Source of the DNA: a virus
Reading direction: 5' to 3' (one strand)
IMG/VR virus record: IMGVR_UViG_3300040801_002731
Span: 70,972-106,503 of that record
Length of the DNA stretch: 35,532 nucleotides
In this document: positions 1 through 35,532 of the stretch, one piece after another
How positions within the stretch are numbered: position 1 is the first letter of the stretch
Layout of the letters: each line of letters starts with the position of its first letter
The notes under the pieces: model-generated
What the model was told of the DNA's origin: nothing
Database searches by the model: none
The model's input: only the letters and a program-made list of their open reading frames with translations
Program-made: the position numbers and the translations under genes

Positions 1-3000
1 CGTGCCGGACACCTCGCGCCCAACGATGCCGCCCAGGTGGTTCTTGCCGACCTTGGCTGTGGCAGTCGTTCCGCCACCACCGGTATCGAACAATCCTCCG
101 AGCGCATCGCCGATCCAGCCACCAATGCTATCAAGAACCCCGGAGCCGGCCTTGGCAATGGCCGCCTGACTCTGGATGCGCAGGATGTCGGCCAGCACGC
201 TCTCGGCGAACTTGCTGAACTCGAACTTGCCGGTCTTGGCAAACTCGACGATGCCGTCGACCAGCCCGTTCAACCAGTCAGCGCCGGCGTCCTCCATCGC
301 CTTTGCGGTGTTCTTCCACTCCCGGAACAGTCGCTTAATGGACCCTTCCATGTCGCGGTCGGCCTTGGCGCGAATGGCGGCGATATACGCCTGCACGTCG
401 GCTTCGACCTCCTTGCGGTCGGCCCCTTCCTTGACCAGAACGTCGACCATCTGGCGCACCCGCTCCTCCTCCAGAGCAAGCTGGGCGCGGATGCGTTCCC
501 GATCGTCTTCGATCAGGTCGAGGTTGATCTGGCGGGCCTGGTCGCGCCAGTCGATCCCCAGCTCAAGCAGGCGCTTGTTGGCGAGGCTCTGGCGCGCCCT
601 GGAATTGGCTTCGAGGGCCTTTGCGTTCAGATCAGCATTGGCAGCCGTGAGTTTCAGGTTGCGGTCAAGCTCGTCGAACTCGGCCGCCAGACCAGCAACG
701 TCGCCCCGCGCCTCACCGAAGGCCAGAATGGCGCGCAGACGAGCCATCTCCAGGCCGGCATCTGCGGCCGCCTGCTCGATGTCCTTCAGCGCGTCCTTGG
801 CGTCCTCGTATCGCTCCAGCTCATCGTTCAGCCGATCCAGTTCGGTCGCCATATTGCGCAGACGCTCGCGCTGCTCCGGCGAGGCGCCCTTGAACTCGGC
901 ATCGTGCTCCAGCAGACGATTGATCTCGGCCACGGCGCCGGTGGCGCCACGCAGCTCGTCCTGCACTTCGGCGATCTGCATCCGCATCCGCTTGAAGCGC
1001 TCCTCGATGGGATTGCTGCCGGCGCCCTTGCTCGCCAGGTTAGCAAGGTCGGCCTCCAGCTTGGCCTTCCGAGCCAACAGCCAGTCGTCAAAGGCAGCTT
1101 CGATCTCGGCCCGCTTGGAGGCGTTCTCGACAGTCATGGCGATACGCATACGCCAGGCCGCCGCTTCCATCTCCAACTGCTTCTCAAGGCGCTCCCGATC
1201 GTCCTTGATCAGCTCGACGTTGATCTGCTGGGTCTCGTCGACCAACTGCTGGGCGATGTTCCCCACCTCGACGTCGGCCGCCACACGCATGATGGCTTCG
1301 ATCTGCTTGCGCAGATTCTCCAGCTCCTCGGGCGTGCCCTTGGCCGTCATCAGGATCTTGGTCAGCTCGTCGCGGAGCTTGATCAGGCCGCCAGGGTCGC
1401 CATCGGACATGCCCGTGGCGACAGCGCGCCAGACAACCTGCGCTTCACGCGAGAGATCCTCGAACTTTTCCGTCAGGCTGGAGACGGTCTTTTCCATCTC
1501 CTTCTGATCTTTCAGGGTCTGCGTGAGGCGATCGACCTCGGCCGCCGCTTCACGCAGAGCCTTCGCCTCGTCCGGCGAAATGAGATTCAGCTCCTCAGCC
1601 GAGGCGATCAGCGCGTTGACCTTGGCAACCTCGGTGGTCTGCCCAGCCAGCTCCTCGCGCAACCTGACGGCCTTCTGGGTGAGCGAAGTCATGCGCTGCT
1701 CGATCTTCTCAAGCAGCTCCTTACCCTCGGCCTGACCCTGGTTCCAGATCACGTTCTCTTGCTGGAAGACCTCGATCATGCGCTGCTGTTCGCGCACGGA
1801 CTGTTCCTGGTCCTCCTTCAGTTGGAGAAACAGCTCGCGTCCGGCCTTGGCCGTCATGGTATCGGCGCTCTCCATCATCGTCCGGGCCTGCTCGATGGCC
1901 CGCGCACGCAGAGCGGTCTCGGCCGCAAAGTGCGCCTTCATGATGGCGATCTGCTGCTCGTTGAGCGCCTTGCGAGCCTCAACGTCGTTCTCGTCGACCT
2001 GCTCGCGGTCCTTCTGAAGCTGTTCGATGGCGAGATTGTAGCTCACCCGGACATTCTTCAGGCCCTCGTTGATGGTCGCGTTGGTGCTACGAATGAGCCG
2101 ATCGGCCGCGCGCTCCAAAAGGGCACGCTCTCCGTCGCTGGCGAGCTTGTCGAGACCCAGCAATTCCTTTTCGAGTTCGGCGATCTGAGCGCGCACCGCA
2201 GCAAGCTGTTCCTTGCCATACTCGCTCCAGTCGTTGCGCTCCCAATATGCTTCGCCCTGATTCCAGAGCGAATTGCCAGTGCGCAGCTCCTCCAGCTCCG
2301 CCTGAATCTCCTCGCGGCGCTTCTTCACTTCCTGAACGGCACGATCCGTGATCAGACCGTTCTCAATGTCCTCGCCGGCCTGCTTGGCCTTGCCGCCCAT
2401 GAGACCGAAAACGTCGGTGAGGGCCATCAGAATGCCAATGGCGATGCCGGCCGGACCCAGCGCGAAGCTGATCGCGCTGCCCACCAGCCGGAGGCCGCCG
2501 GCCAAAACACCCGATGCAACGGCCGCTGTCCTCATGCCCGCCGAAGCCGTCGCCATATCGGTCGTGACGCGCGCCACGCCCATCGAAAACGCCGCGGTGA
2601 CACTTCCCAGCGTCCGCATCGGCGTGACGGCGCCGGCAATGGCGAGACCAATCGCTCGGATCCCATTGATCAGCGTGCGGCCGACAAACACGCCAGCCAA
2701 AACCGCACCCACCTGGAAAATCTCGTGGCGGTAATTCAGGATCGCCGGGATGGCTTCACGCACCTGTTCCGTGATGTATGCCAGACCATTGCCCAGGTCG
2801 GTGACGAACTTCTGCACGATGGGGTCACTGAACAGGGCGTTCAGCTCCTGCATCCCCAGCTTCATTTGTGTGAAGAAATTCTCGATGCCTGCGTTGGTGG
2901 TCAGAAGCTCCTTCATGTTGGTGCGGAACAGCGCCACCTGGCCGTTGAAGGTCTCCATGAGCCGCGCACCATCGCCGCCATAGGTGCGCTTCATCTCATC

Positions 3001-3714
3001 GAACATCTTGGTCAGGGCAGAGGTCGCCTCGACGGAGCCGGTCGAGACCTTCTTGACCAGCTCGGAGACGGTCAAGCCCATCGACCGGGCCATCAAGTTG
3101 ATGGCCGTCGGCACGGCTTCACCGAGCTGTTGGCGCAGTTCTTCCATCGAGACCACGCCTTTACCGGCCATCTGCTGAATGGCGATAGCGGCGCGATGGA
3201 AAACTTCGGACGTGCCGCCGAAGGCCGACACAGAATCGCCCAGGGCGCGCAGAGAGCCGTCCATCGGATCCAGACCGCCGGCCTTGAACTTGACGGCCGC
3301 GTCGGTCAGGGCGTCGAAGGCGATCGGCATCTCCTTCGCCATGCCGCGAATGGAGTCAACAATGTCCTTGCCTTCCATGTCGCGCGCCAGAGCATCGCTC
3401 TGGTCGGAGAAGGTGGACATCATGACGGTCATGCGTTCCATCTCGGCCTTGGCCTGAACGATCTGGCTGATCCAGCCACCCGTCACGCCATAGAGCGTGT
3501 AGAACGCACCGCGAATATGGGAAATCGTGAGAACCAGGTCGCGCATCGCCGTGCCCAGGCCGGTGATGCGCCGCTCGATCCGCTCAACGGAAGCGGCCGT
3601 GCTGTTCACGTTTCGCTGGAAACGATTCACAGCATCGGCGGCATCTTCCATGCGTCCGGTGAACGAGCCGTCGTCCAGGTTCAGTTCGACGGCGATCTTT
3701 GCGACCCTGGTCAA
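1..3714 (-). CDS. Tail tape measure protein (3' end runs off the window)
   Basis: Minus-strand frame missing from the ORF track because it has no stop in the window. Likely TTG start at 3714 behind AAGGA. Reads KIAVELNLDDGSF near the N-terminus and IQQMAGKGVVSMEELRQQLG (tape-measure motif). Follows the tail chaperones. Confidence 0.92.
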   Translation of the reverse strand, partial: MTRVAKIAVELNLDDGSFTGRMEDAADAVNRFQRNVNSTAASVERIERRITGLGTAMRDLVLTISHIRGAFYTLYGVTGGWISQIVQAKAEMERMTVMMSTFSDQSDALARDMEGKDIVDSIRGMAKEMPIAFDALTDAAVKFKAGGLDPMDGSLRALGDSVSAFGGTSEVFHRAAIAIQQMAGKGVVSMEELRQQLGEAVPTAINLMARSMGLTVSELVKKVSTGSVEATSALTKMFDEMKRTYGGDGARLMETFNGQVALFRTNMKELLTTNAGIENFFTQMKLGMQELNALFSDPIVQKFVTDLGNGLAYITEQVREAIPAILNYRHEIFQVGAVLAGVFVGRTLINGIRAIGLAIAGAVTPMRTLGSVTAAFSMGVARVTTDMATASAGMRTAAVASGVLAGGLRLVGSAISFALGPAGIAIGILMALTDVFGLMGGKAKQAGEDIENGLITDRAVQEVKKRREEIQAELEELRTGNSLWNQGEAYWERNDWSEYGKEQLAAVRAQIAELEKELLGLDKLASDGERALLERAADRLIRSTNATINEGLKNVRVSYNLAIEQLQKDREQVDENDVEARKALNEQQIAIMKAHFAAETALRARAIEQARTMMESADTMTAKAGRELFLQLKEDQEQSVREQQRMIEVFQQENVIWNQGQAEGKELLEKIEQRMTSLTQKAVRLREELAGQTTEVAKVNALIASAEELNLISPDEAKALREAAAEVDRLTQTLKDQKEMEKTVSSLTEKFEDLSREAQVVWRAVATGMSDGDPGGLIKLRDELTKILMTAKGTPEELENLRKQIEAIMRVAADVEVGNIAQQLVDETQQINVELIKDDRERLEKQLEMEAAAWRMRIAMTVENASKRAEIEAAFDDWLLARKAKLEADLANLASKGAGSNPIEERFKRMRMQIAEVQDELRGATGAVAEINRLLEHDAEFKGASPEQRERLRNMATELDRLNDELERYEDAKDALKDIEQAAADAGLEMARLRAILAFGEARGDVAGLAAEFDELDRNLKLTAANADLNAKALEANSRARQSLANKRLLELGIDWRDQARQINLDLIEDDRERIRAQLALEEERVRQMVDVLVKEGADRKEVEADVQAYIAAIRAKADRDMEGSIKRLFREWKNTAKAMEDAGADWLNGLVDGIVEFAKTGKFEFSKFAESVLADILRIQSQAAIAKAGSGVLDSIGGWIGDALGGLFDTGGGGTTATAKVGKNHLGGIVGREVSGT

Positions 3715-3726
3715 CTCACGACATCC

Positions 3727-3993
3727 TTACCGCAGTGTTCCCAATGCCTTCAGGTCACTCAGGCCCTCGCTGTCAAAGACCGGCTTCTCGACGAACACGG
3801 TGCCAATCTGACGATGCAAGCCCTCTACGAATTGCTGCACCGCGTCAGAACTGCGAGCCTGCGACATGATCCCGGTCTGGAAGTGCCGCAGTTCTTCTTC
3901 TGCCGCGATCCGGCCGATGTTTCTGAACAAGCCCCAAAATGCCACGAGGGGTGTGTTCAGGACTTCCCAATAACTCAGCCCATAAAAACGCAT
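3727..3993 (-). CDS. Tail assembly chaperone, gpT-like part (probably made as a G-T frameshift fusion)
   Basis: Lies between the G-like ORF and the tape measure gene. Its frame stays open upstream to the GGGAAAG site at 4056-4062. Confidence 0.8.
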   Translation of the reverse strand: MRFYGLSYWEVLNTPLVAFWGLFRNIGRIAAEEELRHFQTGIMSQARSSDAVQQFVEGLHRQIGTVFVEKPVFDSEGLSDLKALGTLR

Positions 3994-4052
3994 GACGCGA
4001 GCGACAAGGAACGAGAAGTCAATCGCCTCAATCTCGTCCCTGTCCTCGCCTG

Positions 4053-4370
4053 TTACTTTCCCGACGCCTTTGCCTCCGCCGGCACTTCAGGCTCCTGATC
4101 GCGCAGAAACTCAAAAATGGCGTTCAGCTTGTCGAAGGTGATGGAGCGCAGTTCTTCCGGCGTCATGGTCGGGAACGCGCCGCAAATGGTTTCGATGATC
4201 ATCTCGACCGCATCGCCGATGTCAGCATCGCCATCCAGCCGGCGGGCCGTCTTCTGCTGCTCGATGAACTGACCCACGGACAGCGGACGCATCTCGTGGC
4301 GCTTGCCGTTCAGGACGATGGTCTTCTCGAAGCGAGTGGGCAGCTCATCCAGGTTCAAGAGCTTGGTCAT
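4053..4370 (-). CDS. Tail assembly chaperone, gpG-like
   Basis: Start re-called to MTKLLNLDEL (ATG at 4370, AAGGA RBS). Ends TCG GGA AAG TAA. Follows the tail tube gene. Confidence 0.82.
   Translation of the reverse strand: MTKLLNLDELPTRFEKTIVLNGKRHEMRPLSVGQFIEQQKTARRLDGDADIGDAVEMIIETICGAFPTMTPEELRSITFDKLNAIFEFLRDQEPEVPAEAKASGK
4056..4062 (-). other. -1 programmed ribosomal frameshift heptamer G-GGA-AAG
   Basis: Same heptamer as the lambda G-T site. The -1 frame reads KVTGEDRDEIEAIDFSFLVARVMRFY into ORF 3727..3993. Confidence 0.85.
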
Positions 4371-4429
4371 GGGCTCACAATTCCTTGGGTGGGGCGAGCG
4401 ATGCCCGGTGCCGTTCTGGTCACCGGACA

Positions 4430-4447
4430 TCAGTCAAACTTGATTGA
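4430..4447. promoter_or_regulatory. 18-bp palindromic operator copy
   Basis: TCAGTCAAACTTGATTGA. Confidence 0.75.
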
Positions 4448-4451
4448 TTGC

Positions 4452-5300
4452 TTACGCCGTCGGGTCGCCAACAACGAACAGCACGCCGGTATCCGGGTTC
4501 GGATAGCCGGAGAACTCGACGTTGAAGATCCGCTCCTCGTCGACCTTGTAGGCGAAGGACGCCTGACCGGCCGTGGAAGCCAGCGGAACCACAAAGTCTT
4601 CGGAACGGTCGGCGTCGGCCTTGGCGATCGGGTGCAGAACCAGCTCGCGGGCGTTCTCCAGCAGGGAAACACCAACGGCGTTGGTCACTTCCGCCTTACG
4701 CTTGGCCTCGACACCGCCGCTCAGCGTGGCGCCGGAGACCGACAGGGTGGAGCCTTCGACGGCCAGCGTGAACGTGTTGCCGAAGGTGCCCGGCAGATCG
4801 TAGATCACCGCGATATGATCCGCGCCGGTCGCGTAGGTCGCCTTGGAAGCGCGGAAGTCGGTGGAGTTATTCAGCGCGGTCACGGCGTTGCTGATCGACG
4901 TGGTGACATCCAGACCCACCTCGATCTCGAACTCGCTGCTGGGCGCGCCAGAGACGAAGGTGAACAGGGCGCCGCCAACATAAATCTTGTCGCCCGGCAC
5001 GACGTTGCCAGAGAAGTTGATCGAGCCGGTCGCGGCAACACCAGAGCCCGAGACCGTCAGGGTCGAGCCGGGCATGATGCGCTGAAGGTTTTCGACGGTG
5101 GTTTCCGCCAGGGGCACCTTCACGCGGCAGGTGCGGCCCATGACGTATTCGTTGATCTCGGTGGTGCCGAACTGATCGACAGTGACCTTGTGGGTTTCGG
5201 AAGCGACCTCAACCTCGACACCGCCCTTGGTGTAACCGAGATCGACGCCACCCCACACGATCCGGCACACGCCGAGCTTCACGTTGCGGGTATCGGACAT
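4452..5300 (-). CDS. Major tail (tube) protein with an internal insertion domain
   Basis: DLGYTKGGVEVEV...TVDQFG...PLAETT and RIFNVEFSGYP segments typical of siphophage tail tube proteins; synteny. Confidence 0.88.
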   Translation of the reverse strand: MSDTRNVKLGVCRIVWGGVDLGYTKGGVEVEVASETHKVTVDQFGTTEINEYVMGRTCRVKVPLAETTVENLQRIMPGSTLTVSGSGVAATGSINFSGNVVPGDKIYVGGALFTFVSGAPSSEFEIEVGLDVTTSISNAVTALNNSTDFRASKATYATGADHIAVIYDLPGTFGNTFTLAVEGSTLSVSGATLSGGVEAKRKAEVTNAVGVSLLENARELVLHPIAKADADRSEDFVVPLASTAGQASFAYKVDEERIFNVEFSGYPNPDTGVLFVVGDPTA

Positions 5301-5339
5301 GGTTTGGGTGCTCCTTGCAAGAAAGCAAATTGACGCACC

Positions 5340-5378
5340 ATGATACCAAGTCGGAAAGAATCAATCAAACTTGATTTA
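5340..5378 (-). promoter_or_regulatory. Tail gene promoter overlapped by operator (5361-5378)
   Basis: TTGATT-N17-TATCAT on the minus strand. The operator TCAATCAAACTTGATTTA covers the -35. Confidence 0.7.
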
Positions 5379-5765
5379 TGTTAGGCGCACCGCGTTCACG
5401 TCGAAACGCACCGAAAATTCCAACCCATCACCGGAAGATCGTGGATAGACGATCGGCTCATGGCGCGGCCGGCAGTGATTGATTTGGTAGGCGCCCAAAA
5501 CCTCGGGACTTTCCACAATGAGCGCCTGCACAGCCCGCTCCGTAAGAGCAAAGCCGGCTTCGTAGCGGCTCGCTCGCACGATCATGGTGATTTCGCCGTC
5601 CGGGCGGTAGCCGGGCAGTTCCGGGTCGATGCTGGCGCCGGCCAACCCCGTGCGCAGCAGAACGCCGGTCTTGACAGTCTCGGGCATGTAGTAGGCGAAC
5701 AGGGTCTTGCCGCGCTCACCAACGCCGGCATCATGCAGGCGGGTAACAAAGGCATCGAGCTGCAT
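5376..5765 (-). CDS. Tail terminator / tail completion protein
   Basis: 129 aa, immediately upstream of the tail tube gene, ends in a FSVRFDV beta strand. Confidence 0.7.
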   Translation of the reverse strand: MQLDAFVTRLHDAGVGERGKTLFAYYMPETVKTGVLLRTGLAGASIDPELPGYRPDGEITMIVRASRYEAGFALTERAVQALIVESPEVLGAYQINHCRPRHEPIVYPRSSGDGLEFSVRFDVNAVRLT

Positions 5766-6229
5766 TACTGGAGCGCCTTTCTCACTTCGGAAACGATGTC
5801 TGCGACCATGTGGGGAGCGCGCTCGTTGAAGGCGCGCTCCAGGAACTTGCCGCCCACGTCCGGCCCTTTGGCCTTGGATGCCGGCCCCTTCTCGAACGCG
5901 CCGGAACCGTAGGGCGCCAGCCCCTCGTGCATCTGCACCGCGTAGACGTCGACATCAACGCCATCAACCACGCCGCCGACGTTGACCAGCACCGCCAGGC
6001 GGCGGTTGTCCTCATAGAACCGTTCGGCCCGGATGGAGCGCTCCAGTTCGCGCCGAGGCGGATCCTGTCGGCTCTGGCCCTTGTAATCGACCGGCGCCAG
6101 GTCTCGCGCCCGACTGGCGATGCGCTCGCCCTCCCGCTTGATCTGCTCACGCGCCCGACGCACGGCCCTGGGGCCGCCCTGGCGCAACAACAACATCAGC
6201 TCGCCGGTGCCCTTGACCTTCATGCCCAT
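5765..6229 (-). CDS. HK97 gp10-like neck/tail completion protein
   Basis: ARDLAPVD...LERSI...YAVQMHEG...KFLERAF pattern; synteny. Confidence 0.75.
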   Translation of the reverse strand: MGMKVKGTGELMLLLRQGGPRAVRRAREQIKREGERIASRARDLAPVDYKGQSRQDPPRRELERSIRAERFYEDNRRLAVLVNVGGVVDGVDVDVYAVQMHEGLAPYGSGAFEKGPASKAKGPDVGGKFLERAFNERAPHMVADIVSEVRKALQ

Positions 6230-6594
6230 CAGGTCGTCTCCTCAGCAGTGACGATGTTGCAGTCGACCTGATAGTGATCGAGCCGACCGATGACGGCGAT
6301 GCGAGGCTGAACATCGACGACCTTGAGGGTCCGACCCTCGGCGACGATCATGTCGCCCAGGGCGATGTCGTAGAGCGGACGAAACAGCAGTCGGGCATCC
6401 GCCGTGATCTCATCGGCATTGCCGCGACTGGCTGAGCTGTCGGTGCGCACGCTGGTCTGATCGACCCCGAAGGTGAGCTTGACGATACCGCACAGCGCGT
6501 CGACCGGCGGCGCATAGCCATCCTCCGGCTCGCCGTAGACATTGAAGCTAGGGATGCGCTTGCGGATCTGGCACGGGCGATTGGGCAGGAACAT
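6229..6594 (-). CDS. Head closure / head-tail joining protein
   Basis: 121 aa, beta-rich (NVYGEP, GDMIVAEGRTLKV); overlaps both neighbours by 1 nt. Confidence 0.65.
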   Translation of the reverse strand: MFLPNRPCQIRKRIPSFNVYGEPEDGYAPPVDALCGIVKLTFGVDQTSVRTDSSASRGNADEITADARLLFRPLYDIALGDMIVAEGRTLKVVDVQPRIAVIGRLDHYQVDCNIVTAEETT

Positions 6595-7361
6595 CAGACC
6601 CCCTCGGGCCGTGCCAGCACGGCCTCACTGTTTGGATGAAACACCTCGTCGCGGACCTCCTCGTAGGTCGGAAGGTCGACGTTTGGTGCCAGGGTGATTT
6701 CGGCGCCTTGCCAGCGCGAACTGGCGTCGGGGTGAACGATGCGCGCCCGGTCGATCCGCTGCTCCGACAGGCTCGCCATGACGACCTGGTTGTAGGTCTC
6801 CAGCAGGGTGCCGCGAACGACGGTGCGCACGAACTTCTGGCTGGGCCACTTCCGATTGCTGCGATCCTTGAAGTAGAACCGAAGCTCGTCGCCGTGGCGC
6901 AGGCGATACTGCATCTGCGCGGCATTACGGCTGATCGCCTGGGCGCGAGCGGCCGCCTCGGACACCAGGGCGGCCGAACGCAGCCGCTGCATCATGTGCG
7001 CGACGTCGCGCTCAATCTGCACTGTGATTTCGACAAGGGCGTAGTGCGAAAACGCGCTCAGAAGCTCACCGGTGCGCGCCGCGTCACTGTCAGCACCCAG
7101 AGCAGCGCTCGCGTCGAGAAGCGCATCCCTGCGCGCTCTCAGCGCGATGGACGCGAAGGCTTCGTCGAGCAAAGCCTCCTCCGTCTTCAGAAAAGACCGG
7201 GCAACGGCATACGCCTGATCCTTCAGGCTTTGAGCGGCGCGCGGCGTGGCAAAATCGCCGCCGGCAAGAGCCTGGGCATAAAGGCCGCGCCAGGTCATCA
7301 CCATCGAAAGATATCGGGCTCCCGCAGCTTCGGCAGCGGCCGTCAGATCATTGCCGATCAT
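6594..7361 (-). CDS. Hypothetical virion morphogenesis protein
   Basis: 255 aa, coupled to neighbours inside the head module, C-terminal FHPN. Confidence 0.6.
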   Translation of the reverse strand: MIGNDLTAAAEAAGARYLSMVMTWRGLYAQALAGGDFATPRAAQSLKDQAYAVARSFLKTEEALLDEAFASIALRARRDALLDASAALGADSDAARTGELLSAFSHYALVEITVQIERDVAHMMQRLRSAALVSEAAARAQAISRNAAQMQYRLRHGDELRFYFKDRSNRKWPSQKFVRTVVRGTLLETYNQVVMASLSEQRIDRARIVHPDASSRWQGAEITLAPNVDLPTYEEVRDEVFHPNSEAVLARPEGV

Positions 7362-8158
7362 GCGCGACCGATCCCCTTGGCGATATGCAGATAGCCGGAC
7401 AGGTAGACCAGAGCCTGCTCGGACACGCCCAAATCCAGAGGCGTGCCGGGCCGGAACATCATCGAGCTTTCGCCGATGGTCTCGGACATGAGACCTGACC
7501 GACGCCGGCCGCCGATGACGTCGCCGTTCATCACCACGTCGGCTTCAGCAATCTGCGCTCGACGCAGAGCGCGCCGGAAATGCTCGGGCAGCTCGCGGAA
7601 CTCCTCCGTGGTCATTTCCGGCCAACGCAGCGGCACGATGAGATCGACGCTCCCGAACCCGCCAATCCGGCTCATGCTCCAGGAAATCGGCTGTTCGACC
7701 CGATAGGTCATCCGGGTGAGACGGTCATAGGCCGCGATCAGCGCCGCAACCCGATCGTCATCATTGCCGACGCTCCAGCCTTCCATGCGAGGCATGGTGC
7801 AGGATTCAAGCAGCGCCTCGTCGAAGGTCTGAAAGCTGTTTTGCGGCACGAACAGGCGCTGCGTTTGCCGAATGACATACCGAACCACGCTGGCGACCCA
7901 ACCGGCCGGCGTTTCCAGCATCATCTCCACAACGCGCATTTCCGGGTCCAGCCCGGACAGGACATTGTGTTCGCCGGCGATCGTCACTTCAGCTTCGGCA
8001 TCACCAGGGGTCACAGCAACAGGCGTTGCTCCGACGATCTCGGCGCCAGTCTGGTCCAGCACCCGCACGGTAGCGGCCGTCGGTGCAACCAGATTGCCGC
8101 TCAGGTCAACAAAGGGCACGGCGACAGTGACGGCAGTCCCTTGCGGGTAGACCTGCAT
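7358..8158 (-). CDS. Putative head-tail adaptor with an N-terminal beta-rich domain
   Basis: NSFQT...AALIAA...SETIGESSMMF; lies downstream of the capsid gene. Confidence 0.6.
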   Translation of the reverse strand: MQVYPQGTAVTVAVPFVDLSGNLVAPTAATVRVLDQTGAEIVGATPVAVTPGDAEAEVTIAGEHNVLSGLDPEMRVVEMMLETPAGWVASVVRYVIRQTQRLFVPQNSFQTFDEALLESCTMPRMEGWSVGNDDDRVAALIAAYDRLTRMTYRVEQPISWSMSRIGGFGSVDLIVPLRWPEMTTEEFRELPEHFRRALRRAQIAEADVVMNGDVIGGRRRSGLMSETIGESSMMFRPGTPLDLGVSEQALVYLSGYLHIAKGIGRA

Positions 8159-8161
8159 GGC

Positions 8162-8689
8162 TTAGTTCTCCTCGCCGACACCCTCAACGATCACGTCGGT
8201 CGGCGCAGGCGCCTGTCGATGCGACCGGTCCAGCCCGCGAGCGTCACAGAACTTGTCCTGCGCCTTGAGAATGCCGCTCATCAGCTCGTCGATGGCGCGG
8301 CCCTTCACGCCCCAGGCGTCACCCACTTCGCGCAGACCACGAATGCCTTTGGCGTCGGCGAGCTGGGCAAGCTCGGCCTCGGTGTAGAGACGCGGCGCCG
8401 GAGCCTTGGTGGCCGACGGCTCCTCACGAACCGGCGGCTCGGGCGGCAACTTCAGTTCGGCGGCGGTCGACAGACGGCCAAGGTTGGGCGCCGTGTCTCG
8501 ATATGCCCCGACGATCCGATCAGCCAGCCCCAGCGGGTTCCCCTGCTCGTCGGTGATGGCGATGTTGGCGGCAAGCCGGTCGATTTCCTGGGGCGGGACA
8601 TCCTCCACGGACAGCCCATCCTTGAACTCGATGACGCCGAAGTGCCCGGTGTATGTCTCGAACCCAGGCGCCGTAAGGCGAACCTTCAT
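8162..8689 (-). CDS. Hypothetical virion-associated protein
   Basis: 175 aa, AAGGAG RBS, directly after the capsid terminator. Confidence 0.65.
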   Translation of the reverse strand: MKVRLTAPGFETYTGHFGVIEFKDGLSVEDVPPQEIDRLAANIAITDEQGNPLGLADRIVGAYRDTAPNLGRLSTAAELKLPPEPPVREEPSATKAPAPRLYTEAELAQLADAKGIRGLREVGDAWGVKGRAIDELMSGILKAQDKFCDARGLDRSHRQAPAPTDVIVEGVGEEN

Positions 8690-8705
8690 GACGCAACTCT
8701 CCTTG

Positions 8706-8738
8706 AACGAACGAAGGGGCGCGGTTGCCCGCGCCCCT
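8706..8738 (-). terminator. Intrinsic terminator after the major capsid gene
   Basis: AGGGGCGCGG-GCAA-CCGCGCCCCT followed by TCGTTCGTT. Confidence 0.7.
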
Positions 8739-8743
8739 GATGG

Positions 8744-8761
8744 TAAATCAATCCTGATTGA
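8744..8761. promoter_or_regulatory. 18-bp palindromic operator copy
   Basis: TAAATCAATCCTGATTGA. Confidence 0.75.
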
Positions 8762-8780
8762 CTCTCAAGCGCAATCAGGA

Positions 8781-9683
8781 TTAGGCGTTGGTGACGCCAC
8801 GCAGGCGGGCAACAGAGTGAGTGGCCTTCAGGGCGGTGCCCACATACCACTTCACGCGCCAGCGAACGGCGTCCTTGTTCTGGATGGTGCCGATATCCTC
8901 GACCACGATCCCGGCGTTCGGGCCGCCGTAGATGCCGTGGAAACCGTCGGTCTCGTTGAACCGGACGGCATAGATCGAGGTCAGATCGGTGCCGGTGCCC
9001 TGGGTTTCATCGGCGGTGATGAAGTCGTTGATGATCACCGGAACGCCGTTGTAACCGGGAACCGGGCGACCGAAGTTCTCGATCATGATCATTTCCGGGG
9101 TGATGCCGCCCGTGGCGCGCATCAGCGCGCGAATGGCGCGCCAGGTGCCCTGACGCATCATCAGCGCATCGGCGCCCAGCTTCACGGCGTCCAGCAGCTC
9201 GTCCAGAGCGGACAGGCTGACAGCACCACCGTCGGTGCCGGCGATCAGGGTCTGTTCGGCCGGAACCAGCTTGCGCAGGCCGTCGAACTCCTTGGCGTTC
9301 ACGCCGCTGTCGCCGTTGATCAGGGTCCGGCGCAGCTTGCGGCCCAGAGCCTTCGCCTTGGCCGCGAGCTGGATGGCGAGCTGCGGGTTGGCGTCGGACA
9401 TCGTGGAAATCATGAACTTGTCCAGATCCACGTCGCCGGCCAGGATGCGCAGCTTGGTCACGACCTCCTCGAAGGTCGCGGCGCCTTCCGGCACGACTTC
9501 GTAGGGGTCCAGGAACTCGCCTTCGCTCAGGGTGCCTTCGCGGTTGTAGGTGTAAGCCTTACCGTCGACACCCATGAAAGGCAGCAGGGCGAACATTTCG
9601 TCGCGGTCGATGATCTCCTCGATCACGCCGCGCTCCATCAGATCTTCCGAGAGCTTTTCAGCTTCGGCCTTGAGCAGAGGCAT
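8781..9683 (-). CDS. Major capsid protein
   Basis: 300 aa after the scaffold gene: ALLPF...YTYNRE...GDVDLDKF...INGD...EFDGLRKL...YNGVPVIINDFI...RVKWYVG...ARLRGVTN. GGAG RBS. Confidence 0.92.
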   Translation of the reverse strand: MPLLKAEAEKLSEDLMERGVIEEIIDRDEMFALLPFMGVDGKAYTYNREGTLSEGEFLDPYEVVPEGAATFEEVVTKLRILAGDVDLDKFMISTMSDANPQLAIQLAAKAKALGRKLRRTLINGDSGVNAKEFDGLRKLVPAEQTLIAGTDGGAVSLSALDELLDAVKLGADALMMRQGTWRAIRALMRATGGITPEMIMIENFGRPVPGYNGVPVIINDFITADETQGTGTDLTSIYAVRFNETDGFHGIYGGPNAGIVVEDIGTIQNKDAVRWRVKWYVGTALKATHSVARLRGVTNA

Positions 9684-9745
9684 TGGTTGTCTCCATCAGA
9701 GCGGTTGAGTCCAGATCCGTCGCCACAGACCGTATAAGTGCTTCC

Positions 9746-9809
9746 ATTATACGATCCGCGCAACAAAATTACCAAGCCAAAAATCAATCAAGATTGATTG
9801 ATTTTTGGC
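9746..9809 (-). promoter_or_regulatory. Capsid promoter plus operator within a 34-bp palindrome
   Basis: TTGGTA-N18-TATAAT on the minus strand (9746-9775). GCCAAAAATCAATCAA-GA-TTGATTGATTTTTGGC at 9776-9809 contains operator 9784-9801. Confidence 0.8.
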
Positions 9810-9815
9810 GACAGA

Positions 9816-10769
9816 CTACTTCCGCCCCTTGCGTGCAGCCAGACCCGCCGCGATACGCTCGCGGCCACTGAGAGCCGTCGTTTCGGGCGTGCCCTTGCCG
9901 CTCGGGTCGGTGGTGCTTCCGGCACCCGGCTTCATCTTGGACTTGATCAGACGCTCACCGTCGGGGTCGCCCTCCACCAGCTTCTTGATCGCCGTCTCGA
10001 AATCGAGAGCGTTGCCGTCAGCGCCGACCAGCTTCGTGCGCCCCTCGGCGCCACGCGGCTTGTCGAACGGCACAGCCTGACCGTTCTCGACATCGAAATA
10101 GGAGCCGAACAGCGCCCGCGCCTTGGACGGAGGCAGAACGGTTTCGTTGGCGATGAAGGTGCTGGTATCGAACTTGGAGCCGATGGTCAGATCGTTGATG
10201 ACGAACTCGGCCTGTGCGAGCTTTTCCTCCAGGCTCTTGATGCGGTCTTCGTAATCCGCCTTCAGGTCATCGACCGCCTTCTTCCAGGTGTCGATTTCCT
10301 GAGCGTGAGCCTGGGCCATCATCTCCTTGACCCGATCGAACTCGCCGCGCGCCTCAGCGTCGGCCTGTTCCCGCTGGGTCTTTTCCTGGAGCAACGCACG
10401 CACCTGATCGGGGTCGATACCGTCGAACATCTTCAGGCGCTCGTTGGCCTGATTCAGCGCACCGGTCAGCTCCTCGATCTTGCCCTTCTTCTCCATGACC
10501 TCCTTGAGCAGCTTGGCTTCGGTGTCCGAAGGCTTCGGCTTCTCGGGGGTCTTCGGGTCAGTGGCGGGGGCAGGCTGCGGGTCAGCCTGAGCGTCATCCG
10601 TTGCCGTGGTGGTCGGTGTCACTTCCGAACCAGCCTGCTCCTGCGCGGCACCGCCCTGTCCACCCGTCTCCGGGCTGAAGCAGATGCGAGGTCCGACGCG
10701 AGAGTGCCCGAACAGACCGAAAGCCGATCCGGTCGGGACAGCAACAACATCAGCGATCTTCACAGTCAT
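9816..10769 (-). CDS. Capsid scaffolding protein
   Basis: Charged coiled-coil protein between portal and capsid genes, with a C-terminal KPGAGS...ERIAAGL tail. Confidence 0.8.
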   Translation of the reverse strand: MTVKIADVVAVPTGSAFGLFGHSRVGPRICFSPETGGQGGAAQEQAGSEVTPTTTATDDAQADPQPAPATDPKTPEKPKPSDTEAKLLKEVMEKKGKIEELTGALNQANERLKMFDGIDPDQVRALLQEKTQREQADAEARGEFDRVKEMMAQAHAQEIDTWKKAVDDLKADYEDRIKSLEEKLAQAEFVINDLTIGSKFDTSTFIANETVLPPSKARALFGSYFDVENGQAVPFDKPRGAEGRTKLVGADGNALDFETAIKKLVEGDPDGERLIKSKMKPGAGSTTDPSGKGTPETTALSGRERIAAGLAARKGRK

Positions 10770-10869
10770 CCGTCAAATCCTTGTGTTTGACCAGTCTCTC
10801 GGTCTGTGTCGTCGGGCCGGTCTCTTGGCCCTTGGAGCCGCGGGGTGGCGAGCCCGCGGAACCTCGTTG

Positions 10870-12456
10870 TCAGGCGGCAGTGTTGCGTGTCACCTGCCCC
10901 TGCCGATCCTGTTCACCGGCGTTGCGCGCCGGCTGTTCCTGCTTCTGGAGCTGTCCGCGCGCGGCGCCACCGGCGGTCGCGGACAAACCACCCAGAACGT
11001 CATCGACGCTCGGCGGCCAGTCCTTCAGCTCGGCCTGCATCGTGGCCCGCAGCTCGGCGCTCAGGGTCGGGAACAGCTTGTCGATGATGTCTTCCATCTG
11101 CCGGCGCCGCAGAGCGTCGGGCGCCTCGATGAGCGACAGGCGCGTGGCGATATCGAACTCGTCGTAGAGCCCGCGCACGTCGAAATCCCGCGGGTAGCGC
11201 ACCAGATCCTCGTCGGACGGGGCCTTGCCAGACCACAGCGCCACCAGCTCGGCGAGCTTGTTTTCCGCCACGTCGAGCGATTCAGCCTTGCTCACCAGCA
11301 GGCTGTTCAGCCGCTCGAAATCGTAGGCTTTGGCGACACCGGAGCTGTTGTCGATGCCGACGGCGTTGTCGGCCTTGGTGCGCTCGCCGGCCATGCCGAC
11401 CGAGTGATAGATTTCGGAGATGATCTTGTTGATCACCTGCACGATGATCTGCGCCTGCTTGACATCGGGCGAGAGGTAGAACGGCTGCGTGTTGCTCTCG
11501 CCGTCGTAGAGGAACACGCGCTTGGTGCCCATCTCCAGCAGCTTCGTGTAGGCTTCCTCGCCCGGCAGCAGGTTCTGTGCCGGCATGGCGAGCTGGCTGA
11601 AGCTCTGGTCCTGGATGATGGCGTCCAGGTTCGAGAGATAGTTGGCAACCGCCCGGTCGAGATAGGCGATGTCAGCGATCATTGAGTCCGCGACATAGCG
11701 GCGCTCGCCCAGCATGTGGTCGAGCGGGAAGCAGGGCACGCGGCCAAGGCCATGCTCCTGCTCGTCCAGCAGCTCGACCCGCACGCCGTCCCGGCCCGTC
11801 TTGATCTTGCGGAACAGATGCCAGGTGTCCGTGGTCCAGAGCCGGAAGCGCTCCTCCATACCGCCGCTGGAAGCAATGGGATCGTCGTCGTCACGCTGCC
11901 ATTCACGCACCAGGATCCACCGCAGCGTTCCGGTCTCCGTGAACGCCATGTCGAGCGCGTCCTGCGGCTTCACATAGTAGCTGTAGAGCCGCGCGCCGGA
12001 GCGCTTTTCGTCCGCCAGCGTGAGCGCGTCCTGGGACTTGTTGTTGTCCACGAACACCCAGATGCGTCCGAACACGCTGGAGCGGTTTCCAAGAACCTTC
12101 ATGTATTGGTCGATAGAAAGCCCCGAGAGCGTGGCGTTCTTCCAAAAAGCGCGCAGGGGCTCGCCGGCGTCCTCGACGTTTCGGTTGATCGGCGATCGGA
12201 AGATGTATTTGTTGAGAAGATCGACGACTTCGCGGGTGTGATTGAACCGGTAGGCTCGCGCCAAGCGATCCTTGAACTCCTGCTCACCTTCCTTGATGTA
12301 ATGGAAAATGTGCGCGTCAAACCATTCACGCCCACCCTTGTAGGTCGCCTCCAGGAAATCCCAGTGCTGAAGATTTTCGTCATACTCGGGGTGTCGGCGC
12401 TCGATAAACGCCTTCAACGCCTTTGCTTCGGGAAGCGATCCTGCGAACAGCGGCAC
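10870..12456 (-). CDS. Portal protein
   Basis: 528 aa directly after terL, GTG start with GAGGT RBS; RHPEY...YKGG, HGLGRVP and SSGVAKAYDF motifs. Confidence 0.9.
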   Translation of the reverse strand: MPLFAGSLPEAKALKAFIERRHPEYDENLQHWDFLEATYKGGREWFDAHIFHYIKEGEQEFKDRLARAYRFNHTREVVDLLNKYIFRSPINRNVEDAGEPLRAFWKNATLSGLSIDQYMKVLGNRSSVFGRIWVFVDNNKSQDALTLADEKRSGARLYSYYVKPQDALDMAFTETGTLRWILVREWQRDDDDPIASSGGMEERFRLWTTDTWHLFRKIKTGRDGVRVELLDEQEHGLGRVPCFPLDHMLGERRYVADSMIADIAYLDRAVANYLSNLDAIIQDQSFSQLAMPAQNLLPGEEAYTKLLEMGTKRVFLYDGESNTQPFYLSPDVKQAQIIVQVINKIISEIYHSVGMAGERTKADNAVGIDNSSGVAKAYDFERLNSLLVSKAESLDVAENKLAELVALWSGKAPSDEDLVRYPRDFDVRGLYDEFDIATRLSLIEAPDALRRRQMEDIIDKLFPTLSAELRATMQAELKDWPPSVDDVLGGLSATAGGAARGQLQKQEQPARNAGEQDRQGQVTRNTAA

Positions 12457-12487
12457 GGCCTACCTCATCATTCGGTTGCCAGCATGA

Positions 12488-12505
12488 TAAATCAATTTTG
12501 ATTGA
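12488..12505. promoter_or_regulatory. 18-bp palindromic operator copy upstream of the portal gene
   Basis: TAAATCAATTTTGATTGA; overlaps a minus-strand TATCAT (12484-12489). Confidence 0.75.
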
Positions 12506-12514
12506 ACACCAAGC

Positions 12515-13807
12515 CTAAATGGAAACGCCGAGAACGGTCACCGACTTGGCGGGGAACTCGATGTCGATGCAGTAACCCAAAGCGTCGGCCGGGTGCTCGA
12601 CGCCCAGCGACTTATCCACCTCGCGCGAACCGGCCTTGTAGATCGTCTGCTCCAGGGCGGTGATGAGGTGCTTGCAGTGCCGATCGACACGCAGGCGCAC
12701 GGTGCCGTCGGCCGCGCGCAGCATCCGGTTCACCGCGTTGACGCGATCCGAGACCCTGGGGTGCTTGCGCTTGTATTTCATCGCCTTGAAGCCGGCTTCC
12801 CGGAGAATCTGAAGATCGGACTCGCCGCGACCGTGACTGCGGTTGGCGCCGGCGGGATCCGGGTAGAACACCACCCGCTTCAGATGTCGCCAGTAACGCC
12901 GAGACAGCTCCTCCGCCGTCTCCTCGGTGTTCGAGCCGAACAAGATCAGCTCGCCGACGATCCAGACCTCCCCGTCAAGCTGTGGCTGCATAATGACCGA
13001 ACTCATCGGGTCGATGTTGAAGTCCTGACCAATCCAGATCGGCAGGCGCGGGTTGAAGGCGTAGTCGCCGACGTGAATGTGACGGTCGAAGGCGTGATAG
13101 ACTCGACCACTCATCGTCTCGAAGCGGGCGTTGAACTCCTGATTGAAGCTCTTTTCGTCCATGTCGTGCCGCGCGGCCTCGATTTCCGAGGCCGGGATAA
13201 ACGGCGACGTCATGGTCGGATACTGCCAGGATTTCCACTGGTTGATCCGCTCACGCCCCTCCTTGTCCCGATAGCGCTCGCCGCGCTGCCCGAGCACATA
13301 GAGGTCGTAGAACCAGTTGTAGGATTTCGGCGTGCCGATCACGAGCGCATGGCCGCGCGTGGACGCCAGCGTCGGACGCAGCACCTTGAACCAGGTCTCG
13401 GGCCGGATATCCTGAGCTTCGTCGATCACCAGAACGTGAATGCCAACGCCTCGGAGTGTATCCGGCTTGTCCGCGCCCTTCAGTTCGATCCGGGTGCCGT
13501 TGACCAGCACGATCTCCATGCGAGTTTCGTTGGCCTTGACGATCCAGCTTTTGGGTATAACCTGAATCAGCTCGTGCCACATGATCGACCGAGCCATTCT
13601 GTAGGTCGGCGCGACATACCAGATCAGGCGCCGAGGCTTGCGTGCAGCCTTCAGAATGGTGGTCTTGGCAAGCACGGTCTTGCCCCAGCGTCGGCCAGCC
13701 ACAACAACCTTGAAGCGATGCTTGTCCGAAAGCACGGTGGACTGACCACCGTGCAGGGACAATTCATGCCTAGATGTGGCCGTCGCGAGCAGACCGGAGG
13801 CACTCAT
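12515..13807 (-). CDS. terL: Terminase large subunit
   Basis: Walker A AGRRWGKT, YVAPT, LRG, Walker B LVIDE, IGTP, and nuclease motifs GQDFNIDP and HPADALGY. Confidence 0.96.
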   Translation of the reverse strand: MSASGLLATATSRHELSLHGGQSTVLSDKHRFKVVVAGRRWGKTVLAKTTILKAARKPRRLIWYVAPTYRMARSIMWHELIQVIPKSWIVKANETRMEIVLVNGTRIELKGADKPDTLRGVGIHVLVIDEAQDIRPETWFKVLRPTLASTRGHALVIGTPKSYNWFYDLYVLGQRGERYRDKEGRERINQWKSWQYPTMTSPFIPASEIEAARHDMDEKSFNQEFNARFETMSGRVYHAFDRHIHVGDYAFNPRLPIWIGQDFNIDPMSSVIMQPQLDGEVWIVGELILFGSNTEETAEELSRRYWRHLKRVVFYPDPAGANRSHGRGESDLQILREAGFKAMKYKRKHPRVSDRVNAVNRMLRAADGTVRLRVDRHCKHLITALEQTIYKAGSREVDKSLGVEHPADALGYCIDIEFPAKSVTVLGVSI

Positions 13808-14439
13808 TCGACCTCCATGGCCGCCGCGATATCCTCGACGCTCAGATCGCCAGCCAGCAGAGCATCTTCGTCATCCTGCTGTCGCAGCGCCTCGATCTCG
13901 TTTTCCGTCAGATCGCGAATGACCAGTTCCGGCAGCGTCTGATCGTCGACCTCGTTCTCCATGTCGAGAATGGCCCAGCGCTCCTGCCGCCCCATGGCAA
14001 TGGTATTCATTGCCGTGCGCAGCGCCTTCAGATCGCCAGCGACGACACTGAACGGCTTATGGTCTCGCTTCGCCTCGACGAGAACCTGCATGGTCATCTT
14101 CTGAATACCCTCGACCCAGGTGTAGCTTTGGTCGCGGGTTTCAGCGATGCGCTTGGCTCGCAGTTCGGCGCCGGACAAAGCCTCCTCGACCGCGGCATCC
14201 TTCAGGGCCTCCGAAACAGCCTTCGCGGTCTCGCCGGCACGCTTACCCTTGACGGCGCCGCGACGCTTCAGACCCTTGGAAAGCGCGGGCGCGGAAATTC
14301 CAAAGCGCGCGGACAGATCATCCAGGCGCACCTCGCCGCGCTCCCACAGATCCACGACTTCGACCCACTGGGCCTCTGTCAGCCTGTGGCTCTCCTTGTC
14401 GGGCGTTTCTGTCTCGGTTTCGGCTTTTAGATCAGTCAT
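13804..14439 (-). CDS. terS: Terminase small subunit
   Basis: N-terminal HTH (LDDLSARFGISAPALSKGL), 4-nt overlap with terL. Start re-called to ATG 14439. Confidence 0.75.
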   Translation of the reverse strand: MTDLKAETETETPDKESHRLTEAQWVEVVDLWERGEVRLDDLSARFGISAPALSKGLKRRGAVKGKRAGETAKAVSEALKDAAVEEALSGAELRAKRIAETRDQSYTWVEGIQKMTMQVLVEAKRDHKPFSVVAGDLKALRTAMNTIAMGRQERWAILDMENEVDDQTLPELVIRDLTENEIEALRQQDDEDALLAGDLSVEDIAAAMEVE

Positions 14440-14449
14440 TTTTGATTGA
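14432..14449. promoter_or_regulatory. Operator copy overlapping the terS start codon
   Basis: TCAGTCATTTTTGATTGA, identical to 18988-19005. Confidence 0.75.
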
Positions 14450-14527
14450 ACAAAATGGGCGGCACGGAGAACCGGCCGCCCGAGTTGGAGGAGTAAGGCC
14501 CATGAAGAAACAATTCTCCGCACGACC

Positions 14528-14571
14528 AGTGTAGAGGGTCACGAAAGCGAGAGTCAATCAATTTTTACTTA
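14528..14571 (-). promoter_or_regulatory. Promoter of the terminase operon with a degenerate operator (14554-14571)
   Basis: TTGACT-N18-TACACT on the minus strand; TCAATCAATTTTTACTTA overlaps the -35. Confidence 0.65.
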
Positions 14572-14678
14572 CTTTTGTGGACAAAGCCAACGGGCCGCGG
14601 AGGGCGGAGCCCGACGGGCCGGGGAGTTCTTCATTGTTCAGGCTTGGAGGCTTCGCCTCACGGGCCGGAGGGGTTCCG

Positions 14679-14810
14679 TTTTGCCAAGCCAAGTCGCGCT
14701 AAGAATGAATCTCTATAAGTTTATTTTTTATTTTTATTATTTATTTTTTAATATCTTCTTCTTTCAGAATCTATATAGCGCGACTTGGCATGGGCAAGCA
14801 CTTGGCAAAA
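14679..14810. repeat. AT-rich core flanked by nested inverted repeats (candidate origin or pac region)
   Basis: GCCAAGTCGCGCTA (14688-14701) pairs with TAGCGCGACTTGGC (14776-14789), and TTTTGCCAAG with CTTGGCAAAA, around ~74 bp of very AT-rich DNA. Confidence 0.7.
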
Positions 14811-14838
14811 TCAAAAATTCCCCGGCGTGTTATTTTTG

Positions 14839-15111
14839 TCACACCCTGAACACGCTATAAGAGAGAGCAGAGGGTTTTAGCACAACCTGCTTGCGACTGT
14901 CCAAGAGCTGATACTCCCGGACGATCATGCCATGCTTCTCCAGGAACCGAACTGAACTCTGAAGCGCCTGAAGGGAGACGCCCGGCCCGTAGGACAGGCG
15001 CTCCTTGAGCTGTCTGATGGTGAGAAAAGAGCCGGCGTCCGCGGCCGACAAAACGTGGCGCATGATCTCCTGCTGCTTGGGTGTGGCTGCCAGGGTGCTG
15101 CCGGCCGTCAC
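14839..15111 (-). CDS. Winged-helix (MarR-like) DNA-binding protein, 90 aa
   Basis: GTG start overlaps the upstream stop (GTGA). TPKQQEIM...SLQALQSSVRFLEKHGMIVR...RKQVVLKPS fits a wHTH pattern. Confidence 0.75.
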   Translation of the reverse strand: MTAGSTLAATPKQQEIMRHVLSAADAGSFLTIRQLKERLSYGPGVSLQALQSSVRFLEKHGMIVREYQLLDSRKQVVLKPSALSYSVFRV

Positions 15112-16037
15112 GACAGATTCTCCAGCCGCAGCGGCTCGTTCGGCCCCTGCCAGTCGAAGGCGGTCAGAGGCAGGCTCTCCGGCAGCTTGCGACCGTGATC
15201 CGGGTTCTTCCAGAGCCCATACATCGGCGAAGCCAGCACGAGCTGCTGGAGCGCCTTGACGAGAGTGCGGGCATCCATGGCGGCCACACGCTTCGCTCCG
15301 TTCTCGCGATTGTTCCCGGTCTTCTCCAGAGCCGAGTGTCGGTAATAGAACTCTCGACAGGAGGCGATCATGCGCTCGCGCACCGCGGGGCTGGCGTCCT
15401 CGATCTCCTTCAGAACCAGCTCGGTGTCTGCCGGATTGGCCCGGAAGGTGGTGCGAAAGAACCGCATCCCGATCTCGTGCTTGGAACTGTTCTGCGGCTT
15501 GACGAAGGTGAAGCCGGCGCGCGGGCCGAACAGGTTGTATTTCGCCATCGAGGACTGGATCTCGACGATGCGAACACCTTCCAGGCGCGAGGCCAGGTTC
15601 ATCATCCGATAGCCCAGACCGACGCCGCGGAACTGCGTGTCGGTCACGAACCGGCTGATCACCCGCACATTGCCGTTCAGCCAAGTGGTCCGGTAGGTGT
15701 TGGTGATCTTGGTCTCCTTGCCGCCGGGCTTGATCGCCGGCATGACCAGGTGCCGCTCGCGGATGAGCGGCTTGGGGTAGCCTGTAACCAGCACGCCAAG
15801 GGTCCGGTCGCCCAGGCGCAGGCGCCAGAACCGCGGACCAATGGGCAACCCCTCGGCCTTGTAGTGCAGATCGTGCAGCAGGTTCCAGTCGGCGCGGGTT
15901 CCCGGCTCAACGATCATCTCGTTCAGCAGCGAAAAACGCGCTTCTGGTGCGCGCCGTCGCTCGATCAGCACTGACCCAGCAGACTCGTCATGGAGCGCAC
16001 CAGGGGCGCTCCCAGCGTCGATTTCGCACGCTTCCAT
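15108..16037 (-). CDS. GNAT-fold acetyltransferase, Mom-like (candidate DNA base modification enzyme)
   Basis: VISRFVTDTQFRGVGLGYRM matches acetyl-CoA-binding motif A; LHY near the N-terminus; in an operon with an ABC ATPase and ParB-like genes. Confidence 0.75.
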   Translation of the reverse strand: MEACEIDAGSAPGALHDESAGSVLIERRRAPEARFSLLNEMIVEPGTRADWNLLHDLHYKAEGLPIGPRFWRLRLGDRTLGVLVTGYPKPLIRERHLVMPAIKPGGKETKITNTYRTTWLNGNVRVISRFVTDTQFRGVGLGYRMMNLASRLEGVRIVEIQSSMAKYNLFGPRAGFTFVKPQNSSKHEIGMRFFRTTFRANPADTELVLKEIEDASPAVRERMIASCREFYYRHSALEKTGNNRENGAKRVAAMDARTLVKALQQLVLASPMYGLWKNPDHGRKLPESLPLTAFDWQGPNEPLRLENLS

Positions 16038-16038
16038 G

Positions 16039-16491
16039 TCAGTAATCTCCCTCGCAGACCTGAAGACAGCGCACCCCTTCTTCGCGCCACATGGCGACGA
16101 CCTTCTTGCGATCCTCGAACGCCAGGATGGGCTCGAAGCCAGAGGCCCGGATCTCCTCCAGGATCTCGCGCTTGACCGCCCAGTCCTCTCGGCGATCGTC
16201 GGCGCCGCGCATGTAGAGCTTGTCGTAGGAGACGCCGTGCTGGCGCAGCCAGGCCACGGTCATGGCTTCATCAACAGCCGAGCGGCCGGTCACGATGAAG
16301 ACCGGAAGTTCGTTGCACAGCAGGTTGTTGACCATCACGATCTCGTGGATCGGCGTGTCCGCTTCAGCGGCCTCGAAGAAGGCTCGCCATGAGCCGCCAT
16401 TCTGCGGCAGCAGGTGCAGACGGTGATCGGCGTTCGCCAGGGTGCCGTCCAGATCCATGATCACGCAGGGCCGTCGGGTTTCGCCGCTCAT
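16039..16491 (-). CDS. HAD-family phosphatase (like the T4 PseT/PNKP phosphatase domain)
   Basis: DLDGTLA, IVTGR, LYMR...D...K and FEDR motifs. Confidence 0.88.
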   Translation of the reverse strand: MSGETRRPCVIMDLDGTLANADHRLHLLPQNGGSWRAFFEAAEADTPIHEIVMVNNLLCNELPVFIVTGRSAVDEAMTVAWLRQHGVSYDKLYMRGADDRREDWAVKREILEEIRASGFEPILAFEDRKKVVAMWREEGVRCLQVCEGDY

Positions 16492-17318
16492 GCCGCTTTG
16501 GCCTCGCCCTTCTTGCGCTTGATCGCCTTGCCCTTGGGCTTGGGCGCAGCCGGCACCTCGACCGGGCGCAGGAACGGCCGCTCCAGCATCCGGCGCCAGG
16601 TGTCGACCTGCTGATCCAGGATGAAATCCTCGGCCTCGATGGCGTCGAGCATCTGGTGACCGACGGCGTGGATCGCGGCGTAGTTGCCGGTCTCGACCGC
16701 GACACGGGCCTGGAACAGCTTGGTGATCTGCACGTCCGGCCCCAGCTCGTCGGTCAGGTCGGTGTGGGTCGTGGCGACCATCACCGTCTTGCCGAGCTGT
16801 CGGGCGATCTTCTGGATGTTGAAAGCGATGACCTTGGCGGTCACACGGTCCAGAACGGCGCCGAACTCGTCAGCCACCCAGACATCAGCGCCGCTCTCGA
16901 TCAGCTTCGCCAGCTTCAGGCGGTAGCGCTGCCCGTCGGACAGCTCGGAGGGCTTGCGCAGGTAGATGTAGGCGTCCGAAATGCCGGCCTTCGCCAGCAG
17001 GTCGGTGGCTTTGAAGGTGTTCTCGCCGACCAGCTCGATGACCGGCTTGTCCTCAAGCACGACATCGTTCAGATCCGCAACCTTCAGGCCGTCGGCCGCC
17101 ATCAGGCGCTTCAGCTCCTTCAGCAGCAGCGACTTGCCCGAGCCGGACTGCCCGGTGATGTAGACGACATCGCCCTGGTTGATCTCAACCTTGGTGTTGT
17201 CGTAGATCACGAACTCCTTGTCGGAGAGACCGATGCCGAATGCCTCGGCCACCTCCAGAACGCGCTTGGTGCGCTCCACGCTGGTCGTGAAGCGCTTGTC
17301 GATGGTGTAGATGGTCAC
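16488..17318 (-). CDS. Soluble ABC-type ATPase
   Basis: Walker A GQSGSGKS, signature LSDGQ, Walker B VWVADEF, H-loop ATTH. No permease gene nearby. Confidence 0.9.
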   Translation of the reverse strand: MTIYTIDKRFTTSVERTKRVLEVAEAFGIGLSDKEFVIYDNTKVEINQGDVVYITGQSGSGKSLLLKELKRLMAADGLKVADLNDVVLEDKPVIELVGENTFKATDLLAKAGISDAYIYLRKPSELSDGQRYRLKLAKLIESGADVWVADEFGAVLDRVTAKVIAFNIQKIARQLGKTVMVATTHTDLTDELGPDVQITKLFQARVAVETGNYAAIHAVGHQMLDAIEAEDFILDQQVDTWRRMLERPFLRPVEVPAAPKPKGKAIKRKKGEAKAA

Positions 17319-17446
17319 GCGACGGTCCCCTCATTCTCGAAGACGATGCCGAGAGGGCCAAGCCAGAAGATGCGCTCGTCCGGCTCGTCGCTGGCCGTCC
17401 AGCCGATCGACCAGTGCGAGAGGCACCATGCAAATCCGATGATCAT
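17315..17446 (-). CDS. Small 43-aa hypothetical protein (not in ORF track)
   Basis: MIIGFAWCLSHWSIGWTASDEPDERIFWLGPLGIVFENEGTVA; ATGA overlap upstream and GTGA overlap with the ATPase start. Confidence 0.6.
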   Translation of the reverse strand: MIIGFAWCLSHWSIGWTASDEPDERIFWLGPLGIVFENEGTVA

Positions 17447-17730
17447 GTCGTCTCCACAACGTCATAGGTTTGGTAGAAAATCTCCGGCTTGCAGGGGTAG
17501 AACTCGCCAGCAATACCCTTGATCACGAAATCGCCCGGATCGACCCAATGCGCTCCTTCGAGCGTGGCGATGGAGAGCTGGCGCTTGCCATCAGCGTTGA
17601 TGTCCATGCTGGCCGGGGTCTTGCTGCCCTTCGTCCACTCGATGATCGCGCGGTTGGAATCGGCAAGGCCGGTCGCCTGCATCGCCTGGATGACGACGGG
17701 CTTCTTGCGGTAGCTCTTGGGCGCGCTCAT
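17443..17730 (-). CDS. RKKPVV/TLEG/GEFYPCKP family small phage protein (possible Acb4-like nucleotide sponge)
   Basis: MSAPKSYRKKPVVIQAMQ...IATLEGAHWVDPGDFVIKGIAGEFYPCKPEIFYQTY; start re-called to 17730. Confidence 0.7.
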   Translation of the reverse strand: MSAPKSYRKKPVVIQAMQATGLADSNRAIIEWTKGSKTPASMDINADGKRQLSIATLEGAHWVDPGDFVIKGIAGEFYPCKPEIFYQTYDVVETT

Positions 17731-18152
17731 TCGTCCATGTCCTCGTCGAGATACAGGCCCTCGGCGATCTGCTTGAGCATGTCTTCGAGGATCGGCAGGG
17801 TGCCGAGGTGCATCAGCGCCTGGGCCTGGTCGGGCGGCGCTGTTTCGTTGGCGTTCAGGCACACGCCGGCACACGGAGAGCCGACATTGGTCTGGTAGAC
17901 GATTGAGGCGCTGACGACATTGCCGGCCTCGGCCTGCGCCAGCAGTTCCCGGAACATCTGCACGGCGAACGGATTGACGTCCGCTGACGGCGCATCACCG
18001 CCCTCTTTGCCCTCGCCATCGTTTTCGATGGCGAGGGGTTCGCGGGTCGCGAAATGGATCACCTTGCGGTCGCGGGTATCTTCCTGAACACCGTCAATCC
18101 GGTTCCAGACAGCGCGCATCCGGGCGCGCAGCTCTTCCAGCTTGTCGCTCAT
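17727..18152 (-). CDS. Hypothetical protein
   Basis: 141 aa, ATGA-coupled on both sides. Confidence 0.7.
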   Translation of the reverse strand: MSDKLEELRARMRAVWNRIDGVQEDTRDRKVIHFATREPLAIENDGEGKEGGDAPSADVNPFAVQMFRELLAQAEAGNVVSASIVYQTNVGSPCAGVCLNANETAPPDQAQALMHLGTLPILEDMLKQIAEGLYLDEDMDE

Positions 18153-18814
18153 GCGATCCCCAGAGAGTCCAGGTGGGCCATAAGCGCCGCGGCGCCTTCC
18201 TTGCCGGTGCTGCTCTCGATCTGCGCCATGAACGCCTTGACGCGCCGGATCTCCTGCGCGCGCAGCTTCTTGAACCCGAAACCCTCGCCGATCGGCAGTT
18301 CGGTCTCGTCGACCTCGCGGATCTTGTCCTCGGTCTTCTCGCGCTGCTCCTCGACCGCCTCGCCGATGTCATCGACCAGAACGGCGTCGTCGATCATGGT
18401 CAGGTCCGCGAGCATGAACTCCAGCTCGTGCTCGTCGAAGCCGGTATCCGCCAGGTCAAAATCCAGGTTCTTCAGTTCCTGAAGGGCATCCTTCAGCAGC
18501 TCGGTGTCGTAGACCGTGGAGGCCGTGCGATTGTCGGCCAGACGCAACGCATCGGCCTCGGGCTTGGTCAGATCGGTGCGGCAGACCACCGGCACCTTGG
18601 TCATGCCCAGCTCCAGAGCGGCCAGTCGGCGGCCATGACCCGCGATGATCACGCCGTCTGCGTCGACCACGATGGGTTGGGTCCACCCGAACTTCTTGAT
18701 GGACCGAGCCAGTGCCGCGACCTGCTCGGGCGCATGAACCTTCGCGTTCTTCTCGTAAGGCTGGATCCGGCCAATGTCCCAGATTTCCACCGGGAGCTTC
18801 GCAATCTCACTCAT
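18149..18814 (-). CDS. ParB/Srx N-terminal domain protein
   Basis: PYEKNAKVH...SIKKFGWTQPIVVD...IIAGHGRRLAA...LRLADNR; start re-called to MSEIAK. Confidence 0.9.
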   Translation of the reverse strand: MSEIAKLPVEIWDIGRIQPYEKNAKVHAPEQVAALARSIKKFGWTQPIVVDADGVIIAGHGRRLAALELGMTKVPVVCRTDLTKPEADALRLADNRTASTVYDTELLKDALQELKNLDFDLADTGFDEHELEFMLADLTMIDDAVLVDDIGEAVEEQREKTEDKIREVDETELPIGEGFGFKKLRAQEIRRVKAFMAQIESSTGKEGAAALMAHLDSLGIA

Positions 18815-18995
18815 CGAAAGTCTCTCCGCGGAAGTTCTCTGTGATGAACCTGCACGCCTCGTTGAAATCGAGGGTTTCTCCGCGCGTCTCGAAGTTCTCG
18901 CCAACGGCGCAGGTCACACAGTGATAGGTGCCGATCAGTGCGCATTCGTTACAGTCATCGAACTTGCCACGGCGAAGCCGGCGAGGTTCAGTCAT
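18807..18995 (-). CDS. Small Cys-rich (Zn-binding-like) protein
   Basis: CNEC...CVTC, 62 aa, overlaps both ParB-like genes. Confidence 0.6.
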   Translation of the reverse strand: MTEPRRLRRGKFDDCNECALIGTYHCVTCAVGENFETRGETLDFNEACRFITENFRGETFDE

Positions 18996-19005
18996 TTTTG
19001 ATTGA
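18988..19005. promoter_or_regulatory. Operator copy inside a stop/start gene overlap
   Basis: TCAGTCATTTTTGATTGA. Confidence 0.7.
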
Positions 19006-19656
19006 TCCCATCAGAAGATAAACCAGAGCGTCGCCGGCATTTGTCAGCTCGTCCGCTTCGGTCAGTCCCTGCTCGGTCTGCGTCTTTTTGATCAGCGCCG
19101 ATACCCGCTCAGCGTCTCCCAACGAGACCTTAAAACGCATGATGGTATGCGTCTTCGGCGTCTTCTCGGGCTTTTCGTCCGGGAGATTGACGTCATCCGG
19201 TGTCGAATTTTCTTCGTAATCCAGCGCGTCAACGTCTATATCAACAGAAGCGAAAATCGCGTGCAGGTCTGTTTCGGTGAACGGCAAAAACGACGCCAGA
19301 TCGTGTTCTTCGGTGTTCAAACTTTCCAGAAGGCCAGCGAGGCCGACAACATCGTCTGTGCCATAACGCGCGTTGTCTGCCAGGCTGATTTCCTTGGCGC
19401 GGGCGTCGTCTATTTTGCCGACGCAAATGACCGGCACCGGATTGATGCCCAGTCGAACGGCGCTGTCACGACGATGCTCGCCGCCCAGGATCTCATAAGT
19501 GCCGTCATCGAGGCTTCGGACGACGATAGGCTTGAACATGCCCATGCGCCGGATCGCGGCGTCGAGCTTGACCTGGTTTTCCGGGCTGACGTGATTGGTG
19601 TTCCAAGGGTTCGGCTTCAGAGCCGAAGGGTCGATGGTGAACTGTGTTGGGGTCAT
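18988..19656 (-). CDS. Second ParB/Srx N-terminal domain protein
   Basis: LKPNPWNTN...GMFKPIVVR...YEILGGEHRR...LADNARYG; RHH-like C-terminal segment. Confidence 0.9.
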   Translation of the reverse strand: MTPTQFTIDPSALKPNPWNTNHVSPENQVKLDAAIRRMGMFKPIVVRSLDDGTYEILGGEHRRDSAVRLGINPVPVICVGKIDDARAKEISLADNARYGTDDVVGLAGLLESLNTEEHDLASFLPFTETDLHAIFASVDIDVDALDYEENSTPDDVNLPDEKPEKTPKTHTIMRFKVSLGDAERVSALIKKTQTEQGLTEADELTNAGDALVYLLMGSIKND

Positions 19657-19668
19657 CTGGGTTGCCCA

Positions 19669-19686
19669 TCAATCAAAATTGATTTA
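19669..19686. promoter_or_regulatory. Operator copy in the divergent ParB-like/helicase intergenic region
   Basis: TCAATCAAAATTGATTTA. Confidence 0.75.
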
Positions 19687-19724
19687 TTGATAGCCGATGC
19701 GGATCCGAAATTCAAGAGGCAAGA

Positions 19725-21239
19725 ATGGCGCAAACATTGACACTGGCGACGTCCTGCGTTGGCGCGCAGGTTCTGAATGCCGACAGGGATGCGAAGCTGT
19801 TTCTGAGCGGGCTGCTGTCCTATGCGGTCGAAGGTGCCGAGTATTCGGCCGCGTTCAAGTCCGGCGGTTGGGACGGTCGCTCCAGCTTCTTTCAGTGGAA
19901 CACGGGTCGTTTCCCGGCCGGGTTCGCCATGTCGGTTCACGACGCCCTGATCGCCAAGGGCTACAAGGTGCATCTGGTGCGCAAAGCCGTGCCGGCGCCG
20001 CGCGGCCCGGAGGACTTTCACCTGTTCGGCGGTCGCGGCACCGATCCGCGCTACGACTACCAGCCCGAGGTGGTTCGGCAGCTCATCAAGCACCGTGCCG
20101 GCATTGCTCGCGTGGCGACCGGTGGAGGCAAGAGCTGGGTTGCCACTCTTGCGATACACCGCATCCGGCGCATGACGCTGTTTCTCACCACGCGCGGCGT
20201 GCTGATGTATCAGATGGCCGACAATCTGACCGAAGCAGGCTTCAACGTCGGCATCATGGGTGACGGCGAGTTCCGGCCGCGGGCCATCAACTGCGCAATG
20301 GTGCAGACCCTGACCGCTCGGCTGCGCGAGCCTGAGCCCGACGACATGAGCGAGGCCGCTCAGCGCCAGCGGCTCATTCGCCGGCAGACCATCAAGCTCT
20401 TGGAGATGGTCGAGTTCGTCATTGGCGAGGAGGCACACGAGGCGGGCGGCGCCAGCTATTTCGAGATCCTGAAGCACTGCAAGAATGCCCACTACCGGCT
20501 CGCCCTGACGGCGACCCCCTTTATGCGCCCGGACGCCGAAGCCAACATGCGCCTGATGGCCGCATTCGGCAGCATCATCGCTGAGGTCAGCGAGAAGATG
20601 CTGATCGACCGGGGTATCCTGGCAACGCCCTACTTCAAGCTGATCACGCCCGAATGTCCGAAGGGGCTGCGCAAGGGCACTTCCTGGCAGCGGGCCTACA
20701 AGGTGGGTATCGTGGAGAGCGTGCCGCGCAACCGGATCATCGTGGAGGAGACGGCCCGGGCGGTGAAGCTGGGGCTGCCGGTGATGGTTCTGGTGCAGCA
20801 CAAGGCACATGGCCGACTGCTGGAAGACCTGATGAAGCAGGCCGGAATCAAGGCCCGGTTCATCTTTGGCGAGCACGATAAGGACGCGCGTCAGGCCGCG
20901 CTGAACGCTCTCAAGGAGGGTCGCATCCAGTGTCTGATCGGCTCCACCATTCTCGATGTCGGCGTTGACGTGCCGGCCGTCGGCATGGTCATTCTGGCTG
21001 GCGGCGGCAAGGCCGAGATCGCGCTACGCCAGCGCATCGGTCGCGGTCTGCGCGCCAAGAAGGCCGGCCCCAACGTCGCCTTCATCGTCGACTTCAACGA
21101 CGTTCACAACGGCCACCTGCGCGATCACTCGCGCGAGCGTCGGGCGATCCTGGAGAACACGCCCGGCTTCGCGGAGCGCATTCTTCCGTCAGGTGCCGAT
21201 TTTGACTTCAAGGGCCTTGGCTTCGCCCTGGCCGCATAG
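19725..21239 (+). CDS. Superfamily 2 DExH-type helicase
   Basis: ATGGGKS, EEAH, LTATP, ILDVGVDVP and QRIGRGLR motifs. Confidence 0.93.
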   Translation: MAQTLTLATSCVGAQVLNADRDAKLFLSGLLSYAVEGAEYSAAFKSGGWDGRSSFFQWNTGRFPAGFAMSVHDALIAKGYKVHLVRKAVPAPRGPEDFHLFGGRGTDPRYDYQPEVVRQLIKHRAGIARVATGGGKSWVATLAIHRIRRMTLFLTTRGVLMYQMADNLTEAGFNVGIMGDGEFRPRAINCAMVQTLTARLREPEPDDMSEAAQRQRLIRRQTIKLLEMVEFVIGEEAHEAGGASYFEILKHCKNAHYRLALTATPFMRPDAEANMRLMAAFGSIIAEVSEKMLIDRGILATPYFKLITPECPKGLRKGTSWQRAYKVGIVESVPRNRIIVEETARAVKLGLPVMVLVQHKAHGRLLEDLMKQAGIKARFIFGEHDKDARQAALNALKEGRIQCLIGSTILDVGVDVPAVGMVILAGGGKAEIALRQRIGRGLRAKKAGPNVAFIVDFNDVHNGHLRDHSRERRAILENTPGFAERILPSGADFDFKGLGFALAA

Positions 21240-21252
21240 GAGAGCTATCTTG

Positions 21253-21435
21253 ATGTCCGATGATTTCGTTCATCTGTTCGACGAAGACGGTGTGCCGGCC
21301 CTGCGCCGGCGTCACCTGGAGCGGGAGAACGCCCGACTGACGGCCGAGGTTGCCAAGCTGCAACGGCTGCTCCAGGCCCAGGATCGCCAGATTAAGGCGT
21401 TGCAGACGCAGGACAGCGCCCCAATTCGTCACTGA
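21253..21435 (+). CDS. Small coiled-coil hypothetical protein, 60 aa
   Basis: GGAG RBS; MSDDFVHLF...LERENARLTAEVAKLQRLL. Confidence 0.6.
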   Translation: MSDDFVHLFDEDGVPALRRRHLERENARLTAEVAKLQRLLQAQDRQIKALQTQDSAPIRH

Positions 21436-21462
21436 GGCGCCGCAGGTGCTGAATTTTCCGCC

Positions 21463-21498
21463 TTGACACATTCTCGGAAATCAATCAATTTTGACTGA
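21463..21498 (+). promoter_or_regulatory. Promoter (TTGACA at 21463) with operator 21481-21498 over the -10 region
   Basis: Perfect -35 followed by TCAATCAATTTTGACTGA. Confidence 0.7.
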
Positions 21499-21524
21499 CT
21501 TTCATAGCCAAAAAGGAAGAAAGT

Positions 21525-21698
21525 ATGGCACGCCAACAGGTCACGGTCAGCGACAGCATTCATCTGATGCTGAAGCGTATGGCGGCCTTGGAAGGCGTCA
21601 AGATGAACGATCTGATTTGGACGATGATCAAGACGCGCCTCGCCACCTATCAACCCCACGTTCGCCAATCCGTTATCGAAGGAATCAAGACGAAATGA
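21525..21698 (+). CDS. Ribbon-helix-helix-like protein 1, 57 aa (not in ORF track)
   Basis: AAGGA RBS; MARQQVTVSDSIHLMLKRMAALEGVKMNDLIWTMIKTRL...; ATGA overlap with the next gene. Confidence 0.75.
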   Translation: MARQQVTVSDSIHLMLKRMAALEGVKMNDLIWTMIKTRLATYQPHVRQSVIEGIKTK

Positions 21699-21883
21699 GC
21701 GAAAACAACAAGCCCACCAGCACCACCGTCAGCATTGCCGCCCCGCTGGCGAAGCAGCTTCGCGCCCTGGCGACCCTGAAGGGTATCAAGCCGTCCGCAA
21801 TCGTTGAGGAGGCGATCCGGCGCGAAGTGGCTCAGCAGCCGGAACACGTCAAGCTGACCCTGCGCGATCTGGGAGCCATCTGA
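21695..21883 (+). CDS. Ribbon-helix-helix-like protein 2, 62 aa
   Basis: TTVSIAAPLAKQLRALATLKGIKPSAIVEEAIRR, a CopG/MetJ-like pattern; start re-called to 21695. Confidence 0.78.
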   Translation: MSENNKPTSTTVSIAAPLAKQLRALATLKGIKPSAIVEEAIRREVAQQPEHVKLTLRDLGAI

Positions 21884-22482
21884 TGTTGCCGGACTTCATT
21901 GCCTTTGTGGGGCATCCGAAGTCCGGCAAAACAACCGCCGCCGAGGTGTTTTTGGACACCTTTGGCGGCGAAGTTGTTGATGACGGGCACGTTCTGCGCA
22001 AATTCGCCGTCGAGGAGCTGGGTCTGAGTTGGGATGATGTGCTCAGCCAACACGGCAAAGCCCGGACCACCGAGATTCTGGGCAAGACCTGGACAAACCG
22101 AGAGATCCTCGGCGAGTTCGGCAACGCCCTGGAAGCCCTGTTCGGCGAACACATTCTGCCCTTCATCGCCACTCGGCATCACGTCCCTGGTCAGACCTGG
22201 CTGTTCCCCTCCTGCCGCAAGACGCAGGGCGCCTTCTACCGGCAGCGCGGCGGCATCGTCATTCAGATCGACAACCCACTCGCCGGCCCGTCGGGCAACG
22301 CCTTCGACGAATGGGACCGAACAGAGGTCGACTATGTGATCAACAATGACGGCCTCGCGCGCGACCTGCCTCCGCTTCAGGCTCGCGCGCACTTGCGGGA
22401 TGAGCTGATCGCGGTCGTCGAACAGCACGCCGCCGAAACCGTCTGCAATCAGCTTGCCGGTGCCCTTTGCAATGTTGCGTAG
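21883..22482 (+). CDS. Deoxynucleoside monophosphate kinase-like P-loop protein
   Basis: IAFVGHPKSGKTT, NREIL...G, GGIVIQI and DYVINNDG motifs. Confidence 0.75.
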   Translation: MLPDFIAFVGHPKSGKTTAAEVFLDTFGGEVVDDGHVLRKFAVEELGLSWDDVLSQHGKARTTEILGKTWTNREILGEFGNALEALFGEHILPFIATRHHVPGQTWLFPSCRKTQGAFYRQRGGIVIQIDNPLAGPSGNAFDEWDRTEVDYVINNDGLARDLPPLQARAHLRDELIAVVEQHAAETVCNQLAGALCNVA

Positions 22483-22492
22483 AAAGCACACC

Positions 22493-22606
22493 ATGCGTGA
22501 CCACACACCCAACCCCCTGTTCGACATTCTGACCGCTCTGGCGCTGATCTTCGGTTTTCTCGCCTTCGGTCTGAACCTGATCCGCGGCGGCTTTTTGCCG
22601 TCCTGA
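22493..22606 (+). CDS. Small single-pass membrane peptide, 37 aa (not in ORF track)
   Basis: MRDHTPNPLFDILTALALIFGFLAFGLNLIRGGFLPS fills the gap after the kinase gene. Confidence 0.5.
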   Translation: MRDHTPNPLFDILTALALIFGFLAFGLNLIRGGFLPS

Positions 22607-22610
22607 TAGA

Positions 22611-22628
22611 TCAATCAGGATTGACTTA
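22611..22628. promoter_or_regulatory. 18-bp palindromic operator copy
   Basis: TCAATCAGGATTGACTTA. Confidence 0.75.
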
Positions 22629-22709
22629 TGCCCCTGTTTCTCATGGTTCCCATCGTCTGGCAGACGGCCGCAACCGTCTTCAACCCCTTCGCTTGGATTC
22701 CGGTGCGTC

Positions 22710-23066
22710 ATGATCGTCAAGGATGACCCAAACGCCGATCCTCGGCTTCGCGTGCATCTGCGCACGGCCGGCGTCAAGCACCACCATATCGCCTGGCTGC
22801 GTCGGGACGCCGCTCAATGCTTCGACTGCCTGCCCATCGACGTTCCGGCGCCGGGCGGCATGATCAGTCTGCCGGTGGTCATGGACGGCATCACCATTGG
22901 TGATGCCGCTGCCAAGGCCATTCGCCACCCCTGGCCGTTCTACGCGCGTGTTGAGGAGCTTCGCTCCCACGGCGTCTGGATCGCCTCTTGGCCGATCGCC
23001 CTTGTCGATATCGAAAACCTGGCTGGCTTGTTGTGGTCGGGTGAGACCGAGGCGGTTCGTCGATGA
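22710..23066 (+). CDS. Hypothetical protein
   Basis: 118 aa, ATGA-coupled to the next gene. Confidence 0.55.
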   Translation: MIVKDDPNADPRLRVHLRTAGVKHHHIAWLRRDAAQCFDCLPIDVPAPGGMISLPVVMDGITIGDAAAKAIRHPWPFYARVEELRSHGVWIASWPIALVDIENLAGLLWSGETEAVRR

Positions 23067-23461
23067 AGGCGCTCAACCCCGCAGTCGACGGCACGCAGGT
23101 CTGGTTGCGCGAGGGCAAGAAGGAGCGCCTGGTCGGTATCCTCGACATCGGCAACCCCAACATCCGGCAAATGCCGAACCTAACCCTTGTCGATCTTCCG
23201 CAGGCCATGACCGGCTCGCACGACACCATCAACACCTTCGACGTGCCCCTGTCCGGCAGACAGGTCGGCGTCTCTCTTGAGGCCCTTTACTCCTCTCGCC
23301 GGCCCACTCTCGATCTGCTCATGGACGCCGGCGCGCCTGCCTACGCGACGGTCCAGGAGGATCTCACACATGGCGTCATCTGCGCCAGGTGGCGGGTGGC
23401 CGAGGTGGATGTGGACCTCTACGAGCGACTGTTTGATCTCGAACAATTCGTCCCGGTCTGA
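23063..23461 (+). CDS. Hypothetical protein
   Basis: 132 aa, GAGG RBS, operon spacing. Confidence 0.6.
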   Translation: MKALNPAVDGTQVWLREGKKERLVGILDIGNPNIRQMPNLTLVDLPQAMTGSHDTINTFDVPLSGRQVGVSLEALYSSRRPTLDLLMDAGAPAYATVQEDLTHGVICARWRVAEVDVDLYERLFDLEQFVPV

Positions 23462-23463
23462 TC

Positions 23464-23913
23464 ATGCCCGGTCTCTTTCCCGATCGCTTCAACGACGAGT
23501 TCCAGACCTTCATGATCGGCACCAAGCTCGGTGAAGGTGTCGACCGCGAGGTCTACGTTTTTCGCGGCGACACCACCAAGGTCATCAAGATCGAGAAACC
23601 CGGCGTCGAGTTCTCCAACGTGGAGGAATGGACCGTCTGGCATGAGGCTCTACACGCGGACGTTCAGGACTGGTTCGCGCCCTGCTACGGCATCTCCGAG
23701 GGCGGCCGGTTTCTGATTCAGGCCCGCACCAAGCCCATCGAGCGACTGCCCGACAAGCTCCCCAGCTTCATGACCGACATCAAGCGCGAGAACTTTGGCC
23801 GGCTACCTGACGGTCGCATCGTCGCGCACGACTACTCCCGCCATCAGCTCTACACGCGCGGCTTTGCCAACTGGCGGCTGAAAAAGGTCGCCAAGGTCGA
23901 TCACGAGCGTTAA
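23464..23913 (+). CDS. Minimal protein-kinase-like protein
   Basis: LGEGVDREVY (Gly loop), KVIKIE, NVEE, DIKRENFG (catalytic loop), AHDY. Confidence 0.7.
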   Translation: MPGLFPDRFNDEFQTFMIGTKLGEGVDREVYVFRGDTTKVIKIEKPGVEFSNVEEWTVWHEALHADVQDWFAPCYGISEGGRFLIQARTKPIERLPDKLPSFMTDIKRENFGRLPDGRIVAHDYSRHQLYTRGFANWRLKKVAKVDHER

Positions 23914-23992
23914 ACACTCAGACGCGATTCATTGGACATCGCCGGATCGCTGGATCTATCCTGAGCGAACCCGCCATCTAGCGAGTTCGCCC

Positions 23993-24658
23993 ATGAACGC
24001 CATCATCCTTGCTGCCGTTTCGCAAAAGGGCGGTGTCGGCAAAAGCACCGTCGCCCGCCTTCTCTCCACCGTCTACGCCGGCGCCGGCTGGGATGTGAAA
24101 CTGGCCGATCTGAACCTCAAGCAGAAGACCGCCGTCAACTGGGTGGCGGATCGTCTGCACGAGGGTATCACGCCAGAGATCACGGCCGAGCCTTTCGGCA
24201 CCGTCAAAAAGGCCCTGCGTCTCGCTGCGCAGTATGACGCCATGATCTTCGACGGCGCCCCGGACTCCCACGCTACCACACTTGAGATCGCCAAGGCCGC
24301 GCACGCCGTCTTCATTCCCACAGGCGTCACCAAGGACGACCTGATGCCCCAGGTGCTGCTCGCGCACGAGCTGACTGGCGATCACGGCATCGCGGTCGAG
24401 CGCATTCTGTTCGTGCTGAACAAGACCCTGGACAGCCAGGTCTCGGTCGACGAGGCGCGCACCTACGTCGAGCGGGCGGGCTACGCCTGCTCCAGCAATC
24501 ACCTGAAGATGTCCACCGGCTATCAGCGCGCACAGAACATCGGCCGCTCGGTCGCCGAGACCGAATACCCCACGCTCAATCAGGCGGCCGACCGGCTCGC
24601 GCAAGAGATGGTCGACTTCATTGAGCTGCGCGTCGGACTGAAGAAGGAGACGGCGTGA
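23993..24658 (+). CDS. parA: ParA family partition ATPase (short type Ib)
   Basis: Deviant Walker A QKGGVGKST, LADL, IFDGAP; no N-terminal HTH. Confidence 0.93.
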   Translation: MNAIILAAVSQKGGVGKSTVARLLSTVYAGAGWDVKLADLNLKQKTAVNWVADRLHEGITPEITAEPFGTVKKALRLAAQYDAMIFDGAPDSHATTLEIAKAAHAVFIPTGVTKDDLMPQVLLAHELTGDHGIAVERILFVLNKTLDSQVSVDEARTYVERAGYACSSNHLKMSTGYQRAQNIGRSVAETEYPTLNQAADRLAQEMVDFIELRVGLKKETA

Positions 24659-24900
24659 TGGCCGAGGTCAGCAAACCCATGCGGCGCAATCAGGTTGGAC
24701 GGCTCTCCGATCAGATGCCGCCGCCCCAGGACAACGCCCCCGGCAATCTGGCTGCGGCCGGCACGCGCGATCTGAACTTCAAGGTTGACCCGGACTTCCG
24801 GCGCCGGTTCAAGATGGAGGCGGTCACGCGCGACATGACCCAGGTGGATCTGCTGCGCGCGGCGTTCGAGCATTACATCAACACGAAGCCGCAGGACTGA
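24655..24900 (+). CDS. ParG-like RHH centromere-binding protein
   Basis: Flexible N-terminus followed by DLNFKVDPDFRRRFKMEAVTRDMTQVDLLRAAF; coupled to parA. Confidence 0.8.
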   Translation: MMAEVSKPMRRNQVGRLSDQMPPPQDNAPGNLAAAGTRDLNFKVDPDFRRRFKMEAVTRDMTQVDLLRAAFEHYINTKPQD

Positions 24901-24903
24901 CCG

Positions 24904-25116
24904 ATGGGCAACGCCTGGATCATCGACCTGAAGAAGAACACCGTTCGACACGCCAACGGGTTGACCGTCCGGTTCTATGTCGACGCTGTGCCGGACGCCG
25001 GGTTCGAGATCGCAGGTCGACCTGTTGGTCCGATGCCGCTGCACGTTCCTTACGAGGACATCCAGCGGCTGATCAACGAAGCCGGCGACGCCTATCTGAA
25101 CGCGCTCCTGCGCTGA
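24904..25116 (+). CDS. Hypothetical protein
   Basis: 70 aa, AGGA RBS, 3 nt after the previous stop. Confidence 0.6.
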   Translation: MGNAWIIDLKKNTVRHANGLTVRFYVDAVPDAGFEIAGRPVGPMPLHVPYEDIQRLINEAGDAYLNALLR

Positions 25117-25121
25117 ACAAA

Positions 25122-25207
25122 TCCGGGTGGCGGGAGTCGAACCCGCACACTCTCTTTGAGCATCCGATTTTTAAGATCGGCGCGTCTACCAATTCCGCCA
25201 CACCCGG
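25122..25207 (-). tRNA. tRNA-Leu(UAA), no encoded CCA
   Basis: Acceptor stem CCGGGTG/CACCCGG plus discriminator A; D-arm GCG-GAATTGGTAGA-CGC; anticodon arm CCGAT-CTTAAAA-ATCGG; long variable arm; T-arm GCGGG-TTCGACT-CCCGC. Confidence 0.93.
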
Positions 25208-25367
25208 CCGATTGCTCAAGCCTAACCCGTCGAGGTTTGCACGACGGATTGCGAGATCGTGTCTGATTCCGGCCACAGATACGATACCGGCCTCGCTGGA
25301 AACAAGAGGTTGGCCGAATTGGGCGATTGGGACGCTAATTAGGCGAATCTAACGGGGACGACTTACC

Positions 25368-28300
25368 ATGCAGTTAGGCGAGATTTTAGAGAACTACCGC
25401 ACCGCCTCGACCAACGAGCGCGAGAAGGGTGAATATTTCGAGCGCTTGGTTCGCGTGTTCATCACCAATGATGACATCCAGAAGCAGTTCTACTCCGCCG
25501 TCGTCCCCTTCGCTGAATGGGCAAAGCAACAGGGCTGGAGCAATGCGGACACCGGGATCGACCTGGTGGCCACCCTTGCGGACGGGTCGGGGTATGCGGC
25601 CATCCAATGCAAGTTCTACGCCCCCAACCATGTGATCCAGAAGCCCGACATCGACAGCTTCATTTCTGCGGCCTCGAATGACCTCTTCACCCGCCTGATC
25701 ATCGCGGACACCACCCGGAAGGACTTCGGGCGCAACACCAAGGAAACCCTGGACAAGCTCTCGAAGGACTGGAACCGGATCGGTATCAATGAGCTTGAGG
25801 CCAGCCGGATCGACTGGTCGCAATTCATCCGCACCGGCAACGTCACCCTGGCCCCCAAGAAGCAGCTTCGGGATCACCAGCGGGATGCGCTGACAGCCGT
25901 CACGGAAGGTCTGGCTGAGGCAGATCGCGGCAAGCTCATCATGGCTTGCGGAACCGGCAAGACCTTCACCGCCCTGCGGGTCGCCGAGACCATAGCAGGC
26001 AAAGGCAAGCACGCGCTCTTCATGGTCCCGTCGCTGGCGCTGATGTCTCAGACCGTGCGCGAGTGGAAGAACGACTGTCAGGAAGAGTTCACGGCCTTCT
26101 CAGCCTGTTCGGACATCAAAGTCGGGCGCAACGCCGATGCCGATAGCCTTGATCTGAATGTCCATGACCTCGCCTTCCCGGCCACGACAGACCCGGAAAA
26201 ACTGGCCCGCCAGGTCAAGGATGCGCCTGCGGACAAGATGACAGTGGTCTTCTCGACCTATCATTCCATCGACGTTCTGACGCGCGCGCAAAAGAACCAC
26301 GGCCTGCCCGAGTTCGATCTGGTGATCTGCGACGAGGCGCACCGGACCACAGGCGTTACCCTGAAGGATGAGGATGACAGCAACTTCGTCCGCATCCACA
26401 ACAACGACTATGTGAAGGCTCGAAAGCGCCTCTACATGACGGCCACCCCCCGCATTTTTGGGGACGCTGCGCGCCGCAAGGCCGATGACCATGAGGCCGA
26501 GCTGGCCTCGATGGATGACGAGACCAAGTTTGGCAAAGACCTGTTCCACCGGGGATTTGGCTGGGCCGTCGAGAATGAACTGCTGACCGACTACAAGGTC
26601 GTGGTGCTCGCCGTGGATGAGGGGCTGATTTCCAGCACCATTCAGAGCCGCCTCAAGGAAGGCGCGGAACTGACCCTGGACGACGCCACCAAGATCATCG
26701 GATGTTACAAGGCCCTGACCAAGAGTGACCTCAAGGGCGATCTGACCTTCGATCCGCAGCCCATGAAGCGCGCGCTGGCCTTCTGCCATAGCATCAAGAA
26801 GTCTCTGGTGATCAAAGAGGAGTTTACCCGCGTTGTCGATGAATACACCGGCAACGACTTCTTCGGTGACGCGGCGCCTCTGCACACTGAGGTGCGCCAT
26901 ATTGACGGCAGCTTCAACTCCAGCGCCCGAGAAGAAATGCTGAACTGGCTCAAGGCCGATGCAGGCGATGATACCTGCCGCATCCTGACCAACGCCAAGG
27001 TATTGTCCGAGGGCGTGGACGTGCCGGCCCTCGACGCCATCATGTTCATGCACCCACGCAAGAGTCAGATCGACGTGGTGCAATCTGTGGGGCGCGTCAT
27101 GCGCCGTGCGGAAGGCAAGAAGCTCGGCTATGTGATCCTGCCAGTGGCTATCCCGCCCAACACAAAGCCCGAGGACGCCCTGAACGACAACGAGCGGTAT
27201 CAGGTTGTCTGGCAAATCCTGAACGCGCTCCGTGCCCATGACGAACGCCTCGACGCTCGCATCAACCAGGCCGAACTGGGCGAGGATATCAGCGACAAGA
27301 TCGAGCTGGTGCGCATCTCATCCAATACAGAGCTGAGAGAGCTGACCGCTGTGGTCGATGACTTCGCCACGAGCAAGACCAAGGCCGAGAAGACGGGCGC
27401 AGGCATTGGGCAGGAGAGCCGAGAGCGGCGGACCTATGGCGAGCCGGATGCTCAAGGGTCTTTCGTCTTCGACGAGTTCACCCGCGCCATCATGGCCAAG
27501 ATCGTCCAGAAGTGCGGAACCCGCGAATACTGGGATTCTTGGGCCAGAGACATCGCCAAGATTGCCCAGACACATATCACGCGCATCACCACCATCGTCG
27601 GCCAGCCGGGGGCTGAACGAGACGCCTTCCTCGCCTTCCTCGAAGAGCTACAGGACGACCTGAACCCCTCGATCACCGAGGCCGAGGCCATCGAGATGCT
27701 GGCGCAGCACCTCATCACGCGCCCGGTCTTTGACGCTCTGTTCAAGGGCAGCCAGTTCACCAGAGCGAACCCCGTCTCGTGTGCGATGGAGACGGTGCTT
27801 GGGCAACTCCACCAACACAATCTCGCCAAAGAGGCGGAGAGCCTCGCCAAGTTCTACGCCAGCGTCGAACGCCGCGCTGCCGATGTGGTGACAGCCCACG
27901 GGCGGCAGGAGCTGATCTACAAGCTCTATGACAGCTTCTTCAAAGGGGCCTTTCCGGTTCTGACGCAGCGGCTTGGCATCGTCTACACGCCGGTCGAGGT
28001 GGTGGATTTCATCATCCATTCGGTCAATGACGTGTTGAAGGCGCAGTTCGGCCAGACCCTCGGGGCCGAGGGTGTTCATATCCTCGACCCCTTCACCGGC
28101 ACCGGCACCTTCATCACCCGGCTACTGCAATCTGGTCTGATCGCGCGCGAAGAGCTGGCGCACAAATACCGGAAGGAAATCCACGCCAACGAGATCGTCC
28201 TGCTGGCCTATTACATCGCCGCCATCAACATCGAGACGGTCTATCACGAGCTGATGCAGGGCGCGCTGTCGGAGGACGCGCCCTATGAACCCTTCAAAGG

Positions 28301-30260
28301 CATCCTGCTGACCGACACCTTCCAGATGTATGAGCAGGAGCGCGACATGGTGGCGAACCTGCTGCCGGACAACTCCGAGCGCCGGACGCACCAGAAGGCA
28401 CTGGACATCCGCGTCATCATCGGCAACCCGCCCTATTCGGCGGGGCAGGGCAGCGCCAACGACAATGCTGCGAACCTTGCCTATCCACGACTAGATGCCG
28501 CCATCCGCGACAGCTACGTCGCGCACTCCACCGCCACTCTCAAGAATTCTCTCTATGACAGCTACATCCGGGCGATCCGATGGGCGTCGGACCGGATCGG
28601 TGATGCAGGTGTCATGGCCTATGTCACCAATGCAGGCTGGGTGGACGGTAACGCCACCGACGGCCTTCGTAAATGTCTGGCGGACGAGTTCAGCGACCTC
28701 TATGTGTTCCATCTTCGGGGCAACCAGCGCACTTCTGGCGAGTTGTCTCGCAAGGAAGGCGGCAAGATTTTTGGCTCTGGCAGCCGCGCGCCGATTGCGA
28801 TCTCTGTTTTCGTCAAGAATCCCGCGGCCACCGAGCATGGGCGCATCCATTTCCACGACATCGGCGATTATCTCGACCGGAAGCAAAAGCTGGCGATTGT
28901 GCGAGATTTCGCATCTATCGACGGCATCACCGCCGCCAAGGGTTGGCAGCGCATCGCCCCCGACGAGAACAACGACTGGCTGGACCAAGTGGATCGGAGT
29001 TTTGACAGCTTTATACCAATCGGGAACAAGTCAAATGGGGAAGAGAAATCTGTTTTCTATAATTACTACAATGGTATAAAGACGGGTCGGGACGTCTGGT
29101 GCTTCAATTCATCTGCAACCCGTGGTTTTGAAAACGCTTGTCGCATGATCGACGTCTACGAGCGTGAAAGGCAACGGTATGCCGAGAGTGATGGAAACCA
29201 AGACGTCGAAGACTTCGTTGACAGTGACCCGCGCCAAATAAGCTGGAACAGGATTGCCCGGCAGAAGCTTGCGCGTAATATCTCCCTGCGCCACCAAGAC
29301 GTGCGGGCTTTTCAAAACATATATCGGCCATTCTCGCCACAGCAAGCAAACCTGCTTCTTGAGATCAGCGATCTCGTAACACTGTTCAGGCGGGCTTTCC
29401 CGACGGGTGGTCAAGACAACCTTGTGATTGATGTGTCGGGCGTTGGTTCAAAGTCTTTCACATCGCTGATGTTCAGTCGCCCGCCAAGCTTCGATGCGGT
29501 GGAAAAAGGCCAATGCTTTCCCCTCTACCTCTACGAAGAAACCCAACCCGATGAGGGCCTCTTCGCCACAGGTGGAGATCAGGCAAGCGGCCTGACCCGA
29601 CGCGACGCCATCACCGATGCAGGTCTCGCCCATTTCCAAGCCTCCTATCCGGGGCAGGAGATCACCAAGGAAGACCTGTTCTATTACATCTACGGTCTGC
29701 TCCACTCCCCCGAATACCGCGACCGCTATGCCAACAACCTCGCCAAAGCCCTGCCACGCATCCCGGCAGTCCGCACCTATCATGACTTCGCCGCCTTCCG
29801 TGACGCAGGCCGCGCCCTGGGCGATCTGCATGTGAACTTTGAGTCCGTCGCGCCCTACATGGTGACCTTCAAGGAAGGCGATCACGCCCTCATCAACGAG
29901 GCGCAGGATGACCCCGTGAAGTTCTACCGCGTCACCAAGATGAAGTTCGGCGGCAAGGGCAAGGGGAAGGACAAGACCACCGTCATCTACAACGGCAACA
30001 TCACCATGCAGAACATTCCGCTGGAAGCCTATGACTATGTAGTCAACGGCAAACCTGCGCTGGAATGGGTGATGGAACGGCAGGTGGTGAAGCAGGACAA
30101 GGACAGCGGCATTGTGAACGACGCGAACGATTACGCCAACGAGACGGTGGGCGATCCGCGCTATCCGCTCGATCTATTCCGCCGCGTGATCACCGTGAGC
30201 CTGGAGACCATGCGGATCGTGAACAGCCTCCCAGCACTCGACATTGAAGACCCAAAGTGA
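25368..30260 (+). CDS. Type ISP restriction-modification enzyme (LlaGI/LlaBIII-like)
   Basis: Mrr-like nuclease (GIDLVA...AIQCKFY), SF2 helicase (MACGTGKT, DEAH, MTATP, QSVGRVMR), N6-adenine MTase (LDPFTGTGTF, GNPPY) and a C-terminal TRD. Confidence 0.95.
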   Translation: MQLGEILENYRTASTNEREKGEYFERLVRVFITNDDIQKQFYSAVVPFAEWAKQQGWSNADTGIDLVATLADGSGYAAIQCKFYAPNHVIQKPDIDSFISAASNDLFTRLIIADTTRKDFGRNTKETLDKLSKDWNRIGINELEASRIDWSQFIRTGNVTLAPKKQLRDHQRDALTAVTEGLAEADRGKLIMACGTGKTFTALRVAETIAGKGKHALFMVPSLALMSQTVREWKNDCQEEFTAFSACSDIKVGRNADADSLDLNVHDLAFPATTDPEKLARQVKDAPADKMTVVFSTYHSIDVLTRAQKNHGLPEFDLVICDEAHRTTGVTLKDEDDSNFVRIHNNDYVKARKRLYMTATPRIFGDAARRKADDHEAELASMDDETKFGKDLFHRGFGWAVENELLTDYKVVVLAVDEGLISSTIQSRLKEGAELTLDDATKIIGCYKALTKSDLKGDLTFDPQPMKRALAFCHSIKKSLVIKEEFTRVVDEYTGNDFFGDAAPLHTEVRHIDGSFNSSAREEMLNWLKADAGDDTCRILTNAKVLSEGVDVPALDAIMFMHPRKSQIDVVQSVGRVMRRAEGKKLGYVILPVAIPPNTKPEDALNDNERYQVVWQILNALRAHDERLDARINQAELGEDISDKIELVRISSNTELRELTAVVDDFATSKTKAEKTGAGIGQESRERRTYGEPDAQGSFVFDEFTRAIMAKIVQKCGTREYWDSWARDIAKIAQTHITRITTIVGQPGAERDAFLAFLEELQDDLNPSITEAEAIEMLAQHLITRPVFDALFKGSQFTRANPVSCAMETVLGQLHQHNLAKEAESLAKFYASVERRAADVVTAHGRQELIYKLYDSFFKGAFPVLTQRLGIVYTPVEVVDFIIHSVNDVLKAQFGQTLGAEGVHILDPFTGTGTFITRLLQSGLIAREELAHKYRKEIHANEIVLLAYYIAAINIETVYHELMQGALSEDAPYEPFKGILLTDTFQMYEQERDMVANLLPDNSERRTHQKALDIRVIIGNPPYSAGQGSANDNAANLAYPRLDAAIRDSYVAHSTATLKNSLYDSYIRAIRWASDRIGDAGVMAYVTNAGWVDGNATDGLRKCLADEFSDLYVFHLRGNQRTSGELSRKEGGKIFGSGSRAPIAISVFVKNPAATEHGRIHFHDIGDYLDRKQKLAIVRDFASIDGITAAKGWQRIAPDENNDWLDQVDRSFDSFIPIGNKSNGEEKSVFYNYYNGIKTGRDVWCFNSSATRGFENACRMIDVYERERQRYAESDGNQDVEDFVDSDPRQISWNRIARQKLARNISLRHQDVRAFQNIYRPFSPQQANLLLEISDLVTLFRRAFPTGGQDNLVIDVSGVGSKSFTSLMFSRPPSFDAVEKGQCFPLYLYEETQPDEGLFATGGDQASGLTRRDAITDAGLAHFQASYPGQEITKEDLFYYIYGLLHSPEYRDRYANNLAKALPRIPAVRTYHDFAAFRDAGRALGDLHVNFESVAPYMVTFKEGDHALINEAQDDPVKFYRVTKMKFGGKGKGKDKTTVIYNGNITMQNIPLEAYDYVVNGKPALEWVMERQVVKQDKDSGIVNDANDYANETVGDPRYPLDLFRRVITVSLETMRIVNSLPALDIEDPK

Positions 30261-30352
30261 CCAGCACCGTAGCGGGCCGGTTTGGGTCACCGTGAACGAC
30301 TGAGCCCGTGGTGCAAAACAATCGCCCACGAGGAACTACGTCTGCGGCCCTC

Positions 30353-30440
30353 GGCCCTCCAAGGATGGACCGGGGGCAGCGCGTGGCTCTCCAAGGATGG
30401 ATTGGGTGCGACGCCCGGCTCTCCAAGGACGAATTGGGGG
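30353..30440. repeat. Three direct repeats with an exact 32-bp period and CCAAGG core
   Basis: GGCYCTCCAAGGAYGRAYYGGG at 30353, 30385 and 30417. Confidence 0.85.
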
Positions 30441-30819
30441 TGTGGTGAGCGATGGCGGCATCCGGGTCGTCAAGACGCATTTTCGCTAGGACATCGTATC
30501 GTTTCGCGTTCGCACTATCGCATGACGCGCACGCTATCGCGAAGCGCGAGCGTTTCACTTGCGAGACGTGTTGTTGCGAATGCGTTTCGTCTTGCTCGTG
30601 CGCGCGTCTTGTTCGCTTTCGTAACATTGCGACCGCGACATATTCAGCGTTCGCAACAATGCGACATTGATGCAACAGCATGTGTTGCATAAACGACATA
30701 GCGTTTAAACGCTCACAGAAGCGCGCACAAGCGCGAGTCTGTTTTGCGGTATCTGGTGCCCTATCAGATTCGCTTGCGCGTCTGTGACGCGCTATAGCGT
30801 GATTTGTGGACTATCTGAC

Positions 30820-30856
30820 AAAAGGGAAAAGGCCGGACCATTGCGGCCCGGCCTTT
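30820..30856 (-). terminator. Intrinsic terminator
   Basis: AAAGGCCGGGCC-GCAAT-GGTCCGGCCTTT followed by TCCCTTTT. Confidence 0.8.
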
Positions 30857-30863
30857 GTTGCGT

Positions 30864-31514
30864 TTACACTGCGAAACGATTCGCCAGATATTCGGCGAAG
30901 TCGTTTTCATTTATAGTGTAGTATTCACGATTCATGTCGTCTTTGGCTTTTGTCCAGAAGCCAAAAGTAACCAAAGCCGACATTGCGGGGCTTCCCTGTC
31001 CGTTTGCCGTTCCCTGACTTGCGTTATTTCGCTTAAACAAGCGACACAACTTTGCATCAAGTGTCAACTTGTCAGAAACGCTTGCAAGCCCATAGTGATG
31101 ATAAAACGTGATCCCCTCTTTCTTTGCCACAAGCGCATTGTGGATAATTGCGCTTGCATGTTTGTTGATTGCGCTAACACTATCGAAAGCGCAAGCCACG
31201 CCAATATTTGCGCAATATTTCATTGCGTAAACATTATATCGCGTGCCGGCCTTGACTTGACGGTTCACAAAGTCGGCCGGAATGTTTGCAGCGATGCAAG
31301 CGCGTGCAAACGAGACTTTCGACATTTGCGCCAGATTCGCTTTCAAAGTATCCTGAATGTTTGCGTTTCCAGGATCCTTTGTCGTTTCATACTCTTTGCG
31401 CGCTTCCATTTGCTGGACAAGCGCGCTTGTCCACTCTTTCGCTTGTTCGTCAGTGATAGACTGGACGGAAGCGATGAAAGAGGGAATGTTTGCGTTGGTG
31501 GTCTTGCGTGCCAT
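30864..31514 (-). CDS. Hypothetical protein, 216 aa (cassette 1), lower GC
   Basis: AAGGA RBS, own leader and terminator; basic protein, possibly DNA-binding. Confidence 0.85.
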   Translation of the reverse strand: MARKTTNANIPSFIASVQSITDEQAKEWTSALVQQMEARKEYETTKDPGNANIQDTLKANLAQMSKVSFARACIAANIPADFVNRQVKAGTRYNVYAMKYCANIGVACAFDSVSAINKHASAIIHNALVAKKEGITFYHHYGLASVSDKLTLDAKLCRLFKRNNASQGTANGQGSPAMSALVTFGFWTKAKDDMNREYYTINENDFAEYLANRFAV

Positions 31515-31599
31515 TGTCTTGTTTCCTTGTTTGTGTGTTTGCGTTGTTTTTCCAAACGCAACAGCTTTTTCATTCTGTGCGCGTTCGGTTTTTTCACAA

Positions 31600-31641
31600 T
31601 GTCAAAGAGCGTATCGCGTTGTTTGTTTTGTCGTTCGCGAT
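31600..31641 (-). promoter_or_regulatory. boxB-like stem plus boxA-like antitermination sequence
   Basis: ATCGCG-N17-CGCGAT followed by CGCTCTTTGACA (rrn boxA consensus is TGCTCTTTAACA). Confidence 0.55.
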
Positions 31642-31669
31642 GACTCTTTTTTACTGGATTTCCCAAAAG

Positions 31670-31687
31670 TCAGTCAATCCTGATTTA
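31670..31687. promoter_or_regulatory. Operator copy overlapping a minus-strand TTGACT -35
   Basis: TCAGTCAATCCTGATTTA. Confidence 0.75.
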
Positions 31688-31893
31688 TCAAAAAAATTTT
31701 TTGCTGAAAAAACAGCATGTTAGAAAGCGCGAAAGCGCGATATCGCGCTTTCTCGAAAGAGCGAAAGAGCGAAAGCGCGACGACTCGAATCGTCGATTCG
31801 CGCACATTAGAATGATTGAATATGCAGACTCTGATTTGAGTCGTTTCGCATTGCGAACGGCTTTGACGCAAGCGCGTATAGTTAAGAATCGTT

Positions 31894-31989
31894 CTTATAT
31901 GTGTTTTTGCTTATATGCACAGTCTCTTATATGCACAGTCTCTTATATGCAGAGTTTCTTATATACGACGTTTCTTATATACGACGTTT
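31894..31989. repeat. Six tandem 16-bp repeats with CTTATAT core
   Basis: CTTATATGTGTTTTTG, CTTATATGCACAGTCT x2, CTTATATGCAGAGTTT, CTTATATACGACGTTT x2. Confidence 0.92.
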
Positions 31990-32031
31990 CTAAATTAGAT
32001 CCGTCTAATATGCGCCCGCTGCCCCACAACC

Positions 32032-32224
32032 CCATGGGATTCCGCCCATGGCCGTTCCCATGGCCGTTCCCATAGGCGCGTGCCCCTAGCCTTTCCCCTT
32101 GGAAACTGCCACGGAGCCTCACCCACGCGCAACCCCTGAGCCGTTCCCTATGGGTGTGCCGGCGCCGCTCCCATGCGCACGACCGAGGACGACGCCGAGG
32201 CGCTCCCCTTGGCACACACCAAGC
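32032..32224. repeat. Phased CCNNGG-type array
   Basis: CC at nine consecutive 12-bp steps from 32123 to 32219; CCATGG at 32032, 32046 and 32058. Confidence 0.85.
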
Positions 32225-32228
32225 GCAT

Positions 32229-32259
32229 GAGAAAGGGGAGCGCCCTCGACGCTCCCCTT
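32229..32259 (-). terminator. Terminator-like hairpin
   Basis: AAGGGGAGCG-N7-CGCTCCCCTT followed by TCTC. Confidence 0.65.
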
Positions 32260-32295
32260 CCCCGCTCTCGATCTACGTCCCGGAGCAGCGTGCGA

Positions 32296-32616
32296 TCACA
32301 GCTTGCCCGAAGCGAGCGCTTTGCGGAGCGCTTCAGCTTCCCGACGCTCCTCACGTCTGATCTGTGCGAGACGCTTCCGTTCGTGCGCCCGTTCGCGCTT
32401 CAGCTCATGGGCGCTTCGCATCATGTCGGCGGGCGCGTGATCGTAACCCAGCTTCTTCAAAGCGGGCTGGACGCGCTTCTCCGCGAAAAATTCAAGATGA
32501 GCGAAAGCGCGTTCGCGAAGGGAAGCGTCTTTCGCGTCACACGCCGCGAGCGCAAGCTCGGTCATGTCGGTGAGAAGGGAAACAGCGCGATCATAGCTCG
32601 GAGTGTTGGCAGACAT
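32296..32616 (-). CDS. Hypothetical helical protein, 106 aa (cassette 2)
   Basis: AAGGGAG RBS; start re-called to MSANTP. Confidence 0.75.
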   Translation of the reverse strand: MSANTPSYDRAVSLLTDMTELALAACDAKDASLRERAFAHLEFFAEKRVQPALKKLGYDHAPADMMRSAHELKRERAHERKRLAQIRREERREAEALRKALASGKL

Positions 32617-32699
32617 TTTGTTCTCCCTTGTCTGCGTTGCTGACAAGTAGAGTGTCGCGCTTTGCTGTTGGGTCTGCTTCCGGGAGATGAGCGGCAACT

Positions 32700-32890
32700 G
32701 AGCCGGGCGTGTCCACGGCGGATCTGTATGGAACAGCCCGGCCGAGAAGCCATGGACGGCCGGGAATGGCCTGACCCCTATGGACCGGCCTCGGCCTGAT
32801 GGACGTGGACCTGGCTATGGCGGCCTGGGATCGGAGAACCCCTTGGCCTGGCCTACATGGACCGGACCACGGGCTTGTCCTTGGGCGTTC
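32700..32890. repeat. CCNNGG/GGCC-dense spacer (looser phasing)
   Basis: CCNNGG at 32713, 32750, 32789, 32824, 32841, 32867 and 32879. Confidence 0.65.
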
Positions 32891-32898
32891 TCATGCGC

Positions 32899-32925
32899 GA
32901 GAGAGCGCGTCCGAAGACGCGCCCT
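32899..32925 (-). terminator. UUCG hairpin, terminator-like
   Basis: GCGCGTC-TTCG-GACGCGC followed by TCTCTC, just after the stop codon. Confidence 0.65.
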
Positions 32926-32931
32926 AAGCTC

Positions 32932-33300
32932 CTAGCTGAACACCTCTGCAAGCTCTCCACTCAGCTCCACTAGATACTGATACGCTTCTTGCGAAAAGCC
33001 GATGAGCGCTCCGTTCTCTCTGTCAATGCGTGTCGCTTCGAGTGCGAAATCATAGAGCGCAAAAAAACTATATCGTTTGTCAGCGAAACGACATCTCACC
33101 ATATCTGTTGAAACTCCTCTAATGATTCCTTCTTTAACGATTTTCGTTTTCACTTTGCGCGCTATATCAACTTCCAAGACAGTTTCCTCTTGCTTGTTCA
33201 TAACAAGCACAGAAAAAGTCGTTATGGACGTAGCATCGTCAATGAGCGTGCTCTCGGACTCGACGACTTGCGCGAAGAAAGCGATATCGCTGATTTTCAT
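32932..33300 (-). CDS. Hypothetical protein, 122 aa (cassette 3)
   Basis: GGAG RBS; start re-called to MKISD; contains no Pro or Trp. Confidence 0.78.
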   Translation of the reverse strand: MKISDIAFFAQVVESESTLIDDATSITTFSVLVMNKQEETVLEVDIARKVKTKIVKEGIIRGVSTDMVRCRFADKRYSFFALYDFALEATRIDRENGALIGFSQEAYQYLVELSGELAEVFS

Positions 33301-33390
33301 TGTTCGCTCCATTGCTTGTCTGTTCGCTTCATCGCGAACAAGTAAACAGTAGAGCGTTGTTTGTGGACTTCAGGTAGGAAGAAGCATGGA

Positions 33391-33520
33391 CCGAGGTGGG
33401 AAGATTTGCGGGTTTTCTCTTGGAGATTTCCTCGGTCGACGCGCCGGCGTTTTCCCTTGGCCGGCACCTTGGGCGTTCTCAGCGCAAGAAGAAAAGGCGT
33501 GCCCTTGAGCACGCCCTTGA
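33391..33520. repeat. Phased CCNNGG-type array
   Basis: TCTTGG 33418, CCTCGG 33430, CGCCGG 33442, CCTTGG 33455 and 33467, CCTTGA 33503 and 33515. Confidence 0.7.
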
Positions 33521-33616
33521 GTGTTCAAGCGGCGAAGAGGATGAAGTAGATCCCCAGAACCCCGAACATCATCAGCAGGCCGAGGAACTCTCCGGCCCAT
33601 CGGGCAATTTCTCGGA

Positions 33617-33817
33617 TCATGACAGGCACTCCCCGCGGCAGGCGTTGAGGTCTCGGTCGAGGTCTCGGAGCAGGACGCTGCGGGGATCGTCTCGGCCGAT
33701 CTGCGGGAACGTCTCGACGCCCGAGGCGTCGATCACGGAGTAGACGAGACGGGTGAGGTGCCGGGAGAGGCGATAGATGCGGCCCGATGGGGAGAAGTAT
33801 TCTCGCACGACAGTCAT
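33617..33817 (-). CDS. Hypothetical protein, 66 aa (cassette 4)
   Basis: Leader TGTCAGCAACG...AAAGGGAAC is shared with cassette 2; start re-called to MTVVREY. Confidence 0.6.
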   Translation of the reverse strand: MTVVREYFSPSGRIYRLSRHLTRLVYSVIDASGVETFPQIGRDDPRSVLLRDLDRDLNACRGECLS

Positions 33818-33901
33818 GAGCGTGTTCCCTTTGCTCGTTGCTGACATGCTCATGCTCGCGTTTTCAGATTGGGGTCTCGGCTGGGTTGTTCTGCGGTTGT
33901 T

Positions 33902-34003
33902 GGTCGGCCGGTGCCTTGGGGCGCTCTATGGGCCGGGCCAGGGAAGTCTTCTCGGCCGGCACTCTGGGCATATCCTCGGACAGCCCCTTGGGGCATGTCA
34001 TGC
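33902..34003. repeat. Phased CCNNGG-type array
   Basis: Eight consecutive 12-bp registers (33902-33986) have GG at hexamer positions 5-6; four are full CCNNGG. Confidence 0.8.
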
Positions 34004-34005
34004 GT

Positions 34006-34032
34006 GAGAGTGCAGCGGGCTGCTGCACTCTC
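34006..34032 (-). terminator. Hairpin after the cassette 5 stop
   Basis: Perfect 11-bp stem GAGAGTGCAGC-N5-GCTGCACTCTC; no clear U tract. Confidence 0.5.
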
Positions 34033-34039
34033 TGCGGGG

Positions 34040-34291
34040 TTACGCTGCTTCGTCGTCAAGCGGGTCGTCGAGCAACGCGACGATCTCGTCGTTGGCGCGC
34101 TGCATCAGAACGAACAGCTCGTTGGGCGTCAGCGTCTCGTCGTGACGTTCGATGCTGTAGATTAGACGCTCGGCGTTCGTCATTTTGACAACAGCGGCGA
34201 TCTTGTCGCTGTCTTTCTTGTAAATCTTGACTTCGGCTTCGTCGTTGGTCATGTCGTAGTCAACAGCGAAAGTGTAATTTGTCTGGTTCAT
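34040..34291 (-). CDS. Small acidic hypothetical protein, 83 aa (cassette 5)
   Basis: Start re-called to MNQTNY; Asp/Glu-rich, with no Gly or Trp. Confidence 0.78.
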   Translation of the reverse strand: MNQTNYTFAVDYDMTNDEAEVKIYKKDSDKIAAVVKMTNAERLIYSIERHDETLTPNELFVLMQRANDEIVALLDDPLDDEAA

Positions 34292-34452
34292 GGCTCTCTC
34301 GTTTGTTTGGTTGTTTGTTCGCTTCGCTGCGAACAAGTAGACTTTACGCGCGCAACTTCGGGGAACAGACTGGCATATTTATGCGATCTGCGGCGGGGCT
34401 GCGCGCGGGCGTGGGCTTGTCGGTGATATAGCGGGCATGGGCCTGGGGTTGC

Positions 34453-34720
34453 CCTTGGCATTGTCCATGGAATTTCCCATGCGAACCGCCAACACGCCGG
34501 CCATGGGAGTTCCCAGAGCAGAGCCCACGGACCTGCCCATGCGAGAGACCGAGGAGGGCGCCAACACGCCGGCCATGGGAGTTCCCTCGGCGATGCCCTT
34601 GGATGACACCGTGGGCCGGGCCGCGGCACGGCGCGTAGGCAAGGCCATGGCCGTTCCCAGAGGTCACCCCTGAGCCGTTCCCTATGGGATACCTGCCTGC
34701 CCGTGGCCTTTCCCTATGGG
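34453..34720. repeat. Longest phased CCNNGG-type array (12-bp period)
   Basis: 19 of 20 consecutive 12-bp registers from 34453 to 34681 begin with CC, and 11 are full CCNNGG. Confidence 0.92.
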
Positions 34721-34788
34721 CGCGCCAAAAAGATGCCCGACTGGACGAACCAGCCGGGCGAGTTCATGGCATCGCAAATCGAAAAGGG

Positions 34789-35079
34789 TCAGGCGAGGCT
34801 CTTCCAGGAGAACTGGAAGCCATTGCCGAAGATCGTGAGGCGCGCCGGGAGGCTCCTGCCGTCGGGCATGGTCAGCGCCGGAGTTATGCTTGTCTTGATC
34901 TCCCGGTGTCCGATGCCGTGCTGGGCGAGGAGCGCGCGGACCATGTTGATCGCGTGCTGGGGGTCGGCGGCGCTTTGGCTGGGGATGAGCCGCGGGAGGT
35001 CGTGCTTGACCGTCTCCAGGATGTCGTAGCCGCTCGGGCCGTAGAAGAAACAGGCCCCGTCGAGCTTGAAGTAGGACAT
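34789..35079 (-). CDS. Hypothetical protein, 96 aa (cassette 6)
   Basis: Start re-called to MSYFKL; leader TAACAGACTCATCG resembles that of cassette 1. Confidence 0.68.
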   Translation of the reverse strand: MSYFKLDGACFFYGPSGYDILETVKHDLPRLIPSQSAADPQHAINMVRALLAQHGIGHREIKTSITPALTMPDGRSLPARLTIFGNGFQFSWKSLA

Positions 35080-35186
35080 GACGCTCTCGCCTCGTGTCGT
35101 TGTCGATGAGTCTGTTATCGCGCACCAGGTTTGGGGACGCGGCTGGGAACGCAGAGGATTGAGCAGCGCTGTCGGGGCACGAAAGC

Positions 35187-35258
35187 GCGTCACAGAGCGC
35201 GACCGGGGCGTTCTGCTGTCGAGCTACGCTGCGCGTGACGGATCGCGCTCTGTGACGC
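35187..35258. repeat. 16-bp perfect inverted repeat (long hairpin)
   Basis: GCGTCACAGAGCGCGA-N40-TCGCGCTCTGTGACGC. Confidence 0.8.
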
Positions 35259-35532
35259 TCTAAGAGCGATTCAGCGACAGCCAAATCACGCGAGAAAGCG
35301 ATAGCGCGAGTGCGCGTGTTCGCGCTTGGGCGAAGGCCAGAGGCCAGCGGACCAGAGACCTCGGCCTGGAGGCCGTGGACGGCCGGACCCTCATGGACCG
35401 GCCTTCAGGCCATGAACCGGAGGACCTATCATTCCGAGTGGGTTTTGGCGGTTCGAGGGCCGAGGGCTTTTCCTCGCCCTGGAGCGAAATCATGAAAATT
35501 GGGGATCTGGAATTGTAAGGCGCCCCTTGGCA

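Follow-up and report, generated by a model that had tools for sequence, protein, structure and literature searches.

The window, which is the whole stretch of 35,532 nt that we have analyzed, belongs to a 106.5-kb replicon with 61% GC. It contains a regulator island at 30.45–32.0 kb, followed by small cassettes, in which tracts nearly devoid of the dinucleotides CC and GG (deserts) lie next to arrays dense in them. Promoters, transcript ends and terminators are predictions, made by eye or with consensus scans. The features are:

30345–30429, CC/GG-dense repeat array at the left border, 32-bp period, about 2.4 copies (Tandem Repeats Finder and 100-bp profile)
30490–30747, desert 1, non-coding, rich in CG/GC, without GG and with one CC (counts, gaps, shuffles)
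30828–30856, minus strand, terminator-like hairpin after the wHTH gene, 13 pairs and a T-rich tail, CC/GG present
30864–31514, minus strand, wHTH gene P0001, 216 aa, C-terminal winged helix, short paralogue of a phage-plasmid family
31670–31687, 18-bp palindromic operator TCAATCAA-NN-TTGATTGA, one of 12 copies in the window
31680–32000, desert 2, non-coding, no CC and one GG (counts, gaps, shuffles)
32001–32290, CC/GG-dense motif array adjoining desert 2, units of the GTTCCC..WWGG type, 12-bp period at 32045–32097
32885–33312, minus strand, cassette gene (32932–33312), 126 aa, 45% GC; plus strand free of GG over 32885–33225
33987–34441, minus strand, strand-specific zone, sense strand without GG (gaps, counts, codon-based expectation)
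34442–34720, motif array dense in CC/GG, at the edge of the strand-specific zone (100-bp profile)

P0001 has 47% GC and is depleted in CC/GG, not free of them: 47 are observed and 72 expected, with 18 CC and 29 GG on the sense strand. The protein holds 15 Gly, Pro or Trp residues. Desert 1 is found past the terminator of this gene. It contains no credible ORF and no Rfam family, and a copy of the AGCGCGTCACAGA motif is found at 30792, about 45 bp to its right. Upstream of the gene, a TTGACT resembling a -35 box overlaps the operator (promoter read by eye). Desert 2 includes GAAAGCGC repeats (31723–31789), six GANTC sites and five 16-bp iterons (31910–31991). These two both-strand deserts are non-coding and lie outside the likely transcript, one past the terminator and the other upstream of the operator.

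Depth and placement of the deserts

Direct counts reproduce the deserts described in the first-pass annotation. The 30491–30747 tract (257 bp, 52.5% GC) has one CC, no GG, 38 CG and 34 GC; 31681–32000 (320 bp, 39% GC) has one GG and no CC; and the plus strand of 33988–34441 (454 bp) has 37 GG and no CC. Expectations were obtained from mononucleotide shuffles (n = 50,000). The mean CC+GG is 35.0 for the first tract and 24.1 for the second, against one observed in each; the mean CC is 25.0 for the third, against none, and the mean GG for 32885–33225 is 11.8, also against none. In each case, 0 of 50,000 shuffles were as low. The abrupt switch to CC/GG-rich DNA, previously placed at about 32015, is seen at about 32000: 31900–32000 has neither CC nor GG, while 32000–32100 has 25 CC and 5 GG.

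The whole replicon was scanned in 250-bp windows for the share of CC+GG among dinucleotides formed by G and C. The median is 0.41 and the first percentile 0.22; only 30455–30829 and 31530–32004 (window coordinates) fall below 0.15. Over the replicon, the longest gaps without CC, without GG or without either are all within 30.4–34.4 kb, and no other dinucleotide pair has comparable gaps. The deserts are non-random in placement and persist after correction for local composition, the two points on which the annotation had made its claim depend: They are far below expectation and are not scattered over the replicon. The genes of the window also have less CC/GG than predicted from protein sequence and replicon codon usage.

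Strand-specific cassettes

The 33987–34441 zone includes a minus-strand gene (34040–34291/34336) and reaches beyond it, by about 150 nt upstream of the start codon and by 53 nt past the stop codon. As had been noticed, this gene codes for neither Gly nor Trp; its leader is rich in CA, its ribosome site is GAGAG, and there is a hairpin on its 3' side. There are no GG in 34040–34291, against 7.7 expected from the protein sequence (P = 0.0007). GG-poor sense strands, with CC less depleted, are found in eight cassettes from seven elements (GG/CC counts of 0/10, 2/23, 6/30, 11/24, 0/26, 4/19, 0/24 and 5/19), and the clearest GG-free zones run from 113–152 nt before the start codon to 33–76 nt past the stop. 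Ribosome-binding sites without GG, such as GAGAG or AAGAAAGAG, are found in units under the ban. The tracts cover flanks and leaders of the small-gene region, where the annotation had located them. The 32932–33312 gene has two plus-strand GG, the number already reported. Its sense strand has 2 CC and 11 GG, while 21.5 CC and 23.6 GG are expected given the protein. Both this cassette and P0001 have fewer CC than GG in sense, a polarity opposite to that of the GG-free cassettes.

The main rival of the explanation we prefer acts on RNA: A ribonuclease or RNA-modifying toxin, from the host or the element, would hit GG in single-stranded RNA. Transcripts of the module would be GG-free in order to survive, with both-strand deserts where both strands are transcribed. 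Transcripts free of toxin sites are known for MqsR (GCU) and MazF (ACA), and the GG-free zones are likewise strand-specific, roughly transcript-long and of the same polarity in the eight cassettes; the GG-less ribosome-binding sites also agree. Nevertheless, we consider this rival rather unlikely. GG-free zones begin far ahead of the sites where transcription probably starts, and predicted transcripts include neither the both-strand deserts of the window nor the last 200 bp of the one in pLM21S1. The sense strand of the absolute deserts described below lacks CC as well, which is only explained if antisense transcripts matter, and no antisense promoter was found for an absolute desert. The likeness to the GCU-free mqsRA and ACA-free genes is clear in 33987–34441 and its counterparts in relatives, but the main deserts differ: They affect both strands and reach apparently untranscribed DNA.

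Related phage-plasmids and the avoided word

P0001 and the desert gene of pLM21S1 are remotely homologous, and P0001 falls in one clade (support 99) with all the members which lack Gly, Pro and Trp. The relatives are pLM21S1, pRlX6, the Rhizobium phages B1VFA, V1VFA-S and RHph_X66, and metagenome contigs. In these relatives the matching gene sits in an absolute CC/GG-free tract of 0.85–1.7 kb, for example:

pLM21S1, absolute desert of 1333 bp
V1VFA-S, absolute desert of 1278 bp
B1VFA, absolute desert of 850 bp
L007, absolute desert of 1033 bp
L010, absolute desert of 1.67 kb

The ban is absolute on both strands from promoter to terminator, ribosome site and coding sequence included, which leaves the proteins without Gly, Pro and Trp. 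Among the 50%-identity cluster representatives listed, 8 of 150 have none of the three. In pLM21S1 and B1VFA, both scanned whole, each genome has a single desert, all other CC/GG-free gaps being 72–73 bp long at most. Borders are sharp within a few bp and reach promoter and post-terminator DNA; the pLM21S1 desert runs about 200 bp beyond the last terminator-like hairpin. The terminal repeats of B1VFA are 3.6 kb long (PMC12509600).

The ban has been kept through considerable divergence. The alignment of pLM21S1 with pRlX6 shows 237 differences over 840 sites (28%), and 26–27% of random substitutions would give CC or GG: About 60 are expected and one is present. This result and the codon-based deficit bear out the selection that the annotation had claimed, as opposed to chance, but not the sites of 4–6 bp that it had proposed as targets. 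The avoided word is exactly the dinucleotide GG/CC, since CC and GG are the only words missing from 5.9 kb of pooled deserts of relatives. Among tri- and tetranucleotides, nothing else is avoided strongly there; GTAC is avoided only mildly, and GCGC, CGCG and TCGA are abundant. GGCC, CCGG and CCNNGG are not supported as the avoided sites. A modification target, which was also proposed, may underlie the avoidance, but TGT/DpdA genes are absent from the replicon of the window and from five relatives.

The third proposal, CC/NGG PAMs, matches the word but leaves one cleared 1-kb unit per 110-kb genome unexplained. Avoidance of a CC (type I-F) or NGG (Cas9) PAM, or of restriction sites containing CC/GG, is in our opinion very improbable, even if the word coincides with known two-letter PAMs and local motif-free DNA that enters first is known in T5 and T7-like phages. 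Clearing 1 kb of 110 kb gives no protection against CRISPR or restriction directed to DNA, sites without CC/GG (GCGC, CGCG, TCGA) are plentiful in the deserts, and the use of PAMs in DNA targeting gives no reason for a strand-specific ban. The strongest cases have Rhizobium hosts, which rarely carry CRISPR. Motif avoidance in phages, by restriction sites or PAM depletion, resembles our case in that selection on a mobile element makes a short word rare. However, known cases are genome-wide and partial, while here a dinucleotide step is avoided locally, in one unit per 106–122-kb genome, and the ban in relatives is absolute and removes three amino acids and the canonical ribosome-binding site. 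The T5 first-step-transfer region and the T7-like leading region are also local regions of small early-type genes without sites found elsewhere; they concern 4–6-bp sites, whereas the module described here concerns a dinucleotide.

A mutational origin appears quite improbable. A transcription-coupled, CC-specific cytosine deaminase with an APOBEC3G-like context would erode CC on both strands, and the desert would be the mutational equilibrium of a heavily transcribed unit, not an adaptation. The GC content of the deserts is 10–13 points below that of their flanks. The density of CG+GC is unchanged (about 21.8 per 100 bp in deserts, 21.7 on average in the replicon of the window), which is what results when CC/GG are simply lost. 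In place of Gly there is mostly Asp, Asn or Glu, and Ser often stands for Pro, changes reachable by G>A or C>T. On the other hand, Ala is the commonest replacement of Pro, and Gly is also replaced by Gln, Val, Thr or His, which requires transversions; TC, CT, GA and AG do not exceed the genome level, and the sharp borders extend into promoter and post-terminator DNA. GG-free cassettes lack CC on the template strand, while known deaminases favour the exposed non-template strand. We know of no bacterial deaminase of this kind.

The window and its relatives share a neighbourhood with ParA, a long paralogue of normal composition and GTTCCC-type arrays; a related array motif, GTTCCCCTA, is common to the window, L002, L004 and L010. 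A DNA-binding protein of the element (the long or the short paralogue) might recognise array units of the GTTCCC..WWGG type, the regulator unit being cleared of site-like sequence and so escaping binding or silencing. Arrays abut deserts in the window and in relatives, distant elements share the unit, the desert gene codes for a winged-helix protein with a normal-composition paralogue in the same replicon, and both paralogues share the recognition-helix motif TASTQASS. We still regard such self-avoidance as improbable: Evading a 9–12-bp site does not require the loss of every CC/GG or of Gly, Pro and Trp, and the strand-specific cassettes are left unexplained.

A relaxed module and its possible reader

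RHEph10/SSU5-like phage-plasmids of alphaproteobacteria have a conserved module, and the deserts of the window are the form it takes in this replicon. In the module, purifying selection keeps GG:CC out of the unit transcribed for the short winged-helix regulator and out of part of a small neighbouring cassette. The annotation had not noted the partial depletion of P0001, the restriction of one tract to a single strand or the match of the locus with an absolute desert in relatives. In the lineage of the window the ban is relaxed: It is lifted from the regulator coding sequence and persists in the flanks (30490–30747 and 31680–32000) and, on one strand, over the cassette transcript (33987–34441). 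Absolute, leaky, flanks-only and absent bans are all found among lineages. The ban is evolutionarily labile, and therefore dispensable in some settings.

Such grades are also expected if the ban is a fossil, no longer enforced in this lineage, the deserts being ancestral leftovers plus motifs which happen to lack CC/GG. P0001 has regained its CC/GG and its Gly, Pro and Trp and its GC content is still low, the downstream desert has been lost in L011, the closest relative, and desert 2 is full of CC/GG-less repeats. We give this alternative a small chance, similar to that of the RNA reader. The upstream flanks of L011 and the window are only 47% identical overall, yet desert 2 and a 253-bp stretch of the L011 flank are both nearly free of CC/GG. 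In a replicon so rich in GC, non-coding DNA should regain them at least at the coding rate, but it is the cleanest part, and the deficit of GG in 34040–34291 also argues against a fossil.

A relaxed copy of the conserved GG:CC-free regulator module, plus an activity that reads CC, is our best overall explanation, in which we have about as much confidence as doubt. The avoidance of the GG/CC step by the regulator and its neighbours implies that something reads it. We tentatively suggest an activity acting strand by strand on cytosine in the CC context of DNA. It might come from the host or the element; a frequently cutting nickase would fit, as would an enzyme that deaminates or modifies cytosine. 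A template strand without CC, which gives RNA without GG, would leave the gene correctly transcribable, and regulatory DNA without CC on both strands would remain intact and readable by proteins. The position of the both-strand deserts, outside predicted transcripts, hints at DNA, as do the stretch of the pLM21S1 desert past the last hairpin and the near absence of CC/GG from parts of the divergent upstream flanks of the window and L011. Nevertheless, the polarity of P0001 and 32932–33312 counts against this mechanism, as do the absence of TGT/DpdA genes from this replicon and five relatives and the conserved ParB-ParB-ABC operon, which is found both in elements with the full ban and in relaxed ones. 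Nor would a reader of CC in DNA alone account for the clearing of a single unit per genome when thousands of CC are tolerated elsewhere.

We have found no paper describing such a CC/GG-free phage-plasmid module. pLM21S1 is reported to carry no methyltransferase gene (PMC5537653), a further point against the mechanism. Enzymes which read two or three DNA letters demonstrate that this kind of specificity occurs, and offer possible analogies: the Nt.CviPII (CCD) nickase of chlorella viruses, which would be alike in specificity only, and DpdA, which carries out context-specific base modification at GA (PMC10484667), although no TGT/DpdA homologue is found in the replicon of the window or in five relatives. 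The full-ban relatives have the same gene family, neighbourhood and dinucleotide as the window, but the regulator of the window has CC/GG and Gly, Pro and Trp, and its ban is limited to the non-coding flanks and one cassette strand.

CC and GG deserts in the window and in related elements

Two non-coding tracts of the window, desert 1 (30490–30747) and desert 2 (31680–32000), are nearly free of CC and GG on both strands. One CC and no GG are found in 30491–30747, together with 38 CG and 34 GC, and one GG and no CC in 31681–32000. A third tract, 33988–34441, has 37 GG and no CC. Composition-keeping shuffles give means of 35.0 and 24.1 CC+GG for the two deserts and 25.0 CC for the third tract, and 0 of 50,000 shuffles came down to the observed value in each of the three. 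In 250-bp windows over the whole replicon, the median share of CC+GG among dinucleotides made of G and C is 0.41 and the 1st percentile is 0.22; values under 0.15 are only found at 30455–30829 and 31530–32004. The longest gaps of the replicon free of CC, of GG or of either all lie within 30.4–34.4 kb, and no other dinucleotide pair has comparable gaps anywhere in the replicon. The deserts which the first-pass annotation described at 30491–34441 are thus borne out by counts, shuffles and replicon-wide windows, their extremes being unique in the replicon. The abrupt switch to CC/GG-rich DNA, placed by that annotation near 32015, is seen at about 32000, where desert 2 gives way to CC/GG-dense repeat arrays. 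It is quite unlikely that the deserts simply avoid the element's own array-binding protein.

The window is the final third of a 106.5-kb single-contig virus record (G000). The replicon has portal, capsid, terminase, ParA and ParB-type genes, and its TerL shares 65% identity with the TerL of Rhizobium phage RHEph10. On these grounds it is an RHEph10/SSU5-like phage-plasmid of an alphaproteobacterium. A blastn search with the 5.3-kb region gives no plasmid or phage match. The main features near the deserts are:

23993–24658: ParA gene, part of the module neighbourhood
25122–25207 (−): tRNA-Leu (anticodon TAA), flanked by the ParA region and the Type ISP gene
25368–30260 (+): complete Type ISP restriction-modification gene, 1630 aa, ending ~230 bp left of desert 1
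30864–31514 (−): gene for P0001, 216 aa, followed by a strong hairpin (30828–30856)

A tblastn search with P0001 leads to non-mobilizable plasmids of ~117 kb, found in Sinorhizobium, Rhizobium and Methylobacterium among others. The first-pass finding extends to related phage-plasmids: the same locus is a CC/GG-free tract in pLM21S1, V1VFA-S, B1VFA and others.

Table. Tracts with few or no CC and GG in relatives. Metagenome contigs were found via the protein family.
pLM21S1: 1333 bp, zero CC, zero GG, GC 45%
pRlX6: 857 bp, one GG
V1VFA-S (Rhizobium phage): 1278 bp, CC/GG-free
B1VFA (Rhizobium phage): 850 bp, CC/GG-free
RHph_X66 (Rhizobium phage): 767 bp, one exception
L007 (metagenome contig): 1033 bp, CC/GG-free
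L009 (metagenome contig): all 1013 bp of the contig, CC/GG-free
L010 (metagenome contig): 1.67 kb, one interruption

In the relatives, the tract holds a gene of ~200 aa, at times accompanied by another small gene, together with a predicted promoter-like element, a ribosome site without GG and predicted terminator-like hairpins; it covers a further ~200 bp as well. Whole-record scans of pLM21S1 and B1VFA detect one such tract each, the next-longest gap being 72–73 bp. Of 840 aligned positions in the deserts of pLM21S1 and pRlX6, 237 are not identical. As 26–27% of random substitutions create CC or GG, some 60 of these dinucleotides would be expected between them, and 1 is present. A mutational origin of the deserts is very doubtful. 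In 5.9 kb of pooled deserts, CC and GG are the only absent words. The other dinucleotides are near expectation, except CG and GC (1.8) and TA (0.6), and no further tri- or tetranucleotide is strongly avoided. The ban on the GG:CC step is therefore local and maintained by selection, absolute in the relatives and relaxed in the window.

The sites GGCC, CCGG and CCNNGG, proposed in the first-pass annotation as the avoided words, are too long: the avoided unit is the GG:CC step itself, and all CC and GG are gone. Avoidance of restriction sites would tolerate other CC/GG contexts outside a 4–6-bp site, whereas none is tolerated in the pooled deserts. The CRISPR PAMs which it also suggested fare no better. 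A PAM depletion which protects the element would be replicon-wide or cover the targeted DNA, while here there is one 0.85–1.3-kb tract per 117–122-kb genome in the two relatives scanned whole, and the observed/expected ratio of CC and GG is about 0.8 in G000 outside its tracts. PAM or restriction avoidance is highly improbable.

The winged-helix regulator and its relaxed module

No Pfam or PHROGs match is found for the regulator P0001 or for the cassettes (small neighbouring genes), a word-index protein search returns only the query itself, a PDB sequence search gives only a marginal ArsR match, Foldseek against the PDB has no match below E 0.1, and a protein atlas has only "hypothetical protein" clusters. 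An exhaustive phmmer search finds 202 clusters of the family. The AlphaFold (AF2) model, with 45 relatives as input, has a pLDDT of 95.6; its N-terminal half is predicted to be helical, and a winged helix is predicted at the C-terminus. Residues ~105–216 align to the winged helices of AF1382, RosR, MarR and WRN-RQC, with Z scores in the moderate range (8.0–9.1) and rmsd of 2.4–3.1 over 81–98 residues. By predicted fold, then, the C-terminal domain is a winged helix, a description of fold which implies no function.

The family has long members (270–400 aa, ordinary composition) and short members (~190–250 aa), and G000 carries one of each. The long paralogue, of normal composition, is interrupted by the contig start (bases 1–470, − strand) and has no in-frame continuation at the contig end (window position 35532), so G000 is not a closed circle and at least ~450 bp are missing. 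P0001 is a short paralogue of this winged-helix family (motifs N..IQ, RYNVYA, TASTQASS). In the family tree it is grouped, with a clade support of 99, with all members which lack Gly, Pro and Trp, and these are short paralogues; P0001 and P0002, the relative closest to it, are at the base of this clade. Such a complete lack is found in 8 of 150 among the cluster representatives listed. P0027 and P0006 have a normal composition, yet they are nested among the Gly/Pro/Trp-free members; the ban has therefore been lost repeatedly. P0001 and the pLM21S1 desert gene are remote homologues (BLASTP E 3e-4 over 158 aa). Another family member, P0061 (946 aa), has eight separate stretches which match P0001 residues 48–89, and judging from its sequence it consists of repeats of the N-terminal helical motif.

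In the window the module is only partly cleared. P0001 has 9 Gly, 4 Pro and 2 Trp, and its gene contains 47 CC/GG, as opposed to 72 expected from composition. Given the protein and the codon usage of the replicon, there are 18 CC vs. 51 expected and 29 GG vs. 39 expected, an expectation which is inflated by the low GC of the gene (47%). Only the flanks, 30490–30747 and 31680–32000, are CC/GG-free. The neighbourhood is that of the module: ParA, a long paralogue of normal composition, CC/GG-rich arrays and a cassette, 34040–34291, with a GG-free sense strand. The gene belongs to the short paralogues, yet neither the protein nor the unit as a whole has the defining composition, so the window is best described as a relaxed variant of the GG/CC-free regulator module of RHEph10/SSU5-like phage-plasmids, an unpublished family. 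It shows that the ban may be lifted from coding sequence while regulatory DNA keeps it, and that a cleared gene has a normally composed paralogue in the same element.

Different grades are found among contigs: leaky (L030, L028), flanks-only (L029, L011 and the window) and none (L026). A desert in the downstream flank is found in the window only. The ban might be a fossil in the window's lineage, which we consider rather unlikely. When aligned, the upstream flank of the window and that of contig L011 are just 47% identical overall, and nevertheless desert 2 and a 253-bp stretch of the L011 flank are both nearly CC/GG-free. This argues that the ban is still enforced in the flanks, instead of being inherited with a conserved sequence.

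The cassettes present a second form of the ban. In 33987–34441, CC is missing from the plus strand only. The cassette gene 34040–34291 (−) has no GG in its sense strand, where 7.7 would be expected given the protein (P = 0.0007), and its CC are mildly low (10). A small cassette of the same polarity is found near the desert in every element examined; the other cassettes have sense GG/CC counts of 2/23, 6/30, 11/24, 0/26, 4/19, 0/24 and 5/19. The clearest GG-free zones start 113–152 nt 5' of the start codon and end 33–76 nt after the stop, within or just beyond a hairpin, so that a zone covers about one transcript, as judged from predicted ends. In other words, cassettes avoid GG in RNA, which is CC in the template DNA strand. 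The polarity is reversed (sense CC lower than GG) in the regulator gene of the window and in cassette 32932–33312.

Possible causes of the ban

Motif avoidance in phages, motif-free first-entering DNA and transcripts free of toxin sites are known. The confinement of avoidance to the sense strand in 33987–34441 and its 7 counterparts, with transcript ends as predicted, is what would be expected of a toxin-resistant transcript; the both-strand deserts are not confined in this way. The strand-specific cassettes point to a cause confined to the template strand or to RNA. A reader of GG at the RNA level is the main rival explanation, with a low probability. The both-strand deserts cover predicted promoters and DNA beyond predicted terminators, and in the window solely non-coding DNA, which points to a cause at the DNA level.

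When both forms are considered together, an activity which acts on the cytosine in CC, one strand at a time, is favoured; it might be a deaminase or modifier of cytosine, or else a frequent nickase. CC-free template strands could still be transcribed, and regulatory DNA without CC on either strand would remain intact. We propose only tentatively that such a strand-by-strand activity explains the ban. More broadly, it is conceivable, if still doubtful, that alphaproteobacteria or these phage-plasmids harbour an undescribed activity on the GG:CC step, be it a strand-acting enzyme on DNA (nickase, deaminase or modifier) or one which targets RNA, and that these elements keep a substrate-free "stealth" winged-helix regulator with a few small genes. 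Several facts weigh against all models with a reader of this step: the searches turned up no reader, none of the models accounts for the protection of a single unit in each genome, and the regulator gene of the window and cassette 32932–33312 have the opposite polarity.

The modification target suggested in the first-pass annotation finds no support from DpdA/TGT: neither G000 nor any of five relatives (W01–W05) matches PF01702, while 14 of 14 control genomes do, which speaks against a 7-deazaguanine modification by a DpdA encoded in the element. pLM21S1 is reported to lack a recognised methyltransferase (PMC5537653). More than 150 ORFs are common to pLM21S1 and B1VFA and absent from G000, which is too diverged to single out a reader among them.

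Other candidates have been rejected. Z-DNA or purine-pyrimidine alternation does not agree with the normal frequency of AA, AG and GA steps. Guanine oxidation hot spots with neighbouring GG "sinks" would involve too weak a selection per site and leave the strand-specific ban unexplained. A cause at the tRNA level (no Gly, Pro or Trp codons) does not account for the clearing of codon junctions and non-coding DNA.

In the searchable literature we have found no description of a local, absolute dinucleotide ban which recodes proteins, nor of CC/GG-free phage genes; the genome announcement of B1VFA and V1VFA-S speaks only of "CpG islands". A selection which clears a conserved gene unit of every CC/GG, together with glycine, proline, tryptophan and the canonical ribosome-binding site, implies a potent dinucleotide-specific factor, hitherto undescribed, which could be a tool of defence, counter-defence or host takeover. 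The strand-specific form seen in the window, a GG-free RNA with a CC-free template strand, narrows the possible chemistry. If the undescribed activity exists, the series from absolute to leaky, flanks-only (the window) and none would be a natural titration, through which phylogenetic profiling could identify the reader. The question is directly testable, as phages B1VFA, V1VFA-S and RHph_X66 have been isolated and plasmid pLM21S1 is in culture.

Other features around the deserts

No credible ORF is found in desert 1, and no Rfam family in 30200–35532, which includes both deserts. The Type ISP gene has Mrr_cat_2, ResIII/helicase, ISP coupler, methylase and C-terminal specificity domains. Neither pLM21S1 nor B1VFA has a counterpart, so this gene is cargo of the window's lineage, inserted beside the module. 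In the relatives, tRNA-Met, tRNA-Asn and a Trp-like tRNA adjoin the deserts.

Besides GAAAGCGC repeats, desert 2 contains five 16-bp direct repeats at its far end (31910–31991), which are found in two variants, CTTATATGCACAGTCT and TCTTATATACGACGTT, and look like iterons. Its six GANTC (CcrM-type) sites in the 320 bp of 31681–32000 compare with about 1 expected (P = 0.002) and with a replicon average of 1.5/kb. We have rejected this enrichment as a general feature of deserts, as it is true only of desert 2 and not of the deserts of the relatives.

A conserved operon adjoins the terminase genes. It codes for a permease-less ABC ATPase, two proteins with a ParB_N domain and one of 309 aa which has no Pfam match, with 47–72% identity across three elements:

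Window, 14839–19656
pLM21S1, 72.3–77.8 kb
B1VFA, 48.5–54.0 kb

Its presence does not track the ban, as it is found in all three, whether the ban is absolute or relaxed.

A candidate 18-bp palindromic operator, TCAATCAA-NN-TTGATTGA, is itself free of CC and GG and has 12 copies in the window, positioned at gene boundaries (4430, 5361, 8744, 9784, 12488, 14432, 14554, 18988, 19669, 21481, 22611 and 31670). The 31670 copy, between desert 2 and the P0001 gene, overlaps a -35-like TTGACT of the predicted promoter upstream of this gene, which apparently belongs to a replicon-wide regulon.

Cassette leaders are CA-rich, with predicted GAGAG-type ribosome sites. Short inverted repeats, TTGTTCGC-N6-GCGAACAA or CTTGTC-N8-GACAAG, are found just 5' of these GG-poor sites in several leaders (window 34292–34345, 33313–33350 and 32617–32660; L030 5385–5450 and 5760–5823), a pattern which suggests a common operator and a Shine-Dalgarno-poor translation. 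Another motif, AGCGCGTCACAGA, is found at 30792 (−), just right of desert 1, and at 35185 (+), at the CC/GG-poor tract 35180–35310. In the pLM21S1 record it forms an inverted pair, 66602 (+)/66677 (−), within the distal, non-coding stretch of the desert. The motif is a candidate operator common to distant elements.

What the first reader, a model, noticed from the sequence alone, without database searches (positions are those of the whole stretch)
30820..35130. Train of six monocistronic small-gene cassettes with related leaders
Seen: all six genes are on the minus strand, each with its own leader, and four have a 3' hairpin. The leaders form related pairs. Cassettes 3 and 5 share TACTTGTTCGC...GAAGCGAACA.ACAA after TACTGT/TAAAGT -10-like hexamers. 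Cassettes 2 and 4 share TGTCAGCAACG...AAGGGA. Cassettes 1 and 6 share TAA..AGA(G/C)TCATCG. Established: arrays of small independently promoted genes typify early host-takeover/anti-defence regions and plasmid leading regions. Inference: these unknown proteins are anti-defence candidates.
Basis: partly seen in the sequence, partly recalled or inferred. Interest (0 to 1): 0.7.

Follow-up and report, generated by a model that had tools for sequence, protein, structure and literature searches.

The report
Orphan-gene cassettes with portable leaders
A phage-plasmid from a microbial mat carries a row of small self-contained genes, each started by the same reusable promoter-plus-hairpin module that related phage-plasmids put in front of quite different genes; what the genes do is unknown, and nothing found here ties them to anti-defence.

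Summary
Six minus-strand genes each have their own leader. All six, not four, end in a strong 3' hairpin. Cassette 4 is bicistronic, and the train runs past the contig end.

The three "leader pairs" are versions of one module that recurs in about 20 related phage-plasmids of the pLM21S1/RHEph10 group. It consists of a GC-TAnAnY -10 box, 4-5 nt, a TCATCG or TTGTC core, a stem-loop whose 3' arm changes in step with its 5' arm, an A/C-rich tract, a Shine-Dalgarno site and the ATG. CCNNGG clusters lie upstream and a GC-rich hairpin follows the stop codon.

The genes behind this module are unrelated from one relative to the next. C3 and C6 found no relative in billion-scale searches, C2 found one, and C4 and C5 none among the relatives. 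Cassette 1 is different: a conserved winged-helix DNA-binding protein, and the only cassette whose promoter carries the genome's dispersed palindromic operator.

My best reading is a hypervariable accessory-gene region built from portable regulatory cassettes, closest to the PeSL cassettes of T4-type phages and to morons. The hairpin is probably a 5'-terminal mRNA stabiliser. No transcript data could be obtained. The anti-defence reading is untested, and the plasmid leading-region analogy does not apply.

The parts
30828..30856 (-). C1 intrinsic terminator (13-bp stem followed by a T-tract)
   Evidence: -23.7 kcal/mol, z -3.7
30864..31514 (-). C1 gene, 216 aa. Divergent short-form member of a conserved phage-plasmid protein family; helical N-terminal domain plus C-terminal winged helix.
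   Evidence: Homologs. Alignment A3. AF2 model pLDDT 91. Best structural match Z 9.1 over residues 111-216. Tree.
31515..31689 (-). C1 promoter and leader. Operator-like palindrome 31670-31689 overlaps the -35-like TTGACT (31672-31677). -10-like TAAAAA at 31648-31653. TCATCG core at 31638-31643. Stem ATCGCG/CGCGAT at 31613-31641. A long A/C-rich 5' UTR ends in AAGGAA.
   Evidence: (z -4.1). The operator scores 12.1 bits when left out of training.
31723..31991 (.). Repeat block between C2 and C1: six 16-nt tandem repeats TCTTATATGCACAGTC (31893-31991) and seven 8-nt GAAAGCGC repeats (31723-31789), next to an A/T-rich tract.
   Evidence: (D1, D2)
32032..32212 (.). CCNNGG-type array upstream of the C1 control region
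32229..32265 (-). C2 3' hairpin (16-bp G/C-rich stem, then CUUUCUC)
   Evidence: -40.1 kcal/mol, z -2.9
32296..32616 (-). C2 gene, 106 aa, basic. One 58%-identical homolog was found, on a 1.2-kb contig.
32617..32700 (-). C2 promoter and leader: C-rich box, -10-like GACACT (32651-32656), core TTGTCAGCAACG (32635-32646), stem CTTGTC/GACAAG (32627-32647), GGGAG site.
   Evidence: (z -2.1)
32713..32884 (.). CCNNGG-type array between the C3 hairpin and the C2 promoter
32901..32926 (-). C3 3' hairpin (10-bp stem, UUCG loop, weak U-tract)
32932..33300 (-). C3 gene, 122 aa, low GC. No relative found at E <= 0.001 among 1.84 billion representative proteins.
33301..33351 (-). C3 promoter and leader: -10-like TACTGT (33346-33351), stem TTGTTCGC/GCGAACA (33321-33341), GGAG site.
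   Evidence: D3; z -3.1; z -3.4
33391..33472 (.). Short CCNNGG-type cluster upstream of C3
33493..33518 (-). Terminator of the C4/C4b unit
   Evidence: z -3.3
33525..33620 (-). C4b, a 31-codon hydrophobic ORF overlapping the C4 stop codon by ATGA
   Evidence: third-position GC 0.74
33617..33817 (-). C4 gene, 66 aa, third-position GC 0.82
33818..33900 (-). C4 promoter and leader: C-rich box CCCAGCCGAGACCCCAA, -10-like GAGCAT (33852-33857), core ATGTCAGCAACG (33836-33847). No convincing 5' hairpin.
   Evidence: (z -1.0)
33914..33991 (.). Short CCNNGG-type cluster upstream of C4
34006..34032 (-). C5 3' hairpin (11-bp perfect stem, no U-tract)
   Evidence: -26.8 kcal/mol, z -4.2
34040..34291 (-). 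C5 gene, 83 aa, acidic (pI 4.2, net charge -11). Predicted as four beta-strands followed by one helix.
   Evidence: (pLDDT 77)
34292..34346 (-). C5 promoter and leader: -10-like TAAAGT (34341-34346), stem TTGTTCGC/GCGAACAA (34315-34336), A/C-rich tract, GAGAGAG site.
   Evidence: D3; z -4.0
34442..34706 (.). Longest CCNNGG array. Eleven of its 13 sites share one 12-nt register.
   Evidence: positions; register worked out by hand from them
34735..34759 (-). C6 intrinsic terminator
34789..35079 (-). C6 gene, 96 aa, third-position GC 0.92. Only itself was found in the 5.8-billion-cluster search.
35080..35147 (-). C6 promoter and leader: C-rich box CCCAGCCGCGTCCCCAA (35131-35147), -10-like GATAAC (35114-35119), core TCATCG (35104-35109). 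No 5' hairpin.
35359..35530 (.). CCNNGG-type cluster at the window end, upstream of C6. The contig stops here.
   Evidence: record linear, 96% complete

Best explanation
This is the hypervariable accessory-gene region of an alphaproteobacterial phage-plasmid of the pLM21S1/RHEph10 group. It lies between the two paralogous winged-helix genes that this family carries: the long form C7, cut by the contig end, and the short form C1.

Each gene sits in a self-contained expression cassette built from one portable regulatory module:
1. A cluster of CCNNGG sites.
2. A promoter with a C-rich upstream box and an alphaproteobacterial-type -10 box (GC-TAnAnY).
3. After 4-5 nt, a conserved start region (TCATCG or TTGTC).
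4. In C1, C2, C3 and C5, that start region forms the 5' arm of a stem-loop at the very 5' end of the transcript.
5. An unstructured A/C-rich tract with a Shine-Dalgarno site.
6. A short ORF.
7. A GC-rich hairpin or terminator directly after the stop codon.

Inferred mechanism:
- The host RNA polymerase starts at the core.
- The 5'-terminal stem-loop and the 3' hairpin protect a short monocistronic mRNA from 5'-end-dependent RNase E/RppH attack and from 3' exonucleases.
- The open A/C-rich leader gives efficient translation.
- The terminator insulates each unit from its neighbours.
- The shared 60-90-nt modules also give the homology at which unrelated ORFs can be swapped in and out. This would explain why the cargo differs in every relative.

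C2-C6 carry no copy of the genome's dispersed operator, so they are most likely expressed from the resident plasmid-prophage, as morons are. C1 does carry the operator and is a DNA-binding regulator or maintenance protein, not an effector.

Shown here: the anatomy, the family-wide conservation of the module, the co-variation of the hairpin arms, the unrelatedness of the cargo, and the fold of C1. Inferred: the start sites, the stabilising role of the hairpins, recombination at the modules, the timing of expression, and every cargo function.
For: Context:
- Phage structural genes plus ParA and ParB.
- C1-family homologs on Rhizobium phages of 115-122 kb and on non-mobilizable plasmids of 116-119 kb, including pLM21S1 (PMC4447125, PMC7969092).

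The module is family-wide:
- I curated 33 leaders from this genome and 14 related records. They share the -10 box (A at position 2 carries 1.8 bits, with a C just upstream), the spacing and the core.
- TTGTCAGCAACG with at most one mismatch occurs 27 times against 5 for the reversed control, and the copies cluster on one strand near the C1-family gene.

The hairpin:
- Mean z is -1.69 over the 33 leaders, and 17 have z below -1.5. The stems start within a few nt of the first base of the core.
- Each 5' arm pairs better with its own downstream sequence than with that of other leaders: -7.28 against -5.61 kcal/mol, and 0 of 5000 permutations reach the observed mean.
- The arms differ in sequence: TCGAAAG/CTTTCGA, ATCGCG/CGCGAT, TTGTTCGC/GCGAACAA, CTTGTC/GACAAG, TCAGCG/CGCTGA. 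Loops range from 4 to 18 nt.

3' hairpins follow all six stop codons here and nearly all cassette ORFs in the relatives.

Cargo:
- Cassette ORFs other than the C1 family are mutually unrelated singletons.
- C3 and C6 find only themselves in billion-scale searches. C2 has one homolog.
- C5 has no convincing match in 12 complete relatives. C2-C6 have none in the related loci.

The operator is present only at C1.

CCNNGG clusters peak 200-400 nt upstream of the long-form gene and again just after it in 16 relatives: about 5 per 200 nt against about 1.3 in the other bins.
Against: - There is no transcript evidence. No RNA run held the stretch, and laying the contigs gave nothing.
- The E. coli-type sigma-70 scan finds no promoter on the minus strand, and the -35 region is not canonical.
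- C4 and C6, and about a third of the leaders in relatives, lack a convincing 5' hairpin. The hairpin is therefore frequent but not obligatory.
- The 33 leaders were curated by eye from a regex scan.
- Related sequences share ancestry, which inflates apparent conservation.
- Recombination at the modules is inferred from cargo diversity. No indel bounded by modules was seen between close relatives.
- That the operator is a repressor site is itself unproven.
- The contig is not closed, so the link between C7 and C6 crosses a gap.
Confidence: 0.6

Rival explanations
1. C2-C6 are immediate-early anti-defence or host-takeover proteins, made in a burst from strong independent promoters right after DNA entry, to block restriction, CRISPR or other host immunity.
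For: - The proteins are small, fast-evolving and lineage-specific.
- C5 is strongly acidic (pI 4.2) and is predicted as a compact sheet plus helix. That size and charge recall small inhibitor proteins.
- The cassettes lie at the end of a leftward block of small genes at least 10 kb long.
- A Type ISP restriction-modification gene lies next door.
Against: - No match to any known anti-defence, Pfam, NCBIfam, PHROG or PADLOC family.
- No significant fold match for C5. The atlas leads are at chance level.
- The promoters lack the dispersed operator found at many other transcription-unit boundaries. In a temperate element that points to expression during carriage, not only at entry.
- There is no relaxase, so this is not a conjugative leading region.
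Confidence: 0.18
2. The dyad symmetries in the leaders are DNA operators for a dimeric repressor that shuts the cassettes off, not RNA hairpins.
For: - The dyads sit at or just after the predicted start site, a classic operator position.
- C3 and C5 share an identical 8-bp arm.
Against: - The arms differ in sequence between cassettes of the same genome and between relatives, while pairing is kept.
- Loop length varies from 4 to 18 nt, which a dimer with fixed half-site spacing would not tolerate.
- The genome's real dispersed palindrome is a different sequence with fixed spacing.
Confidence: 0.07
3. The stretch is mainly a replication or partition control region. The winged-helix paralogs C1 and C7 bind the iterons and the phased CCNNGG arrays as an origin, centromere or silencing complex. 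On this view the small ORFs are minor regulators or incidental.
For: - C1 has a winged-helix DNA-binding domain.
- Six 16-nt tandem repeats, 8-nt repeats and an A/T-rich tract lie just upstream of C1.
- C1-family genes lie a few kb from a convergent ParA gene followed by a small ORF in Rhizobium phages and in pLM21S1.
- CCNNGG clusters flank the long-form gene in 16 relatives.
Against: - C4, C5 and C6 show strong coding signatures.
- C2 has a conserved homolog.
- DnaA boxes are at chance level.
- This reading explains the repeats but not the promoter-hairpin-terminator units.
Confidence: 0.12

Closest known systems
PeSL (promoter-early stem-loop) regulatory cassettes in the hyperplastic regions of T4-type phages (Arbiol et al. 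2010, PMC2839356; Comeau et al. 2014, PMC4122927)
   Same: Both are a repeated composite motif of promoter, stem-loop and Shine-Dalgarno site placed directly upstream of orphan genes. Both are concentrated in the most variable part of the genome and give many small independent units. In PeSLs the motif is thought to be the point of homologous exchange between otherwise unrelated sequences.
   Different: - PeSLs are AT-rich E. coli sigma-70 consensus promoters in lytic myoviruses. Here the host is high-GC and alphaproteobacterial, and the element is a temperate phage-plasmid.
- The PeSL stem-loop usually lies within or upstream of the promoter and acts as the terminator for upstream transcription. 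Here the 5' stem-loop lies downstream of the -10 box, inside the transcript, and a separate 3' hairpin terminates each unit.
- CCNNGG arrays precede the promoters here.
- Recombination and mini-circles were shown for PeSLs. Neither was tested here.
Morons of temperate phages (reviewed in Cumby et al. 2012, PMC3594210)
   Same: Each is an independent unit with its own promoter and terminator. The genes are absent from related genomes, and some differ in GC content from their surroundings: the 1-kb bin at 31001-32000, which holds much of C1, is 44% GC against about 60% elsewhere. Expression from the repressed prophage is plausible because C2-C6 lack the operator.
   Different: Classic morons are single insertions scattered between essential genes, each with its own unrelated promoter. 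Here five or more stand in tandem and share one family-specific regulatory module. Expression in the carried state is not shown.
5'-terminal stem-loop mRNA stabilisers such as the ompA 5' UTR (Emory, Bouvet and Belasco 1992, Genes Dev 6:135, as cited in PMC2948425; decay pathways reviewed in PMC3071783)
   Same: There is a stem-loop within a few nucleotides of the predicted 5' end, followed by an open leader and a ribosome-binding site. Pairing is kept through changes on both arms.
   Different: The 5' end is predicted from the distance to the -10 box, not mapped. No half-life data exist. RNase E/RppH behaviour in the unknown host is assumed.
pLM21S1 / RHEph10 group of alphaproteobacterial phage-plasmids (Dziewit et al. 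2015, PMC4447125; Pfeifer et al. 2021, PMC7969092)
   Same: Size is similar (106 kb here, 115-120 kb there). Both have ParA and phage structural genes. Both have the C1-family gene a few kb from a convergent ParA gene, a long run of small same-strand genes, and then a non-coding gap of about 1.4 kb before the C1-family gene.
   Different: Protein identity is only 25-33%. This element comes from a microbial-mat metagenome. It has at least five orphan cassettes between the long and short paralogs, where the relatives I examined have none to two, and it carries a Type ISP restriction-modification gene.

Membership tests
Moron | Own promoter | tested here: inconclusive
   A -10-like box is conserved in position across 33 leaders. 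No start site was mapped, and the E. coli-type scan finds no promoter.
Moron | Own terminator | tested here: met
   Strong hairpins follow all six stop codons. Three are canonical terminators with T-tracts.
Moron | Absent from related genomes, or of deviant composition | tested here: met
   C2-C6 are not found in related loci or records. C1 and C3 have third-position GC of about 0.5, against 0.75-0.92 for C4-C6. The 1-kb bin at 31001-32000 is 44% GC.
Moron | Expressed from the repressed prophage | not testable with these tools
   Only indirect: the dispersed operator is absent at C2-C6. No RNA data.
PeSL regulatory cassette | Repeated promoter plus stem-loop plus Shine-Dalgarno motif upstream of orphan genes in a variable region | tested here: met
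PeSL regulatory cassette | The stem-loop is the terminator or attenuator for upstream transcription and lies in or before the promoter | tested here: not met
   Here the 5' stem starts at the core, 4-5 nt after the -10 box. A separate hairpin after each stop codon does the terminating.
PeSL regulatory cassette | Recombination between motif copies produces indels, replacements or mini-circles | not tested
   Only unrelated cargo behind the same module was seen.
PeSL regulatory cassette | Occurs in T4-type myoviruses | tested here: not met
   The element has an SPP1-type portal, a tail terminator, ParA and ParB, and is kin to pLM21S1/RHEph10.
Known anti-defence proteins (Ocr/ArdA-type DNA mimics, anti-CRISPRs, anti-restriction proteins) | Sequence or fold similarity to a characterised member | tested here: inconclusive
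   No hits in Pfam, PHROGs, NCBIfam or PADLOC. Foldseek with the C5 model found nothing at E <= 0.001. Only C5 was folded, and no dedicated anti-defence library was available.
Conjugative-plasmid leading region | Relaxase and oriT on the element, with the genes entering first as single-stranded DNA | tested here: not met
   No Relaxase or TrwC match in the 96%-complete record. All six plasmid relatives are typed non-mobilizable.
5'-terminal stem-loop mRNA stabiliser | Stem-loop at the extreme 5' end of the transcript | tested here: inconclusive
   The stem starts within a few nt of the first base of the core, which lies 4-5 nt after the -10 box. The start site is not mapped.
5'-terminal stem-loop mRNA stabiliser | Structure, not sequence, is conserved | tested here: met
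   Arm-swap test: 0 of 5000 permutations reach the observed pairing energy. There are many distinct arm pairs.
Winged-helix DNA-binding proteins (C1 only) | Helix-turn-helix followed by a beta-hairpin wing | tested here: met
   AF2 model pLDDT 91. Residues 111-216 align to 2qvo_A at Z 9.1, rmsd 2.8 over 82 residues. RosR, MarR, PadR, MukF and ORC winged-helix domains score Z 7-8.5. Z values of 7-9 are common for this fold, so no subfamily is assigned.

The most novel reading that the evidence does not exclude
The unit made of a phased CCNNGG array, a promoter, a 5' hairpin leader and a terminator is a family-specific, mobile 'expression socket'. Through it, pLM21S1/RHEph10-type phage-plasmids capture and exchange foreign ORFs by recombination between sockets. 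The two flanking winged-helix paralogs (C7 and C1) bind the arrays and gate all sockets together. That would be a new, self-contained gene-capture and control system, not just a loose set of morons.
Probability: 0.15. Interest if true: 0.7.

Novelty: new variant of a known kind. Interest (0 to 1): 0.45.

Why it matters
Phage-plasmids are known to keep their phage genes and vary their accessory genes, but how new genes get in and get expressed is poorly described. This region suggests a concrete answer for one alphaproteobacterial family: a reusable regulatory cassette that makes any captured ORF an autonomous, stably expressed unit.

Such cassettes have been described for the PeSLs of lytic T4-type phages. 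I found no description of them in a temperate phage-plasmid.

Three practical points follow:
- It yields a short list of well-delimited orphan genes (C2-C6 here, and about a dozen in relatives) that can be tested for defence, counter-defence or exclusion.
- It provides a compact promoter-leader-terminator design for high-GC alphaproteobacteria.
- It provides a searchable motif for finding the variable region in new members of the family.

Tried and rejected
- RNA evidence: no RNA holder was listed for the stretch. Laying the contigs of two metatranscriptome runs from the same sample put nothing on it. This says nothing about expression.
That leader could not be compared.
- Metagenome scan with the C2 alignment: no relative found.
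- IMG/VR scan for the C3/C5 dyad (TACTTGTTCGC-N4-8-GCGAACA): six hits, five of them in unrelated low-GC phages and none with the cassette architecture. I judged them chance matches.
- IMG/VR and 5.8-billion-cluster searches with C1 alone found nothing. An alignment that included a Rhizobium-phage homolog was needed.
- blastn of the region against the phage collection: no match.
- Rfam: nothing in the cassette region, only a tRNA at 25122-25207.
- DnaA boxes are at chance level. The single perfect box lies inside the C1 ORF.
- Protein-atlas leads for C5 (CdiI, PcfJ-like, GNAT) and C3 score in the range that shuffled proteins reach. I rejected them as evidence.
- Weak Foldseek rows for C5 (Ugi, T7 Gp1.2) have E of 0.5-0.8. 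They are not evidence.
- Spacers as coding sequence with a 4-residue repeat: rejected, because third-position GC is not raised in the frames tested across two of the arrays.
- Integron-like capture: considered and dropped. The literature reports no integrase gene for pLM21S1 (PMC4447125), I did not search this record for one, and the hairpins here sit at the 5' end of units that have their own promoters.
- N4-type hairpin promoters: dropped, because loop sizes are 4-18 nt rather than 3 and the structural genes are not N4-like.

Full report
**Setting.** The window is the last 35.5 kb of a single 106,503-bp virus record. IMG/VR classes the record as linear, and CheckV puts it at 96% complete. 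It encodes a tail terminator, major capsid, SPP1-type portal and large terminase. It also encodes two ParB-like proteins, a ParA, and a 1,630-aa Type ISP restriction-modification enzyme at 25368-30260.

The only cassette protein with relatives among deposited phages is C1. Its homologs lie on Rhizobium phages of 115-122 kb (B1VFA, RHEph10 and others). They also lie on non-mobilizable plasmids of 116-119 kb in Methylobacterium, Sinorhizobium (pLM21S1), Shinella, Rhizobium and Pararhizobium. pLM21S1 and RHEph10 are described as archetypes of a group of plasmid-like prophages (PMC4447125; noted again in PMC7969092). The element is therefore a distant member of that alphaproteobacterial phage-plasmid group.

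**The observation.** All six genes are real ORFs on the minus strand, each with a Shine-Dalgarno site.
- Third-position GC is clearly coding for C6 (0.92), C4 (0.82) and C5 (0.75), and fair for C2 (0.65).
- It is uninformative for the low-GC genes C1 and C3, at about 0.5.
- Every unit ends in a strong hairpin immediately after the stop codon: stems of 10-16 bp, -20 to -40 kcal/mol, five of six with z of -2.3 to -4.2.
- Three of these qualify as canonical terminators in the scan: those after C1, C4b and C6.
- C4 is not strictly monocistronic. A 31-codon hydrophobic ORF overlaps its stop codon by ATGA.
C3 and C5 share 36 nt at 83% identity. C2, C4 and C6 align over about 90 nt, including a C-rich box CCCAGCCGnGnCCCCAA.

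**The train goes on beyond the window.**
- At the other end of the contig, an ORF running off the start (genome 3-434, minus strand) is a paralog of C1. I call it C7.
- In a tree, C7 falls inside the well-supported clade of long forms of the family. C1 lies outside that clade on a long branch.
- Long forms are 270-330 aa and only 144 codons of C7 are present. The contig is therefore cut inside C7, and about 4% of the genome is missing between C7 and C6.
- Further in, genome positions 2.3-12 kb hold only minus-strand genes. The same leader type recurs at genome 3943 and 8366.

**The leaders are one family-wide module.** An alignment of C1, C7 and a Rhizobium-phage homolog retrieved 21 IMG/VR loci, mostly on contigs of 109-121 kb. 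Upstream of the C1-family gene and of neighbouring small ORFs in these loci, the same architecture appears again and again. It runs as follows:
- a C or GC, then a -10-like hexamer TAnAnT/C;
- 4-5 nt of spacer;
- a core, either TCATCG or TTGTC(A/G);
- a stem-loop;
- an A/C-rich tract;
- GAGAG or GGAG, then the ATG.

Anchored on the hexamer, A at position 2 carries 1.8 bits, and two C-rich boxes lie about 15 and 27 nt upstream. The form GC-TAnAnC resembles, from my memory of the literature, the -10 consensus reported for Caulobacter housekeeping promoters. That is a lead, not a test. The E. coli-type scan finds nothing on this strand.

TACTTGT..., TGTCAGCAACG and TCATCG are the two core variants of one module. 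TTGTCAGCAACG with at most one mismatch occurs 27 times in 13 genomes, against 5 for the reversed control. In two records all four copies lie on one strand within 6-8 kb, near the C1-family gene.

**The dyads behave as a structure, not as a binding sequence.**
- Over 33 curated leaders the mean folding z-score is -1.69, and 17 have z below -1.5. The stems begin within a few nt of the first base of the core.
- The 5' arm is partly fixed by the core, and the 3' arm follows it. Examples are TCGAAAG/CTTTCGA, ATCGCG/CGCGAT, CATCGC/GCGATG, TTGTTCGC/GCGAACAA, TTGTCGC/GCGACGA, CTTGTC/GACAAG, TCAGCG/CGCTGA and GTCAGT/ACTGAC.
- In an arm-swap test, each 5' arm pairs better with its own downstream segment than with those of other leaders: -7.28 against -5.61 kcal/mol. 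None of 5,000 permutations reaches the observed mean.
- Loops vary from 4 to 18 nt.
- In this window C1, C2, C3 and C5 have the stem. C4 and C6 do not.
- Variable sequence and variable spacing argue against a dimeric repressor site.
- The stem lies 4-5 nt after the -10 box, which would put it at the very 5' end of the mRNA. A 5'-terminal stem-loop is known to stabilise mRNA in E. coli (Emory et al. 1992, cited in PMC2948425). 3' stem-loops impede exonucleases (PMC3071783).
- That the same happens here is inference.

**Cargo.** Behind the shared module, the ORFs other than the C1 family are mutually unrelated singletons across this genome and the relatives.
- C6 finds only itself among 5.8 billion clusters.
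- C3 finds only itself among 1.84 billion representatives by exhaustive phmmer.
- C2 has one homolog at 58% identity, on a 1.2-kb contig.
- C5 has no convincing match in 12 complete relatives.
- None of C2-C6 matches the related loci or deposited phages (C4 was not searched there).
- No Pfam, PHROG, NCBIfam or PADLOC family is hit. C6 was scanned in the wrong frame; only the Pfam scan was repeated in the right frame.
- C5 is acidic (pI 4.2). It folds, at pLDDT 77 from a single sequence, into four strands and a helix, with no significant structural neighbour.

**C1 is of another kind.**
- With a 20-sequence alignment it gives a confident model, pLDDT 91.
- Residues 111-216 are a winged helix. 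The best match is Z 9.1, followed by many MarR, PadR, RosR, MukF and ORC winged-helix domains at Z 7-8.5. This is ordinary for the fold, so no subfamily can be named.
- The family has conserved motifs, G(S/K)RYNVYA and RHTVSAxTAPTQxSSTMxAL. It occurs as a long and a short paralog in several relatives.
- C1 is also the only cassette whose promoter region holds a copy of the genome's dispersed palindrome, TCAATCAAnnTTGATTGA. The copy is at 31670-31689 and overlaps a -35-like TTGACT. It scores 12.1 bits when left out of training.
- C2-C6 score at most 8.7.
- Relatives have their own lineage-specific 18-bp palindromes.

**Spacers.**
- CCNNGG sites run at about 21 per kb in the spacers between cassettes, about 2.6 per kb in the cassette ORFs, and 5.5 per kb genome-wide (counts).
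- In the longest array, 11 of 13 sites share one 12-nt register.
- This is a family trait. In 16 relatives the density peaks 200-400 nt upstream of the long-form gene and again just after its stop codon, at about 5 per 200 nt against about 1.3 in the other bins.
- The arrays therefore belong to the cassette unit, between one terminator and the next promoter. Their ligand is unknown.
- Other findings of this scan deal with these arrays.
- Between C2 and C1 there are also six 16-nt tandem repeats, 8-nt GAAAGCGC repeats and an A/T-rich tract.

**What it most likely is.** It is a hypervariable accessory-gene region between the long and short winged-helix paralogs, expanded here to at least five orphan cassettes. 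The relatives I examined have none to two.

Each cassette is an autonomous unit made from a portable module. I think the 5' stem-loop and the 3' hairpin stabilise a short mRNA, the terminator insulates it, and the shared 60-90-nt modules supply homology for swapping cargo. Because C2-C6 lack the operator, expression from the resident plasmid, as with morons, is more likely than a repressor-controlled early burst. That step rests on the unproven assumption that the palindrome is the prophage repressor's site.

**Comparison with what is known.** The nearest described thing is the PeSL of T4-type phages. PeSLs are repeated promoter-plus-stem-loop motifs upstream of orphan genes in hyperplastic regions, shown to mediate modular shuffling (PMC2839356, PMC4122927).

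The logic is the same, but several features differ:
- the phage type and the promoter type;
- the position and probable role of the stem-loop;
- the presence of a separate terminator;
- the upstream arrays.

Recombination was not tested here. The units also meet the structural definition of morons (PMC3594210), but they stand in tandem and share one module. They are not a plasmid leading region: no relaxase was found, and the relatives are non-mobilizable.

**Verdict.** The anti-defence interpretation is neither supported nor excluded. The regulatory module and its family-wide reuse are the substantive result. I rate it a new variant of a known kind, of moderate interest.

The main weakness is the lack of any transcript data and of a close relative in which to see shuffling directly.

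Noticed in passing
window 31893-31991 and 31723-31789: Six tandem 16-nt repeats (TCTTATATGCACAGTC) and seven 8-nt GAAAGCGC repeats containing a palindrome, beside an A/T-rich tract. They lie in a 44%-GC stretch just upstream of the C1 control region and look like iterons or a centromere. More GAAAGCG-type copies lie at 35292-35317, upstream of C6.
   Followed up: partly
window 34442-34706, 32032-32212, 32713-32884, 35359-35530; L009 (genome) about 1000-1500: CCNNGG-type sites held in a 12-nt register in the spacers. The same clusters flank the long-form C1-family gene in 16 related loci, so they are a family trait tied to the cassettes.
   Followed up: partly
L009 (genome) 3-434, minus strand: C7 is the long-form ortholog of the C1 family and is cut by the contig start. 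The record is linear and 96% complete, so the two contig ends are not joined. Reading across the ends as if the record were circular gives a stop after 14 codons, which is probably meaningless.
   Followed up: yes
L009 (genome) about 1700-2200: A non-coding stretch full of short (A/C)AGAG(A/C)-type motifs such as ACAGAGC, CCAGAGG and ATAGAGC. Similar AGAG-rich tandem repeats lie upstream of the long-form gene in relatives.
   Followed up: no
L009 (genome) about 1490-1620, minus strand: A canonical terminator (AGCCCGGCC...GGTCGGGCTTTTTT) follows about 110 nt with no convincing ORF, and a TTGACG box lies upstream. This may be a small RNA gene.
   Followed up: no
window 33525-33620, minus strand: A 31-codon hydrophobic peptide (FLGLLMMFGVLGIYFILFAA) overlaps the stop codon of the 66-aa C4 by ATGA, a layout typical of translational coupling. 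It could be a small membrane toxin, holin-like or exclusion module.
   Followed up: no
window 35184-35261: A 19-nt inverted repeat, 95% complementary with 40 nt between the arms, lies upstream of the C6 promoter. It may be the 3' structure of a unit lost in the assembly gap.
   Followed up: no
window 25122-25207 (minus strand) and 25368-30260 (plus strand): A tRNA gene and an apparently intact 1,630-aa Type ISP restriction-modification enzyme (Mrr-like nuclease, helicase, methylase, specificity domain) lie between the ParA operon and C1. In Rhizobium phages and pLM21S1 that interval holds small hypothetical genes instead.
   Followed up: partly
L002 (RHEph10) 5847-6737: The annotated CDS gp142 of RHEph10 is in a different frame from the ORF that is homologous to the C1 family (tblastn match at 6001-6537). 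The deposited annotation there is probably a shadow ORF of this high-GC genome.
   Followed up: partly
L014, L017, L018, L025, L027, L028, L029: Relatives carry their own dispersed 18-bp palindromes, either TAAGTCAnnnnTGACTTA or TAAGTAAnnnnTTACTTA, in place of this genome's TCAATCAAnnTTGATTGA. In three of four loci checked one lies within about 50-200 nt of the short-form C1-family gene's leader (L025 and L029 upstream, L017 inside the leader); L023 has only a degenerate one. Whether a C1-family protein is the operator-binding repressor is open.
   Followed up: partly
window 30352-30429: A 32-nt tandem repeat (2.4 copies, each with CCAAGG) lies between the end of the Type ISP gene and C1. The 169-codon ORF at 30190-30699 that covers it shows no coding-type GC pattern.
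   Followed up: no

Follow-up and report, generated by a model that had tools for sequence, protein, structure and literature searches.

Non-coding arrays of a CCATGG-like hexamer at 12-bp spacing between the small genes of a phage-plasmid

A 12-bp register in the gaps between small genes

In the last part of a 35,532-nucleotide stretch of viral DNA (the window, part of a 106.5-kb contig, G000), small genes alternate with gaps in which a CC..GG hexamer seems to recur at fixed spacing. Is this spacing real, and what could it serve? We found that non-coding arrays of a CCATGG-like hexamer at 12-base spacing are genuinely present between the small genes. The original prediction had proposed autocorrelation against shuffled sequence as a check on its 12-bp recurrence. 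Over the six stretches that it named, and with 300 dinucleotide-preserving shuffles as the null, there are 12 CC..GG pairs at lag 12 where 0.3 are expected (z = 22.8), nine at lag 24 (z = 17) and six at lag 36 (z = 12). At lag 12, CC alone gives z = 8.5 and GG alone z = 4.7, and no CC..GG pairs lie at lag 10 in G000. The predicted recurrence is thus borne out, with all three lags far above the shuffles.

At 34453-34681, 19 of 20 registers begin with CC and the hexamers are identical to those listed in the prediction (the best of 2000 shuffles reaches nine). Initial CC is likewise found in nine of nine registers at 32123-32219, and terminal GG in eight of eight hexamers at 33902-33986, both as claimed. 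The register proposed for 33418-33520 holds for part of that stretch, the rest being broken by 13-14 bp slips, and the 'looser versions' proposed for 32700-32890 and 35330-35480 have no 12-bp register (best counts 5 of 18 and 4 of 14). These two of the six stretches (32700-32895 and 35326-35475) are a different, GGCC-rich class of spacer. The arrays are not ordinary tandem repeats, as had been stated, because Tandem Repeats Finder (TRF; minimum score 30) finds just four copies: its single report is a near-perfect 12-bp run at 32045-32097 (4.2 copies, 79% matches), and nothing is reported for arrays C, D and E. Of the 12 positions of a unit, just 4-6 are conserved. No fewer than five separate arrays, whose units are otherwise unrelated in sequence, keep the step, over up to 15 consecutive units; exceptions of 11, 13 or 14 bp are seen in arrays A, C and H (H is the array at the contig start), in keeping with the occasional 13-14 bp steps already described.

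The core of the arrays is a pseudo-palindrome, CC-W-T-GG, of which CCATGG is the best form, with the fullest sites near TTCCCATGGGAA. The arrays are also directional, the plus strand of the zone having 16 copies of CCTTGG to one of CCAAGG. They extend past the window to 895-965 and 1150-1500 at the start of the contig, and at least eight arrays are dispersed between the cassettes of G000.

The zone is a plasmid-maintenance and small-gene island in which every cassette consists of an array, then a promoter and the operator belonging to it, a small gene and a terminator. Before it lie a minus-strand gene (30864..31514) for a 216-aa short-form member of an unnamed winged-helix protein family, assigned by alignment, AF2 model and synteny, and about five copies of an iteron-like 16-bp direct repeat (31910..31991, plus strand; TRF period 16, 4.2-4.4 copies; repeat family D2), a probable replication origin. 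Array A (32032..32230, plus strand) begins 40 bp beyond these repeats and has 16 CCNNGG-type units at steps of 12-14 bp, the strict register starting at 32123. Along the direction of transcription, just before array A and after cassette gene 1 (32296..32619, minus strand; 107 aa from ATG, no family match), stands a hairpin with an 8-bp GC stem followed by TTTCT (32228..32257, minus strand); read from the sequence and not listed by a consensus scan, it is a putative terminator. Spacer B (32700..32895, no strand; defined by register count and repeat search) is rich in ATGGAC, and is followed by cassette gene 2 (32932..33312, minus strand; 126 aa, CC/GG-poor), whose leader holds the inverted repeat TGTTCGC-N6-GCGAACA (family D3). 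Array C (33391..33525, plus strand; about 10 units at steps of 12-14 bp) overlaps at its upper end a minus-strand terminator (33518 to 33493), and cassette gene 3 (33617..33853, minus strand; 78 aa) is separated by array D (33902..33998, plus strand; eight units in strict 12-bp register) from cassette gene 4 (34040..34336, minus strand; a 98-aa ORF). Gene 4 has an inverted-repeat operator of the same type as that of gene 2 in its leader, and zero CC dinucleotides on the plus strand against 17 expected; several cassettes are CC/GG-poor. Array E (34442..34735, plus strand; about 22-25 units, with 15 consecutive exact 12-bp steps) directly follows, in transcription, the intrinsic terminator (34735..34759, minus strand) of cassette gene 5 (34789..35193, minus strand; an ORF of up to 134 aa). 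Spacer F (35326..35475, no strand; D6-D9) is homologous to spacer B; these class-2 spacers are rich in GGCC-N-GG(A)CC and are mutually 82-86% alike over about 35 bp, and spacers resembling B are present in relatives.

Minus-strand terminators (34759 to 34735, 33518 to 33493, and the hairpin at 32257 to 32228) immediately precede the arrays, which stop 60-150 bp short of the next start codon. Array E holds an internal 72-bp duplication (D5), and a 23-bp identical piece is common to arrays A and E; part of the register is therefore owed to slippage and conversion.

Clusters of the same site in relatives

Clusters of CCATGG or CCNNGG occupy the same gaps in at least eight relatives, without sequence identity. 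Two of these are complete phage-plasmids from IMG/VR, five are contigs of metagenomic or genomic origin, and one is the cultured Rhizobium phage RHEph10; the relatives keep the order of terminator, cluster and promoter. CCATGG is the top enriched spacer hexamer in G001, G002, L197, L198 and L199 (z = 15-24) and ranks second in G000, behind CCAAGG/CCTTGG; L200 and L202 also carry CCATGG clusters. At least 17 of the 24 CCATGG copies of G001 fall within 4.4 kb, 16 of 27 in G002 within 3.7 kb, and 18 of 24 in RHEph10 inside a 12-kb zone, where six units follow one another at 10-bp steps (95931-95982). The dominant step in most relatives is 10 bp (lag 10, 22 pairs against 0.4 expected, z = 34; lag 20, z = 19; lag 30, z = 17), and in G001 the steps are 11-16 bp. 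It had been proposed to ask whether relatives keep the period without sequence identity: the motif clusters are kept in this way, but the period is mainly 10 bp and not 12. As the main step of the relatives is 10 bp, the 12-bp register appears, from these comparisons, to be specific to the G000 lineage. In L201, a distant AT-rich relative, the site is CC-W5/6-GG, with 14 copies, all intergenic, where 1.3 are expected; here the array architecture is kept with an altered site, which is the look of co-evolving protein and site pairs. Among the cassette genes of relatives are members of anti-defence families, for example Acb2/Tad1 and Rap1a.

Outside the arrays, CCATGG is nearly absent from G000, G001, G002, G004 and RHEph10. 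In G000, 10 copies lie within the 5.1-kb zone and four outside it, where 33 would be expected, and G004 has none in 76 kb; G003, which is without ParA, the winged-helix family or clusters, has 29 scattered copies. However, G000 strongly avoids 6-bp palindromes, at least 14 of which have zero copies in 101 kb, so the purge could be restriction avoidance and not avoidance of ectopic binding. It is consistent with a functional site and with restriction pressure alike.

Possible roles of the arrays and candidate binding proteins

Since relatives, RHEph10 among them, have clusters of this site in corresponding gaps, the arrays are most likely cis-acting docking tracks on double-stranded DNA. The bound protein would be dimeric and sequence-specific and would regulate or insulate the cassettes, a reading in which we have moderate confidence. 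The original prediction was of a landing track for a protein with a 12-bp footprint. Gap position, the pseudo-palindrome and the relatives make a docking track at the DNA level the best fit, but the 12 bp is not conserved, the relatives having mainly 10. Injection pausing and packaging, which had also been suggested, are unsupported, since at least eight arrays are scattered between the cassettes. On the docking reading, a dimeric sequence-specific protein of the phage-plasmid would bind each hexamer and, on runs of sites, would assemble side by side into a higher-order complex. Positioned between the preceding terminator and the promoter of each cassette, this complex would co-regulate the cassettes, probably by repression in the plasmid state, and insulate them, and it may additionally pair or position plasmid copies. 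Its working principle would be that by which StbA acts on the stbDR repeats of the R388 plasmid's leading region. The 12-bp register may mean that the bound protein packs differently, or it may be no more than the product of an amplified 12-bp founder unit. The period itself, 12 bp here, 10 bp in most relatives and 11-16 bp in G001, does not sit easily with a single cooperative geometry conserved throughout.

The best candidate for the array binder, though a weak one, is the unnamed winged-helix family, which numbers 396 clusters and has no Pfam match. The 216-aa short form is 34% identical to a truncated long form at the contig start, and its AF2 model (pLDDT 80) has a winged helix at residues ~102-216 (Z 7-8.9); the fold matches are generic (Z 7-9), and TubR chains are among them (4asn, Z 7.1; 3m8e, Z 6.9). 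Short and long forms flank the cassette and array zone in those relatives whose fetched DNA spans it, and the long form has CCATGG clusters on both sides where DNA was read. The conserved helix of the family, T-x-x-T-Q-S/A-S-S, is unchanged in L201 despite the different site used in its spacers, and there is therefore no covariation linking the family to the motif. A type Ib ParA (221 aa; matches to CbiA/AAA_31/MipZ) and, downstream of it, an RHH_10-like 81-aa protein (E = 5.7e-5, below the curated cut-off; also phrog_6024) are encoded at 23993-24900. Repeats of GTTCGC/TTCGCTA type lie directly upstream of parA in the window and in L197-L199, and also at two cassette leaders, and no CCNNGG cluster is found upstream of parA in any of these four. 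To judge from this placement, the RHH protein probably binds the GTTCGC/TTCGCTA-type operators rather than the arrays. None of the binders suggested in the original prediction could be tied to the arrays, and a classic centromere role is unsupported.

That the arrays might nevertheless be a parS-like centromere of the type Ib ParA system, bound by the 81-aa protein, is quite unlikely. Both proteins are encoded here, short and weakly conserved repeats in arrays make up type Ib centromeres (as in pCXC100), and arrays lie no more than about 2-3 kb from parA in G001 and G002; in G000, however, they are 7 kb from parA and number at least eight, not one or two, and the DNA upstream of parA carries the other repeat type here and in three relatives. 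A reading that we regard as possible but doubtful accepts that the hexamer clusters are functional and holds the strict register to be mechanically meaningless, a 12-bp founder unit with a single site having been amplified by slippage and spread from spacer to spacer by conversion, after which selection preserved just the CC and GG letters. The mainly 10-bp and irregular steps of relatives with the same element fit this, as do the near-perfect four-copy run at 32045-32097, the duplication in array E and the A/E identity. Against it stand the 12-bp step in at least five arrays of unrelated units, over as many as 15 units in succession, the complete lack of lag-10 CC..GG pairs in G000, and the indels that decay after amplification would bring unless the step were constrained.

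A dense field of enzyme targets or decoys had been the other original suggestion. We consider it unlikely that a host modification or restriction enzyme mediates the effect of the arrays, whose clustered restriction-type palindromes (CCATGG, NcoI-type; more broadly CCWWGG/CCNNGG) would sense methylation state and switch the cassettes on in a new host, or would form a decoy or sacrificial field between self-contained cassettes. The near-absence of CCATGG elsewhere, which array-less G003 does not share, the missing palindromes of G000, the CC/GG-poor cassettes and the anti-defence genes of relatives are all in its favour. Yet most units are degenerate directional variants that a single type II enzyme could not read, 10-bp helical phasing in relatives is unexpected for enzyme targets, L201 uses another site, and no N4/N6 (PF01555) or C5 (PF00145) methyltransferase gene occurs in G000-G004 (this and four related records). 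Highly improbable is a function as RNA (Rho utilisation with YC dimers about every 12 nt, or protein-binding or structured RNA) or as genes for tetrapeptide-repeat proteins. Rho primary sites favour regularly spaced YC dimers, and array A folds better than shuffles (z = -4.0), but three of four array pieces do not (z = +0.2 to +0.45), the arrays come after intrinsic terminators, and the only Rfam 15 match at gathering score in the window and L001 is a tRNA (25122-25207), with none in the arrays. A rut site, which calls for a C-rich, G-poor strand, was rejected: neither strand has less than 27% G, and (C-G)/(C+G), from +0.21 to -0.11, is inconsistent in sign. Array E is open in all three minus frames and one plus frame; repeat coding is nonetheless excluded by the steps of 11, 13 and 14 bp in arrays A, C and H and of 10-11 bp in relatives, which break any frame, and irregular steps had been cited against a coding origin from the outset. 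True tetrapeptide-coding CCNNGG repeats in IMG/VR are quite different, being homogeneous and strictly in frame.

A very speculative extension would link the arrays, the CCATGG purge and the CC/GG-free cassettes into a single device for sensing or exploiting arrival in a new host. If so, restriction-type palindromes would be retained nowhere but in the gaps that separate self-contained anti-defence cassettes, each with promoter, gene and terminator, and in these gaps they would report the methylation or occupancy of incoming DNA or absorb a CC/GG-reading host defence, and the cassettes would fire before the remaining genome was exposed.

Comparison with known repeat-array systems

Small winged-helix phage proteins of the Cox/Apl/Xis type (P2 cox-boxes, 186 Apl sites, lambda Xis) form polymers on sets of 5-7 direct repeats, with roughly one repeat per helical turn, and in this way control promoters. 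Such arrays are found in small number, at the lysis-lysogeny switch and attP, whereas at least eight flank accessory cassettes of a non-integrating phage-plasmid here. The omega protein of pSM19035 binds heptads, and it too regulates several promoters. The arrays resemble type Ib centromeres, which RHH proteins bind, in that the short repeats are strictly phased but weakly conserved and were at first recognisable only by their periodicity; at those centromeres, successive dimers bind cooperatively. The pCXC100 ParB centromere consists of nine unspaced 9-bp repeats that are weakly to modestly conserved (PMC3074162). A small Walker ParA and an RHH protein are present here as well, but the arrays lie away from the parA promoter and repeat every 12 or 10 bp, compared with 7-9 bp in those centromeres.

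In pBtoxis, tubC has seven 12-bp direct repeats in two sets (bioRxiv 10.1101/2022.04.29.490116), which the 12-bp head-to-tail directional units of G000 resemble. TubR is a winged-helix protein that forms a filament around DNA, but the TubR fold match of the 216-aa protein is not specific, a type Ib ParA serves here as partition ATPase, and many dispersed arrays replace the one centromere of type III tubZRC; TubZ (PF00091) was not found in G000, G001 or G002, the search matching 13 of 14 control genomes.

In R388, several separate small-gene operons of the leading or establishment region have arrays of 2-10 short stbDR direct repeats in their promoter regions, a larger array serves as centromere, and StbA, a small HTH (PadR-like) protein, binds the repeats cooperatively and represses the genes, on a near-helical cycle of 9 bp + 2 bp = 11 bp (bioRxiv 10.1101/2022.04.29.490116). 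R388 is an IncW conjugative plasmid and not a phage-plasmid, and the G000 site is a 6-bp pseudo-palindrome on a 12-bp cycle (10 bp in relatives), in far more degenerate arrays that reach 16-25 units. No StbA homologue was identified here, and we compare the working principle without claiming membership. What the two have in common is phased direct-repeat arrays in the control regions of several separate maintenance or establishment operons.

The 12-bp register and its coding and RNA readings

The spacers between the small minus-strand cassette genes (genes 1-5) were originally predicted to carry CC..GG hexamers every 12 bp. Autocorrelation over the six stretches named in that prediction, set against dinucleotide-preserving shuffles, bears this out: 12 CC..GG pairs lie at lag 12 where 0.3 are expected (z = 22.8), nine lie at lag 24 and six at lag 36, and the lag-12 scores of CC and GG taken singly are z = 8.5 and z = 4.7. 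From 34453 onward CC starts 19 of 20 strict 12-bp registers (the best of 2000 shuffles reached nine), CC starts all nine strict registers from 32123, and GG ends all eight hexamers from 33902, in each case as predicted. The looser versions proposed for 32700-32895 and 35326-35475 did not hold, as the strict register count found no 12-bp register in either.

Read with flexible steps, array A (32032-32230) comprises 16 units spaced 12-14 bp apart; there are eight units in array D and about ten, with slips, in array C. Of the roughly 22-25 units of array E (34442-34735), 15 follow one another at exactly 12 bp. The conserved letters of a unit are CC and GG, with a weaker W-T centre and TTC/G-C flank. 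The arrays are directional, the plus strand of the zone having 16 copies of CCTTGG and one of CCAAGG. Array E contains an internal 72-bp duplication and shares an identical 23-bp piece with array A. Arrays are also present at the other contig end, at positions 895-965 and 1150-1500 of the whole record (G000). That these are not ordinary tandem repeats agrees with TRF, which picks up only four copies (32045-32097). A generic lag-identity scan missed the arrays, conservation being confined to the CC and GG letters, and in a whole-genome gapped-word scan codon periodicity swamped the signal.

A repeat-coding origin is ruled out by step lengths not divisible by three, in line with the earlier argument from irregular spacing. 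When IMG/VR was scanned for runs of five CCNNGG spaced 12 bp apart, 120 loci matched; the arrays read among them are homogeneous, strictly in-frame repeats of tetrapeptide type and were rejected as instances of the same element. Long homogeneous 12-bp repeats of this kind (GCGTCCCTGGCT-like, for example) were seen at loci L008, L013, L027, L030, L061 and L080; many GC-rich viral contigs of ~40 kb have them, often at contig ends, and they look like alanine/tryptophan-rich tetrapeptide repeats of phage proteins. As for a role in RNA, no Rfam family matches the arrays, and of the four array pieces compared with shuffles, array A folds better (z = -4.0) and the other three do not (z = +0.2 to +0.45). 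Base skew is small and inconsistent in sign, with G at no less than 27% on both strands, which makes a rut site unlikely.

Anatomy of the cassette zone

The window forms the final 35.5 kb (positions 70972-106503) of G000, a single virus record of 106,503 bp. G000 is listed as linear in IMG/VR, with a completeness of 96% (CheckV). It encodes capsid, portal and terminase, two ParB_N proteins, a helicase, a type Ib ParA and a 1630-aa helicase/methylase fusion, and we therefore regard it as a phage-plasmid; its TerL shares 65% identity with the TerL of the cultured Rhizobium phage RHEph10, the next-best matches being Klebsiella phage-plasmid-like records. The array zone belongs to a series of small minus-strand genes, beside 16-bp iterons (31910-31991) and a gene for a 216-aa winged-helix protein. 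An open reading frame apparently spanning both ends had suggested a circular contig, which was rejected because 280-aa homologues show that the gene is cut at the contig end. This gene, a long-form winged-helix gene at G000 position 1, is cut after 144 codons where homologues have ~280, so that some DNA is missing at the junction of window position 35532 and G000 position 1, probably with further arrays in it. Between the par operon and the helicase/methylase gene there is a tRNA gene (25122-25207, minus strand; Rfam, 60.4 bits). The helicase/methylase gene stands between parA and the arrays in the window, but not in relatives.

Each cassette follows the same minus-strand order: gene, terminator, array, a leader of 60-150 bp, next gene. 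Minus-strand terminators were found by scan at 34759 to 34735, 33518 to 33493 and 30856 to 30828, and a minus-strand hairpin was read off the sequence at 32257 to 32228. The arrays thus occupy the gap from one transcription unit to the next promoter. The leaders are of two related kinds, one of which has a TGTTCGC-N6-GCGAACA inverted repeat (repeat family D3). A second class of spacer, at 32700-32895 and 35326-35475, is recognizable from the resemblance of these two to each other and to spacers of relatives (L195 10940-11060, L197 11640-11760, L198 8550-8640). Spacers of this class are rich in GGCC-N-GGCC/GGACCGGCC and ATGGAC, lack the 12-bp register and alternate with CCATGG-type arrays.

Blocks poor in CC and GG adjoin the arrays (30864-32025, 32296-32619, 32932-33312, 34040-34436 and 35081-35325), with CG and GC at 1.5-1.85 times expectation; gene 4 has no CC where 17 are expected, and gene 2 has two GG against 14 and 11 CC against 27. 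In relatives the surroundings of the short winged-helix gene are likewise CC/GG-poor (L190 1600-2500, L197 12540-12843), partly with alternating purine-pyrimidine runs. Inside a CC-poor spacer lies a 19-bp inverted repeat (35184-35202/35243-35261, 95% complementary), part of which (GCGCTCTGTGACGCTCTAAGAGCGATT) is found again at L197 12730-12770; to judge from this recurrence, it suggests a conserved non-coding element, for example an sRNA or part of an origin. The arrays at the contig start are followed by an AGTCCCA triple repeat, an AT-rich ctatagatatata-type palindrome and a CTCT/GGCCTCTG-rich tract (L001 990-1075, 1840-2100), and the same palindrome and tract occupy the same place in a relative, G002 (L195 11083-11108, 13065-13090, 13330-13700).

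CCATGG clusters in related phage-plasmids

Relatives were reached through TerL, which gave the complete records G001 (116.7 kb), G002 (116.1 kb) and G003 (102.7 kb). IMG/VR queries with single small proteins (the 216-aa protein, gene 2, ParA) gave no relatives, and a word-indexed protein search matched the query protein alone. No DNA similar to the array region was found among 50,697 phage records, nor any exact-word match to array pieces in metagenome contigs; the one such match in IMG/VR, in a capsid gene, was put down to chance. A close relative for unit-by-unit evolutionary comparison is therefore lacking.

Clusters of CCATGG/CCNNGG lie just past terminators in cassette-zone spacers of G001, G002, L197-L199, L200 and L202, and RHEph10 has 18 of its 24 CCATGG within 86.7-98.9 kb. 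CCATGG is the top enriched spacer hexamer in five relatives (z = 15-24). Whether related phage-plasmids keep the period without sequence identity, as the original prediction had asked, thus has a divided answer: the clusters are kept and the arrays lack sequence identity, but the period is mainly 10 bp. When spacings are pooled over the relatives, the highest peak is that of 10 bp (22 pairs, z = 34); harmonics are seen at 20 and 30, and 11 and 12 bp come next. The 12-bp register is thus specific to our genome, which has no CC..GG pair at lag 10, and this step may either be a re-phasing with a function or have been left behind by amplification. The distant, AT-rich relative L201 keeps the architecture with CC-W5/6-GG sites (14 copies against 1.3 expected, all intergenic).

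CCATGG is depleted in G000 as a whole, with 14 copies against 35 expected, ten of them inside the 5.1-kb array zone, and it is similarly concentrated in G001, G002 and RHEph10. The hexamer is absent from the 76-kb fragment G004; in G003, which has neither ParA nor the winged-helix family nor the clusters, 29 copies lie scattered. At least 14 six-bp palindromes have no copy in 101 kb of G000, where 13-53 are expected, so that the purge of CCATGG may reflect restriction avoidance, which would make its retention in the arrays notable. ACGCGT, AGGCCT, ATCGAT, CACGTG, CAGCTG, CTCGAG and CTGCAG are among the absent palindromes; CCCGGG has three copies against 88 expected, and CCTAGG one. No methyltransferase of PF01555 or PF00145 is encoded in G000-G004.

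Genes in or beside the cassette zone of relatives match Rap1a, the Acb2/Tad1 hairpin, DUF3085 and a BrxR-type winged helix (L197 13923-14267; L201 1552-1929 and 6655-7167; L200 533-772 and 6273-6635), and in this the zone resembles an anti-defence island. None of the window's five cassette genes matches a family.

Candidate binders, proposed function and known systems

The 216-aa protein (30864-31514, minus strand) is a short form (~200 aa) of a winged-helix family whose long forms have ~270-350 aa; an exhaustive profile search yielded 396 clusters at 50% identity, with no Pfam match. The family, with long and short paralogues, is marked by the invariant motif N-R...R-Y-N-V-Y-A and by a winged helix, which the AF2 model of the 216-aa protein (pLDDT 80) places at the C-terminus; Foldseek against PDB gave no significant match, and VIA-align only generic winged-helix matches. 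G001 and G002 encode homologues both of this protein and of the truncated contig-start gene (L001 3-434, minus strand), members lying at L192 1381-2223 and L195 9162-9779 and 12080-12922. In relatives whose fetched DNA covers the zone, long and short forms bracket the small cassettes near parA, and CCATGG clusters flank the long gene on both sides, as would be expected of an autoregulated, site-binding protein. The conserved helix shows no variation with the motif, and a tie between the two was rejected, as the helix is identical in a relative using a different site. A conserved spacer word, (T)AGGAACCGGT, occurs at L190 600-625 and 1445-1475, L198 7750-7790 and 9340-9365, L201 5050-5065 and L001 ~1345-1360; kept even in AT-rich L201, it may be a site for the invariant helix of the family.

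The 81-aa ribbon-helix-helix (RHH) partner of ParA is a poor candidate for array binder, because the parA promoter regions of the window and three relatives carry GTTCGC/TTCGCTA-type repeats, not CCNNGG. These repeats lie just upstream of parA (GTTCGC-type at window 23950-23990, TTCGCTA-type in relatives), and the leaders of two cassettes, genes 2 and 4 (33312-33347, 34307-34342), carry similar GTTCGC/GCGAAC inverted repeats (TGTTCGC-N6-GCGAACA). Such repeats are probably operators of the RHH partner, linking some cassettes to the par regulon. An RHH pair encoded at 21525-21883 is a further candidate binder of the arrays.

As a class of explanation, we give an even chance to the arrays being docking tracks on double-stranded DNA; any named binder is a much longer shot. 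A putative dimeric protein would read each hexamer and then assemble along the run, and the bound assembly would control and insulate every cassette promoter and might also pair plasmid copies. Phage-plasmids of the RHEph10/pLM21S1 type, Rhizobium-phage relatives of the SSU5 group, occur widely, and to our knowledge their control circuits are unstudied; our searches of the literature on RHEph10, pLM21S1 and related subjects found no description of the repeats. The clusters define a class of conserved non-coding element, phased and of CCATGG type, between the cassettes of a maintenance and accessory-gene island. Were the arrays operators of one protein, they would mark out a regulon whose small accessory genes include, in relatives, some for anti-defence, and would help to locate genes of this sort in uncultured elements. 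Because RHEph10 is cultured on Rhizobium etli CFN42, the hypothesis is testable at the bench, and the shift between a 10-bp and a 12-bp register among relatives is a natural experiment in how far cooperative DNA-binding assemblies tolerate re-phasing.

The closest worked example for the proposed docking tracks is StbA of plasmid R388, which acts on stbDR arrays at five leading-region promoters and the stbS centromere with an 11-bp cycle (bioRxiv 10.1101/2022.04.29.490116). The pCXC100 centromere, weakly conserved and 9-bp periodic (PMC3074162), demonstrates that arrays of this sort can show up chiefly through their periodicity. The tubC centromere has the 12-bp step in common with our arrays, but TubZ is absent here. 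The element is of a known kind, that of phased operator- or centromere-like arrays, and is conserved across a clade.
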